Positions 1-64,000 of a stretch of 64,000 nucleotides of DNA are shown here, piece after piece; the stretch's first letter is position 1, and the number at the start of each line of letters is the position of its first letter. The position numbers were made by a program, and so were the translations under genes. The stretch lies in contig NIVC01000973.1 in NCBI GenBank assembly GCA_002269645.1, positions 50,444 through 114,443 of the forward strand, in the 5' to 3' direction. Below the pieces are notes generated by a model, which worked only from the letters and a program-made list of their open reading frames with translations, did not search any database and was not told the origin of the DNA. This stretch comes from Macrostomum lignano. Its lineage: Eukaryota.

Positions 1-251
1 AAAAAACCAGACAGCTCATGCGCGGGCTGTGAAAGATAGCCAAACAGGCAAATATCGATCACGGTTTGGGGCTGCCTCTGCTGCTCCAAGCAATTTTATT
101 TCCTAGGTTAACATGAGCCCAGCAAGCTGTGCCGCCTCATGCGTCACTTTTGATGCGGCGGCCACTGACCGAGGCTGGAGCTCAGGTCCGAAATGTTGGC
201 TTCATCTCAAATTGACTTTCCTGTAGCATTTGTTGGATAACTCACTGGTTT

Positions 252-778
252 CTCTCCGCCCCAACAGCCTCGACTCTCCACCCCAACAGCCCCGACTCTC
301 CACCCCAACAGCCCCGACTCCCCGCCCCAACAGCCCCGACTCTCCACCCCAACAGCCCCGACTCTCCACCCCAACAGCCCCGACTCTCCGCCCCAACAGC
401 CCCGACTCTCCGCCCCAACAACCCCGACTCTCTGCCCCAACAGCCCCGACTCTCCGCCCCAACAGCCCCGACTCTCCGCCCCAACAGCCCCGACTCTCCG
501 CCCCAACAGCCCCGACTCTCCGCCCCAACAGCCCCGACTCTCCGCCCCAACAGCCCCGACTCTCCACCCCAACAGCCCCGACTCTCCGCCCCAACAGCCC
601 CGACTCTCCGCCCCAACAACCCCGACTCCCCGCCCCAACAGCCCCGACTCTCCGCCCCGACTCTCCGCCCCAACAGCCCCGACTCTCCGCCCCAACAGCC
701 CCGACTCTCCGACCCAACGGCCCCGACTCTCCGCCCCAACTCTACGCCCCAACAGCCCCGACTCTCCGCCTTTCAGCC
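252..778. repeat. 22-bp minisatellite (CCCCAACAGCCCCGACTCTCCG)n, ~23 copies, in the GPCR intron
   Basis: Directly visible tandem units; explains ORFs 202..717, 207..752, 230..859 and 242..739. Confidence 0.95.
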
Positions 779-799
779 CCGCCCCGCAGCCTGACTCAC

Positions 800-1486
800 C
801 CGGCGCTGCGCCAGAGGCGTGGGCATGGCGGTCACCTGAGAAAACTTGCTCACAGCTGACGCAGCCGCCCGCCGACGTAGCCGCCGCCGTAGCGCCAGGT
901 AGATGCTGATGTACAGGCCGGCAATTACAGCCGCAGGCAGGTAGAAACTGCCAAGCGCGCTAAACACGATGTAGCCGCCATCGCCTGGCAGCTGGCAGAG
1001 CTGCTTCGTGTTGTTCTTCATCGTCCCGCCGCCAGTCCAGCTGAGCAGCGGGCCGAAGCTGATGGCTCCGCTCAGGCCGAATGCTGCCCCAATCATCATG
1101 AGCACAGTGCCGGTGGTTCTCTTATTAGCATACATAATGGGATACTTGATGGCGCAGTACCTGTCCACGGCAATGGCAGCGAGGTTGAGTATGCTGGCGG
1201 TGCAGAAGAAAATGTCGGACATAGTGAACACGGTGCACACGAATCTCGGCAGCAGCCAGACGTCATCGGTGAGGAAGGTTTTCACCTGGAGCGGCTGCAC
1301 CAGCAGACCGACGGCCATGTCGGCGCAGGCCAGGCTCACGATGAGAAAGTTCTGCGCCTGCCGCAGCGCCCTTGAGGTGAACACGGCCAGGATGACCAGG
1401 GTGTTGCCGATCACAGTCAGCAGGATGACGGCCAGCATCAAAGGCACCGCCAAGGCGCATTCTACTGCGCTGTGGGGCAGGGACAT
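800..1486 (-). CDS. Aminergic class A GPCR (tyramine/octopamine receptor-like), first coding exon, TM1-TM5 plus start of ICL3
   Basis: ORF 773..1486: TM1 GN (TVIGNTLV), TM2 QNFLIVSLACAD, TM3 Asp (SDIFFCTASILNL), DRY, YPIMYANKRT, TM5 FSALGSFYLP. Donor CGG|GTGAGT at 799; TTTCTAG acceptor 3 nt before the ATG. TM6-7 not found in the window. Confidence 0.9.
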
Positions 1487-2345
1487 TTCCTAGAAACAAT
1501 TTGGAGCTGCAGTGGGGGTGCTGGACTCTTCTCGGCTAACTTGAAGCTGCCTTCTTCCTAAGGGCGAGTAAAGGAATTTTAACTCGCCTCTGGCTTCCGC
1601 CCGGACAGGCCAATGGCAGGCCCTGCAGCCAGAGACGGTGGGGCGGACAGGGAACTACGCAGAAAATGAGGTTAAAAAAGAGAAAAGCGAGCCCGGGCGA
1701 AGGGCAGTGCAGGGGAGCGCAAAGGAAATAAGGAGAATACGAGATTAAGGAATTGGAGGATGTCGAGTTCAGCAAAGAATTTAACTGTTCTCCCGAGTTT
1801 CAAAGACCTATGGATAGGCGACTCAGGGAGCAGCTCGTGGCTTATAAATCCTTCATACCCGTAAACTTGTCTGGCCTCAATTGAACAATAGTGCACTCGA
1901 GTGCGAACTTATTAATTATAGATTCTATTTTTGTCTTCTCCACTGATGTGTTTCTGTCCATCGTCAGGCCAACAGGGCATTTCCTACGATTTTACAATAT
2001 CAGAGATTACTTAAATGCAGCTAGGACGGCGCAAGGGATTCGAGCCCAGGACCTAACTCCATGTCCCATGGTTAGAATTGGTCCAACCCAAGCTGATGAA
2101 TGACACCAGGCCAGCACCGATGCCAAGCATTTCATGCGATCCACTGCGGGCAGCAGGCGAGCGCCCTTCACGTCTTGCGGCGGTCGAGAAACTGATGGCC
2201 ACTTCTGTTTCTCTTTGTCAGCCGTTTAATGAATTGTCCGCCTGCCCGGCCTCTCGGTGGGTCTGGCGATTTGCAGTTTCCCGGCTCCAATCTCTCCCTG
2301 ACTCAGTTTTAGTCTTCCACAGGCACATCTAATCTCTCAATACCT

Positions 2346-3143
2346 GTCTCTCTATAACATCATCTAATCACCCCTATCTCAGATCCAGAGTCTCTCTAAA
2401 ACACATCTAATCACCCCTATCTCAGATCCAGAGTCTCTCTATAACACATCTAATCACCCCTATCTCAGATCCAGAGTCTCTCTAAAACACATCTAATCAC
2501 CCCTATCTCAGATCCAGAGTCTCTCTGTAACACATCTAATCACCCCTATCTCAGATCCAGTGTCTCTCTATAACACATCTAATCACCCCTATCTCAGATC
2601 TAGGGTCTCTCTATAACACATCTAATCACCCCTATCTCAGATCCAGTGTCTCTCTGTAACACATCTAATCACCCCTATCTCAGATCCAGTGTCTCTCTAA
2701 AACACATCTAATCACCCCTATCTCAGATCCAGAGTCTCTCTAAAACACATCTAATCACCCCTATCTCAGATCCAGAGTCTCTCTAAAACACATCTAATCA
2801 CCCCTATCTCAGATCCAGAGTCTCTCTAAAACACATCTAATCACCCCTATCTCAGATCCAGAGTCTCTCTAAAACACATCTAATCACCCCTATCTCAGAT
2901 CCAGAGTCTCTCTAAAACACATCTAATCACCCCTATCTCAGATCCAGAGTCTCTCTAAAACACATCTAATCACCCCTATCTCAGATCCAGAGTCTCTCTA
3001 AAACACATCTAATCACCCCTATCTCAGATCCAGAGTCTCTCTAAAACACATCTAATCACCCCTATCTCAGATCCAGAGTCTCTCTAAAACACATCTAATC
3101 ACCCCTATCTCAGATCCAGAGTCTCTCTAAAACACATCTAATC
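2346..3143. repeat. 43-bp minisatellite (AACACATCTAATCACCCCTATCTCAGATCCAGAGTCTCTCTAA)n, ~18 copies
   Basis: Directly visible; variants concentrated at the left end. Confidence 0.95.
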
Positions 3144-3711
3144 TTCTTAACTGTATCTTCAAGGATTTCTAGGCTGTTATTTTCAAACTCATTAATCTTT
3201 ACCACTACGCCACCAAAACCCCCCAGTGTCCGTAACAGTCTGCAAAGCTTGAAGATCCAATCATTGATGCATCACCAACAGCCAATAGCCGATCAACAGT
3301 GAATTTGTCAGCAAAAGCCGCCTGTTTGAAATCAGCTGACAGCAGTGCAATGCCCCTTGTCCGTGCGCAACCAGCGGTCAAGCCTGTCAAAGATGTCAAT
3401 GAAAATAGGCTGGACAATCCCGACTCCGCCATTCTTTTACTAATTTTTACGCAACACACTGGCTACTGATGTACCAGGGTCAAGGATCCTGTCCTAGCAA
3501 CAGCTTTTCAGGTGGTGATCGAGATCGCTTCGCTCTCCAACGCCCGAGACGCAGATATTGACGGACTAGCAATTGACAGGCAGCTGTAACCAGTATATAT
3601 TCTGGTGGATGCCGTATTGTACACACGATCACACAGGGTGTACAGGGGACCCTGAATTTCTAATCTTCAGGCATGTACACTCTCCGTGCCTTGAAGTTTG
3701 GCCCTTATAGG

Positions 3712-4142
3712 TAATCTAGCTAACATCACGGATGCAGGAATAGAATTGATTGCTAATCTCGCTAACATCACGGATGCAGGAATAGAAAGGATTGCTAATC
3801 TAGCCAACATCGCGGATGCAGGAATAGAAAGGATTGCTAATCTAGCCAACATCACGAATGCAGGAATAGAAAGGATTGCTAATCTAGCCAACATCACGGA
3901 TGCAGGAATAGAAAGGATTGCTAATCTAGCCAACATCACGGATGCAGGAATAGAAAGGATTGCTAATCTAGCCAACATCACGGATGCAGGAATAGAAAGG
4001 ATTGCTAATCTAGCCAACATCACGGATGCAGGAATAGAAAGGATTGCTAATCTAGCCAACATCACGGATGCAGGAATAGAAAGGATTGCTAATCTAGCCA
4101 ACATCACGGATGCAGGAATAGAAAGGACTGCTAATATAGTAA
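3712..4142. repeat. 42-bp minisatellite (GCTAATCTAGCCAACATCACGGATGCAGGAATAGAAAGGATT)n, ~10 copies
   Basis: Directly visible; the period of 3x14 explains ORFs 3698..4288 and 3667..4329. Confidence 0.95.
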
Positions 4143-5347
4143 TACTGCTAATCCAACCTGTGATATTAATGCAAGAATGGATCATTCTGCGGTCATTCAG
4201 CCGAACTGCCCGGACTTCCAGTTCCTTCAGCGGTGCACTCTTTGAACTTTTGCCACCGAGGGCTGTCACAGAGAGAAAGAGAAAATGAGCCAATCCGATT
4301 TCCGGCCCGGGTCGTAAGAGAACTGGCAAGGCGCGGAGAGAAATTCAAATTACTTCTCTTAGCTTTGCTCAGCCAAGGATGAGTGAGAGAGCAAGCCCTT
4401 GGCCCCGCCTCCTCAGTGTGTGCCGATGCGCACCAAGGAAAGATTATTCCAAATTTCCATTAGACTTGGAAGCACCCAAGGATTTACCCTGCGAAATTTT
4501 GCAGTGTTTGCTGAGCTGAGATTGGCCACTTGGCCTGGTCTGGAGAAATGAATTGTTTCTTTTAGTTTAGACTGGCTGTGCCAAAACCTCTGCGTGTAGG
4601 GGAAACATCAGTTAAGCGTTCAAATACTCGGTAGCTAGCAATTCCTGTCAAGAGTTTCTTCCACTGTTTTACAATTCTGTACTGCTCTGCAGCCAATCTT
4701 TTCCAGGTTTTCTTCGCCCCATCGTATGCAGCAGCCCGAAAAGGACGGACGGGGACCCCATCAGGTACTCGATCCGAGTCGCCATCATAAACTTGAAATA
4801 TCGCAAACCCAAGAAATCACAACTCCGAAAACCAAAATAGTGTTGGACGGACATCGCTAGAACTTTGGGAGTTATGGTATTTCGGGTTTGTGATATTTCG
4901 GGTTTATGATGGACGTTGCTAGCAGTTTCTGAGTTATTATATTTCGGGTTTATGATATTTCGGGTTTGTGATTTTTTGGGTTTGTGATCCCTTCCCCCTC
5001 GATCCTGGTGACGCCGTTAGTGGCGAGAAACTGGTCTCCACGTGGCATGGTCCTGTTGCTGGAGGTACTGATGCTGAGATCGAATAAAACGAGTTCGGAG
5101 TTGGCTGTAGACCGGGGGGCTAAGCCGAGTAGTTCGGGTGCTCTGGGGAAGCGGTCCAGCTCTTGGGTGCAGCTGAGTGGCGGCACGTCTCCAGCCGCCT
5201 TTGAATGGGCGCCTGTGGTCGTTATGAGCGCCGAGCTGCTGTCCGGTCCTGGATGATTCGATGTTTCTTGGCGGCTTCGGTTCCGGCCGTGCGCGGCTTG
5301 GCTTCGTGGCTGCGGTTTTTTAGGCGCGCGGTTCCGGTGTTGCGTCT

Positions 5348-5350
<3 letters not shown>

Positions 5351-5419
<69 letters not shown>
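5351..5419. repeat. (GT)n microsatellite
   Basis: Directly visible. Confidence 0.98.
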
Positions 5420-5423
<4 letters not shown>

Positions 5424-6250
5424 CACATCCTACTGCTGACTACATCCGTCATTGTCGGGCCCTCGCCCCAGTCAACTGAGAGACTGAGAGACTGAGAGAC
5501 TGCTGTTGAGGTCCTGCAGTCTGAGCAGCCCGTACTCCTCGCGCCGCTTCCACTTGGCAGGACAGTTGCTACTGCTGTTGTTGCCGTTGCTAATGTTGTG
5601 AGTTGATTGGAACCGAGAGCACTAAGACTACCAACCTCTCTAGTGCAAGACTACATTCTCTTTTCGATTGTCAGCATTGTTGGAGTCACCCACTGCACAA
5701 GACAGCCGGACACATCAGTATTAATTTGGCTCCTGCACGAACCTTGAGAGAAATTTTGGAATTCTGGCCTTATTGACAATGCTGTCATAGCGAAACACAT
5801 GCGCTCGCACTATCATTCTATAAATTCTGTAGATATTCAATTAAAAGAACCAGTCTCGTGCTACATAAGCTACTACTCTGTCAGTAGATACCGCGGCGTT
5901 TTTGAAACATTTTTTATCAATTTCGCTGTGAAATTGGGCTGATTACAGCTGAGCTCAAATATAGTGCAAAGCTATAGGCGCGCTGTTCGACCTCGAGATG
6001 ACATGAAACTAATAAAAAACTTTTTTGCACACAGTGCTTTTTATCAGTGAGTCTATTTTTGCCCGCAAACTTTTACCCAAGGGATTAAAAAAGAGATTTC
6101 TTAAATGAAGTCACATTTTTGATAATGACCTTAGTTCGTTTTGCAACTGGTGAACTCCGTACACTTCATTTAGCTCAGTTGTGCGTGTCTATTGAGAACA
6201 TTTTCTTCTTTACAAAACAGATGAATTCACATCATGTGTGTGAAGGTCGG

Positions 6251-6681
6251 GTGAGTGAGTGAGGGTGCAGTTCCGGTGTGAGTGAGTGAGGGTGCAGTTC
6301 CGGTGTGAGTGAGTGAGGGTGCAGTTCCGGTGTGAGTGAGTGAGGGTGCAGTTCCGGTGTGAGTGAGTGAAGGTGCAATTCCGGTGTGAGTGAGTGAGGG
6401 TGCAGTTCCGGTGTGAGTGAGTGAGGGTGCAGTTCCGGTGTGAGTGAGTGAGGGTGCAGTTCCGGTGTGAGTGAGTGAGGGTGCAGTTCCGGTGTGAGTG
6501 AGTGAGGGTGCAGTTCCGGTGTGAGTGAGTGAGGGTGCAGTTCCGGTGTGAGTGAGTGAGGGTGCAGTTCCGGTGTGAGTGAGTGAGGGTGCAGTTCCGG
6601 TGTGAGTGAGTGAGGGTGCAGTTCCGGTGTGAGTGAGTGAGGGTGCAGTTCCGGTGTGAGTGAGTGAGGGTGCAGTTCCGG
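6251..6681 (+). repeat. 27-bp minisatellite (GTGAGTGAGTGAGGGTGCAGTTCCGGT)n, ~16 copies
   Basis: Directly visible; reverse complement of the array at 7636-8379. Confidence 0.95.
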
Positions 6682-6717
6682 AAAAGAATAGCGACTATGA
6701 ATAGTAAAATATTTTTA

Positions 6718-8660
<1,943 letters not shown>

Positions 8661-9292
8661 TGACCAAGGCACTGGAATTAGGTTTTGTCACTCGAACTAT
8701 TTGCATACTATAATCCTCTTTCGCAGCCAGTAACCTTGATCGGTTTATTGTTGCACAGAATTCTCAAAGTCCGCTGCAAAATACATTCCTTTGGTTCTCA
8801 GTCATTCACCTTGCCTCAGTATCGGTTGAGACGAAAAGTGTTGGCAATCTAACGCAAAATTAGGCCTAATAAATCAAGATTTTCGGTATTCAAAATGGGA
8901 TTGAATTTCTGATGCACCCAGTACCTGGTATTCAACACCATTCCAGCTTAGGTGACTTCCTGCATTGATGTCAACACATTCAGTACTTACATTGAAGGAG
9001 AGAGACAGCCTCGAATAGAATGGGGCACGCGTGACGTTTTTTAGGCAATTTTTTGTTGTTTGAAAAATTTGGGAACTTTTCCTGGGCCAATCAGCGATCG
9101 AGGAGTTCGCAGCGCCTCCCCTAGCCTGCTCGCCCCCGCGCCGGCGCCATCTATAGTCACCGGCCAGCGGTACATAAACCGGAGCCGCAGCGGACCGCTG
9201 GGAGGAGGCACGCCAAGGTTGACCAGCGGCTTCTCTGACTGACTCCAAACTCTACAGCGCCTTTACCTGTTGCATTGACAAGCTGACAAAAT

Positions 9293-9607
9293 ATGCAGTC
9301 TCTGCTAGTTGCTATGCTGTTGCTGTGCTCCGCCGCTGCCGCTGCCGCTGCCGCCATTGTCGAGTCGACGCCGTCTGGCGATAACGCCGCTGCGGCCATG
9401 TGCCTGCCAGTGCAGCCAGGCGGCCGCCGGCCAGCGAGCCCCCGGCTGGCCGCCCTCTGCTCCCGCCTGATGCGCCAGCGCCGCTTCGAGCGGCCCTACC
9501 GCGGCTTCCTGCTGGCCTCGTCGCTGTCCTTCCAGCATCCCGGATACCACAGCCAGGAGCGGGCCAAGGGCGGCTTCGCCTCGGGCAGCCAGATGCGATA
9601 CGGATAG
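9293..9607 (+). CDS. Neuropeptide precursor (104 aa) for a C-terminally amidated -MRYamide peptide, NKY-like
   Basis: Hydrophobic signal peptide MQSLLVAMLLLCSAAAAA; dibasic RR followed by the 39-aa FERPY...GSQMRY; amide-donor Gly directly before the stop; GC-rich coding-like sequence; TATA-like TACATAAA at ~9171; AATAAA at 9787. Confidence 0.85.
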   Translation: MQSLLVAMLLLCSAAAAAAAAIVESTPSGDNAAAAMCLPVQPGGRRPASPRLAALCSRLMRQRRFERPYRGFLLASSLSFQHPGYHSQERAKGGFASGSQMRYG

Positions 9608-9658
9608 GCTGCTTGAGTCCCGGCTCGCGACTGACGGACTTTGCTGACTAACGACCTG

Positions 9659-9660
<2 letters not shown>

Positions 9661-9732
<72 letters not shown>

Positions 9733-9739
9733 CTCTCTC
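9661..9739. repeat. (CT)n microsatellite in the neuropeptide 3' UTR
   Basis: Directly visible. Confidence 0.97.
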
Positions 9740-9931
9740 GCAGCGGCCGAACCCTTGACCAAGCAAATATTCCTGGCAACAAAAACAATAAACCGATGCA
9801 AAAAACTGATTAGCATTGAGCGGCACAATCATTCGCAAAAGTGATGCACAGTTGGCTTTAAAAAATTTTCTACTTTTTTTTCTGCCTTGTGTATTTTTCT
9901 TACCATAAACAGCTAAAATCCGTGGGCTCTA

Positions 9932-10180
9932 CACTGACAGGTCGTGAAAATACAGTTCCGCTACGATTTCGAATTTAAAATTCAGAATTTGTGCTTTCTG
10001 AGCGGATTTCTTAGTGGGTTGCTATTTACACAGCGCTGGCTGGGGTTTGGCCATAGACAAATCCTTTCGAGAGAAAACACTGCACAGACAGGAGCAGCTG
10101 GAATTTCACCGCAACTTTGCTTGCTTGCCGGTCTCCGGCAGCAGTTCATGAAAAAAACAGCTTGATAAACTTGTGACTGC
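9932..10180. mobile_element. Dispersed non-autonomous DNA-transposon-like repeat, copy 1
   Basis: Shares GGGGTTTGGCCATAGACAAATCC and CCGCAACTTTGCTTGC..GGTCTCCGGCAGCAGTTCATGAAAAAA..CAGCTTG with 43757-43977; both copies start CACT(G/C)ACAGGT. Confidence 0.65.
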
Positions 10181-10762
10181 ATCTCTAACAAAACACCTGC
10201 TGGCTGCATTTGCAATTCTGCAATTCCAGAAAAGGAACTATTGGGAATTCAGTGCTAAAAAACTGAAATGCATTTCGCAGGAAAAATCGAAAGATTCCAG
10301 AAAAAATTGCACGAGTTGCGAGTGCAGCGACCTCATTTCGCTGCCATGGCTATTGCTTGTTTAGTAGTATAAAACAAGCTTGTTTGGAAGAAAAGTCAAG
10401 TCCCAGCTACTGTATGTTTGCATTTAATTGGTAGATTTTTGTCTTACATGTATAATTTTTATAAGGAACTTTTATTCGATACTCTACTAATAGTAGAAAT
10501 ATGTGGAAAATACGCTCGTACATGAACAATAAAAACAATGAAAATGTATTCAGTAATGTATACTAGTAACAACAATAGTTTATAGTTTATACGCTCGTAA
10601 TTAGTCACGAGTCACGACATATCGTTATCTACCAGACTGAAAACAAACGTCATAATAGTTGTATATGGCCTTCGCCTCTGACAATATTAACTATTTATTA
10701 ATTAAACGCTAAGAGAAGCACCTGTATTTAATTTAAATCCGATTCTGAAAAAACAAGCAAAA

Positions 10763-10810
<48 letters not shown>

Positions 10811-11011
10811 GCACTGAGGCAGACAGACAGACAGACAGACAGACGCACTGAGGCAGACAGACAGACAGACAGACAGACAGACACTAAGGCAGACAGACAG
10901 ACAGACAGACACTAAGGCAGACAGACAGACAGACAGACACTAAGGCAGACAGACAGACAGACAGACACTCACTAAGGCAGACAGACAGACAGACAGACAC
11001 TAAGACAGACT

Positions 11012-11079
<68 letters not shown>

Positions 11080-11090
11080 CTAAGGCAGGC

Positions 11091-11135
<45 letters not shown>

Positions 11136-11146
11136 CTAAGGCAGGC

Positions 11147-11178
<32 letters not shown>

Positions 11179-11179
11179 T

Positions 11180-11242
<63 letters not shown>

Positions 11243-11415
11243 GCACTGAGGCAGACAGACAGACAGACAGACAGACGCACTGAGGCAGACAGACAGACAG
11301 ACAGACAGACAGACACTAAGGCAGACAGACAGACAGACAGACACTAAGGCAGACAGACAGACAGACAGACACTCACTAAGGCAGACAGACAGACAGACAG
11401 ACACTAAGACAGACT

Positions 11416-11479
<64 letters not shown>

Positions 11480-11490
11480 CTAAGGCAGGC

Positions 11491-11535
<45 letters not shown>

Positions 11536-11579
11536 CTAAGGCAGGCAGGCAGACAGACAGACAGACAGACAGACAGACT

Positions 11580-11668
<89 letters not shown>

Positions 11669-11692
11669 CCAGACTGACAGACAGACAGACAG
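10763..11692. repeat. (AGAC)n compound microsatellite with ACTAAGGC interruptions and an internal ~400-bp duplication
   Basis: Directly visible; landmark ACTCACTAAGGC at ~10967 and ~11371. Confidence 0.95.
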
Positions 11693-12123
11693 TTCATGTC
11701 TTTTTCTATGCTAGTCAGCAGTGAATTCAGTAAATAATATCTTCAGGTTTCTACTATCGGTAGAGCGTAGGGATTTGTGAAATTAAATTTCTATTTGCGA
11801 TATTGGCTGACTACCTAATGTTAATGATATGGAATTTGTCAGCAAAATCTGTACGACGACGTCTTTGGATGGACTTGCTAATTACTTTGATTGCTTGTAG
11901 AGCGCTTGAACATCAGGCAAATGTGTTTTCACTTGCCTACTTGACATAATTAGCAATGACTAATTGAGTAGACTTGAGTAGTCCTTGCTAATTAGTCTAC
12001 GAGCAACGAGTTATTCTCTAAATCTCTAATTATGATATTACCACTGCCAGCTAATTCCTTCATGTGCATGTAATTTCTTCCAGATTTTCAAAAGGTACGC
12101 TTGCCTTGAATCAACTATTTGCA

Positions 12124-12362
12124 TACACCCAACACCCCTCACACCCAACACCCCTTACGCCCAACACCCCTCACACCCAACACCCCTCACGGCCAACACC
12201 CCTCACGCCCAACACCCCTCACACCCAACACCCCTCACGGCCAACACCCCTTACGCCCAACACCCCTCACGCCCAACACCCCTCACGGCCAACACCCCTC
12301 ACATCCAACACCCCTTACGCCCAACGCCCCTCACGTCCAACACCTCTCACACCCAGCACCCA
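12124..12362. repeat. 16-bp minisatellite (CCCAACACCCCTCACG)n
   Basis: Directly visible, next to the LTR insertion site. Confidence 0.9.
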
Positions 12363-12388
12363 AAACCCTTCAGGCTCAACCCCAACCG

Positions 12389-12663
12389 TGTTGAAATGAA
12401 CAAGTCATGAGCTGAGAGTATGCGAGACAAGACGAAAGTGCCAAGAGCACCGACAACCAACGATACGATTTATTATAAGCGAGGTTCAATAGTAGCCACC
12501 CCCACCCCAGGGCTAAAACACCAACAATGTACATTAAAATCACGATAGAGCAGAGACGTGCAAAGAGCGTAAGCCACGGACCATGAGTACACGCACAGAG
12601 TTAAGAACACAAACAATACACGGAGTAAAAGCGCACCCCAACCCCACGCACCAGGCCCAAACA
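12389..12663 (-). repeat. 3' LTR
   Basis: Differs from the 5' LTR by 4 substitutions and 1 indel counted by eye (~98% identity); AATAAA on the - strand at ~12470. Confidence 0.95.
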
Positions 12664-12718
12664 AAGACTGAAACCACAAGAACAAAATCAAAGAGTCAAG
12701 TACAGTCACAAAGAGTCA

Positions 12719-15680
12719 CTAGACTTTATAGCAGACAGTCTGGCGAGGCCGAAGCTCGTACGGCTCTCGCTGGCCACTGTTCATTGGCGCCACCGTTGGT
12801 TCCGGATCAGGAAGGTGCTCAACCATGGCGTCAGGAAGCTGCTCCGGCAACTCCGCCTCAGGTTCGGCCCCCTCAGGCGACCCAGGCGCACTCGGCCGGT
12901 CGGTCCACTGATTCGAGTGCGCCAGCCGCAGGCCGCCGTCCGATTGGTCCGCAGGGGCTACCAGCGCCGTGTTCTGGCCGTGCTGCACCACGAACTTGGC
13001 CGGAACCGGCGAAAATCCCGGACGCATCCTCAGCCAGATTGGATCGCCCACCTGCTCAGTCATGGTTAGCGGGTGGCGAAGGCGACGACCCCACATCAGA
13101 ACGTCCGGAGATGCCGCTCGATTTCCACTGGGCCGGCTGGTCCTGATCGTCAGCAGCAGTTTCTGCAGGAAGTGGTCGAACGGCACCATCTTCGTCCACG
13201 CCTTGAGTCCATCCTTGATGATCCTCACCAGCCTTTCTGCCTGACCGTTCGAGGCCGGATGGTACGGTGGAGTGTGCAGCTCCTGGCACCCGATGCTGCG
13301 CAGCCACTGGGACACTTACTCCGACTTGAACTCCGGCGCATTGTCTGACACCAGCGTCCGAGGCACTCCGTTCCTGGCAAATACCGCTCTCAGAACCCGC
13401 AGGACACTGTCCGCAGTTTGGTCTGGCACCTGAATCGCCTCAGGCCACCCGGAGTAGGAGTCCGACAGCAGCAGTAGCAGGCCGACATCAGAAATCTCAC
13501 AATGGTCCATGTGAACCCGGGACCACGGCTCACTCTCGGCTGGCCAGGTGTCGATTCTCCGCTGCAGGACTGGCCGAGTTTCAGAGCACTGCTGGCAGCG
13601 CTCCACAAAGCTGCGAACATCGCGATCGAGACCCGGCCACCAGAACTCCTTGGAGATGTGCGCCTTGGTGTTGTCGGCGCTCGGATGCACCTCGTCGTGC
13701 GCCACCTCCAGAATGCGCCTGCGGAGAACAGGTGGGGGCACAATTCTGGTTCCGTGGATCACCAGACCGTCTTCCACCGACAGCGCCTCCCGGCACGCTT
13801 TGTACGGCCTCTCCACCTGCGACACCTGGCCCCACCGGCCTGTTCTGATCTTCTGCTGCAGCCGCTTCATCAACGCGCACATCCTGGTTCCCTCACGAAG
13901 ATCCTGCAGAGTCACAAGAGCTCCTTCTGACACGACCTCTTCATGCTCCAGCTGGTGCACGGCGTCACTTGGAGGGTCTTGGGCAGCAAAACTCAAACGA
14001 GACAAGGCATCCGCATCCACCATCAGTCTTCCTGGCACATACTCAACCTCGTAGTCAAAAGCAGATAGTCGCAGGGCCCAGCGAGTTAGTCTTGCCGACA
14101 CTGTTTTAGGAAGGTTCTTGCTTGCTGGGATTGAAGATGTACTTCAGTGGCTCGTGGTCAGTCTGGAGCGTGAACCTCTTCCCCAGGAGCATCTTGCGGG
14201 CTCGCTCCACCGCCCAGACAATGGCCAGAGCCTCCCGCTCAATGTTGGAGTAGTTGGCCTCAGACTTGGTCAGCGCCCGAGAGAGGTACATGACTGGGTG
14301 CCCTGACTGCACCAGCACAGCGCCCAGAGACTGCTCGCTAGCATCCACCCGCAGACACACCGGCGAGTTGACGTCAAACGGTTTCACACACGGATTCGAG
14401 CTCAGGCTCTGCTTCACATTGGTGAACGCCGCCTCGGCAGCCGCACTCCAGTCAAACACACGGTCCGCTCGACGAAGTTCCTGCAGAGGCCGACACTTCT
14501 CAGCAAAGTTGGGAACCAATCGACCATAGAACTGCGCAAGTCCCAGAAACCGCTCTAGATCCTTCTTGCTTTTCGGAGCCTCCACATCCTGAATCTTCTG
14601 CACCATTCCCGGATCCGGCTTGATCCCCTCTTCATCGATGATGTGGCCCAGGAACTTTAGGCTTCTGGCCTCCAAAATGCACTTCGCTTCGTTGATTTTC
14701 ACATTAGCCGCCCTCAGCTTGTCCAGTACCTTCTCTCTGATATTCTGCAGCTCCGCCTTTGACACCGCTCCCATGAGCACATCATCCTGGTACACGATGA
14801 CACTTGGTTGCTCACCCAGCAGCTTCTCTATCTCGCGCTGGAACACAGACGGAGAAACCTTGATGCCGTACGGCAGCCTAAAGCGGTAGCAGCCGAAAGG
14901 GGTGTTGATCGTGGTGATGTCTTTTGACTCATTTTCCAGCGGAACCTGATAATAAGCGTCAGATAAATCCAGTCGGCAGAACAACTTCTTGTTTGCCATC
15001 TTTGAGAAGGCTGTCTCGATGGACGGAGTCAAGTACGTCTGGTCCTGCACCCACTGATTGACAGCAGTGTAGTCTCCGCAGATCCTCACAGACATCTTGT
15101 CGGATTTCACCGTCACCACTATGGGGCTGCCTTACCTCTGAGGACGTCACCTTCTCGCCTTCTCCATCAGGTCCAGCTCCTTCACCAGTGGACGCAGCGC
15201 CAGCGGCAGCTCTCTGGCTGGTTGGAAAATCGGCCTGGCTCCCGCCTTCAACAGGATCTCGCCAACTGCTCCCTTGATGCCCAACAAGCTCTCGTACCTG
15301 TTGTTGCTAGGCGGCTTGGTCTCATCTGAGTGGTGAGCTGGCAGCGAGCTGAGCAGATCCCGGCCGAGCAACCCGAACTTCTGCTCGCATTCGATGACGG
15401 GCAGCTCCGCCGCAGCGAAGCGGCCATCAGGGCCGTCAGTCTCCACCAGGCACTCCAGGATGCCGAGCTGCTTCATCACGTGCCCGTCGTAGGCCAGCAT
15501 CCGAGACTTGGGCGACTTCAGTGGCGGCCTGCCGAATTCTTCCCAGATCTTTCTCGAGATTAGTGAGCACGAGGCGCCGCTGTCCTTTTCCATTTTGACC
15601 TGCCTTCTGTTGATTTTCACATCGCAGAATGCAGCAGGGGTGCCCGCACCGCAGTAGAAAACCGGCTCGTCTCTGGTCAC
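12719..15680 (-). pseudogene. pol: Gypsy pol (protease-RT-RNase H-integrase), frameshifted
   Basis: PR KDSGASCSLIS (15147..15680); RT LDLSDAYYQ and YQDDVL, RNase H DASEQSLGAVL..EREALAIVWA..TDHEPL (14106..15119); IN HDEVH..CQQC, VHMDH, SDNAPEF (13316..14101) and YHPASNGQAER (12719..13315). Pieces lie in different frames. Confidence 0.95.
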
Positions 15681-15737
15681 GGCTGAGTCAGAGTGCTTGG
15701 ATTCGTTGGGTGCGACAAAGTGGGTCCTGGCAGTCCG

Positions 15738-16566
15738 GCAGACCTTCGCGAAGTGGCCAGTCTTCCCGCACTTGTGACAGGTGACCTTCAGGGCCCGGCA
15801 GTCTGTCGGTCTGCGATGTTGCGCCTGGCCGCAGCGCTGGCAGCTCGGCCTCCACCGGCTCTGGGCCTCACCATCTCAGCCGCGTTGATGCTGTTGGCAC
15901 CAGCAGAATCCTCTTCTGGCACCTCCTGGCTAGCGGGCGATGCCTGATGCACCGCCGAGTCTCCTTCAGCTTGGCCGGAGGCAGTCAGTGGCCCGAACGA
16001 AAATTTGCTCACCATCTGAAGTTGCTGCACGTACTCGGAGATCTGGCTCACCGAGAGCTCTGCGGAGACTTCGCGCTCGAGAACCTTGCTCCGGACCTCC
16101 TGGTTGCTGAGACCGGCGATGAGGCGCATTTTGATCAGCTGCTCAGCTGGATCAACATTCTCGCCCTTCAGCTTCTCGAATTCGCACACCACTGCCTGCT
16201 CTTGAAGTCGGGCAGCGAAGCCGGCAACCGTCTCGCCGTCTCCTTGGCGATGGACATGAAAGCCGCTCTCTCGGCAATCAGCAGCCTCTTCTTGGGCTCC
16301 AGAAACCGCACGAGGCACTCCTTGATTTCCGCCCACTTCATCTGCGAGAGCGGTTTGGGCGCGACCAGCTGCTTCACTTTGATGAGCTGTGCCACGCCAA
16401 GGCAGCCAAAGAAGGCATCGGTCAACGCCAGATTGCCGGCTGTGTCATCAGTGCGATCGGTGTCCTTCAATCCTTTTGATCGCGCCTGGGCGTCAAAGAC
16501 CTCGATCCATGCCCGCAACTCTTCAATGTTGTTGAGAGGCAGTGGGTCTCGTAGCTTTATAGACAT
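15738..16566 (-). pseudogene. gag: Gypsy gag with two zinc knuckles, frameshifted
   Basis: ATG at 16566 (MSIKLRDP..). Hand translation of 15842-15738 gives CQRCGQAQHRRPTDC..CHKCGKTGHFAKVC. ORFs 16168..16665 and 15788..16336 are in different frames. Confidence 0.88.
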
Positions 16567-16572
16567 CTGTAG

Positions 16573-16590
16573 ATCCTGCTTGCGACGCCA
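16573..16590 (-). promoter_or_regulatory. Primer binding site TGGCGTCGCAAGCAGGAT
   Basis: 18 nt starting TGG, 3 nt inside the 5' LTR boundary; complementary to a tRNA 3' end ...GACGCCA (possibly tRNA-Ser, inference). Confidence 0.85.
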
Positions 16591-16593
16591 AAA

Positions 16594-16867
16594 TGTTGAA
16601 ATGAACAAGTCATGAGCTGAGAGTATGCGAGACAAGACGATAGTGCCAACAGCACCGACAACCAACGATACGATTTATTACAAGCGAGGTTCAATAGTAG
16701 CCACCCCCACCCCAGGGCTAAAACACCAAAAATGTACATTAAAATCACGATAGAGCAGAGACGTGCAAAGAGCGTAAGCCACGGACCATGAGTACACGCA
16801 CAGAGTTAAGAACACAAACAATACACGGAGTAAAAGCGCACCCCAACCCCACGCACCAGGCCCAACA
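16594..16867 (-). repeat. 5' LTR
   Basis: TG...CA, near-identical to 12389-12663. Confidence 0.95.
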
Positions 16868-16938
16868 AACCGCAAGCAAATTTTTAGTCCCAACCCATCC
16901 AAACTCTATCAGTCTAAGTACTGACGTTGAGACTCATA

Positions 16939-17054
16939 GGGCCCGTTCTATAAAGCCATCGTAAGATAAGATCGTTCTTAGCTCCTATCTCCGCAGTGTA
17001 AAAGTTCCGACGTAAGTTCGAACTTACGCTACGACAGCTTTATAGTACGACCCC
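16939..17054. mobile_element. 116-bp MITE-like element with imperfect TIRs
   Basis: Left end GGGCCCGTTCTATAAAGCCATCGTA versus reverse complement of right end GGGGTCGTACTATAAAGCTGTCGTA; no clean TSD. Confidence 0.6.
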
Positions 17055-17351
17055 ATTGTCCATTGAATCCTAGTTTATTTATCTGGCAAATAGTACACTT
17101 AGCAGCCGTAAAGTAGCAATAGGTTTGCTATATTTTTAGCAACAACAGTCTCACACTCCATGACTCATTTGAAATTTTTATTAGATAAACGATTTAAAGT
17201 AAATTTAAGTACCCTAGTGTCTAAGTCTCAGTCGCATTTTCACAGGTACCAACATTTACTTGCTTTAGCCATCCAGCTCAATGGTTATAAAAAAGATCTT
17301 TGAGCGATACAGACTTGCTAGCAAACCCACTCTAAAAACCACCAGCCCCCA

Positions 17352-18146
17352 TCACAGCCTCGTTGATCGCCTCGAGTACGCCGCGCTGGACCCCTCAACT
17401 TTCCTGCCCCGAAAAGCGATGACGCTGATCCGAGCCAGCAGCTCGAACAGCTCGCACAGGGTGAGCACGCTGACGCCCATGTACAGTCCGAGGATGCCGC
17501 CAATGTCCGAGGCCAGGTCCTGCAGCTGGTAGGCCCAGCTCTCCTCCGTCAGCGCGCCGAGACCCTGCGCGTCGGCTGGTCGAAATCGAAGGGCGAGAAA
17601 GTTTTTCAAGGCCGAGCTGAGAGGAGTGCCAGGTAGGGATGCGTAGGCCCGGTGCAGATTCCAGCTGGCAGACCGAATGAACGCTTCGTTCAAAGACTGG
17701 TTTGTCTTGGAGGATCCGTTCAGGAAGTACGCGTTCGACTCGAGCCAGCGCTGCACCACCGGCTGCAGGAAGGCGTCCACAGACACTGGCCAAGAGGCCG
17801 CCATGAAGCCAGTCGTGTAGATGCCACCTCGGCAGAAGTCCAGGCATTCGCCGAGTCGCCGATCCGCCGTGGCGGCCACTCGAGCAAGCCGCAGGCAGGA
17901 TTCGTTCTCCAGCAGGCGCCGAATGATGTCAGGCATGTCCGTCTGGCTGGAGGAGTTGCCGAACGCCTGGCTGTACACCGCATCAATCAGCTGAGTTGGC
18001 GACATGCCGTCAGCAGTTGACGCCGACGCTGGCAGCAGGTTGCTGAGGTTGCCACGCCTCGGCTTGTCGGCGAGGTCCGCCCTCAGCGGCAGGCTGGGGT
18101 CGATGAAGCCGCACCTGCCCAGCAGAACGTCTTGGGACACGGTCAC
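17352..18146 (-). CDS. DEG/ENaC (ASIC-like) channel, exon 5 (last): thumb, knuckle, TM2, C-terminus
   Basis: TM2 signature DLASDIGGILGLYMGVSVLTLCE (GxS filter); acceptor TCAG| at 18147; phase 0. Confidence 0.93.
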   Translation of the reverse strand: MTVSQDVLLGRCGFIDPSLPLRADLADKPRRGNLSNLLPASASTADGMSPTQLIDAVYSQAFGNSSSQTDMPDIIRRLLENESCLRLARVAATADRRLGECLDFCRGGIYTTGFMAASWPVSVDAFLQPVVQRWLESNAYFLNGSSKTNQSLNEAFIRSASWNLHRAYASLPGTPLSSALKNFLALRFRPADAQGLGALTEESWAYQLQDLASDIGGILGLYMGVSVLTLCELFELLARISVIAFRGRKVEGSSAAYSRRSTRL

Positions 18147-18331
18147 CTGACAGTCAGACAGGTGCGCCTGAGAGAGTGGGTTGAGATTTCAGTGATATCG
18201 ATTCAATATTTTAGTGATAATCTTAATAAATTATCTTTGAGGTGCCACGAGACCGCCCGGACGGGATGTAAACGTCATATTAATGCCGTTAAGACGCCGC
18301 TGAAACGTCATTCGGACGTCCTCAAGAGCCA

Positions 18332-21300
18332 TTAGACACCATCGAAGCTTCATTCAGACACCATCGAAGCTTCATTCAGACACCATCGAAGCCTCATTCA
18401 GACATCATCAAAGCTTCATTCAGACACCATCGAAGCTGCATTCAGACACCATCGAAGCTTCATTCAGACACCATCGAAGCTTCATTCAGACACCATCGAA
18501 GCTGCATTCAGACATCATCGAAGCTTCATTCAGACACCATCGAAGCTTCATTCAGACACCATCGAAGCTGATCATTCAGACACGATCGAAGCTTCATTCA
18601 GACACCATCGAAGCTTCATTCAAACACGATCGAAGCGTCATTCAGACACGATCGAAGCTTCATCCAGACACGGTCAAAGCTTCATTCAGACATCATCAAA
18701 GCTTCATTCAGACACCATCAAAGCTGCATTCAGACACGATCGAAGCTTCATTCAGACACCATCGAAGCTTCATTCAGACATCATAAAAGTTTCATTCAGA
18801 CACCATCGAAGCTTCATTCAGACATCATCTAAGCTTCATTCAGACATCATCGAAGCTTCATTCAGACACCATCGAAGCTTCATTCAGACACCATCGAAGC
18901 TTCATTCAGACATCATCAAAGCTTCATTCAGACACCATGGAAGCTTCATTCAGACATCATCGAAGCTTCATTCAGACATCATCAAAGCTTCATTCAGACA
19001 CGATCGAAGCTTCATTCAGACACCATCGAAGATTCATTCAGACATCATCAAAGCTTCATTCAGACACGATCGAAGCTTCATTCAGACACCATTAAAGCTT
19101 CATTCAGACACCATCGAAGCTGATCATTCAGACACGATCGAAGCTTCATTCAATTACCATCGAAGCTTCATTCAAACACCATCGAAGCTTCATTCAGACA
19201 CCATCGAAGCTTCATTCAGACATCATCGAAGCGTCATTCATACACGATCGAAGCTTCATCCAGACACGGTCGAAGCTTCATTCAGACACCATCGAAGCTT
19301 CATTCAGACACCATCAAAGCTTCATTCAGACACCATCGAAGCTTCATACAGACACCATCGAAGCTGCATTCAGACATCATCAAAGCTTCATTCAGACACC
19401 ATCGAAGCTGCATTCAGACATCATCAAAGCTTCATTCAGACACCATTGAAGCTTCATTCAGACATCATCGAAGCTTCAGTCAGACATCATCAAAGCTTCA
19501 TTCAGACACAATCAAAGCTTCATTCAGACACCATCGAAGCTTCATACAGACACCATCGAAGCTTCATTCAGACACCATCGAAGCTTCATACAGACACCAT
19601 CGAAGCTTCATTCAGACACCATCGAAGCTTCATTCAGACACCATCGAAGCTTCATTTAGACACCATCGTAGCTTCATTCAGACACCATCGAAGCTGATCA
19701 TTCAGACACCATCGAAGCTGATCATTCAGACACCATCGAAGCTTCATTCAGACACCATCGAAGCTTCATTCAGACACGATCGAAGCTGATCATTCAGACA
19801 CCATCGAAGCTGATCATTCAGACACCATCGAAGCTTCATTCAGACACCATCGAAGCTTCATTCAGACACGATCGAAGCTTCATTCAGACACCATCGAAGC
19901 TGATCATTCAGACACCATCGAAGCTGATCATTCAGACACCATCGAAGCTGATCATTCAGACACCATCGAAGCTGATCATTCAGACACGATCGAAGCTTCA
20001 TTTAGACATCATCGAAGCTTCATTCAAACACGATCAAAGCGTCATTCAGACACGATCGAAGCTTCATCCAGACACGGTCCAAGCTTCATTCAGACACCAT
20101 CGAAGCTTCATTCAGACACCATCGAAGCTGCATTCAGACATCATCGAAGCTTCATTCAGACATCATCAAAGCTTCATTCAGACACCATCGAAGCTTCATT
20201 CAGACACGATCGAAGCTTCATTCAGACACCATCGAAGCTGATCATTCAGACACCATCGAAGCTTCATTCAGACACCATCGAAGCTTCATTCAGACACCAT
20301 CGAAGCTTCATTCAGACACCATCGAAGCTGATCATTCAGACACCATCGAAGCTTCATTCAGACATCATCAAAGCTTCATTCAGACATCATCAAAGCTTCA
20401 TTCAGACACCATCGAAGCTGCATTCAGACATCATCAAAGCTTCATTCAGACACCATCGAAGCTGCATTCAGACATCATCGAAGCTTCATTCAGACATCAT
20501 CAAAGCTTTATTCCGACACCATCGAAGCTTCATTCAGACACCATCGAAGCTTCATTCAGACATCATCAAAGCTTCATTCAGACACGATCGAAGCTGCATT
20601 CAGACATCATGGAAGCTTAATTCAGACATCATCGAAGCTTCATTCAGACATCATCAAAGCTTCATTCAGACACGATCGAAGCTTCATTCAGACACCATCG
20701 AAGCTTCATTCAGACACCATCGAAGCTTCATTCAGACATCATCAAAGCTTCATTCAGACACGATCGAAGCTTCATTCAGACACCATTAAAGCTTCATTCA
20801 GACACCATCGAAGCTGATCATTCAGACACGATCGAAGCTTCATTCAATTACCATCGAAGCTTCATTCAAACACCATCGAAGCTTCATTCAGACACCATCG
20901 AAGCTTCATTCAGACATCATCGAAGCGTCATTCATACACGATCGAAGCTTCATCCAGACACGGTCGAAGCTTCATTCAGACACCATCGAAGCTTCATTCA
21001 GACACCATCAAAGCTTCATTCAGACACCATCGAAGCTTCATACAGACACCATCGAAGCTGCATTCAGACATCATCAAAGCTTCATTCAGACACCATCGAA
21101 GCTGCATTCAGACATCATCAAAGCTTCATTCAGACACCATCGAAGCTGCATTCAGACATCATCGAAGCTTCAGTCAGACATCATCAAAGTTTCATTCAGA
21201 CACCATCAAAGCTTCATTCAGACACCATCGAAGCTTCATACAGACACCATCGAAGCTTCATTCAGACACGATCGAAGCTTCATTTAGACACCATCGTAGC

Positions 21301-24300
21301 TTCATTCAGACACCATCGAAGCTGATCATTCAGACACCATCGAAGCTGATCATTCAGACACCATCGAAGCTTCATTCAGACACCATCGAAGCTTCATTCA
21401 GACACCATCGAAGCTTCATTCAGACACCATCGAAGCTTCATTCAGACACCATCGAAGCTGATCATTCAGACACCATCGAAGCTGATCATTCAGACACCAT
21501 CGAAGCTGATCATTCAGACACCATCGAAGCTGATCATTCAGACACGATCGAAGCTTCATTTAGACATCATCGAAGCTTCATTCAAACACGATCAAAGCGT
21601 CATTCAGACACGATCGAAGCTTCATCCAGACACGGTCCAAGCTTCATTCAGACACCATCGAAGCTTCATTCAGACACCATCGAAGCTTCATTCAGACACC
21701 ATCGAAGCTGATCATTCAGACACCATCGAAGCTGATCATTCAGACACCATCGAAGCTGATCATTCAGACACCATCGAAGCTGATCATTCAGACACGATCG
21801 AAGCTTCATTTAGACATCATCGAAGCTTCATTCAAACACGATCAAAGCGTCATTCAGACACGATCGAAGCTTCATCCAGACACGGTCCAAGCTTCATTCA
21901 GACATCATCAAAGCTTCATTCAGACACCATCGAAGCTGCATTCAGACATCATCGAAGCTTCATTCAGACATCATCAAAGCTTTATTCCGACACCATCGAA
22001 GCTTCATTCAGACACCATCGAAGCTTCATTCAGACATCATCAAAGCTTCATTCAGACACGATCGAAGCTGCATTCAGACATCATGGAAGCTTAATTCAGA
22101 CATCATCGAAGCTTCATTCAGACATCATCAAAGCTTCATTCAGACACGATCGAAGCTTCATTCAGACACCATCGAAGCTTCATTCAGACACCATCGAAGC
22201 TTCATTCAGACATCATCAAAGCTTCATTCAGACACGATCGAAGCTTCATTCAGACACCATTAAAGCTTCATTCAGACACCATCGAAGCTGATCATTCAGA
22301 CACGATCGAAGCTTCATTCAATTACCATCGAAGCTTCATTCAAACACCATCGAAGCTTCATTCAGACACCATCGAAGCTTCATTCAGACATCATCGAAGC
22401 GTCATTCATACACGATCGAAGCTTCATCAGACACGGTCGAAGCTTCATTCAGACACCATCGAAGCTTCATTCAGACACCATCAAAGCTTCATTCAGACAC
22501 CATCGAAGCTTCATACAGACACCATCGAAGCTGCATTCAGACATCATCAAAGCTTCATTCAGACACCATCGAAGCTGCATTCAGACATCATCAAAGCTTC
22601 ATTCAGACACCATCGAAGCTGCATTCAGACATCATCGAAGCTTCAGTCAGACATCATCAAAGTTTCATTCAGACACCATCAAGCTTCATTCAGACACCAT
22701 CGAAGCTTCATAGACACCATCGAAGCTTCATTCAGACACGATCGAAGCTTCATTTAGACACCATCGTAGCTTCATTCAGACACCATCGAAGCTGATCATT
22801 CAGACACCATCGAAGCTGATCATTCAGACACCATCGAAGCTTCATTCAGACACCATCGAAGCTTCATTCAGACACCATCGAAGCTTCATTCAGACACCAT
22901 CGAAGCTTCATTCAGACACCATCGAAGCTGATCATTCAGACACCATCGAAGCTGATCATTCAGACACCATCGAAGCTGATCATTCAGACACCATCGAAGC
23001 TGATCATTCAGACACGATCGAAGCTTCATTTAGACATCATCGAAGCTTCATTCAAACACGATCAAAGCGTCATTCAGACACGATCGAAGCTTCATCCAGA
23101 CACGGTCCAAGCTTCATTCAGACACCATCGAAGCTTCATTCAGACATCATCAAAGCTTCATTCAGACACCATCGAAGCTTCATTCAGACACCATCGAAGC
23201 TTCATTCAGACACGATCGAAGCTGATCATTCAGACACCATCGAAGCTGATCATTCAGACACCATCGAAGCTTCATTCAGACACCATCGAAGCTTCATTCA
23301 GACACGATCGAAGCTTCATTCAGACACCATCGAAGCTGATCATTCAGACACCATCGAAGCTGATCATTCAGACACCATCGAAGCTGATCATTCAGACACC
23401 ATCGAAGCTGATCATTCAGACACGATCGAAGCTTCATTTAGACATCATCGAAGCTTCATTCAACACGATCAAAGCGTCATTCAGACACGATCGAAGCTTC
23501 ATCAGACACGGTCCAAGCTTCATTCAGACACCATCGAAGCTTCATTCAGACACCATCGAAGCTGCATTCAGACATCATCGAAGCTTCATTCAGACATCAT
23601 CAAAGCTTCATTCAGACACCATCGAAGCTTCATTCAGACACGATCGAAGCTTCATTCAGACACCATCGAAGCTGATCATTCAGACACCATCGAAGCTTCA
23701 TTCAGACACCATCGAAGCTTCATTCAGACACCATCGAAGCTTCATTCAGACACCATCGAAGCTTCATTCAGACACCATCGAAGCTTCATTCAGACATCAT
23801 CAAAGCTTCATTCAGACATCATCAAGCTTCATTCAGACACCATCGAAGCTGCATTCAGACATCATCAAAGCTTCATTCAGACACCATCGAAGCTGCATTC
23901 AGACATCATCGAAGCTTCATTCAGACATCATCAAAGCTTCATTCCGACACCATCGAAGCTTCATTCAGACACCATCGAAGCTTCATTCAGACATCATCAA
24001 AGCTTCATTCAGACACGATCGAAGCTGCATTCAGACATCATGGAAGCTTATTCAGACATCATCGAAGCTTCATTCAGACATCATCAAAGCTTCATTCAGA
24101 CACGATCGAAGCTTCATTCAGACACCATCGAAGCTTCATTCAGACACCATCGAAGCTTCATTCAGACATCATCAAAGCTTCATTCAGACACGATCGAAGC
24201 TTCATTCAGACACCATTAAAGCTTCATTCAGACACCATCGAAGCTTCATTCAGACACGATCGAAGCTTCATTCAATTACCATCGAAGCTTCATTCAACAC

Positions 24301-27300
24301 CATCGAAGCTTCATTCAGACACCATCGAAGCTTCATTCAGACATCATCGAAGCGTCATTCATACACGATCGAAGCTTCATCAGACACGGTCGAAGCTTCA
24401 TTCAGACACCATCGAAGCTTCATTCAGACACCATCAAAGCTTCATTCAGACACCATCGAAGCTTCATACAGACACCATCGAAGCTGCATTCAGACATCAT
24501 CAAAGCTTCATTCAGACACCATCGAAGCTGCATTCAGACATCATCAAGCTTCATTCAGACACCATCGAAGCTGCATTCAGACACATCGAAGCTTCATTCA
24601 GACATCATCAAAGTTCATTCAGACACCATCAAAGCTTCATTCAGACACCATCGAAGCTTCATACAGACACCATCGAAGCTTCATTCAGACACGATCGAAG
24701 CTTCATTCAGACACCATCGAAGCTTCATTCAGACACCATCGAAGCTTCATTCAGACACCATCGAAGCTTCATTCAGACACCATCGAAGCTTCATTCAGAC
24801 ACCATCGAAGCTTCATTCAGACACCATCGAAGCTTCATTCAGACACCATCGAAGCTTCATTCAGACACCATCGAAGCTGATCATTCAGACACCATCGAAG
24901 CTTCATTCAGACACCATCGAAGCTTCATTCAGACACCATCGAAGCTGATCATTCAGACACGATCGAAGCTTCATTCAGACACATCGAAGCTTCATTCAGA
25001 CACGATCGAAGCTGATCATTCAGACACGATCGAAGCTTCATCCAGACACGGTCGAAGCTTCATTCAGACACCATCGAAGCTTCATTCAGACACCATCGAA
25101 GCTTCATTCAGACACCATCGAAGCTTCATTCAGACACCATCGAAGCTTCATTCAGACACGATCGAAGCTTCATTCAGACACATCGAAGCTTCATTCAGAC
25201 ACATCGAAGCTTCATTCAGACACCATCGAAGCTTCATTCAGACACCATCGAAGCTTCATTCAGACACCATCGAAGCTTCATTCAGACATCATCGAAGCTT
25301 CATTCAGACATCATCAAAGCTTCATTCAGACACCATCGAAGCTGCATTCAGACATCATCGAAGCTTCATTCAGACATCATCAAAGCTTCATTCAGACACC
25401 ATCGAAGCTGCATTCAGACACCATTAAAGCTTCATTCAGACATCATCAAAGCTTCATTCAGACACCATCGAAGCTGCATTCAGACATCATCAAAGCTTCA
25501 TTCAGACATCATCAAAGCTTCATTCAGACACCATCAAAGCTTCATTCAGACACCATCGAAGCTTCATTCAGACACCATCGAAGCTTCATTCAGACACCAT
25601 CGAAGCTTCATTCAGACATCATCGAAGCTTCATTCAGACACCATCGAAGCTTCATTCAGACATCATCAAAGCTTCATTCAGACACGATCGAAGCTTCATT
25701 CAGACACCATCGAAGCTTCATTCAGACACCATCAAAGCTTCATTCAGACACCATCGAAGCTTCATTCAGACATCATCAAAGCTTCATTCAGACACATCGA
25801 AGCTTCATTCAGACACCATCGAAGCTTCATTCAGACATCATCAAAGCTTCATTCAGACACGATCGAAGCTTCATTCAGACACCATCGAAGCTTCATTCAG
25901 ACACCATCGAAGCTTCATTCAGACACGATCGAAGCTTCATTCAACACCATCGAAGCTTCATTCAGACACCATCGAAGCTTCATTCAGACACCATCGAAGC
26001 TTCATTCAGACACATCGAAGCTTCATTCAGACACGATCGAAGCTTCATTCAGACACCATCGAAGCTTCATTCAGACACCATCGAAGCTTCATTCAGACAC
26101 CATCGAAGCTTCATTCAGACACCATCGAAGCTTCATTCAGACACCATCGAAGCTTCATTCAGACACCATCGAAGCTGATCATTCAGACACCATCGAAGCT
26201 TCATTCAGACATCATCGAAGCTTCATTCAGACACCATCGAAGCTGATCATTCAGACACCATCGAAGCTTCATTCAGACACCATCGAAGCTTCATTCAGAC
26301 ATCATCAAAGCTTCATTCAGACATCATCAAAGCTTCATTCAGACACCATCGAAGCTGCATTCAGACATCATCGAGGCTTCATTCAGACATCATCAAAGCT
26401 TCATTCAGACACCATCGAAGCTGCATTCAGACACCATTAAAGCTTCATTCAGACATCATCAAAGCTTCATTCAGACACCATCGAAGCTGCATTCAGACAT
26501 CATCAAAGCTTCATTCAGACATCATCAAAGCTTCATTCAGACACCATCAAAGCTTCATTCAGACACCATCGAAGCTTCATTCAGACACCATCGAAGCTTC
26601 ATTCAGACACCATCGAAGCTTCATTCAGACATCATCGAAGCTTCATTCAGACACCATCGAAGCTTCATTCAGACACCATCAAAGCTTCATTCAGACACCA
26701 TCGAAGCTTCATTCAGACACCATCGAAGCTTCATTCAGACACCATCAAAGCTTCATTCAGACACCATCGAAGCTTCATTCAGACATCATCAAAGCTTCAT
26801 TCAGACACGATCGAAGCTTCATTCAGACACCATCGAAGCTTCATTCAGACATCATCAAAGCTTCATTCAGACACGATCGAAGCTTCATTCAGACACCATT
26901 AAGCTTCATTCAGACATCGAAGCTTCATTCAGACACGATCGAAGCTTCATTCAGACACCATCGAAGCTTCATTCAGACATCATCGAAGCTTCATTCAGAC
27001 ACATCGAAGCTTCATTCAGACACATCGAAGCTTCATTCAGACACCATCGAAGCTTCATTCAGACACCATCGAAGCTTCATTCAGACACCATCGAAGCTTC
27101 ATTCAGACACCATCGAAGCTCATTCAGACACCATCGAAGCTTCATTCAGACACCATCGAAGCTTCATTCAGACACCATCGAAGCTTCATTCAGACACCAT
27201 CGAAGCTTCATTCAGACACCATCGAAGCTTCATTCAGACACCATCGAAGCTTCATTCAGACACATCAAAGCTTCATTCAGACACCATCGAAGCTTCATTC

Positions 27301-30300
27301 AGACACCATCGAAAGCTTCATTCAGACACCATCGAAGCTTCATTCAGACACATCGAAGCTTCATTCAGACACCATCGAAGCTTCATTCAGACACCATCGA
27401 AGCTTCATTCAGACACCATCGAAGCTTCATTCAGACACCATCGAAGCTTCATTCAGACACGATCGAAGCTTCATTCAGACACATCGAAGCTTCATTCAGA
27501 CACCATCGAAGCTTCATTCAGACACCATCGAAGCTTCATTCAGACACCATCGAAGCTTCATTCAGACACATCGAAGCTTCATTCAGACACCATCGAAGCT
27601 TCATTCAGACACCATCGAAGCTTCATTCAGACACGATCGAAGCTTCATTCAGACACGATCGAAGCTTCATTCAGACACGATCGAAGCTTCATTCAGACAC
27701 CATCGAAGCTGCATTCAGACATCATCGAAGCTTCATTCAGACATCATCAAAGCTTCATTCAGACATCAAAGCTTCATTCAGACACCATCGAAGCTTCATT
27801 CAGACACCATCGAAGCTGATCATTCAGACACGATCGAAGCTTCATTCAGACACCATCGAAGCTTCATTCAAACACGATCGAAGCGTCATTCAGACACGAT
27901 CGAAGCTTCATCCAGACACGGTCGAAGCTTCATTCAGACATCATCAAAGCTTCATTCAGACACCATCGAAGCTTCATTCAGACATCATCGAAGCTTCATT
28001 CAGACACCATCGAAGCTTCATTCAGACACATCGAAGCTGATCATTCAGACACCATCGAAGCTTCATTCAGACACCATCGAAGCTTCATTCAGACACCATC
28101 GAAGCTTCATTCAGACACCATCGAAGCTGCATTCAGACACGATCGAAGCTTCATTCAGACACCATCGAAGCTTCATTCAGACACGATCGAAGCTTCATTC
28201 AGACACCATCGAAGCTTCATTCAGACACATCGAAGCTTCATTCAGACACGATCGAAGCTTCATTCAGACACCATCGAAGCTTCATTCAGACACCATCGAA
28301 GCTTCATTCAGACACATCGAAGCTTCATTCAGACACATCGAAGCTTCATTCAGACACATCGAAGCTTCATTCAGACACGATCGAAGCTTCATTCAGACAC
28401 CATCGAAGCTTCATTCAGACACCATCGAAGCTTCATTCAGACACCATCGAAGCTTCATTCAGACACCATCGAAGCTTCATTCAGACACGATCGAAGCTTC
28501 ATTCAGACACCATCGAAGCTTCATTCAGACACCATCGAAGCTTCATTCAGACACGATCGAAGCTTCATTCAGACACCATCGAAGCTTCATTCAACACGAT
28601 CGAAGCTTCATTCAGACACGATCGAAGCTTCATTCAGACACCATCGAAGCTTCATTCAGACACATCAAAGCTTCATTCAGACACCATCGAAGCTTCATTC
28701 AGACATCATCGAAGCTTCATTCAGACACCATCGAAGCTTCATTCAGACATCATCGAAGCTTCATTCAGACACGATCAAGCTTCATTCAGACACATCGAAG
28801 CTGATCATTCAGACACCATCGAAGCTTCATTCAGACACCATCGAAGCTTCATTCAGACACCATCGAAGCTTCATTCAGACACCATCGAAGCTTCATTCAG
28901 ACACATCGAAGCTTCATTCAGACACATCGAAGCTTCATTCAGACACGATCGAAGCTTCATTCAGACACCATCGAAGCTTCATTCAGACACATCGAAGCTG
29001 CATTCAGACACGATCGAAGCTTCATTCAGACACCATCGAAGCTTCATTCAGACACCATCGAAGCTTCATTCAGACATCATCGAAGCTTCATTCAGACACC
29101 ATCGAAGCTGATCATTCAGACACCATCGAAGCTTCATTCAGACATCATCGAAGCTTCATTCAGACACGATCGAAGCTTCATTCAGACACCATCGAAGCTT
29201 CATTCAGACACCATCGAAGCTTCATTCAGACACCATCGAAGCTTCATTCAGACACCATCAAAGCTTCATTCAGACACCATCGAAGCTTCATTCAGACATC
29301 ATCAAAGCTTCATTCAGACACGATCGAAGCTTCATTCAGACACCATTAAAGCTTCATTCAGACACCATCGAAGCTGATCATTCAGACACGATCGAAGCTT
29401 CATTCAATTACCATCGAAGCTTCATTCAGACACCATCGAAGCTTCATTCAGACACCATCGAAGCTTCATTCAGACATCATCGAAGCTTCATTCAGACACG
29501 ATCGAAGCTTCATTCAGACACATCGAAGCTTCATTCAGACACCATCGAAGCTTCATTCAGACACCATCGAAGCTTCATTCAGACACCATCGAAGCTTCAT
29601 TCAGACATCATCGAAGCTTCATTCAGACACCATCGAAGCTTCATTCAGACACCATCGAAGCTTCATTCAGACACCATCGAAGCTTCATTCAGACACGATC
29701 GAAGCTTCATTCAGACACGATCGAAGCTTCATTCAGACACGATCGAAGCTTCATTCAGACACCATCGAAGCTGCATTCAGACATCATCGAAGCTTCATTC
29801 AGACATCATCAAAGCTTCATTCAGACATCAAAGCTTCATTCAGACACCATCGAAGCTTCATTCAGACACCATCGAAGCTTCATTCAGACACCATCGAAGC
29901 TTCATTCAGACACATCGAAGCTTCATTCAACACGATCGAAGCGTCATTCAGACACGATCGAAGCTTCATCCAGACACGGTCGAAGCTTCATTCAGACATC
30001 ATCAAAGCTTCATTCAGACACCATCGAAGCTTCATTCAGACATCATCGAAGCTGCATTTAGACACGATCAAAGCTTCATTCAGACAGCATTGAAGCTGAT
30101 CATTCAGACACCATCGAAGCTTCATTCAGACACCATCGAAGCTTCATTCAGACACCATCGAAGCTTCATTCAGACACCATCGAAGCTGCATTCAGACACG
30201 ATCGAAGCTTCATTCAGACACGATCGAAGCTTCATTCAGACACGATCGAAGCTTCATTCAGACACCATCGAAGCTTCATTCAGACAGCATTGAAGCTGCA

Positions 30301-31957
30301 TTCAGACACGATCGAAGCTTCATTCAGACACCATCGAAGCTTCATTCAGACACCATCGAAGCTTCATTCAGACATCATCGAAGCTGCATTCAGACACGAT
30401 CGAAGCTTCATTCAGACACGATCAAAGCTTCATTCAGACACGATCGAAGCTTCATTCAGACACCATCGAAGCTTCATTCAGACACCATCGAAGCTTCATT
30501 CAGACACCATCGAAGCTTCATTCAGACACCATCGAAGCTGCATTCAGACACGATCGAAGCTTCATTCAGACACCATCGAAGCTTCATTCAGACACCATCG
30601 AAGCTGATCATTCAGACACGATCGAAGCTTCATTCAGACACCATCGAAGCTTCATTCAAACACGATCGAAGCGTCATTCAGACACGATCGAAGCTTCATC
30701 CAGACACGGTCGAAGCTTCATTCAGACATCATCAAAGCTTCATTCAGACACCATCGAAGCTTCATTCAGACATCATCAAAGCTTCATTCAGACACCATCG
30801 AAGCTTCATTCAGACATCATCGAAGCTGCATTTAGACACGATCAAAGCTTCATTCAGACAGCATTGAAGCTGATCATTCAGACACCATCGAAGCTTCATT
30901 CAGACACCATCGAAGCTTCATTCAGACACCATCGAAGCTTCATTCAGACACCATCGAAGCTGCATTCAGACACGATCGAAGCTTCATTCAGACACGATCG
31001 AAGCTTCATTCAGACACGATCGAAGCTTCATTCAGACACCATCGAAGCTTCATTCAGACAGCATTGAAGCTGCATTCAGACACGATCGAAGCTTCATTCA
31101 GACACCATCGAAGCTTCATTCAGACACCATCGAAGCTTCATTCAGACATCATCGAAGCTGCATTCAGACACGATCGAAGCTTCATTCAGACACGATCGAA
31201 GCTTCATTCAGACACGATCGAAGCTTCATTCGGACACCATCGAAGCTTCATTCAGACACCATCGAAGCTTCATTCAGACACCATCGAAGCTTCATTCAGA
31301 CACGATCGAAGCTGCATTCAGACACGATCGAAGCTTCATTCAGACACCATCGAAGCTTCATTCAGACACCATCGAAGCTTCATTCAGACACGATCGAAGC
31401 TTCATTCAGACACGATCGAAGCTTCATTCAGACAGCATTGAAGCTGATCATTCAGACACCATCGAAGCTTCATTCAAAAACCATCGAAGCTTCATTCAGA
31501 CACCATCGAAGCTTCATTCAGACATCATCGAAGCTGCATTCAGACACGATCGAAGCTTCATTCAGACACGATCGAAGCTTCATTCAGACACGATCGAAGC
31601 TTCATTCAGACACGATCGAAGCTTCATTCAGACACGATCGAAGCTTCATTCAGACACCATCGAAGCTTCATTCAGACACCATCGAAGCTTCATTCAGACA
31701 CGATCGAAGCTTCATTCAGACAGCATTGAAGCTGATCATTCAGACACCATCGAAGCTGCATTCAGACACCATCGAAGCTTCATTCAGACACCATCGAAGC
31801 TTCATTCATTCACCATCAAAGCTTCATTCATTCACCATCAAAGCTTCATTCATTCACCATCGAAGCTTCATTCAGACACCATCGAAGCTTCATTCAGACA
31901 CCATCGAAGCTTCATTCAGACACGATCGAAACTTCATTCAGACATCATTTAAACACC
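18332..31957. repeat. 13.6-kb 22-bp satellite (CAGACACCATCGAAGCTTCATT)n, ~620 copies, inside the last DEG/ENaC intron
   Basis: Directly visible; the unit contains the palindrome GAAGCTTC (HindIII site); recurrent variant units define higher-order blocks. Confidence 0.98.
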
Positions 31958-32249
31958 ATTAAATAAGCTCAGAACACAGACAGTAGACATATGACATCCA
32001 TTTTTGTATCGAACTATTTTCTCCAATACAGTTTTGAAAGATTATGTTAAGCCGTTCAAATAAACGCGACTCGCAATGCCAAAACCGGAATCCTCGACAA
32101 CGCCGCTCTAATTATGCAGCTTGGCTAAAGTAAAGTTCCCGGATATTACATTTGTGTTTCAAATTCTGCTGTTGAGACAGAGCGGGATCTGTGAGCAGCT
32201 GTGTTTAAAGCAAAGATATACTAAAGCGACCATGCGTATGCAGACAGAC

Positions 32250-32367
32250 CTGAAATGAGGCGGGCTTCAACTGGCGATTCGAAATGACCAGGTACTCCAG
32301 CTGCTTGTGGCTCGAATCGTCAAGACACGGCGATTGCTTTGTACTTTTGGCGTCGAATTCTTGGTAC
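32250..32367 (-). CDS. DEG/ENaC exon 4, copy A (118 nt)
   Basis: CAG|G TAC CAA...TTT CAG|GTCTG; encodes (R)YQEFDAKSTKQSPCLDDSSHKQLEYLVISNRQLKPASFQ; phase 2->0 bridges exon 3 to exon 5. Confidence 0.8.
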
Positions 32368-32465
32368 CTGTGCGCACGGTTTGGCCCGTGTTTATGGGGC
32401 AAGATGTTCAGAGCCAGGTTATTGGCGATTCTATGAAATTCAATTGTCTGCACAGGAGTTCGGCA

Positions 32466-33164
32466 GGGAGATTCCAACCCACCCCATCGGGAGATTCCAA
32501 CCCACCCCATCGGGAGATTCCAATCCACCCCATCGGGAGATTCCAATCCATTCCATCGGGAGATTCCAACCCACCCCATCGGGAGATTCCAATCCACTCC
32601 ATTGGGAGACTCCAATCCACTCCATTGGGAGACTCCAATCAACTCCATTGAGAGATTCCAATCAACTCTATTGGGAGATTCCAATCAACTCTATTGGGAG
32701 ATTCCAATCAACTCTATTGGGAGATTCCAATCAACTCTATTGGGAGATTCCAATCAACTCTATTGGGAGATTCCAATCCACCCCATCGGGAGATTCCAAT
32801 CCACTCCATTGGGAGACTCCAATCAACTCCATTGAGAGATTCCAATCAACTCTATTGGGAGATTCCAATCAACTCTATTAGGAGATTCCAATCAACTCTA
32901 TTGGGAGATTCCAATCAACTCTATTGGGAGACTCCAATCGACTCCATTGAGAGATTCCAATCAACTCTATTGGGAGATTCCAATCAACTCTATTGGGAGA
33001 TTCCAATCAACTCCATTGAGAGATTCCAATCAACTCTATTGGGAGACTCCAATCCACTCCATTGGGAGACTCCAATCCACTCCATTGGGAGACTCCAATC
33101 CACTCCATTGGGAGACTCCAATCGACTCCATTGAGAGATTCCAATCAACTCTATTGGGAGATTC
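32466..33164. repeat. 23-bp minisatellite (GGGAGATTCCAATCAACTCTATT)n, block 1
   Basis: Directly visible. Confidence 0.95.
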
Positions 33165-33629
33165 CATTCAGACACGATCGAAGCTTCATTCAGACAGCAT
33201 TGAAGCTGATCATTCAGACACCATCGAAGCTTCATTCAAAAACCATCGAAGCTTCATTCAGACACCATCGAAGCTTCATTCAGACATCATCGAAGCTGCA
33301 TTCAGACACGATCGAAGCTTCATTCAGACAGCATTGAAGCTGCATTCAGACACGATCGAAGCTTCATTCAGACACCATCGAAGCTTCATTCAGACACCAT
33401 CGAAGCTTCATTCAGACATCATCGAAGCTGCATTCAGACACCATCGAAGCTTCATTCAGACACCATCGAAGCTTCATTCATTCACCATCAAAGCTTCATT
33501 CATTCACCATCAAAGCTTCATTCATTCACCATCGAAGCTTCATTCAGACACCATCGAAGCTTCATTCAGACACCATCGAAGCTTCATTCAGACACGATCG
33601 AAACTTCATTCAGACATCATTTAAACACC
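33165..33629. repeat. Duplicated terminal part of the 22-bp satellite
   Basis: Carries the same rare variants (CAGACAGCATTGAAG, TTCAAAAACC, CATTCACCATCAAAG) as 31430-31957. Confidence 0.92.
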
Positions 33630-33921
33630 ATTAAATAAGCTCAGAACACAGACAGTAGACATATGACATCCATTTTTGTATCGAACTATTTTCTCCAATA
33701 CAGTTTTGAAAGATTCTGTTAAGCCGTTCAAATAAACGCGACTCGCAATGCCAAAACCGGAATCCTCGACAACGCCGCTCTAATTATGCAGCTTGGCTAA
33801 AGTAAAGTTCCCGGATATTACATTTGTGTTTCAAATTCTGCTGTTGAGACAGAGCGGGATCTGTGAGCAGCTGTGTTTAAAGCAAAGATATACTAAAGCG
33901 ACCATGCGTATGCAGACAGAC

Positions 33922-34039
33922 CTGAAATGAGGCGGGCTTCAACTGGCGATTCGAAATGACCAGGTACTCCAGCTGCTTGTGGCTCGAATCGTCAAGACAC
34001 GGCGATTGCTTTGTACTTTTGGCGTCGAATTCTTGGTAC
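33922..34039 (-). CDS. DEG/ENaC exon 4, copy B (118 nt, identical to copy A)
   Basis: Exact copy at offset 1672 bp, with intact AG and GT sites. Confidence 0.8.
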
Positions 34040-34137
34040 CTGTGCGCACGGTTTGGCCCGTGTTTATGGGGCAAGATGTTCAGAGCCAGGTTATTGGCGA
34101 TTCTATGAAATTCAATTGTCTGCACAGGAGTTCGGCA

Positions 34138-34830
34138 GGGAGATTCCAACCCACCCCATCGGGAGATTCCAACCCACCCCATCGGGAGATTCCAATCCAC
34201 CCCATCGGGAGATTCCAATCCATTCCATCGGGAGATTCCAACCCACCCCATCGGGAGATTCCAATCCACTCCATTGGGAGACTCCAATCCACTCCATTGG
34301 GAGACTCCAATCAACTCCATTGAGAGATTCCAATCAACTCTATTGGGAGATTCCAATCAACTCTATTGGGAGATTCCAATCAACTCTATTGGGAGATTCC
34401 AATCAACTCTATTGGGAGATTCCAATCAACTCTATTGGGAGATTCCAATCCACCCCATCGGGAGATTCCAATCCACTCCATTGGGAGACTCCAATCAACT
34501 CCATTGAGAGATTCCAATCAACTCTATTGGGAGACTCCAATCCACTCCATTGGGAGACTCCAATCCACTCCATTGGGAGACTCCAATCCACTCCATTGGG
34601 AGACTCCAATCGACTCCATTGAGAGATTCCAATCAACTCTATTGGGAGATTCCAATCAACTCTATTGGGAGATTCCAATCAACTCTATTGGGAGATTCCA
34701 ATCAACTCTATTGGGAGATTCCAATCAACTCTATTGGGAGATTCCAATCAACTCTATTGGGAGATTCCAATCAACTCCATTGGGAGATTCCAATTCACTC
34801 CATTGGGAGATTATAATCAACTCCATTGAG
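34138..34830. repeat. 23-bp minisatellite, block 2
   Basis: Directly visible. Confidence 0.95.
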
Positions 34831-35011
34831 AGTTCCCACTTATTTCGAGGAAGTTGAACAGTAAACTTCCTATCTCGCCAATGTTTAATGGAACAATTTT
34901 TGAGCAATTTTAATGTCCATCTGCTTTATAGCTGCCCGGGAGCCAAGCCTGCAGACCCCGGGGTTGCTTTTGCCCTACCCCGATGGAACAAAAGTCAGTG
35001 CAGCTCAGTAC

Positions 35012-35423
35012 CGAATGTCCACAATGGTCTCCTCTCCGTTGCTGGCCTCGATGCGGTTTCCGTGGGTCGGGTAGGTGCCCTGCGGGTGCACGTAGACCAC
35101 GGCGCCGCCGCTGCCCTGCATGTTGAACCAGTCGCCGGGCAGGTTGGTCAGGCCGGTAGTGACGCCCGGATCGCCGTTGAAGGAGTCGGTGAAGACAACC
35201 AGTCGGAGCTCGTTCAGCTCATTCACGGTGACGTTTGGCCGTCGGGCGCGGAACCGGGCAAGGCTGAAGGTCATGCAGGCCGGGCTGGCGGGCAGGGCGG
35301 CCGGCAGGAAGTCGGACTGGTCGCAGGCCAGCATGCCGTAGGCGCACCAGAGAAGCATGGAGGCCGGGCTGGCGCTGAACTGAGCCAGCATGAAGATGCC
35401 GTAGGTGTCACGGATCACCAGGT
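35012..35423 (-). CDS. DEG/ENaC exon 3 (palm/beta-ball)
   Basis: MLLWCAYGMLACDQSDF..ACMTF..ELRLVVF..GAVVYVHPQGTYP..GEETIVDIR; CCAG| acceptor at 35424 and |GTACTG donor at 35011; 412 nt, phase 1->2. Confidence 0.88.
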
Positions 35424-35426
35424 CTG

Positions 35427-37439
35427 GAGTGACGGGAGTGACAATTCGAGTGAAGTGCCGGAGTGACCTTTCGAGTGAAATTCCAGAGTGACACTCCAAG
35501 CGAGGCGCCGGAGTTACAGTGTGAGTGAAGCGCTGGAGTGACAGTGTAAGTGAAGCGCCGGAGTGACAGTGCGAGTGAAGCGCCGGAGTGACACTGTGAG
35601 TGAAGCGCCGGAGTGACAGTGCGAGTGAAGCGCTGGAGTGACACTGTGAGTGAAGCGCTTGAGTGACAGTGTGAGTGAAGTGCCGGAGTGGAAGTGTGAG
35701 TAAAGTGCCGGAGTGACACTGTGAGTGAAGCGCCGGAGTGACAGTGTGAGTGAAGCGCCGGAGTGACAGTGTAATTGAAGCGGCGGAGTGACACTGTGAG
35801 TGAAGCGCCGGAGTGACAGTGTAAGTGAAGCGGCGAAGTGACACTGTGAGTGAAGCGCCGGAGTGACACTGTGAGTGAAGCGCCGGAGTGACAGTGTGAG
35901 TGAAGTGCCGGAGTGACAGTGTAAGTGAAGCGGCGGAGTGACACTGTGAGTGAAGCGCCGGAGTGACAGTGTGAGTGAAGCGCCGGAGTGACAGTGTAAG
36001 TGAAGCGGCGAAGTGACAGTGTGAGTGAAGCGCCGGAGTGACAGTGTAAGTCAAGCGGCGAAGTGACACTGTGAGTGAAGCGCCGGAGTGACACTGTGAG
36101 TGAAGTGCCGGAGTGACAGTGTGAGTGAAGCGCCGGAGTGACACTGTGAGTGAAGCGCCGGAGTGACAGTGTGAGTGAAGTGCCGGAGTGACAGTGTGAG
36201 TGAAGCGCCGGAGTGACACTGTGAGTGAAGTGCCGGAGTGACAGTGTAAGTGAAGCGGCGGAGTGACACTGTGAGTGAAGCGCCGGAGTGACAGTGTGAG
36301 TGAAGCGCCGGAGTGACAGTGCGAGTGAAGCGCTGGAGTGACACTGTGAGTGAAGCGCCGGAGTGACAGTGTGAGTGAAGTGCCGGAGTGGAAGTGTGAG
36401 TAAAGTGCCGGAGTGACACTGTGAGTGAAGCGCCGGAGTGAAAGTGTGAGTAAAGCGCTGGAGTGACACTGTGAGTGAAGCGCTGGAGTGACACTGTGAG
36501 TGAAGCGCCGGAGTGACAGTGTAAGTGAAGTGCCGGAGTGAAAGTGTGAGTAAAGTGCCGGAGTGACAGTGTGAGTGAAGCGCCGGAGTGACAGTGTAAG
36601 TGAAGCGCCGGAGTGACAGTGTAATTGAAGCGGTGGAGTGACACTGTGAGTGAAGCGCCGGAGTGACAGTGTAAGTGAAGCGCCGGAGTGACAGTGTAAT
36701 TGAAGCGGCGGAGTGACACTGTGAGTGAAGCGCCGGAGTGACAGTGTAAGTGAAGCGGCGAAGTGACAGTGTGAGTGAAGCGCCGGAGTGACAGTGTGAG
36801 TGAAGCGCCGGAGTGACAGTGTGAGTGAAGCGCCGGAGTGACAGTGTGAGTGAAGCGCCGGAGTGACAGTGTGAGTGAAGTGCCGGAGTGACAGTGTAAG
36901 TGAAGCGGCGGAGTGACACTGTGAGTGAAGCGCCGGAGTGACAGTGTAAGTGAAGCGCCGGAGTGACAGTGTAAGTGAAGCGGCGAAGTGACAGTGTGAG
37001 TGAAGCGCCGGAGTGACAGTGTAAGTCAAGCGGCGAAGTGACACTGTGAGTGAAGCGCCGGAGTGACACTGTGAGTGAAGTGCCGGAGTGACAGTGTGAG
37101 TGAAGCGCCGGAGTGACACTGTGAGTGAAGCGCCGGAGTGACAGTGTGAGTGAAGTGCCGGAGTGACACTGTGAGTGAAGCGCCGGAGTGACACTGTGAG
37201 TGAAGTGCCGGAGTGACAGTGTAAGTGAAGCGGCGGAGTGACACTGTGAGTGAAGCGCCGGAGTGACAGTGTGAGTGAAGCGCCGGAGTGACACTGTGAG
37301 TGAAGTGCGGGAGTGACACTGTGAGTGAAGCGCCGGAGTGAAAGTGTGAGTAAAGTGCCGAAGTGACACTGTGAGTGAAGCGCTGGAGTGACACTGCAAG
37401 TGAAGCGCCGGAGTTTCACTGTGAGTGAAGCGCTAGAGT
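35427..37439. repeat. 25-bp minisatellite (GAGTGACACTGTGAGTGAAGCGCCG)n, ~80 copies, DEG/ENaC intron 2
   Basis: Directly visible; accounts for most of ORFs 35005..37419 and 35408..37399. Confidence 0.96.
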
Positions 37440-37763
37440 GGGGCTCTCCAACAACTCACTCGTAAATTATGTGGCTGCGGCATTAAAATTACTCCTTAAA
37501 AATCAGTGTTCGCATCTCATCCCCAGCTGCGATGGATTTCATATCGGACACTCTGTTGTGTTTAATTATATGCAACCCTGAGCAGAAGCACTGCAATCTC
37601 CATCCAGCAGCGTCTTGCGGACTAAAAACTGAAAAATAGGATCTTGAGCCGGCAATCCGGCAGAAAGGGAAGTCTGCGCACTCGACTCAAAGCAGCGTTA
37701 TGCAGTCTCTTTCTTAGCGTTTTTGAGGAGTTTTTTGCCAGGCTTCGCTTATCAGGCTATTCT

Positions 37764-38085
<322 letters not shown>

Positions 38086-38213
38086 AACATTTACAAAGCA
38101 AAATCACGATACCTTTTTCTTTTTTTTACAGTAATCTCACCATTGACAGTCTCATTATCGATTCCCTCAGTTGGATATCCCAAGCAAGGCTGAAAATCCC
38201 TAAACTGGCTCAC

Positions 38214-38353
38214 TGGGCAGGTTGTAGACACCGTCGTCCTCAGCCCTGAGCGTGTCCGTGTCCAGCTCGTAGTCTCCATATCTGTCGCGCAGGTACCGTC
38301 GGACGCTTCCATTCAGAATCTGCCTCACCTTCTGCACGCTCTCGTACACCGGC
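38214..38353 (-). CDS. DEG/ENaC exon 2 (finger region)
   Basis: CCCCAG|G CCG GTG TAC ... CTG CCC A|GTGAGC; 140 nt, phase 2->1, matching both neighbours. Confidence 0.82.
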
Positions 38354-38443
38354 CTGGGGATTTCAGTTGGGATTAAATTAGTGCTCTTTATTTGATGCAA
38401 GCTCTAGAGAAGGGACAGCCGGTTGATTAGAATGCCCTACACC

Positions 38444-39160
38444 AGGTCAATTAGAATGCCCTACACCGGGTGATTCGGGATGTCTTACACCGGGTGATTC
38501 GGGATGTCTTACACCGGGTCATTCGGATGTCCTACACCGGGTGATTCGGGATGTCTTACACCGGGTGATTCGGGATGTCTTACACCGGGTGATTCGGGAT
38601 GTCTTACACCGGGTCATTCGGGATGTCTTACACCGGGTCATTCGGATGTCCTACACCGGGTCATTCGGATGTCCTACACCGGGTCATTCGGGATGTCTTA
38701 CACCGGGTGATTCGGGATGTCTTACACCGGGTCATTCGGATGTCCTACACCGGGTCATTCGGGATGTCTTACACCGGGTCATTCGGATGTCCTACACCGG
38801 GTCATTTGGGATGTCTTACACCGGGTCATTCGGGATGTCCTACATCGGGTCATTCGGGATGTCCTACATCGGGTCATTTGGGATGTCCTACACCGGGTCA
38901 TTCGGGATGTCCTACACCGGGTCATTCGGGATGTCCTACATCGGGTCATTCGGGATGTCTTACACCGGGTCATTCAGGATGTCTTACACCGGGTCATTCG
39001 GGATGTCCTACACCGGGTCATTCAGGATGTCTTACACCGGGACATTCGGGATGTCTTACACCGGGTCATTCGGGATGTCCTACACCGGGTCATTTGGGAT
39101 GTCCTACACCGGGTCATTTGGGATGTCCTACACCGGGTCATTCGGGATCACGGATACCGG
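38444..39160. repeat. 24-bp (22/24 variant) minisatellite (ACCGGGTCATTCGGGATGTCCTAC)n, DEG/ENaC intron 1
   Basis: Directly visible. Confidence 0.95.
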
Positions 39161-39207
39161 GTCTAAATTCGGAGACAAGTGAGTCTAATCTCAATCCTCA
39201 GACAGAC

Positions 39208-39716
39208 CTGAATCTGTTGCTGATTTCAACTCGGCCATCGCCGCTGTCGTTGAACACTCGGCTGATGGCGAACATCATCCGGTTGCAGACGGTGATGTCA
39301 GGGGCGATGTAGCGGCCGCCCTTCGGATTGATCTTAGTGGTGATGGGCTGGTCGCGAAACTTCACCGCCAGCAGGGACAGGTGCACGGTGAAAGCGACAA
39401 GAGCGGCCGAGATCAGCGTCAACCAGGCGATCTGGACGGCTCGCAGCGGATGGTTCAGGTGGCGGAACCCGTGCGCCGTGGTGCTCCCGGCGAACAACCG
39501 AAAGGTGCTGACCACGCTGGTGGATGCGGACACAGAACTCCTGTCGGGGTTGGAGCAGTTGGTTGAACTTGAAATTGAATCAGGGATATGGCTAGGGTTG
39601 GGGTTAGGAACATTGTTCTGCATGCTGAATGAAGAAACATTCAAGCTGACTGAGGCGGTGTTCCCATTCGAAGGTCGATTGGGCGCCTTTGCCGGCCCTG
39701 TTTCCGTTTGTTTCAT
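39208..39716 (-). CDS. DEG/ENaC exon 1 (N-terminus, HG motif, TM1)
   Basis: FAGSTTAHGFRHL (conserved HG), TM1 IAWLTLISAALVAFTVHLSLL, PDITVCN; donor TTC AG|GTCTGT at 39207. The five exons sum to 1974 nt = 657 aa + stop. Start Met (39716) inferred. Confidence 0.9.
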
Positions 39717-41827
39717 TGCAACAGCCTGGATTTCTAAGCTAGTCACTGGTGTGCTCGAATATATTGCTCACCAAGCCCAGGTTTTGTCTGTTTAAGCTAG
39801 ACTCTCTCATTGGCGCTTTGAAACGCCAGCCATTGGGCCGGCTTGCCTAATTCCCGCACATGGTCAGTAACGTAGCAGTAGCACTGCCTGCCTGCCGACC
39901 GTAATCAGGTAATGTTCGGGGGGTGGCGCTTCCGGCTATGCATGGACTTCATTAGCTAGCGGGCGGCTGCGGTCCCTTTACAGCCAGCAGGGAGCTGTAA
40001 AAATATTTCAATGATGAAAGGCTCCGATTGATGCAAGGTCAAACACGCAATCCATAAAGTTCTTACACTGCCTGATTACTACAGGGTCCAGAAAAGCAGA
40101 GCTCTGAACTTTAAGTGTAGTTTAAAAGTTGATATTCCGTTGAATCGTCAACCGTTTCAATATATTTTCAAAGTCTATAATGGATTTTACTACTTTAAGT
40201 AGATTAAAGCAACGTTTTGTTGTTAAACAATATTGTCAAGCCGAAAATCTAAGTCCAAGTAAGAGGGTCCTTATCGTATAGAAGGCAAAACAGGACTCGA
40301 CTTCTAGACTTCCCTGGACCATTGCAGACAGGAAATGTGGCACCCCTTTTTTGTCCTGATTGTCTATGACCGAATTATCACCTTGCTTGCCGTCATTCCG
40401 TCTATGTTTATGGGCAAGACCACATCTCCGCAGCTGCCATGTGGGAACTCTCAGCTTGATTGACTTTATCAACTTGGCTTGACAAAGCAACTATCTCACT
40501 ATCTTTGACGCTCCTTAATGATAGCAACTCGGACAGTCTATGGTCAGCCCAAGGACCACTGTAGTATAACAGATGTAAAACTCAAAGATCGTGCAGTTTT
40601 TTTCATCACAAAATCAATGATTGCATTTGATCTGGGGCAGTGAATATTACCATTCTTTAAATTTAGCATGCACAAAAAGTTGTTCTGTTATATTTTATGT
40701 AGTTGCAACTTTTCTACACATGTGTGTTTTCATATTACTTAATTTTCTATTTTCCATAAGCCAAGGCTTGAGCATTAAGAAATGGTAATCTTTACTGTCC
40801 CAGATCAAATGCAATCATTGATTATGTGATGAAAGAAATTATTATTTCCTGTCTCCGCAAATGTATTTTTCTAGCCTCCTAAAAAAATTAACGACATTTG
40901 AGTTTTGCGTCCTGTGATATTACAGTGGTCCTTGGATCGGCCCTTGCAAACCTGTAGTCGATGGGGGGAATGTTTGGATGATTTTGGACTTTTCACTTGA
41001 ACAATACGCAGGAAGCTTGCAGCCAGTTTTAAGTTCTAGACTCAGGCATTCCCAACCCCTAAGCTTGCCTCTCTACTCACTTCAACACAGCTCTTGCTTT
41101 GCCAGAGCCTCACAATGCAGTTTTAATGATTTTCCTTTTTTTAGCAAAGCGAGCGTCAGAAGCAGCAACAGCAACAGCAACAGCAAAAGAAGCATTTTGA
41201 GGGTTGCAGGCTGTGCGTGTCTGCAGTTGTGACAGCCTTGTGAGTGCGCCGCGTTGCTGCTGGCAACCGGACAGCAGGGGGAGATCCGAGAGAAACAAAC
41301 TTTGTCCATGCGAATACAACCCCTGCTTCATTAGCTAGCTTGGTTGGTTTGTCCAGTCAAGGCGAGGGCAGACCCGCGAGCCAGCCATGCCAGTTCGAAT
41401 AAGTTTGCTTACTGACAAAGAATTACAAGTGTAATAATAGTAATATCGACAGTGAAATATAAAAAAATAGTTTACTTTTTTTCAATCAGTTAACAACAGA
41501 AGAGTCGAGTTTGCGATAGGTGGTGCTACATGTACAGTAACTGGCGCCATGTGCCAAGTGCAGTAAGTCTAAATAAGTAAGTCGAGCAGCCTAATCGGAT
41601 CTGCATCAGTAGAGAAGGAAACTCAGAAAGGGGATTCCAGTGAGACAGCAGTATACGGGTAAGTAAAGACAGACACGAAGCTAGGTAAAATTCTAAACCT
41701 AAGCAGAGGACAGTCTCAGCAGACCAAGAGCACTACCGCTTTTACTGGACTAGGTGGGTTGACAAGCAGTGAAACGCCTCAATAAAACTTCAGAGCTCAT
41801 CTTAGACAGACAGAATCGGTCGAATGT

Positions 41828-43196
41828 CTGAAACGTCACAAACCTCAAACCTCAAAAACCTCACAAACCTCACAAACCTCACAAACCTCACAAGCCTCAC
41901 AAACCTCACAAACCTCACAAACCTCAGAAACCTCAAAAACCTCAAAAACCTCAGAAACCTTAGAAACCTCAGAAACCTCAGAAACCTCAGAAACCTCACA
42001 AACATCACAAACCTTAGAAACCTCAGAAACCTTAGAAACCTCAGAAACCTCACAAACATCACAAACCTCAGAAACCTCAGAAACCTCAGAAACCTCAGAA
42101 ACCTCACAAACATCACAAACCTCAGAAACCTCAGAAACCTCACAAATCTCACAAACCTCACAAACCTCACAAACCTCAGAAATCTCACAAACCTCACAAA
42201 CCTCACAAACCTCACAAACCTCACAAACCTCACAAACCTCACAAACCTTAGAAACGTCACAAGCCTCACAAACCTCAGAAACTTCACAAACCTCACAAAC
42301 CTCAGAAACCTCACAAACATCACAAACCTCAAACCTCAAAAACCTCACAAACCTCACAAACCTCACAAACCTCACAAGCCTCACAAACCTCACAAACCTC
42401 ACAAACCTCACAAACCTCACAAACCTCACAAACCTCACAAACCTCAGAAACCTCACAAACCTCAGAAACCTCACAAACCTCAGAAATCTCACAAACCTCA
42501 CAAACCTCACAAACCTCACAAACCTCACAAACCTCACAAACCTCACAAACCTTAGAAACGTCACAAGCCTCACAAACCTCAGAAACTTCACAAACCTCAC
42601 AAACCTCAGAAACCTCACAAACATCACAAACCTCAAACCTCAAAAACCTCACAAACCTCACAAACCTCACAAACCTCACAAGCCTCACAAACCTCACAAA
42701 CCTCACAAACCTCACAAACCTCACAAACCTCACAAACCTCAGAAACCTCAGAAACCTCAGAAACCTCACAAACCTCAGAAACCTCACAAACATCACAAAC
42801 CTTAGAAACCTCAGAAACCTTAGAAACCTCAGAAACCTCACAAACATCACAAACCTTAGAAACCTCAGAAACCTCAGAAACCTCAGAAACCTCACAAACA
42901 TCACAAACCTCAGAAACCTCAGAAACCTCACAAATCTCACAAACCTCACAAACCTCACAAACCTCAGAAATCTCACAAACCTCACAAACCTCACAAACCT
43001 TAGAAACCTCAGAAACCTCACAAACATCACAAACCTCAGAAACCTCAGAAACCTCACAAACCTCACAAACCTCACAAACCTCACAAACCTTAGAAACGTC
43101 ACAAGCCTCACAAACCTTAGAAACCTCAGAAACCTCAGAAACCTCACAAACCTCACAAACCTCACAAACCTTAGAAACGTCACAAGCCTCACAAAT
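41828..43196. repeat. 9-bp satellite (AAACCTCAC/AAACCTCAG)n just downstream of the K2P stop
   Basis: Directly visible; explains the FVR/NLT/KPH/CEV ORFs. Confidence 0.96.
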
Positions 43197-43295
43197 CTAG
43201 TTCTAGTGGCTCCTGATGCAACCAGCCCAGCCACCCCAGTCAGTACTGCAGTTCGTCCAGTTTCCCACAGTGTCAAATATTCTCTCTGGCCGTCA

Positions 43296-43637
43296 TCAGG
43301 CAAAGCTGCTGCTGGCTGCTTTGCTTCGAGCAGAAGTTGGCGCCGCTGATGTCGATCCAGTCTTGCTGGACTTGGCGTCCTCGTAGGTATCCTCTTCGCT
43401 GTCGCCGTCGCTGCCACTGCCGCTGCCGCTGTCGCTGCTGCCGTCCTCCTCATCATCCTCTTCGTCTTCATCTTCGATTTCCTCAATTGGTGCTTTTTTG
43501 ATCATGCCGATCTTGCGGCCGAGCCACTGGAACTTGGCCTGTATCTCGTCCTGGATAAGGTTGATGCACATTGACAGCATGGCCAAGCCGAACAGGCAGT
43601 AGATGCAGCCAACCAGGAGCTCTGTGATCACCTGTAT
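43296..43637 (-). CDS. Two-pore-domain K+ channel (K2P/TWiK), exon 4 (TM4, acidic C-tail)
   Basis: TTACAG|ATA CAG GTG; IYCLFGLAMLSMCINLIQ; stop at 43298-43296. Confidence 0.9.
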   Translation of the reverse strand: MQVITELLVGCIYCLFGLAMLSMCINLIQDEIQAKFQWLGRKIGMIKKAPIEEIEDEDEEDDEEDGSSDSGSGSGSDGDSEEDTYEDAKSSKTGSTSAAPTSARSKAASSSFA

Positions 43638-43756
43638 CTGTAAGGGTTGGGGGGAGGATTTGTCTGTTAGCTGACCACAGCACTTGATGACCCAGCATGG
43701 ACAGCTAAAGTCCAAGGACGCTGCTCTCGAAGCTAGTAAGCGTTTCGTTCAAGGTG

Positions 43757-43977
43757 CACTCACAGGTTTTGTCGGAAAAGTTTGAAAAAAAGCTATGTCC
43801 CAATATTGCAGAGCGTGTTTTCTAGACCGATTTCGCAATGATTTGCCGTTTTGCACAGCTCTGAGTGGGGTTTGGCCATAGACAAATCCGTCCAGAAAAA
43901 AACTTTGCCGCAACTTTGCTTGCCTGTCGGTCTCCGGCAGCAGTTCATGAAAAAACAGCTTGGCAAACCTGTGAGAC
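43757..43977. mobile_element. Dispersed non-autonomous DNA-transposon-like repeat, copy 2 (K2P intron 3)
   Basis: TIR-like CTCACAGGTTT...AAACCTGTGAG; internal homology to 9932-10180. Confidence 0.7.
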
Positions 43978-43997
43978 TTGCAACATTATTGGCTTAC

Positions 43998-44237
43998 ATC
44001 ATTAAATGGCCCGTCACGGCCGGGCACGTAGTCTCCGAATCCGATAGTGCTCAGCGTGATGAATGAGAAATAGGTGCCCTCAACCAGAGTCCACTCCTTC
44101 TCCCACACCATGAACACGGCAGCTCCCATCAGGATGTACAGAATGAGCAGTATGATGGTCACCGTGATGGGGATGTTCACCACATCGTCTTCTTCGTTCT
44201 CTTCTTCCTCTTCAACATCGTCCTCGATGACGGTCAC
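43998..44237 (-). CDS. K2P channel exon 3 (TM3, pore 2)
   Basis: YFSFITLSTIGFGDYVPG; CTCAG| acceptor and |GTAAGC donor; 240 nt. Confidence 0.95.
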
Positions 44238-44482
44238 CTGAGATTTTAATTCAGTTTTAAAGGTGTAAATTCATCAGTGCTACGGCATCTGAGTGAATAG
44301 TTAGCAGTCGCCCACCCCTGGGCATAGTTCGTACTCAGGCACACACAGGTGTACTTGACTGACTGGCCCTGACTTTCTAATCTTCAGGCCTTCATGGGTG
44401 GGAAACCTGAGGACTTCGGTGAGTGAGTCTGTCCTCCCTCCAAATGAGTTGGCGGTGTGACTAAGTAAAAAAAATCAATCAC

Positions 44483-44763
44483 CTTTGCCGGTGGCCGCTT
44501 GCCATCGCCCTCTTCCACCTGCTGCCAGCTGGTCTGCGCGTTGCCGCCGTTCTCCTGCATCGCCTCCATCAGCTTGTTCTCGTTGGGCAGCTTCTTAACA
44601 AAGCACTTGCAGCAGAAGATATTGAGATAAAAACTGCGAAATAGCATTGCGGTTGGTTCGCCGATCTTTGACAAGAACAGCAGCATGAGCGGGATGCCCA
44701 GAATTGAGTAGATCATGCACACAATCTGGCCCCACTGCGTGACCGGACTGATGTGACCGTATC
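44483..44763 (-). CDS. K2P channel exon 2 (pore 1 GYG, TM2)
   Basis: G|GA TAC GGT completes TIGYG; ISPVTQWGQIVCMIYSILGIPLMLLFLSKIG; donor AAG|GTGATT. Confidence 0.93.
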
Positions 44764-44939
44764 CTGGGGGAGGGGGGTTGGTGATCAACCAGTTTGACAC
44801 AAACGAGCCGTAGCCAGGCGATTTAAGGCGCTATTTAGTGCTGAGCTATCCCTTTGTTTATCTGATGCACCTTCTTAACACTAATAACTATGTCTCTCTC
44901 ATCATCCTTTGGTGCTTCAATATTATTTTAGCCACTCTA

Positions 44940-45420
44940 CTTTGCGATACTGTCACTCTCCTATTTGCAGTACTGTCACTCTCCTCTTTGCGATACTGTC
45001 ACTCTTCTATTTGCGGTACTGTCACTCTCCTTTTTGCGGTACTGTCCCTCTCCTATTTGCGGTACTGCTGTCACTCTCCTATTTGCGGTACTGTCACTCT
45101 CCTATTTGCGGTACTGTCACTCTCCTATTTGCGGTACTGTCACTCTTCTATTTGCGGTACTGTCACTCTCCTCTTTGCGGTACTGTCCCTCTCCTATTTG
45201 CGGTACTGCTGTCACTCTCCTATTTGCGGTACTGTCACTCTCCTATTTGCGGTACTGTCCCTCTCCTATTTGCGGTACTGCTGTCACTCTCCTATTTGCG
45301 GTACTGTCACTCTCCTATTTGCGGTACTGTCACTCTCCTATTTACGTACTGTCACCCTCATCTTTGCGGTACTGTCACTCTCCTATTTGCGATATCCTAT
45401 TTGTGGAACTGTCACTCATT
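44940..45420. repeat. 23-bp minisatellite (GCGGTACTGTCACTCTCCTATTT)n, K2P intron 1
   Basis: Directly visible. Confidence 0.93.
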
Positions 45421-45543
45421 CTCTGCCCTTAGCTCTTCCTCTGTCATACTGAACTGATACAAGAACTCTCCTGACGGTATTACCATAACATATTAACATT
45501 TCGCATTCTTCCCAGGTCCACGTCGACACTGGCTGTCACTCAC

Positions 45544-46135
45544 CAATCGTGGTAATGATGGTGACGCAGAAGTACGCCGCGTTGGCCACATTCCAGCTAG
45601 GCATGCTCTCTCCCGTCTTCAGAGTAGTGCAGTTCATAGACGGATCCACCCCCAGGGTGTACGTGTCCTGCGCGAACTGGTTCAACTCTTCCTGAATGGC
45701 TGACTTGGCTTGAGTAGCGTTGGTGCCCTGCGCTATGTTGTAGATTTGGTCAACCGACTCGTCCAGTTTGGCAATGAACTTTTCAGACTTGGTCTGGCAG
45801 CCCGAGATCTCGTTCTCGACCTCCAAGTATTGGAACAGGAAGCCGCCCATGAGGGTGTAGAGCACCACAATGAGAAATGTGCCCAGGTGGGACAGCATTA
45901 TGGAAGAGAAGCGCTTCATGCACCGGTTCATCTTGCTCTTCTTCTGCTGCTGCTGCTCTTCGTCTTCCTCTTGGACTTCCAGTTCCGGCTTCTTGCCGGC
46001 CGGTTCGAAGCCGCCAAATTCGCCGTTTAGCGCCGTGGTGCGGAAGCCACCGTCGCGCCTGACATCGAAGCCGGCCGACGTCTTACCGCCGAACTCGCCG
46101 AAGGTGTCAGCCTCGAAGCCGCTGTTTGAGTACAT
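45544..46135 (-). CDS. K2P channel exon 1 (TM1, cap, pore helix 1)
   Basis: HLGTFLIVVLYTLMGGFLFQYLE, WNVANAAYFCVTIITTIG|GTGAGT. The four exons sum to 1455 nt = 484 aa + stop. Confidence 0.93.
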
Positions 46136-46212
46136 CTCGTGGCGGAGCTGCACAAGAAGAGCGAGTGGTGAAGCAATGTTGATTTTGCAATTTTGCTCTT
46201 TTGCTGTTCTTT

Positions 46213-46882
46213 TGTCAATGAGCTGTTGCGTTGCTACTGCACTTGGTCAATGTGTTGTTGCGTTGCTACTGCACTTGGTCAATGTGTTGTTGCGTTGCTA
46301 CTGCACTTCGTCAATGTTGTTGCGTTGCTACTGCACTTCGTCAATGTTGTTGCGTTGCTACTGCACTTGGTCAATGTGTTTGTTGTTGCGTTGCTACTGC
46401 ACTTGGTCAATGTGTTGTTGCGTTGCTACTGCACTTGGTCAATGTGTTGTTGCGTTGCTACTGCACTTCGTCAATGTTGTTGCGTTGCTACTGCACTTCG
46501 TCAATGTTGTTGCGTTGCTACTGCACTTGGTCAATGTGTTTGTTGCGTTGCTACTGCACTTGGTCAATGTGTTGTTGTTGCGTTGCTACTGTACTTGGTC
46601 AATGTGTTGTTGCGTTGCTACTGCACTTCGTCAATGTTGTTGCGTTGCTACTGCACTTGGTCAATGTGTTTGTTGTTGCGTTGCTACTGCACTTAGTCAA
46701 TGTGTTGTTGCGTTGCTAATGCACTTGGTCAATGTGTTGTTGCGTTGCTACTGCACTTGGTCAATGTGTTTGTTGCGTTGCTACTGCACTTGGTCAATGT
46801 GTTGTTGTTGCGTTGCTACTGTATTTAGTCAATGTTGTTGCGCTGCTACTGCACTTCGTCAATGTGTTGTTGCGCTGCTACT
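46213..46882. repeat. ~29-35-bp minisatellite (TGTTGCGTTGCTACTGCACTTGGTCAATG)n
   Basis: Directly visible; upstream of the K2P start, possibly in a 5' UTR intron (minus-strand donor GTAAGT at ~47055). Confidence 0.93.
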
Positions 46883-47583
46883 GCAGTTTGAGTTTTTATT
46901 GCATTTTCCTGTGATTTTGTTATTCTTAGTTCATTGCATCCAACAAAGCGTCGAGCACAAAACCGATTTGCAAAACAAAATGCTGCAGAAAATTTTGATA
47001 CTTGAATTCCAATGAATAGCCCAAACGATTTGAAAGTGCCAAACACTTACTTACCCAAGCTGAGGGAGGCGCTACAGCTGTTTCTGTGTAGGACTCTGGA
47101 GCTACTCCCGAACAATGATGCGGCTTTTAAACAATATTAGCAATTTCTAAATGAGGGAACCTGACGACGGCAGGGGGAGTTAATCCTCCCTTCTTTCTCC
47201 CTAAGCATCTGCAAGAACCACAGCAGCAGCAGCAGCAGCAACGGCCCCATCATTGGCCATTGTCCTGCTACGGCCCATAGAAGAAGAAGAAGCAAAGAAG
47301 ACGGCAGGATGGTGTGCATGCGAGTTGTAGCAACCTGCAGTCCTCCGCTTTTGTCTCCCGCGCACCGGCCCGCCATCGCTGCGATGCTGCCACTCCGCTC
47401 AATTTTCAATAGAGGGGGGAACGCTGGAAGACTTTGGGAAAGAACTTTTCCACAGTGCTGCAGGCCGCAGTATTGTTTCAACTATCCTGCTGGACATTTT
47501 TAATTCATGAATTCATCTATATACTTTTCTTAAATGACTACTGTCAATAATACTATTAGCGTAAAGTCCTTCCCCTAGCGTCA

Positions 47584-47860
47584 AAGGGAAGAGCAAGGGA
47601 CAGGGAAGAGCAAGGGACAGGGAAGAGCAAGGGACAGGGAAGAGCAAGGGGCAGGGAAGAGCAAGGGGCAGGGAAGAGCAAGGGACAGGGAAGAGCAAGG
47701 GACAGGGAAGAGCAAGGGACAGGGAAGAGCAAGGGACAGGGAAGAGCAAGGGGCAGGGAAGAGCAAGGGGCAGGGAAGAGCAAGGGGCAGGGAAGAGCAA
47801 GGGGCAGGGAAGAGCAAGGGGCAGGGAAGAGCAAGGGACAGGGAAGAGCAAGAGACAGAG
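47584..47860. repeat. 17-bp polypurine minisatellite (AGGGAAGAGCAAGGGRC)n
   Basis: Directly visible. Confidence 0.95.
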
Positions 47861-48529
47861 AAGAGCTAGGAACCGAATTGAAACAAAGAAAACAAATACT
47901 TGAAGTAATTTAGGGCCATTGGCACATAAATTTGCCGGCCTAGCAACTTATTGTTCTTGACCACCCTTCTGACTGTCAGTCAGGCAATGCCTCAGTCTGC
48001 GGTACTACCAGTCCTGAAGTGTCGCAGCCGCGCTCTGAACCTTCATTAGAGTACACGACTCTCAATTAGGAATTTCGTGACAAGATTGGTCAATGGACAA
48101 TGCGAAAGGGACACTTTCATAATTGAGATTTCCTGCACCTGAAACTTTTCTGCCCAGCAAGACAATAGTAATTAATGAAATTATCCTTTCACAGAGCAAA
48201 CCAGGCTGGTTAAGCATCATCAAAGGCTGTTGGCGATTGGTACTTGGCACGTCCGTGCTTAATCTAATTTATGGTCTACCATTGTTCCCTACTTTACGAG
48301 CGTAGTAACCCGTAGCAACTGAGAGTGAAATTAGTGTATAGAAAATGTTACCATGACAAAACTTCACCCAATGTGAATTCGTATAATTCGTATTTGAGCT
48401 GTCACTGATGCAGCTCCGTCAGTTGGGAAACACTGGAGAGACTGTTTGGAACGAAGGGGACATCGCGCAACTTGGTAAGATCGACCCCTCATGGTTGAGA
48501 GTCTATTTTTGTTGTGTCGTTACTCTCCA

Positions 48530-49170
48530 TTAGATTAGTTACCCTCCCTTAGATTAGTTACCCTACCTTAGATTCGTTACCCTCCCTTAGATTCGTTACC
48601 CTCCTTAGATTCGTAACCCTCCCTTAGATTCGTTACCCTCCCGTAGATTCGTTACCCTCCTTAGATTCGTAACCCTCCCTTAGATTCGTTACCCTCCCTT
48701 AGATTCGTAACCCTCCCTTAGATTCGTTACCCTCCCTTAGATTCGTTCCCATCCCTTAGATCGTTACCCTCCCTTAGATTCGTTACCCTCCCTTAGATTC
48801 GTTACCCTCCCTTAGATTCGTTACCCTCCCTTAGATTTAGATTCGTTACCCTCCCTTAGTTCGTTGCCATCCCTTAGATCGTTACCCTCCCTTAGATTCG
48901 TTGCCATCCCTTAGATTCGTTGCCATCCCTTAGATTCGTTGCCATCCCTTAGATCGTTACCCTCCCTTAGATTCGTTGCCATCCCTTAGATTCGTTGCCA
49001 TCCCTTAGATTCGTTGCCATCCCTTAGATCGTTACCCTCCCTTAGATTCGTTGCCCTCCATTTGATGCGTTGCCCTCCATTTGATGCGTTGCCCTCCATT
49101 TGATGAGTTGCCCTCCCTTAGATTCGTTGCCCTCCATTAGATTCGTTGCCCTCCATTTGATGCGTTGCCC
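48530..49170. repeat. 19-bp minisatellite (TTAGATTCGTTACCCTCCC)n with a positional variant gradient
   Basis: Directly visible. Confidence 0.93.
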
Positions 49171-49245
49171 TTGTTTCGATTCGCTACCCTCGATTTCGCT
49201 GCCCTCCCCCTGATCATCAGATCAAGCCCGAGAGCGTCAATCTCA

Positions 49246-49629
49246 ATGGGGATCCAACTCCAGCTGCTGCTGCTGAGCTACCTGTCAGCGGCCTCCCTCA
49301 TCGGCCTGGCCAGCTCAAAGTCGGGCTCAGCGGTGTTCAAGCTGCGCCGAGACGCCTGCCTGCAGCAGTCGGCCGCGTTCGCCAGATTCCTTGGGAAGCC
49401 GACTCGCCTGTCCTGCATTGTCGAATGCGTGAAGTCCAAGAAGGAATTCAACGCCGTCCAGATGCTGCCGGGGATGGCGGCTGGATCCTTGGACTGCGAG
49501 TGCGTCAAGGTGAACTCCAGCTCGACGCCCTGCTGCCGGACCAACTGCGAGCGCTGGGACATGGAAGCGTCCGGGGGCGGATCGCGGGGTAGCGGCTCGA
49601 CTGGCAACTCTGACAACGGCTGGAATGCG
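49246..49629 (+). CDS. Secreted PAN/apple-like + 4x C-type-lectin-like protein, exon 1 (signal peptide, Cys-rich domain, Gly/Ser linker)
   Basis: MGIQLQLLLLSYLSAASLIGLASS; SCIVECVKSK..FNAVQM..DCEC; donor GCG|GTGAGC. PAN call is by pattern only. Confidence 0.8.
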
Positions 49630-49996
49630 GTGAGCGGCCGATCAGTTTTGGTTTATGCGTTTATTGTTTATTCTGTGTCAAGTTACCCGATCTATGCGTC
49701 GCTACTAGACCAGTAAGTCTAAAGTTAAGCAGACCTGACCGCGGTTAGTACGCAGTGAATAGGCTGCTTGCGTCGCCCTTCATAGCAACTACCGCCGCGA
49801 CCGCGAGTTAATTTCAAATAAAATTGAACACTGAGCTAACAAACATGCAAAACTCCACTGCAAAGCATTTTACGAACGTATTGGACAATAATTAGAGTAG
49901 TCAATCCAAATAGTTTACCTAGAGCACGATACTAAAATTTACGTATTGTAGAGGCTCATGCTTGGCTGCAAAAAATCAGAAAAAATTACGTTGCAG

Positions 49997-50287
49997 ACCA
50001 TCTGTCCGGAAATATCAGATCCCTGGAAGCCGGTAGTGTACGTCAACAAGTGCTTCTATAGGAAGAACGACGCCAACATCAATATCACGGCTGTAACGAA
50101 CTGGTCACCATGCGGAACAAACGGCCAACTGTTCGATGTGAAGGACTCCGACGCCGAGACCCAGCTGGTGAAGTATGTGAATTACCTGAGCGACATTGGA
50201 AACCCGATCGCAGAATTCTGGGCCCAGGACAGTCGCAATGGATCGGTGAAGTGCGCCTTTAGAGTTGCCAACAACAGCCTGGTTCCG
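49997..50287 (+). CDS. Multi-CTLD protein exon 2
   Basis: TTGCAG|ACC ATC TGT; ICPEISDPW..KCFY..CGTNGQLF; donor CCG|GTTAGC. Confidence 0.78.
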
Positions 50288-50314
50288 GTTAGCACCTGCG
50301 TCTCCTGATTTCTC

Positions 50315-50801
<487 letters not shown>

Positions 50802-50855
50802 GAGCAAACAACAAATAAATAAACGAACTGACAGAGTACTTTACTTTCACTTCAG

Positions 50856-51105
50856 TTGAGCCCTTGCGACACAGACGGCGTCAACGCCCGCAACCTGTTC
50901 CCCATCTGCCAGCGAACTCTCTGCTTCCCAGGCGCCAGCCCAGCTGACTTTGTAATTATCCAAATTGGATCCTCAGGACTGCTCTGGTATCATTTCAACT
51001 CGAGCCAAGTGACCAAAAGCAACTCCTGCACGGGCAGCCAGATGGCTTCTATGGAGTCCAGCGACGCGTTTCAGCACATCAAAGATGGCATTGTCCAGCG
51101 CGGAT
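50856..51105 (+). CDS. Multi-CTLD protein exon 3
   Basis: CACTTCAG|TTG AGC CCT TGC..FPICQRTLCFPG..; donor T|GTAGGT, phase 1. Confidence 0.72.
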
Positions 51106-51314
51106 GTAGGTGCAGCTCTAACTACTGTATAATGACCCACGAAGATCACCCTTAAGAATTGAGTCGTGTTTGATCACTGATCACGCACTGATCACTGATC
51201 ATGTACACACAGTGTACATGAGGACATTATCTGAGCCTTGGGGTTGGTCTTCATGGTCGAACATTGCAAGACAATCCTTAGACCAATATTCATTGCTTTG
51301 CCTCCCCTGTGCAG

Positions 51315-51526
51315 GGCTCGGCCAGCCCGTCTGGATCTCCAGCACCGGAGGCTACCTGCCTGGCGGACTGTCCGGCTGCATCGCTTTGACAATCAATTCA
51401 ACAGCTGACAGCATCAGCATGGCGGCTTCTTCGGTGGATTGCAATTCGAATTTGCGCCAAGTCTGTACGTACGGGTTTAACAACGGAGGATCGTCAGGCG
51501 GATCTTCTCAGTCGCACGGAATAGTG
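51315..51526 (+). CDS. Multi-CTLD protein exon 4
   Basis: TGTGCAG|GG; (W)LGQPVWISS..GCIAL..DCNSNLRQVC; donor GTG|GTGAGG. Confidence 0.75.
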
Positions 51527-51747
51527 GTGAGGCATGACTGATGTTGTTCATCTTTGGGATGCTCGTTAGTGCTTGGAAACTTTCGTGCGAATAAATTGTC
51601 TTTCGTATCGTATTTACATGCACAGAAAGCGTCTAATTTAGCATACAACTAGGAAAACAAATGCTGTTGTGGTCAGTGAAGTTTATAATCAAGCGGAGAA
51701 TCCCTGTTCGCTGCAGCAGCCGCCACTGTCACAAAACTGCTCTCGGC

Positions 51748-54674
51748 TAAAAAGCCAACCAAGTAGATAAAAAGCCAATCAAGTGGATAAAAAGCCAATC
51801 AAGTGGATAAAAAGCCAATCAAGTGGATAAAAAGCCAATCAAGTGGATAAAAAGCCAATCAAGTGGATAAATAGCCAATCAAGTGGATAAAAAGCCAATC
51901 AAGTGGATAAAAAGCCAATCAAGTGGATAAAAAGCCAATCAAGTGGATAAAAAGCCAATCAAGTGGATAAAAATCCAATCAAGTGGATAAAAAGCCAATC
52001 AAGTGGATAAAAAGCCAATCAAGTGGATAAAAAGCCAATCAAGTGGATAAAAAGCCAATCAAGTGGATAAAAATCCAATCAAGTGGATAAAAAGCCAATC
52101 AAGTGGATAAAAAGCCAATCAAGTGGATAAAAAGCCAATCAAGTGGATAAAAAGCCAATCAAGTGGATAAAAAGCAATCAAGTGGATAAAAAGCCAATCA
52201 AGTGGATAAAAAGCCAATCAAGTGGATAAAAAGCCAACCAAGTAGATAAAAAGCCAATCAAGTGGATAAAAAGCCAATCAAGTGGATAAAAAGCCAATCA
52301 AGTGGATAAAAATCCAATCAAGTGGATAAAAAGCCAATCAAGTGGATAAAAAGCCAATCAAGTGGATAAAAAGCCAATCAAGTGGATAAAAAGCAATCAA
52401 GTGGATAAAAAGCCAATCAAGTGGATAAAAAGCCAATCAAGTGGATAAAAAGCCAATCAAGTGGATAAAAAGCCAATCAAGTGGATAAAAAGCCAATCAA
52501 GTGGATAAAAAGCCAATCAAGTGGATAAAAAGCCAATCAAGTGGATAAAAAGCCAATCAAGTGGATAAAAAGCCAATCAAGTGGATAAAAAGCCAATCAA
52601 GTGGATAAAAAGCCAATCAAGTGGATAAAAAGCCAATCAAGTGGATAAAAAGCCAATCAAGTGGATAAAAAGCCAATCAAGTGGATAAAAAGCAATCAAG
52701 TGGATAAAAAGCCAATCAAGTGGATAAAAAGCCAATCAAGTGGATAAAAAGCCAACCAAGTAGATAAAAAGCCAATCAAGTGGATAAAAAGCCAATCAAG
52801 TGGATAAAAAGCCAATCAAGTGGATAAAAATCCAATCAAGTGGATAAAAAGCCAATCAAGTGGATAAAAAGCCAATCAAGTGGATAAAAAGCCAATCAAG
52901 TGGATAAAAAGCAATCAAGTGGATAAAAAGCCAATCAAGTGGATAAAAAGCCAATCAAGTGGATAAAAAGCCAATCAAGTGGATAAAAAGCCAATCAAGT
53001 GGATAAAAAGCCAATCAAGTGGATAAAAAGCCAATCAAGTGGATAAAAAGCCAATCAAGTGGATAAAAAGCCAATCAAGTGGATAAAAAGCCAATCAAGT
53101 GGATAAAAAGCCAATCAAGTGGATAAAAAGCCAATCAAATGGATAAAAAGCAATCAAGTGGATAAAAAGCCAATCAAGTGGATAAAAAGCCAATCAAGTG
53201 GATAAAAAGCCAATCAAGTGGATAAAAAGCCAATCAAGTGGATAAAAAGCCAATCAAGTGGATAAAAAGCCAATCAAGTGGATAAAAAGCCAATCAAGTG
53301 GATAAAAAGCCAATCAAGTGGATAAAAAGCCAATCAAGTGGATAAAAAGCCAACCAAGTAGATAAAAAGCCAATCAAGTGGATAAAAAGCCAATCAAGTG
53401 GATAAAAAGCCAATCAAGTGGATAAAAATCCAATCAAGTGGATAAAAAGCCAATCAAGTGGATAAAAAGCCAATCAAGTGGATAAAAAGCCAATCAAGTG
53501 GATAAAAAGCAATCAAGTGGATAAAAAGCCAATCAAGTGGATAAAAAGCCAATCAAGTGGATAAAAAGCCAATCAAGTGGATAAAAAGCCAATCAAGTGG
53601 ATAAAAAGCCAATCAAGTGGATAAAAAGCCAATCAAGTGGATAAAAAGCCAATCAAGTGGATAAAAAGCCAATCAAGTGGATAAAAAGCCAATCAAATGG
53701 ATAAAAAGCAATCAAGTGGATAAAAAGCCAATCAAGTGGATAAAAAGCCAATCAAGTGGATAAAAAGCCAATCAAGTGGATAAAAAGCCAATCAAGTGGA
53801 TAAAAAGCCAATCAAGTGGATAAAAAGCCAATCAAGTGGATAAAAAGCCAATCAAGTGGATAAAAAGCCAATCAAGTGGATAAAAAGCCAATCAAGTGGA
53901 TAAAAAGCCAATCAAGTGGATAAAAAGCCAATCAAGTGGATAAAAAGCCAATCAAGTGGATAAAAAGCCAATCAAATGGATAAAAAGCAATCAAGTGGAT
54001 AAAAAGCCAATCAAGTGGATAAAAAGCCAATCAAGTGGATAAAAAGCCAATCAAGTGGATAAAAAGCCAATCAAGTGGATAAAAAGCCAATCAAGTGGAT
54101 AAAAAGCCAATCAAGTGGATAAAAAGCCAATCAAGTGGATAAAAAGCAAATAGTGGATAAAAAGCAATCAAGTGGATAAAAAGCCAATCAAGTGGATAAA
54201 AAGCAATCAAGTGGATAAAAAGCAATCAAGTGGATAAAAAGCCAATCAAGTGGATAAAAAGCCAATCAAGTGGATAAAAAGCCAATCAAGTGGATAAAAA
54301 GCCAATCAAGTGGATAAAAAGCCAATCAAGTGGATAAAAAGCCAATCAAGTGGATAAAAAGCCAATCAAGTGGATAAAAAGCCAATCAAGTGGATAAAAA
54401 GCCAATCAAGTGGATAAAAAGCCAATCAAGTGGATAAAAAGCCAATCAAGTGGATAAAAAGCCAATCAAGTGGATAAAAAGCCAATCAAGTGGATAAAAA
54501 GCAATCAAGTGGATAAAAAGCCAATCAAGTGGATAAAAAGCCAATCAAGTGGATAAAAAGCCAATCAAGTGGATAAAAAGCCAATCAAGTGGATAAAAAG
54601 CCAATCAAGTGGATAAAAAGCAAATAGTGGATAAAAAGCAATCAAGTGGATAAAAAGCCAATCAAGTGGATAAA
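51748..54674. repeat. 20-bp satellite (AAGTGGATAAAAAGCCAATC)n, ~146 copies, in intron 4 of the multi-CTLD gene
   Basis: Directly visible. Confidence 0.98.
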
Positions 54675-54948
54675 GAAAATAATTTCTATGATAATTGAGG
54701 GTCAGTACACTTTCAATTCAGTTACCCATGGTTCGTGAAGCATATAAAGGTGCATGCAAAAATGCAGGAACTATGAGTTTTTCACGATCCCGTACATTAT
54801 ATGGCATTCGTGCAAAATATGAGCGTAGTTTAAGTTGTTGCAGAGAGATTTAACCAAATCTCGCGCTCAATTACCTCATATCGGGTCTGAGCTGTAATTT
54901 TCAAAGATTAACTCAATAGTAGCCATGAAACAACTCAACGCCATTCAG

Positions 54949-55543
54949 ACGGACATCTGTCCGCTGTCCAGTCAGCCGCCAAGCGACGCACAGCTGGTCC
55001 GCACTGTAGGCAACCTGTGCTACTACCACACTGGCAGCAGTAAGAGCTTGAGCACTACAACTGATCCAAATGCGGCCTGCGACAGCAGCGGCGGCAAGTA
55101 CAAACCAGCGCTGATTGACGCCGACTACAATAAAGCTAAGAACTACATATTCAGCATCATGGGCTTTGTCGGCACCAGCTGGGAGGCCTGGGTGTGGACT
55201 TCAAATCCGGGGGAGAGTCTCACCAGCACCAATGGCGATCCCATCACCATCACGGTGTCGGGCAGCGGCGGCTACTACATGAACCGGACTGGCAGCCCGT
55301 TCAAAGGCAACTCGAGCGCCTATCGACCAGTCATCTGTCGGAGCGACGCCGAGGTGTGCCCGAGTTCGCTCAACTACTTAAACTACGCTTCGTCAAGCAA
55401 CTCGTGCGTGGCGCTGCAGACGACCGAGGCGAGTCAGGCGGCCTGCGCGACCAACTGCAACGGGCTGGGCGGCGGCTCGCTTGTCCAGCTGGAGTCGCAG
55501 GAGAAGTACGGCCAGGTCCGGGATGTCATACTCATCAATGGAA
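54949..55543 (+). CDS. Multi-CTLD protein exon 5
   Basis: CATTCAG|ACG GAC ATC TGT; ICP..LCYY..AAC..AWVW..VICRS..VCPSS..SCV..CATNCNGLGGGSLVQLESQEK; donor A|GTGAGT. Confidence 0.85.
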
Positions 55544-55689
55544 GTGAGTCAGGGGAGTCAACATGAAGCTGGCATGTGTTCGGTCCGAGGTAGCTTCATC
55601 AGTTTATCGATTTAAATTCAGGAAAAATGCCATTCTTCCTAATCTATGCAATGTAGTTTCTCTAGATTGATTTTCTCAAACCAAGACTC

Positions 55690-56195
55690 TCCTTGGTACT
55701 CGTAAGACTTCATTTAACTCACCACTCACGACTTGACGGTCGGGGTTCGGTTCCCGATCCCATTGGAACAATTGTGTCCTTGAGCAAGACGCTTAACTCT
55801 GCATTGCCTCAGTTCATTCAGCTGTAAAATGGGTGCCAGCATTAGCTGGGGTAATTGAGGGTTGTGTGGCGACCCCCCCCCCCCAGTGCTTGGACTGAAC
55901 AGCCGTATGCAGCCAGGGACTACTCAAACACCGGGACGGGAAACTAGGAATTTTTTACGAGGCTGGTCTTTTATCAGCAGTAGAAAATAACCATAGACAA
56001 CAAAGTAACACAGCATCTCTCTAATGCAAATAATTGCCAGCCAGCCTCGTAAAAAATTTTAGTTTCCCGTCCCGGTGTTTGAGTAGTCCCTGTATGCAGC
56101 CTTCCAGATGTGGCGCGCGATTGCTGCGGCTGAGCTTTCGATTGCACATCTGGCCCAAATGGGGCAGGTGTAATTAAATATTATCATTATTATAC
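55690..56195 (+). mobile_element. CORE-type SINE (tRNA-derived head) interrupted by a MITE
   Basis: B-box-like GGGGTTCGGTTCCC at ~55742; GTGTCCTTGAGCAAGACGCTTAACTC..GCCTCAGTT..CTGTAAAATGGG matches the CORE/MIR domain; ATT-rich tail at ~56175-56193. Ends approximate. Confidence 0.72.
55914..56092. mobile_element. 179-bp hAT-type MITE
   Basis: ~53-bp near-perfect TIRs starting CAGGGACTACTCAAACACCGGGACGGGAAACTA; perfect 8-bp TSD TATGCAGC (55906-55913 and 56093-56100). Confidence 0.93.
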
Positions 56196-56410
56196 CGCAA
56201 GAAATTCGTTCAGAGAACAAACTGCACTTTCACGTTTTCCCGCTTCCAGTACAACCTTATTATTTGAATCCAACACAAACCAGCTTAGAATTTGCATAGA
56301 ATATTACCAAACGAATCTGATGCAATCGCGTTCTATTAATGGCATGCATACTCCATGAGCAGAATCTCACTTGCATTGAATAAAAAATCAGCATCCCGTT
56401 CAATTATCAG

Positions 56411-56568
56411 AGCAGAACCAGGTATTCTGGGTGAACAACGGCACAGAACCGGGAGGCGACTGCTTCGCCCTGCGCGTTGCTACGCCAATGGACAGCTGGA
56501 ACTCCAGCTTGCTTGTCAGGCCCTGTGCGGACCTGTACAACTGCATCTGCGAGAAGCCGTTTATATAG
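56411..56568 (+). CDS. Multi-CTLD protein exon 6 (last; absent from the ORF track)
   Basis: TTATCAG|AG CAG AAC; QVFWVNNGTEPGGDCFAL..WNSSLLVRPCADLYNCICEKPFI*. The six exons sum to 1890 nt = 629 aa + stop. Confidence 0.8.
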
Positions 56569-58329
56569 CTGCCGAATTGCGGATTAAAATTGTGTGTAAC
56601 TCGCATCATTTTTCTTCTCTTTTAGAGTGATGGCTTATTAATGAAAGTTTGTTCTGACTGAAACAAAAACAAAATGAAACTCGATATACGATAGGATTTT
56701 TACCTAGATCGCGATTCTGTCCGATAAGGAAATACGTTTAATAATAATAATATGTGGAAATACCTTACGGAGATAAGAGGTTTCCAATTTTCAGCACAAA
56801 AATTGTTATTGCTTTTGATCTAAAGGAGACCCAATGTTTATCTTTTGATAGCCCTATTATTCAGGAAACTTTTATTGATAAAATTAGATTTCAATGTCAA
56901 TTTTATATTCTACGAGCTACGTACAACCGCACTTTACTGTACCTTAAAAATCATAAAATGGCAAAGCTCGACTCATTGGTTTTTTAAATCTATTCTATCA
57001 TTATTAGCTTAATGACTGTGTAACAAAATGTGTAACAGAGTAACACAGTTTCATGTCCTACTTTAGTAAGTCCTTGATTAGGCACTTTTTGTTACACTTT
57101 TTTTAGACCCTGTGAGATCTTTTTGCTTTTACAGCACAAAACGAACGTCTCTCTTTCTAACGAGCTAAATTTATTTGAAATATGTCGAAAAAATTTTAGG
57201 CTGTGACGAATAAAGGCGGGAAGACGTTTTTGTGTAGCGGGTAATTAGATAGTTCACGATTTAGTTTAGCAGATCGGCAGGCCGCTTCCACCCTTAGACT
57301 TATAGTGTTGCTTAAGACAGCTTAGATTTAGATATAGAAAATTGCTAGGATCGGGATCAGTTGATTAATTAATTGGGCCGAGGTAGGCGGCGGGAGAGTT
57401 GAGGCAAGGAGGCCGGATAGCTAAGGGGTTCGCGAGCCTAGAGCGAGAAGCGAAGCAACGAGGGAGGGAAAGAGCGAGCGGCCGCTGACTGCAAGTGTAA
57501 GCATACTCGTACACTCAACAACATTAAAAAGTCACCACCTTTGAGAGTGCGCAGTAAATTCCAGCTCAGTATTGACTTTTGAGTGACGCAACTTGCGCCA
57601 CGCGATGCAAAGTTGGGCTGGGTGAGGAGGGATTAGGAAGAGCGGAGGGCGAATATCGGATTGACTGAAGCTTTCGCCCGGTTTTCATTGTTTTTTTCAT
57701 TGTTTTTTCAAGCATTTTCAATATCAAAATGGTTGGCCAGGTGATAGACGCTGGTCGAAAGACACTGCTCACTATGGCAAAGGGTGGCGACTTTTCAATG
57801 TTGCTGAGTATATATTTAATTGGTAGGTAAACAGATAACAACAACACCCCTAATCCAAAACCCAGACAAGCCCCCCACGCGCAATGTACATGTACAAATT
57901 AATCGATAAAATACTTGGGGATCTTTGGATTTTGAATGGTCAGCGTCGTTGGAAAGGCAGGGCACTGGAATAGCTAGATGTTCAACGGAATTTTTTGGAG
58001 CACGGCGGGCAAGCAGGGGTCATGCATAGTTGATGGGATTGTACGCTCGTAAGGTGCGCACCACTGGAGCTGGGACAGAGTCACTGCTAGGAGGGAACTC
58101 AGATGCGTCCATACAATCCGCTCTCTGTTGAGGCCGAATTTTTTCTGGTTTTTCTGCTTTTCTGTCGTGTGCAGCATGTACTTGACGAGCTCGTGCAGTG
58201 GGGCAGGCAGCTGAGGGACTGGCTGGTAGACGGAGGTGCAGATCAGTGAAGGGAGGCGAGGTCAGTTAGGATGTAGCGATGCGATAACAACTTTGTCTAT
58301 GGTGGCCTGTTCCGGAGCCGGCCTAGTTT

Positions 58330-58410
58330 TGAAATGCTATTCAAGCGACCGAGTTTGTGTCAGCGTCCGATCCAATGTTGTAGAGCAGGACGGTCTCGAC
58401 TACAGCATAT
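58330..58410 (-). mobile_element. Possible RTE-like non-LTR retrotransposon remnant
   Basis: Hand translation AVVETVLLYN (58406-58377) followed by a frameshifted TLT, resembling the AxVExVLLYxxExWTLT motif C-terminal to the RT; short and degenerate. Confidence 0.4.
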
Positions 58411-59647
58411 ACATGTATCGTCTGATCAGAACAGGTTTGTAATGATGATTAGGTAGGGTCTGACTAAGGAACTAGAGCGAAAGTATATGTACGTATATAA
58501 GCCCCTGACAAGGCAGGAGCGCCGACGCTGCAGAACGTCGAAAACGATGTGAACCAAAATTGTACATGATGTATGTACATTACTCGTATAATACGTGTAG
58601 ATACCTCGACCTCCAGTCGATTTTGATGATTCTGCTGACATCGGTGAAGTTTGGTTGTCGATTGCCATGCAGCGTCTGCGTCCGGGATGTTCATCTCAGT
58701 ATTTACATGTATCACCACGGGTATAACCAGCGCGTTTGAATTCAGCTGTTGCAATTAACTGTGGCCACCCAAAATTACAGCTATGCGAGATAATCCTTGG
58801 TAGATGTTTTTGCGATCGTCTCGTTACAGTAATTTTTTAATACAGTATTACGGTAATTTCTATCATTAATTACATCTAAAATTTTAAAATTTTGGTGATT
58901 GTTAATTTTTCTGTGCTCTTCCCCTCCGGGATTTATATTCTAAAAGCTTATACCCTGAGAAAAAATGTATGCAAGAAGAGGCCTCGCACGCGGAAAAGAC
59001 ATTTTTCAACTGTTGATGCCGCCTAATTACTATAATACATATATTATACATGTAAAACTCTTCAAGTAGCAACTACCAAGTGCATCGATCCCGTCAATTA
59101 TACTTTATTTTTTTCATGTACTTCACAACTTCATGTACGATTATCGTCTTTTTGTCTGGTACCCTAGAGATACAAAATTAGTATTAGAGCAGCACCAAGT
59201 CAGTTCCTGCACATTAAAGCAAGTTGCAACATAAAAATAGAAGCGCAGCATGCAGTTTATGTTGGGTACAGTGCCACTTTGTCGGGAGTAAGGCCTTTAG
59301 TTTGTAAGAAGAAAATTTATAATGTTAGTTAAACAATTTTCTGCCTAATTCTTTTAAAATTGGTTTTATTTAAAAGGTTTTTATAGTTATAACTTTCAAC
59401 TTTGTTTTACTTAAATAAAACAACTTTTAAATTGCGTTTAAGTTTATAAATATTATAAACTTTAGTCGTCTATTATAGTCGTCCAAGTATCGTTAATAAC
59501 TTTTCCGCGTTCTTTCAAATACCATTTTGCAAAACTCGTACTAATCATAATTAAATAACTAGTGCTAAAATATTGTCTCCTATTCCTGAAGCAATCTTAA
59601 ATACATAGAAATATATTGGCCAAACAGGCTTCTTGCCTGAGCCAACT

Positions 59648-59677
59648 TACTACTACTACTACTACTACTACTACTAC
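59648..59677. repeat. (TAC)n microsatellite
   Basis: Directly visible. Confidence 0.9.
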
Positions 59678-61249
59678 ATATTAAGATTGCGAGACGTCCA
59701 GGACCAGGACCAGTAGTAACATTAGTACGGATTAGGTTCAAAGAAGTAACTTCTCAGGCTTAGTTATATAGATTACATTTACCTTGTCCTTAAAACCTCT
59801 AATATTAGACTAAATTTGCCATGGCTCAAAGTGGCTCGTAAGTATATTTCATTTTGAATACTATGAAATATATTTTTTATATAGAAATCATTTGGTAGCA
59901 GCCTAAACAATTTTTTGCTGTAAACTGTATTATATTTAAAAGGGGTATTTTTGCAGATGCCAATAAGATGATAGTCTAGTGCAATTAAAAAATTGGTTGG
60001 CATAGGGCCTAGGCCCAAGGGGAACAGGACACCAAGGCTTATTAAGGTGTTTTGGCAATGTCCTAGTTTCCCACATTAAATTATTTTGACCCAATTTTTG
60101 TATTTTTAGCATAGGCCCTAAATCATGGCTGGACGACCTCAAGCGCTTGTAAATAGCCTATTGTACCTCCTGCCAATTTGTGGCCATCGGGCAATCTCTG
60201 TGACCTTGAGATCAGTCACTGCAATCTGGTACTGTTAACAGTTGATGCTGAGTCGACTATGCATTGGCTGGCGACCTATCATCTAATAGCCAACTCACTC
60301 ACAGAACTGCAGCCACTGTCAGGAAGGCTGACACTTTCTTTTGAAAAATTGCTCTTGTTTGTTTGGTTTCAAATTTTGGGTCAAAATAGGCCTAATTTAA
60401 CATGGGAAAGTAGGACATTGCTAGTGTTTTTACTTATTTATATTTAGTTGGATATAGACATAGTTGAAGGCCATAGTCCATTTTATGCTTAGAGTTACAC
60501 TAGAAGAAAACTGATGAAATGTCATCATTTATACCAGTCTTATGCCATATACTAGGCATAATGCCTAGAGTCTAGATTAAGGAAAGGATTATAGGGCAGT
60601 TTATACAAATAATTTTTTAATTTAAAAAAGTTTTATATTTCTATTTGTATAGGGCGAAATCCAAAAACGTGGGATAAAACAGTAAAACAAATCTGCGGAC
60701 ATTCGATGGAAAGTAATGTATCTAAAAAAGGTTTTTGAAAGATAGATAGGTCTTTAGAAAATAGTTCTGGATAAAAACTATTGTTTTCATGCTTTATATT
60801 GTTGAATAAATAAGAAAAAAACAAAAAAGCATTTTGAAAGTCCGAGTTGACCAATTTGCATTTTTTTGTTTCACTTTTTTCATTATTAAACAATTAATTT
60901 TAAAGACTTGTAGGCCTTAGAGAAGGCTAATTTTTTTACTACTTACAAAACAGAAAGTAATCTGTGTTTTACTTTTTATTCAATTCAAAAAGATGAAGTA
61001 TTTCTAAGGATTTCAAAGTTTTTCTAAAACCATATAAACTCGCAAAAATTCATACTAATATAAAGTGCAAAGTTTGCCAGCAAACATCTTTCTCTAAAAG
61101 TAAATATATTGCTAATTCCTTGTTGCAAAATAATCTTTAAGTTGTTTTCTTTCATTTAAATATCAACTTGCATAGTATTAGTATTTGTAATATGCCTATA
61201 TTTAGACTTAAAAATTTTGGGTAAAAAATGGTACCACAAAATGTGAACC

Positions 61250-61772
61250 CGGTATCCTAATCAGATGCTTACTGTATGCTCATTAAGCAATGAAGAACAA
61301 TGAAATTACACTAAAACATGTATCATCGCGGCGTGTATGCAGGAAAAAAAAGAATTTTCCAAATCGCTTTAGTAGAAGCTGAGTAAAATGCAATTTTCCA
61401 ATCCTTATGGGAATTCCAATGTGTTACCCGGCTTCCAAATCAGATGCTTACTGTATGCTTATTAAGCGACGAAGAACAATGAAATTACATTAAAACATGT
61501 ATCATCGCGGCGTGTATGCAGGAAAAAAAGAATTTTCCAAATCGCTTTAGTAGAAGCTGAGTAAAATGCAATTTTCCAATCCTTATGGGAATTCCAATGT
61601 GTTACCCGGCTTCCAAATCAGATGCTTACTGTATGCTTATTAAGCGACGAAGAATAATGAAATTACACTAAAACATGTATCATCGCGGCGTGTATGCAGG
61701 AAAAAAAGAATTTTCCAAATCGCTTCAGTAGAAGCTGAGTAAAATGCAATTTTCCGATCCTTATGGGAATTT
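61250..61772. repeat. ~179-bp tandem repeat, ~2.9 copies
   Basis: TCAGATGCTTACTGTATGC recurs at 61261, 61440 and 61618. Confidence 0.93.
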
Positions 61773-64000
61773 GTATGTTTAAATAATAAACTTATGTTGA
61801 ATACAATTTATTGCAAACGAACTCTATAAAATACACGTTGTCAAGAGTAACAAAAGTGATAAACAAATAAACCCTTGAAAATAATGTTAAATATGTTGTA
61901 GAATTATAAAGTGTAACATTATAAGATAGTTAAAGTTAATAAAATACATTATTATAGCTTTTCTATCATTTTCATTAGACTCATTTTAGGTTGTAATTAA
62001 ACTTACCATTTTAACAAATCATTTTATTAAAAATAAAGCTATACAAAAATAATTTGTGCTTTAATAGACTTTTTTACTTTTTAAAAACTTGAATAAATTT
62101 ATTTTATTGCTTTATTGCTTTCAAATTGCCAAAAAACGAATTTTCATAAAACTTGCCCCCGATTTTTGGATTTCCCCATAGGAATAGGCCTATTATAATA
62201 GCCCAATTATAGTTATAAATTTATCAATTTATATATATAAGTATTAAACAGATAAAAATGTGAAAGTATTTATGCTATAGCATAATTTCTAGGTTTTAAA
62301 CTTTGTTTTACTTTTTACAAATGATAGTCCTAGGCCTAAAATATATCTATATTTAGTCATTTAATTTTTTTGTTTTCTTTAAATACAAAAAATTACATGA
62401 TCATTGAACACTACACCATAAGATCAAACATCTTTTTTTAAATTTTTATTAAAATCTTTTTTCATTTAAATTTGTCTTAATTTTCTAAAAACTAAGTTAT
62501 GATCATATTATTCAAGAAATCAATACTAAAATAGATAATCATATTTTATAATATTGATCAAAACAACATATAGCATGGTTGATAGATTTGATCTTTATCT
62601 AATTAAGACTTCTTAATATATATTCTAAGTGCTACCTATAGTTTTATGGATATGCCATTTGCATAGAAATATTTTTTGGCTATTGTGGAAGTTGCACAGA
62701 GTGTATAGCCAATAGTTATGCTTTTTACATAGGGGCCCATAAGGCATTGTGACAATAAAGGACATTTTTGAAGTTGCAACAAATGTAAAAAACTTTTTTA
62801 AATAAGCATAATAAAAAGTCTATTATTGGACAAAATTTTATTTTTTCTCTTATATTAATTCATTTTAATAAAATTTGTCACACTTTTTTCTTTCAAACAA
62901 AAAATATCTTTGCTAATTTAGTTTTTGACTTTCAATTTGCTATACGCACTAACTGCTTGACTATATGTCAATAAAAAAGGCTCTATGTTGCAGTTTGTGT
63001 TTGTAGTACAAATTTTTTAAAGCTTGTGTGCCTGGGAATTTTCACCAAAAAAGGCCTTCACAAGACTATGAAGTGCAGCCTTATATATATAAAATATAGC
63101 AAATATATTTAAATCAATTGGATTTTTCTGAAATAAAAATTGTTAATTTAACAAAATAGATATTACTTTTATTCCAAAAATAAAATGTTTTATAAAGTAT
63201 TTATATTTGTTATTAGTGACTTTATTGCTATTTGTTTTAATCTAAACTATATTCAAAATTGCTAAATTAGAATCTTTAAACTTGAAAAATGCAAAAAGAT
63301 CAAGGCTTATAAGAAGAATACTGTCTCTTAAAAATTCTAAGATGTTAAGTCTTATAGGATGAATTATTAGGATATCAAAGCTCATAGATAGATCACTAAA
63401 ATGCTATAGTTTTTCAGCCTCACTTTGGAAAGTTATATATATATGCTAGAAATTTCTGGCTTACTAGTAGATATTTCAATTGTTTTGGCATACCACTTTT
63501 GTACCAACCTTTACTTACTAAAACTTCAAAACTTTGACAAATATAAAGTTATATACACATTGCAAAAAGTAAAAATTAAAAAGTACATGTGCTACTAGAG
63601 TTTCATAGAACTGAAATTTTATTAACAAAACAAATAGTAGTTCTTGGTAGCAATAAATTTTCTATAAGTAAGGTGTGTTAGAAAATTATTGTTATAATAT
63701 TTCTTCAGAAAAAATGAAACAAGTTTCTTCAATCACATTTTTCTTAAAGAACTTTGCAACTATAAGAAAGGTCCTTTATTTTTCAATTGCAGAAAAGTCC
63801 TTTATTGTCAATATTTTTCCAATGAAAGTCAAATCTTGCATGTAGTTTAGTAAAGAAATTATTCCTTTCTTTGTTGCCTCCCTAATAGGCAGCATAAATT
63901 GCTAGCAATCAGTGCCCCTGTTAGGGAGCTAACAAAGAATGGAATATAATTTTTAATAGCTTCTGACCTCAGCCTTGGCATCTCAGCCAATTCTTCCAAA

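What the first reader, a model, noticed from the sequence alone, without database searches (positions are those of the whole stretch)
9293..9607. Candidate NKY-family neuropeptide gene (39-aa FERP...MRYamide)
The layout is signal peptide, pro-region with 2 Cys, RR, a 39-residue peptide, Gly, stop. An N-terminal F-x-R-P and C-terminal -MRYamide in a ~40-aa peptide recall lophotrochozoan NKY peptides (FWR/QP...MRYamide, as I recall them), not NPF (GRPRFamide with PP-fold Tyr spacing, absent here). Cleavage after AK could instead give GGFASGSQMRYamide. Short, Ala-rich precursors like this are easily missed by annotation.
Basis: partly seen in the sequence, partly recalled or inferred. Interest (0 to 1): 0.7.

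Follow-up and report, generated by a model that had tools for sequence, protein, structure and literature searches.

The report
Probable flatworm NKY-like RYamide neuropeptide gene
A small, unannotated gene in a Macrostomum-like flatworm genome most likely encodes a secreted precursor that is cut to release one 39-residue amidated "RYamide" peptide resembling the NKY neuropeptides of molluscs and annelids, but no transcript or orthologue could be checked, so it remains a well-supported prediction rather than a proven gene.

Summary
The ORF at 9293-9607 (+) exists exactly as described: signal peptide, pro-region with 2 Cys, R-Q-R-R site, 39-aa peptide, Gly, stop. The window is from a macrostomid flatworm (neighbouring GPCR exon 72% identical to Macrostomum lignano). 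The feature set is well above chance: it is the only one of the window's 90 ATG-ORFs of 60 aa or more with a signal-peptide-like start and the only one with an R[FY]G end. The simulated joint rate is about 2e-6 per ORF. Codon-position GC (0.69/0.60/0.83) matches real exons (P about 0.0007). CCAAT, a TATA-like box, an in-frame upstream stop and AATAAA frame a compact single-exon gene. NPF/NPY, luqin and typical sNPF layouts are excluded. NKY affinity is mixed. Local profiles see only the MRYG end. Global alignment to 37 mollusc/annelid NKY-1 peptides is significant (3/1000 shuffles; 26/2000 and 47/2000 under stricter nulls; 0/300 decoys). The best match is FERPYRGFLLASSLS against FWRPMGGLALESRLA. 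The hallmark Trp is missing. No homologue, transcript or orthologue could be retrieved, because the source genome is absent from the searchable collections. Verdict: probable real prepropeptide gene (about 0.75-0.8), plausibly a divergent NKY-1 member (about 0.4 overall).

The parts
9087..9091 (+). CCAAT motif about 80 bp upstream of the TATA-like box (putative promoter element)
   Evidence: Read directly from the sequence; function inferred only.
9171..9178 (+). TATA-like box TACATAAA. It would put the transcription start near 9205 and give a 5'UTR of about 85-90 nt
   Evidence: Sequence. There is no ATG between here and 9293, and an in-frame stop lies three codons upstream of the ATG. Inferred, not tested.
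9293..9607 (+). Complete single-exon coding sequence, 104 codons plus TAG
   Evidence: It is the only positive coding frame of six and has GC3 0.83. Periodicity P about 0.0007. The locus is unique in the window.
9293..9355 (+). Predicted signal peptide, aa 1-21 (MQSLLVAMLLLCSAAAAAAAA). The cleavage point within the Ala run is uncertain
   Evidence: Hydrophobic core LLVAMLLLC followed by small residues; Kyte-Doolittle 9-residue means of 2-3.3. It is the only SP-like start among 90 ORFs. SignalP was not available.
9356..9472 (+). Pro-region, aa 22-60, basic and Ala/Pro-rich, with Cys36 and Cys56 (possible disulphide)
   Evidence: Translation and composition. No similarity to anything.
9473..9484 (+). 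R61-Q-R-R64 cleavage site for a prohormone convertase or furin-type enzyme (R-x-R-R)
   Evidence: Sequence. Its role follows from established convertase specificity (inference).
9485..9601 (+). Predicted mature peptide, aa 65-103: FERPYRGFLLASSLSFQHPGYHSQERAKGGFASGSQMRY (39 aa, about 4451 Da, pI about 10)
   Evidence: NKY-1-like by global alignment; not significant by local HMM.
9602..9607 (+). Gly104 (amide donor) followed directly by the TAG stop
   Evidence: Sequence. Precedents for amidation from an RYG-stop end: planarian NPP-4, whose QSVFRYamide was detected by MS, and many molluscan NKY-1 precursors ending RYG.
9661..9739 (+). (CT)n microsatellite in the presumed 3'UTR, followed by ...cgcag (a possible but unnecessary 3' splice site)
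   Evidence: TRF and sequence.
9787..9792 (+). AATAAA polyadenylation signal, about 180 nt after the stop; the only one between 9600 and 10000

Best explanation
A compact, intron-less gene of about 0.6 kb in a macrostomid flatworm encodes a 104-residue prepropeptide. Inferred pathway: the signal peptide (about aa 1-21) is removed on entry to the ER. A prohormone convertase then cuts after R61-Q-R-R64. The C-terminal Gly104, which is exposed without any carboxypeptidase step because the precursor ends there, is used by peptidylglycine alpha-amidating monooxygenase. The product is one 39-residue peptide, FERPYRGFLLASSLSFQHPGYHSQERAKGGFASGSQMRY-NH2. That peptide is most likely a divergent member of the lophotrochozoan NKY-1 family that has lost the family's Trp. 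It would act as a neuropeptide or hormone on a rhodopsin-type GPCR of the NPY/sNPF-receptor group. Shown here: the ORF and its layout, its improbability by chance, its coding periodicity, and its above-chance global similarity to NKY-1. Inferred: transcription, every processing step, neuronal expression, the receptor and homology.
For: ORF and layout. Rarity of signal peptide + dibasic site + R[FY]G-stop: (1 of 90 real ORFs; about 2e-6 per simulated ORF). Coding signature: (GC3>GC1>GC2 as in real exons, P about 0.0007; only positive frame). Gene-like frame: CCAAT, TATA-like box, no upstream ATG, in-frame upstream stop, single AATAAA. Same precursor architecture as NKY: one peptide of 31-44 aa at the extreme C-terminus after a di/tribasic site, often ending RYG-stop. 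N-terminus F-E-R-P-Y-R-G-F-L against the published NKY-1 core FW[RQ]P[LM]G[YG]; 7/15 ungapped identities with aplacophoran FWRPMGGLALESRLA. Global alignment to 37 NKY-1 peptides: 22.4 against 9.0+-4.1 (3/1000), N-terminal 18 aa 3/1000, within-half 26/2000 (N-terminal 18 aa 7/2000), within-thirds 47/2000, 0/300 decoys, top of 617 C-terminal 40-mers. Accepted family members also lack the Trp (scaphopod SFFNPLGY, Dinophilus NKY-like) or have two residues between P and G (Solemya, Platynereis). NKY1 is already reported in a polyclad flatworm.
Against: No transcript evidence of any kind. No homologue in 5.8e9 clustered or 1.84e9 representative proteins (the one hit, P0049, is a translated tandem repeat), nor in metagenome contigs. 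These negatives are weak: an NKY family profile also recovered nothing, and the source genome is absent from the collection. Local HMMs from NKY-1 (narrow or wide) and NKY-2 score 2-6 bits, reached by 12-62% of MRYG-keeping shuffles, and a six-frame HMM scan does not rank the ORF. The highest-information family residue, Trp, is Glu here, and the conserved N-terminal Lys is Arg. There is no similarity to the nemertean/phoronid/brachiopod subset. About ten family tests were run, so P of 0.003-0.02 is suggestive only. The pro-region is basic and Ala/Pro/Arg-rich, as a random GC-rich ORF would be, and the codon score alone is no better than that of ORFs antisense to real exons.
Confidence: 0.42

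Rival explanations
1. A real, expressed prepropeptide gene for an amidated RYamide peptide that is lineage-specific (an orphan). Its NKY-1-like features (F-x-R-P...G start, Gly/Ser-rich tail, RYG-stop) arose by convergence or chance.
For: All the gene-level evidence applies equally. Profile HMMs find nothing beyond MRYG. The Trp is absent. No homologue was found anywhere. Flatworm neuropeptidomes hold many lineage-specific 'spp'/'npp' precursors.
Against: The order-dependent similarity to NKY-1 survives within-half and within-third shuffles and 300 decoys. The shared architecture and the placement of the motif directly after the cleavage site are exactly those of NKY-1.
Confidence: 0.28
2. Not a gene: a chance ORF in an isolated GC-rich island of repeat-rich intergenic DNA that happens to mimic a neuropeptide precursor.
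For: GC-rich DNA gives long ORFs in several frames here (a 177-aa antisense ORF). The composition (Ala, Arg, Pro, Gly, Ser, Leu) is what GC-rich sequence yields. The codon score ranks only 19/71 and equals that of antisense-of-exon ORFs. No homologue or transcript is known.
Against: For the specific R[FY]G-stop class the expected chance rate is about 4e-4 per Mb of window-like sequence, which is under one per genome of several hundred Mb. Codon-position periodicity P is about 0.0007. No other frame is positive. The promoter-like and poly(A) signals and the R-x-R-R site sit in the right places. There is independent similarity to NKY-1.
Confidence: 0.22
3. An sNPF-type (LFRFamide/RYamide) precursor. 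Monobasic cleavage after K92 would release GGFASGSQMRYamide, akin to annelid GSLMRYamide and planarian GSVFRYamide.
For: The C-terminal hexapeptide GSQMRY matches Platynereis GSLMRY at 5/6 positions. Planarian npp-4 also ends with an RYG-stop peptide that is amidated. Flatworms have sNPF-type receptors.
Against: Protostome sNPF-type precursors carry short peptides flanked by dibasic sites, usually several copies; here there is one copy and no dibasic site before it. K92 has Arg at P3, not at P4/P6/P8, so monobasic cleavage is not favoured (established convertase rules). The N-terminal half, which this reading discards, is the part that resembles NKY-1.
Confidence: 0.05
4. A member of the NPF/NPY superfamily, which is expanded in flatworms.
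For: The length (39 aa) and C-terminal R-Y-amide are NPY-like. Planarians have NPY-type members ending RPRYamide, one of them (NPY-7) at the precursor's C-terminus.
Against: There is no RPR motif and no Pfam Hormone_3 hit at E<=1. Global alignment to planarian NPYs is no better than shuffles (294/500). The peptide does not follow the signal peptide. The coding sequence runs uninterrupted through R-Y-G-stop, whereas flatworm and vertebrate NPY genes have an intron in the Arg codon.
Confidence: 0.02

Closest known systems
NKY-1 (neuropeptide KY, subgroup 1) of molluscs, annelids, nemerteans, brachiopods and phoronids; NKY1 also reported in a polyclad flatworm
   Same: Precursor layout: signal peptide, spacer, di/tribasic site, then a single 31-44-aa peptide at the very C-terminus ending x-R-Y-Gly, often with the stop directly after Gly. 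N-terminal F-x-[RQ]-P-x(1,2)-G-[aromatic/G]-L directly after the cleavage site. Gly/Ser-rich C-terminal half (compare Lottia ...DGSQMFRYG). Global similarity above shuffles and decoys.
   Different: Glu replaces the near-invariant Trp. Arg-Arg replaces the 'diagnostic' Lys. The LPAS.R / PLPVETRL.SFGS core is only loosely matched (LLASSLSF). The spacer is short (about 40 aa) and basic rather than long and acidic. Local profile scores are not significant.
NKY-2 (G[YF]WIWMPAQG-type NKY)
   Same: C-terminal ...G.(K)LMRYG against ...GSQMRYG. Similar length and C-terminal position. A P-G-Y aligns with the family's Q-G-Y. Marginal global score (33/500).
   Different: No W-x-W-x-P motif. The candidate has 12 extra N-terminal residues. 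Not significant.
sNPF-type peptides (LFRFamide; Platynereis GSLMRYamide; planarian npp-4 GSVFRY/QSVFRYamide)
   Same: The C-terminal G-S-x-[MF]-R-Y-amide motif. npp-4 likewise ends RYG-stop and is amidated.
   Different: Those precursors hold several 6-7-residue peptides, each between dibasic sites. Here there is a single 39-mer with no dibasic site near the C-terminal motif.
NPF/NPY superfamily (Moniezia NPF, Schmidtea npy-1 to -11)
   Same: Length of about 36-40 residues and an amidated aromatic C-terminus preceded by Arg.
   Different: No RPR[FY], no helical L..Y..L..Y core, a different position in the precursor, no intron in the Arg codon, no Pfam match.

Membership tests
NKY-1 | Single peptide at the extreme C-terminus of the precursor ending x-R-Y-Gly (amidation), followed by basic residues or the stop | tested here: met
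   ...SQMRYG-stop. Many published NKY-1 precursors end ...FRYG/LRYG-stop.
NKY-1 | Peptide of about 31-44 residues preceded by a di/tribasic cleavage site | tested here: met
   39 residues after R-Q-R-R. Family range read.
NKY-1 | Core motif FW[RQ]P[LM]G[YG] at the peptide's N-terminus (De Oliveira et al. 2019, PMC6425005) | tested here: inconclusive
   The candidate is F-E-R-P-Y-R-G-F: F, R, P and G are present, with an aromatic after G. Trp is replaced by Glu, and two residues rather than one lie between P and G. Accepted members without Trp (scaphopod SFFNPLGY, Dinophilus) or with two residues before G (Solemya, Platynereis) exist.
NKY-1 | Conserved 'diagnostic' Lys at the N-terminal end of the peptide | tested here: not met
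   Arg-Arg precedes Phe65 and there is no Lys. The feature is stated.
NKY-1 | Sequence similarity to the family beyond the C-terminal tetrapeptide | tested here: inconclusive
   Global alignment to 37 members: 3/1000, 26/2000 and 47/2000 under three shuffle nulls, and 0/300 decoys. Local HMMs: 5.7-6.1 bits, reached by 12-14% of shuffles, and the ORF is not ranked in a six-frame scan. No signal against the nemertean/phoronid subset.
NKY-1 | Orthologues in related species / clustering with NKY in family-wide analyses | not testable with these tools
   No macrostomid or polyclad sequence could be fetched. The database searches were empty, and the polyclad NKY1 sequence is not in the held supplement.
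NKY-2 | Core G[YF]WIWMPAQG(Y) motif | tested here: not met
   The peptide has no Trp; only P-G-Y aligns with Q-G-Y.
NPF/NPY | C-terminal R-P-R-[FY]-amide and a PP-fold core; Pfam PF00159 | tested here: not met
   The end is Q-M-R-Y. No Pfam hit at E<=1. No similarity to planarian NPYs.
NPF/NPY | Peptide directly after the signal peptide; intron inside the codon of the Arg before the terminal F/Y | tested here: not met
   The peptide is C-terminal, after a 41-aa pro-region. The DNA is colinear through CGA-TAC-GGA-TAG. The feature is described.
sNPF-type (LFRFamide/RYamide) | C-terminal x-[LFM]-R-[FY]-amide | tested here: met
   GSQMRY-Gly against GSLMRYamide / GSVFRYamide.
sNPF-type (LFRFamide/RYamide) | Short peptide(s) bounded by dibasic sites, usually several copies per protostome precursor | tested here: not met
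   One copy only. The nearest upstream basic residue is a single Lys (E-R-A-K) 12 residues before the end. Compare npp-4.
Luqin/RYamide | Peptide directly after the signal peptide and two conserved Cys in the C-terminal part of the precursor (from established knowledge of the family) | tested here: not met
   The peptide is C-terminal and both Cys lie upstream of it.
Generic amidated neuropeptide precursor | Signal peptide + convertase site + C-terminal Gly | tested here: met
   Heuristic signal-peptide test and hydropathy; R-Q-R-R and Gly-stop. SignalP and NeuroPred were not available.
Generic amidated neuropeptide precursor | Transcribed, and expressed in neurons or secretory cells; peptide detectable | not testable with these tools
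   No read data are accessible, and the source genome is absent from the gene-position collection.

The most novel reading that the evidence does not exclude
This is the macrostomid orthologue of NKY-1, in a form that has lost the family's Trp and sits in a short, basic, single-exon precursor. That would place NKY signalling in Macrostomorpha, a flatworm lineage for which no NKY report turned up in the papers searched here (it is reported in a polyclad and is said to be lost in triclads and parasites). It would also provide a natural Trp-less variant for finding the still-unresolved cognate NKY receptor.
Probability: 0.4. Interest if true: 0.5.

Novelty: new member of a known kind. Interest (0 to 1): 0.42.

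Why it matters
NKY is a lophotrochozoan peptide family related in form to NPY/NPF. Its true receptor is still debated: the annelid "NKY receptor" groups with sNPF receptors and responds only at high nanomolar to micromolar doses. Flatworm neuropeptidomes are best known from planarians and parasites, which are said to have lost several ancestral peptides, and NKY1 has so far been reported only in a polyclad larva. A macrostomid NKY-like gene would help date that loss. It would also give Macrostomum, a transgenic and RNAi-tractable model, a handle on this system. Finally, it shows that short, Ala-rich, single-exon precursors escape both annotation and standard homology searches. If it is instead an orphan RYamide, it adds to the lineage-specific peptide repertoire. 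Either way the practical value is modest until a transcript or peptide is seen.

Tried and rejected
1. Word-indexed search of 5.8e9 proteins with the precursor found nothing at E<=10.
2. Exhaustive phmmer against 1.84e9 representatives gave one hit, P0049, which is a translated tandem repeat.
3. My last database search used a 17-sequence NKY/NKY-2 profile and also found nothing. That shows the tool cannot recover even true NKYs, so the negatives in 1 and 2 carry little weight.
4. Pfam found no family for the precursor.
5. A metagenome scan for relatives was empty.
6. Exact-product look-ups failed for the candidate, three other window ORFs and the M. lignano GPCRs P0001/P0002. Synteny and expression could therefore not be approached.
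7. Contigs carrying the more distant GPCR homologues P0003-P0005 are metagenomic or short transcripts and were of no use.
8. My first NKY test used only nemertean, phoronid and brachiopod sequences and was negative. I had begun to reject NKY until the published molluscan consensus showed that set was too narrow.
9. The codon log-likelihood score alone does not discriminate.
10. There is no paralogue or repeat copy of the locus in the window.
11. I looked for a splice donor that would bypass the stop or extend the ORF. No GT with a donor-like context lies before the TAG, so I kept the single-exon reading.
12. Literature searches for the peptide strings and for a Macrostomum neuropeptidome found nothing. 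The polyclad NKY1 sequence is not in the held supplement.

Full report
**The observation.** The window holds an ATG-to-TAG ORF at 9293-9607 on the + strand, 104 codons long. Its product is MQSLLVAMLLLCSAAAAAAAA / IVESTPSGDNAAAAMCLPVQPGGRRPASPRLAALCSRLMRQ / RR / FERPYRGFLLASSLSFQHPGYHSQERAKGGFASGSQMRY / G / stop. The cleavage site is in fact R-Q-R-R, a full R-x-R-R convertase motif.

**The organism.** The window is animal DNA. About 47% of it is minisatellite arrays (my sum of the intervals). It also holds an LTR-retrotransposon gag-pol, an aminergic GPCR exon, DEG/ENaC exons and a K2P-channel exon. The GPCR exon's best matches are two Macrostomum lignano proteins at 72% identity, and the next hits fall to 48%. 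The source is therefore a macrostomid flatworm, either another Macrostomum species or a diverged paralogous region. None of the window's ORFs, nor the M. lignano proteins, are on record in the gene-position collection. The source genome is thus not represented there, and the lack of database hits says nothing about expression.

**Is the ORF more than chance?**
- The joint feature set is rare. Of the window's 90 ATG-ORFs of at least 60 aa, the candidate is the only one with a signal-peptide-like start and the only one ending R[FY]G.
- Across all six frames of the 64 kb, R[FYW]G followed by a stop or basic residues occurs only here and in a 6-aa ORF.
- In 3 Mb each of Markov-simulated sequence (composition of the GC island, of real exons, or of the whole window), no ORF combined the three features. 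The expected rate is 0.3-2e-6 per ORF, or 4e-4 to 7e-3 per Mb.
- For the looser class "any signal peptide + dibasic site + C-terminal Gly", I estimate about 0.005 per window and tens per genome. The R[FY]G end is what makes the case.
- The ORF carries the coding signature of this genome. GC at codon positions 1/2/3 is 0.69/0.60/0.83, the same ordering as the window's real exons (GC3 0.71-0.79). Only 0.07% of null ORFs of equal length and composition reach that GC3-GC2 difference.
- It is the only one of six frames with a positive codon log-likelihood. By that score alone it ranks 19th of 71, level with ORFs antisense to real exons, so I give that score little weight.
- The surroundings look like a small gene. 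A GC island (0.66-0.79) sits in flanks of about 0.40 GC. CCAAT lies at 9087-9091 and TACATAAA at 9171-9178. There is no ATG between that box and the start codon, an in-frame stop lies three codons upstream, and a single AATAAA lies at 9787-9792.
- No donor-like GT precedes the stop, so the single-exon reading stands. The locus is unique in the window.
- I put the probability of a real protein-coding gene at about 0.75-0.8.

**Families that can be excluded.**
- NPF/NPY: there is no RPR[FY] motif, no Pfam hit and no similarity to planarian NPY peptides (294/500 shuffles as good). The peptide is not next to the signal peptide. The DNA runs uninterrupted through Arg-Tyr-Gly-stop, whereas flatworm and vertebrate NPY genes have an intron in that Arg codon.
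- Luqin/RYamide: the layout is wrong.
- sNPF-type: these peptides share the C-terminal motif (GSQMRY against Platynereis GSLMRY and planarian GSVFRY). But their precursors carry short, dibasic-flanked copies. The only basic residue near the candidate's C-terminus is a lone Lys with Arg at P3, which does not fit monobasic cleavage rules.

**NKY.** My first test was negative. HMMs built from the nemertean, phoronid and brachiopod NKY peptides and from NKY-2 (PMC8557429 supplement) aligned only the MRYG end. Of 1000 shuffles that keep MRYG, 144 to 623 scored as well. Global alignment to that subset was also null, and NKY-2 was marginal (33/500). All 17 of those sequences have a Trp that the candidate lacks.

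The published diagnostics changed this. The 37 mollusc and annelid NKY-1 peptides in the same supplement show:
- a peptide that begins zero to three residues after a di/tribasic site with F-W-[RQ]-P-x-G-[YG]-[LVM];
- a Gly/Ser-rich tail;
- in many species an end at RYG-stop.

The candidate reads RR|F-E-R-P-Y-R-G-F-L-L-A-S-S-L...G-S-Q-M-R-Y-G-stop. Lottia ends ...DGSQMFRYG. Solemya and Platynereis also have two residues between P and G. Scaphopod (SFFNPLGY) and Dinophilus members lack the Trp.

Against this broad set the results are:
- Mean global score 22.4 against 9.0+-4.1 for MRYG-keeping shuffles (3/1000).
- The N-terminal 18 residues alone reach 3/1000.
- Under stricter nulls that preserve compositional polarity: 26/2000 for within-half shuffles (N-terminal 18 aa 7/2000) and 47/2000 for within-third shuffles.
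- None of 300 window-derived decoys given the same MRYG end comes close (best 14.1).
- It is the top C-terminal 40-mer of 617 segments in the window (next 12.2).
- The best alignment is ungapped: FERPYRGFLLASSLS against aplacophoran FWRPMGGLALESRLA, 7/15 identical.
- The raw score is at the level of the most divergent accepted member (Dinophilus, 19.4) and far below typical members (37-53).

Against this, local HMMs from the broad set still give only 5.7-6.1 bits (12-14% of shuffles) and would not pick the ORF out of a six-frame scan. I also ran about ten family tests. I conclude that NKY-1 affinity is plausible (about 0.55 given a real gene) but not demonstrated.

**Mechanism (inferred).** Signal peptidase cuts within or after the Ala run. 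A convertase cuts after R-Q-R-R. The C-terminal Gly, already exposed, is converted to a Tyr-amide. The result is one basic 39-mer of about 4451 Da. Planarian NPP-4 is a flatworm precedent for amidation from an RYG-stop end, shown by MS. The likely target is a rhodopsin-type GPCR of the NPY/sNPF clade. Annelid and oyster NKY activate sNPF-type receptors only weakly, and the true receptor is unknown. The pro-region's two Cys may form a loop, but nothing is known of its function.

**Novelty.** NKY1 is already reported from a polyclad flatworm, and the family is widespread in Lophotrochozoa. At best this is a new, divergent member in a lineage (Macrostomorpha) for which I found no report, and otherwise an orphan RYamide. 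It is an in-silico prediction. A transcript, a conserved orthologue or a detected peptide would settle it.

Noticed in passing
window 18330-31948 (also 33165-33620): A 13.6-kb array of about 617 copies of a 22-bp satellite (CATTCAGACACCATCGAAGCTT, 92% matches). It lies between exons that look like one DEG/ENaC gene on the minus strand: 39198-39746 matches ASC profile positions 1-82, 35005-35391 matches 150-260, and 17352-18146 matches 419-455. A giant satellite, plus other minisatellites, apparently sits inside introns of an ion-channel gene.
   Followed up: partly
window 1-64000: Extreme minisatellite load: at least 24 distinct tandem arrays (periods 2-178 bp) cover about 30 kb, or 47% of the window. 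Many create long spurious ORFs in several frames.
   Followed up: partly
window 773-1486 (-): An exon of an aminergic (tyramine/octopamine-like) rhodopsin GPCR covering TM1-5. It is 72% identical to two Macrostomum lignano proteins, and this is what identifies the source as a macrostomid flatworm. The rest of the gene probably lies beyond the window start.
   Followed up: partly
window 12583-16665 (-): A degenerate LTR-retrotransposon gag-pol (aspartyl protease at 15147-15680, reverse transcriptase/RNase H at 14106-15119, integrase at 12719-14101). It is split into several ORFs, so it is probably an inactive copy.
   Followed up: partly
window 32205-32881 and 33877-34622: Two copies of the same segment about 1.67 kb apart. 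They carry identical 159-aa ORFs on the minus strand and near-identical 23-bp repeat arrays, which indicates a local segmental duplication within the repeat field.
   Followed up: no
window 49246-49716 (+), 49958-50308 (+), 54925-55566 (+): Three ORFs with exon-like codon scores (0.28-0.34 bits per codon, GC3 0.68-0.78) and no Pfam match. The first has an internal signal-peptide-like stretch and many Cys, and the last is Cys/Ser/Gly-rich. They are possibly exons of unannotated secreted proteins.
   Followed up: partly
window 45536-46153 (-), with exon-like ORFs at 44384-44716 (-) and 43296-43580 (-): The first exon of a two-pore-domain (K2P-like) potassium channel (weak Ion_trans_2 match at its end). 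Further exon-like ORFs lie downstream on the same strand, separated by 9-bp and 23-bp repeat arrays.
   Followed up: no
window 9335-9358: The poly-Ala run of the candidate's signal peptide is encoded by an imperfect (GCC GCT)n hexanucleotide repeat. Its length is likely to be polymorphic, which could shift the signal-peptide cleavage point between alleles.
   Followed up: no

Follow-up and report, generated by a model that had tools for sequence, protein, structure and literature searches.

The fourth exon of a gene for a DEG/ENaC channel is present twice, head to tail, in the 64-kb stretch of Macrostomum lignano DNA analysed here (the window). The two copies are identical 118-mers, lying on the same strand and in the same phase, with intact splice sites, and messages that carry both of them, or neither, run into a premature stop. 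We lean, by somewhat better than an even chance, to the view that this is a real and very recent head-to-tail duplication of ~1.5-1.8 kb, and that the allele is a hypomorph or a null.

The host gene is on the minus strand and has five exons, with a predicted product of 664 aa when one exon-4 copy is spliced in. Residues 75-636 of the predicted protein match the Pfam ASC family (PF00858) over the full profile (positions 1-455 of 455; E = 6.7e-34). The hallmarks of DEG/ENaC chains are all present: an N-terminal HG motif (TTAHGF, residues 79-84) followed by a hydrophobic TM1, a second transmembrane helix (TM2, aa 604-649) that aligns with TM2 of FaNaC/ASIC chains, and within TM2 the G-x-S motif (GGILGLYMGVSVLT), encoded by exon 5. 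A protein search returned two M. lignano proteins (50-53% identity) as the closest relatives and no others. As far as can be judged from its sequence, the channel gene is real and intact.

In the gene model, exon 1 (39208-39716) supplies the start codon, the HG motif and TM1. Exons 2 (38214-38353) and 3 (35012-35423) are placed by the model together with alignment to the homologues; exon 3 ends in phase 2 with ...GACATTCG/gtactg, its donor being CG/GTACTG. Exon 4, which runs from phase 2 to phase 0, comes next in two copies: copy 2 (33922-34039) is the first in the transcript and copy 1 (32250-32367) the second. Exon 5 (17352-18167) is the last coding exon and contains the distal extracellular domain, TM2 and the stop codon. 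Its acceptor, ctctctcag/GCGCAC, leads into AHLSDC, which aligns with AQLADC of the M. lignano homologues. Intron 4 (18168-32249) is 14,082 nt long, and 97% of it is a 22-bp minisatellite (18330-31948) with a higher-order period of ~35 units. Indeed, in this channel gene, as in its M. lignano homologue, every intron is filled with a minisatellite private to it. A search of the literature for M. lignano minisatellites yielded no relevant papers.

The minisatellites also delimit the duplication. Tandem Repeats Finder (TRF) finds two stretches of each array: 18330-31948 and 33165-33620 for the 22-bp unit, 32466-33170 and 34138-34836 for a 23-bp unit. Between the two members of each alternation lies a unique spacer carrying exon 4. 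By BLAST and global alignment, 31405-33166 pairs with 33167-34836. The first duplication copy (31405-33166; 3′ in the transcript) is 1762 bp long and consists of 544 bp of the 22-bp array, 517 bp of spacer and 701 bp of the 23-bp array. The second copy (33167-34654; 5′ in the transcript) is 1488 bp long, with 454, 517 and 517 bp in the same order, its 23-bp array being counted as far as the position that corresponds to the junction. The eight further 23-bp units that follow (34655-34836; HHHHHKMN in the unit-variant strings) are single-copy right flank and lie outside the duplication. The initial annotation had described a ~1.67-kb unit present twice. The duplication itself stands, but the copies are unequal, and 1672 bp is the period from exon to exon rather than the length of a unit.

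Each of the unique spacers (31949-32465 and 33621-34137) measures 517 bp, not 508 bp as first reported, and the two are 99.8% identical. As had been noticed at the outset, they differ by a single intronic base, A at 32044 against C at 33716 (GATTATGTT/GATTCTGTT), which falls 206 nt past the donor of exon 4. When the two copies are compared in register, this amounts to 1 mismatch in 1378 bp, and the remaining differences between them are rearrangements of whole units within the arrays. The order of unit variants is otherwise shared: in the 23-bp array both copies run AABCADEFGHHHHBDFG...EEEJG, and in the 22-bp array both run ABCDCEA...CCGGHCCIJ. The match of the 517-bp spacers, together with the same order of private units on both sides, excludes chance as the source of the resemblance.

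The 22-bp blocks differ by whole units, and a comparison at a fixed offset of 1672 bp therefore misses the left end of the duplication, which was located with gapped alignment and with strings of unit variants. Within the window, the unit variants D (TTCAAAAACC), G/H (ATTCATTCACC) and I are confined to the two duplicated blocks, and hence the left breakpoint at 31405 is not an ambiguity of the alignment. The middle part of the 22-bp blocks, which reads AAAACCABF in one and LACCE in the other, differs by more than a simple indel. The string LACCE also occurs in the main 22-bp array, at 30279 and 31053. The difference could reflect exchange with the main array after the duplication, or a patchwork in the consensus of long reads.

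A single novel junction, GGGAGATTCCA/TTCAGACAC, lies at 33166/33167, where a truncated 23-bp unit is joined to a 22-bp unit (GGGAGATTCCA/TTCAGACACGATCG over 33156-33188; to the right of the join the sequence reads TTCAGAC). The fusion had been recognized as novel in the initial annotation but put at ~33164, 2 nt off. Its position follows from the junction 16-mer GGGAGATTCCATTCAG, which occurs once in the window, at 33156. Two further elements of the original description, breakpoints inside two different satellites (the 22-bp and 23-bp arrays) and ~2 nt of microhomology, agree with what we find: the dinucleotide CA is common to both units, and there are no filler bases and no Ns. The 23-bp array of the first copy ends in mid-unit, exactly where that of the second copy carries on, and such a cut is expected from one non-homologous join. 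The arrangement (head-to-tail copies, one junction, CA alone shared and no long homology) is that of a microhomology-mediated tandem duplication.

The following course of events may account for these features. A break or a replication template switch would have connected one point in each of two minisatellites, the 23-bp one in intron 3 and the 22-bp one in intron 4. With 2 nt of microhomology only at the join, the event would be of the NHEJ or the MMBIR/FoSTeS type. What lay between the two points, exon 4 with 98 nt of upstream and 301 nt of downstream intron, would thereby have been duplicated. Afterwards the arrays would have gained and lost whole units, and one point substitution would have arisen. 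Homologous unequal crossing-over does not accord with a 2-nt junction as the origin of the duplication. Homeologous recombination between the satellites was also considered and rejected: when the 22-bp and 23-bp units are aligned cyclically, the best solution is in register at the junction, but 11 of 200 shuffles score equally, and the register is a hint only.

So described, the duplication is a known and ordinary kind of event. Pathogenic intragenic exon duplications with microhomology junctions are familiar in humans, for example those of DMD exons and the partial tandem duplication of KMT2A. Like the flatworm case, they are head-to-tail and intragenic, have breakpoints in intronic repeats with zero to a few nt of microhomology, and shift the frame. 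The flatworm breakpoints differ in that they lie in two private minisatellites, rather than in Alu/LINE or unique sequence.

An indication of age comes from an LTR pair in the same window, whose members differ by 4 mismatches and 1 indel in 276 bp. Set against 1 mismatch in 1378 bp, this makes the exon duplication the younger of the two, and it would have occurred at roughly one-twentieth of the age of the LTR-pair insertion.

As adjacent homologous exons of one gene, on the same strand and equal in length and phase, the two copies of exon 4 constitute a tandem exon duplication. The acceptor (gcgcacag/GTACC) and the donor (TTTCAG/gtctgt) are the same in both, as the initial annotation had also concluded. 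The donor, CAG/GTCTGTCTG, matches that of intron 1, and the acceptor has a poor pyrimidine tract (aacacgggccaaaccgtgcgcacag). The intron between the copies is 1554 nt long, and both introns are GT-AG. The unduplicated state is seen in relatives: the exon-4 peptide aligns once, ungapped, to two M. lignano homologues (P0001 and P0002), and the genomic locus L001 is single-copy, the segment there not being a separate exon. A 32-nt piece of exon 4 had no exact match in metagenome contigs.

The number of exon-4 copies in the message decides the product. One copy gives the full-length channel ORF. Since 118 nt is not a multiple of three, messages with no copy or with two copies acquire premature stops. 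Without exon 4 the frame shifts and ends after 361 aa. With both copies the reading is ...FQVPRIRRQKYKAIAVS followed by a stop at codon 409, that is, a 408-aa chain that lacks TM2; this stop ends after 48 nt of the second copy, which leaves 70 nt to the last exon junction (E4/E5). The reading first proposed, VPRIRRQKYKAIAVS followed by a stop, with exon 4 of 118 nt (phase 2 to 0) and truncation before TM2, is borne out. The default transcript would be E3-E4-E4-E5, because both copies are complete exon units with an identical branch-site region, acceptor and donor, and because the second acceptor comes 1.55 kb past the first donor, whereas from the second copy it is another 14 kb to the acceptor of exon 5. 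The two-copy message would be a target of NMD or, failing that, would be translated into the 408-aa protein with TM1 and without TM2. To yield a functional channel, a transcript would have to skip one copy of exon 4 and retain the other. The weak exon-4 acceptor could make such skipping frequent, leaving the allele nearer to neutral than is assumed here.

Four functional options had been left side by side at the start: a mutually exclusive exon pair, an NMD-coupled dosage switch, a null allele and an assembly artefact. Of these, the null (or hypomorphic) allele fits best, since the two exon units do not differ, either in themselves or in their splicing signals. The exclusive pair applies in a trivial sense only, the NMD switch is unsupported and the artefact is disfavoured. 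Probably, then, this is an allele of one DEG/ENaC paralogue that is tolerated, whether polymorphic or fixed by drift, and not an evolved regulatory device.

The reading that comes closest in explaining the same observations, although we consider it unlikely, is that the duplication is real and amounts to a tolerated forerunner of a mutually exclusive pair. Owing to the weak pyrimidine tract of the acceptor, one copy would often be used alone, NMD would clear the other messages, output would stay near normal, and the spare copy would be free to diverge later. Letunic et al., in 2002, are said to have recognized tandem exon duplication as a source of mutually exclusive exons. It is an accepted origin of such exons (Kondrashov and Koonin, 2001, as cited in PMC6071210), and exclusive exons arising in this way have been reviewed (PMC6071210; PMC5740500). 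The flatworm copies resemble established pairs in being adjacent and in the same orientation, with equal length, phase and splice sites and a co-duplicated intron between them. Established pairs, however, have diverged and yield two isoforms, whereas here, with exons that are 100% identical, the locus stands at most at time zero of that process; protein diversity is not increased, and selection has no isoform difference on which to act.

It is also instructive to ask what would keep the copies apart in splicing. An intervening intron of 1554 nt poses no steric block, and GT-AG borders on both introns leave no U2/U12 incompatibility. The second exon-4 acceptor is transcribed ~14 kb before that of exon 5, which favours double inclusion. 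Incompatibility of frame is the sole exclusivity mechanism that is apparent. Exclusivity enforced by frame and NMD is exemplified by FGFR2 IIIb/IIIc (Jones et al., 2001, as cited in PMC6071210), where exon length is likewise not divisible by 3 and double inclusion and skipping both give premature stops, as they do in the flatworm messages, for which NMD is predicted. FGFR2, however, has tissue-specific regulators and diverged exons, and nothing comparable is visible at the flatworm locus.

Competing RNA structures offer another route, known from clusters with docking and selector sequences, and a model exists in which duplication creates them (PMC6071210). Co-duplication of the flanking intron, the precondition of that model, is found here, but docking-site complementarity does not rise above shuffled controls. 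RNAduplex was used to pair the spacer with the unique stretch of intron 3 (34837-35011) and with that of intron 4 (18168-18329). The energies, -88.1 and -71.3 kcal/mol, lie at the means for shuffles (-87.5 +/- 6.8 and -71.0 +/- 4.8 kcal/mol), in a crude test that drew on the introns of this one gene. A scan for inverted repeats had as its sole match a 9-nt core against a common 22-bp unit variant. The bolder proposal, that exactly one copy per transcript is already achieved through weak-acceptor skipping and NMD clean-up, so that the locus would be a snapshot of the birth of exclusive exons, is very doubtful. Were it true, exclusivity would precede divergence of sequence, and the first Kondrashov-Koonin step would be directly observable.

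The second copy might, alternatively, exist on no chromosome and be the product of a chimeric read or of misjoined haplotypes in a repeat-rich long-read assembly, which we regard as rather improbable. The setting invites such concern, as genomes of Macrostomum are difficult to assemble. Simple and tandem repeats make up 15% of the M. lignano genome, and its assembly is substantially redundant (PMC5730564); assemblies of M. cliftonense and M. hystrix were made from pooled worms, and separately assembled haplotypes had to be purged from them (PMC10468722). One SNP and whole-unit differences in arrays are, moreover, what two alleles would also show. The junction itself speaks against an artefact. 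Overlap assemblers join in shared sequence and scaffolders add gaps, but this junction shares 2 nt and contains no Ns, and the arrays that it joins are at most marginally similar by the shuffling result given above. Neither a gap, nor a contig end, nor a join in a shared repeat, the hallmarks of false duplication, lies between the copies. For a ligation chimera, two fragments lying 1.7 kb apart at one locus would have had to join in matching orientation, which is very improbable. Finally, self-BLAST of the 64-kb window found no other non-satellite duplication besides the LTR pair. A scan of the whole window at Rfam gathering thresholds gave no match.

An evolved AS-NMD switch, in which regulated inclusion of the second copy tunes the level of channel mRNA, is extremely improbable: a stop that precedes the last exon junction by 70 nt, more than the 50 nt required, does give the known geometry of a poison exon, but a duplication with so few differences is too young to be conserved, neither M. 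lignano homologue repeats the exon-4 segment (at L001 it is not even an exon of its own), and the copies have no difference in cis except the one base 206 nt into the intron.

If the duplication is real, it provides a clean and datable case of intronic minisatellites supplying the breakpoints for structural change at the level of an exon, and shows tandem exon duplication at essentially zero divergence. It is also a trap for annotation, as a predictor that uses both copies of exon 4 would report the channel as truncated or the gene as a pseudogene. For the biology of the flatworm, it probably means just that one gene out of a large channel family has an allele that is damaged or weakened, and by itself it opens no long-standing question. 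The private minisatellites that extend through the introns may merit more attention than the exon duplication.

The ion channel of the initial annotation is, judging from its sequence, a DEG/ENaC channel. The five-exon gene model spans 17.3-39.7 kb on the minus strand of the window (E1, 39208-39716; E2, 38214-38353; E3, 35012-35423; E4, 118 nt, in two copies at 32250-32367 and 33922-34039; E5, which contains TM2, 17352-18167). Single use of exon 4 gives a 664-aa protein that matches the whole of the Pfam ASC profile (PF00858; E = 6.7e-34). It carries the HG motif and TM1, and its TM2, with G-x-S, aligns to TM2 in FaNaC and ASIC structures. A collection of 5.8 billion proteins contains only two relatives of it, both from Macrostomum lignano and 50-53% identical.

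The exon-4 peptide, YQEFDAKSTKQSPCLDDSSHKQLEYLVISNRQLKPASFQ, matches both M. lignano homologues once, with ungapped ends and the conserved Cys included. At L001, the M. lignano locus of one homologue (P0002), the exon-4 equivalent is continuous with the exon-5 equivalent. On these comparisons the segment is coding and single-copy in relatives, and exon 4 is a real, constitutive exon. By frame arithmetic, one exon-4 copy gives the full ORF, none gives a stop after 361 aa, and two give a 408-aa product ending ...PASFQ-VPRIRRQKYKAIAVS and a stop, which bears out the proposed truncation before TM2. The two-copy stop ends 48 nt inside the second copy, 70 nt ahead of the last exon junction. The channel therefore requires exactly one copy.

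The window is animal DNA in which minisatellites are dense (43 TRF rows). The 22-bp array at 18330-31948 recurs at 33165-33620, the 23-bp array at 32466-33170 recurs at 34138-34836, and a gapped alignment matches 31405-33166 (copy 1, second in the transcript) to the sequence from 33167 onward (copy 2). All elements of the tandem duplication first described are thus present. The unique spacers (31949-32465 and 33621-34137) differ, as claimed, by a single base, A at 32044 vs. C at 33716, and measure 517 bp each rather than 508. The exon-4 copies are identical and, as had been noted, have intact splice sites, with the same acceptor (gcgcacag/GTACC) and donor (TTTCAG/gtctgt). The join, earlier placed at about 33164, is refined to between 33166 and 33167 by a 16-mer, GGGAGATTCCATTCAG, that occurs once in the window; CA is assignable to either unit, confirming the 2-nt microhomology. 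No filler or long shared homology is found at this junction.

We coded each array unit by a variant letter and compared the strings between copies. The 23-bp array reads AABCADEFGHHHHBDFG[HIHJGHKG]EEEJG up to the junction in copy 1, and AABCADEFGHHHHBDFG-EEEJG-HHHHHKMN in copy 2: copy 1 has an additional 8-unit block and is severed mid-unit, whereas the same unit in copy 2 runs on for eight units to unique sequence. The 22-bp block reads ABCDCEA[AAAACCABF]CCGGHCCIJ in copy 1 and ABCDCEA[LACCE]CCGGHCCIJ in copy 2. Units D, G, H and I are not found elsewhere in the 13.6-kb 22-bp array, which fixes the left breakpoint firmly at 31405. Such a pattern marks a single non-homologous join, which duplicated 31405 to the middle of the 23-bp array and was followed by whole-unit array changes. 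The 13.6-kb array (18330-31948) also repeats at a higher order, with a period of about 35 units: the string CE.BCCCFAAACLACCEA repeats about 770 bp apart, and the LACCE block of copy 2 is present at 30279 and 31053.

In-register sequence totalling 1378 bp (156 + 188 + 517 + 517) has one mismatch between copies, and the LTRs of a retrotransposon (12389-12665 vs. 16594-16869) differ at 4/276 positions plus one indel. The duplication is therefore about twenty-fold younger than the LTR insertion, with a wide error since it rests on a single event. The element itself (12389-16869, minus strand) has 277-bp LTRs (272/276 identical with one indel) and gag/protease/RT/integrase-like ORF pieces at 12719-16665, the pol region being broken into several ORFs.

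Each intron of the gene (18168-39207) is 72-97% filled by a private minisatellite of 24-, 25-, 23- or 22-bp units, and the arrays reach very near splice sites. The 25-bp array stops 11 nt short of the exon-3 acceptor, so that the pyrimidine tract and CAG form part of a degenerate repeat unit. In the M. lignano homologue (L001, 4496-8630), the introns are likewise packed with unrelated 20-bp, 30-bp, 22/44-bp and (ACCA)n arrays, one beginning 6 nt past a donor. Introns 1 (38354-39207) and 4 (18168-32249) have no counterpart in the P0002 gene: tblastn HSPs cross both positions uninterrupted (L001, 3983-4495 and 6997-7323), so one lineage has either gained or lost them. The donors of the two introns have 14 bases in common, TTCAG/GTCTGTCTG, a sequence that resembles the window's many (GTCT)n/(AGAC)n microsatellites. 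Compared with its position in L001 (about 6169/6999), the pre-exon-4 intron of the window (35012/34039) is displaced 7 nt to the 5′ side; it is phase 2 in the window, inside an Arg codon (CG/G TAC CAA), and phase 0 in the homologue, after Tyr-Gln (TAT CAG/GTG TAC). Its position may have shifted or the intron may have arisen independently.

Elsewhere in the window, two 27-bp arrays (6251-6681 and 7640-8379) are inverted reverse complements separated by about 1 kb, and a (CAGAG)38 run lies between them at 6724-6912. For the neighbouring genes, ORF translations suggest a two-pore-domain K+ channel-like gene at 43296-46153 (minus; TIGFGD/TIGYG-type pore motifs), with 9-, 23- and 32-bp arrays in its introns, and a rhodopsin-type GPCR-like exon with a DRY motif at 773-1486 (minus). 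Between ORF-rich stretches lies an array (51748-54674; 2.9 kb) of the A-rich 20-bp unit TAAAAAGCCAATCAAGTGGA, with 97% matches, and past 60 kb the GC content falls to 25-32%.

Both exon-4 copies are flanked by the same stretches of intron, 98 nt upstream (with the branch-site region and the acceptor) and 301 nt downstream, the sole cis difference being one base 206 nt beyond the donor. The intron between them is 1554 nt and GT-AG; hence steric hindrance or spliceosome incompatibility cannot block their joining. The second-copy acceptor is transcribed about 14 kb ahead of that of exon 5. No excess complementarity to the single-copy flanks of the introns, of the kind a docking/selector system would use (modeled in PMC6071210), was found for the duplicated unit. 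The spacer downstream of exon 4 (32114-32131) and variant E of the 22-bp repeat (33284-33301 and 33416-33433) share a short inverted match with the core ATGCAGCTT/AAGCTGCAT, probably by chance. The default product would be double inclusion, leading to a premature stop and then to NMD or a TM2-less fragment, which would make the allele a hypomorph or null. We lean, with some reserve, toward a genuine, microhomology-mediated duplication of the exon in tandem, very recent and most likely harmful to this copy of the gene.

Mutually exclusive exons have their textbook origin in tandem exon duplication, and frame incompatibility with NMD is a recognized route to enforcing exclusivity (PMC6071210; PMC5740500). 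The initial annotation's reading holds in part: the locus has the structure of a tandem exon duplication but lacks the diverged alternatives that define a mutually exclusive pair. That the copies form a tolerated proto-mutually-exclusive pair is unlikely; we retain the idea because the weak pyrimidine tract of the exon-4 acceptor permits some single inclusion. Somewhat less probable still is an assembly artefact. The genus Macrostomum is known for difficult assemblies, which are repeat-rich and redundant (PMC5730564) and in some cases made from pooled worms with residual haplotypes (PMC10468722). However, assemblers join via shared sequence and scaffolders insert Ns, whereas this join runs base-to-base from one array into an unrelated one, and a ligation chimera would have to unite two fragments of one locus that lie 1.7 kb apart and point the same way, which is very improbable.

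The duplication probably originated when end-joining or a replication template switch connected two fragile intronic arrays. The best cyclic alignment of the 22-bp and 23-bp units sets the junction in register, which 11 of 200 shuffles equal; the units are similar marginally at most. A junction with 2 nt of microhomology and neither filler nor extended homology does not fit homologous unequal crossing-over.

In human disease genes, intragenic exon duplications that shift the frame and have microhomology junctions are known, and this class is the closest functional analogue of the locus. The locus is a further instance of a known event, the small twist being that each breakpoint falls within a private minisatellite of an intron.
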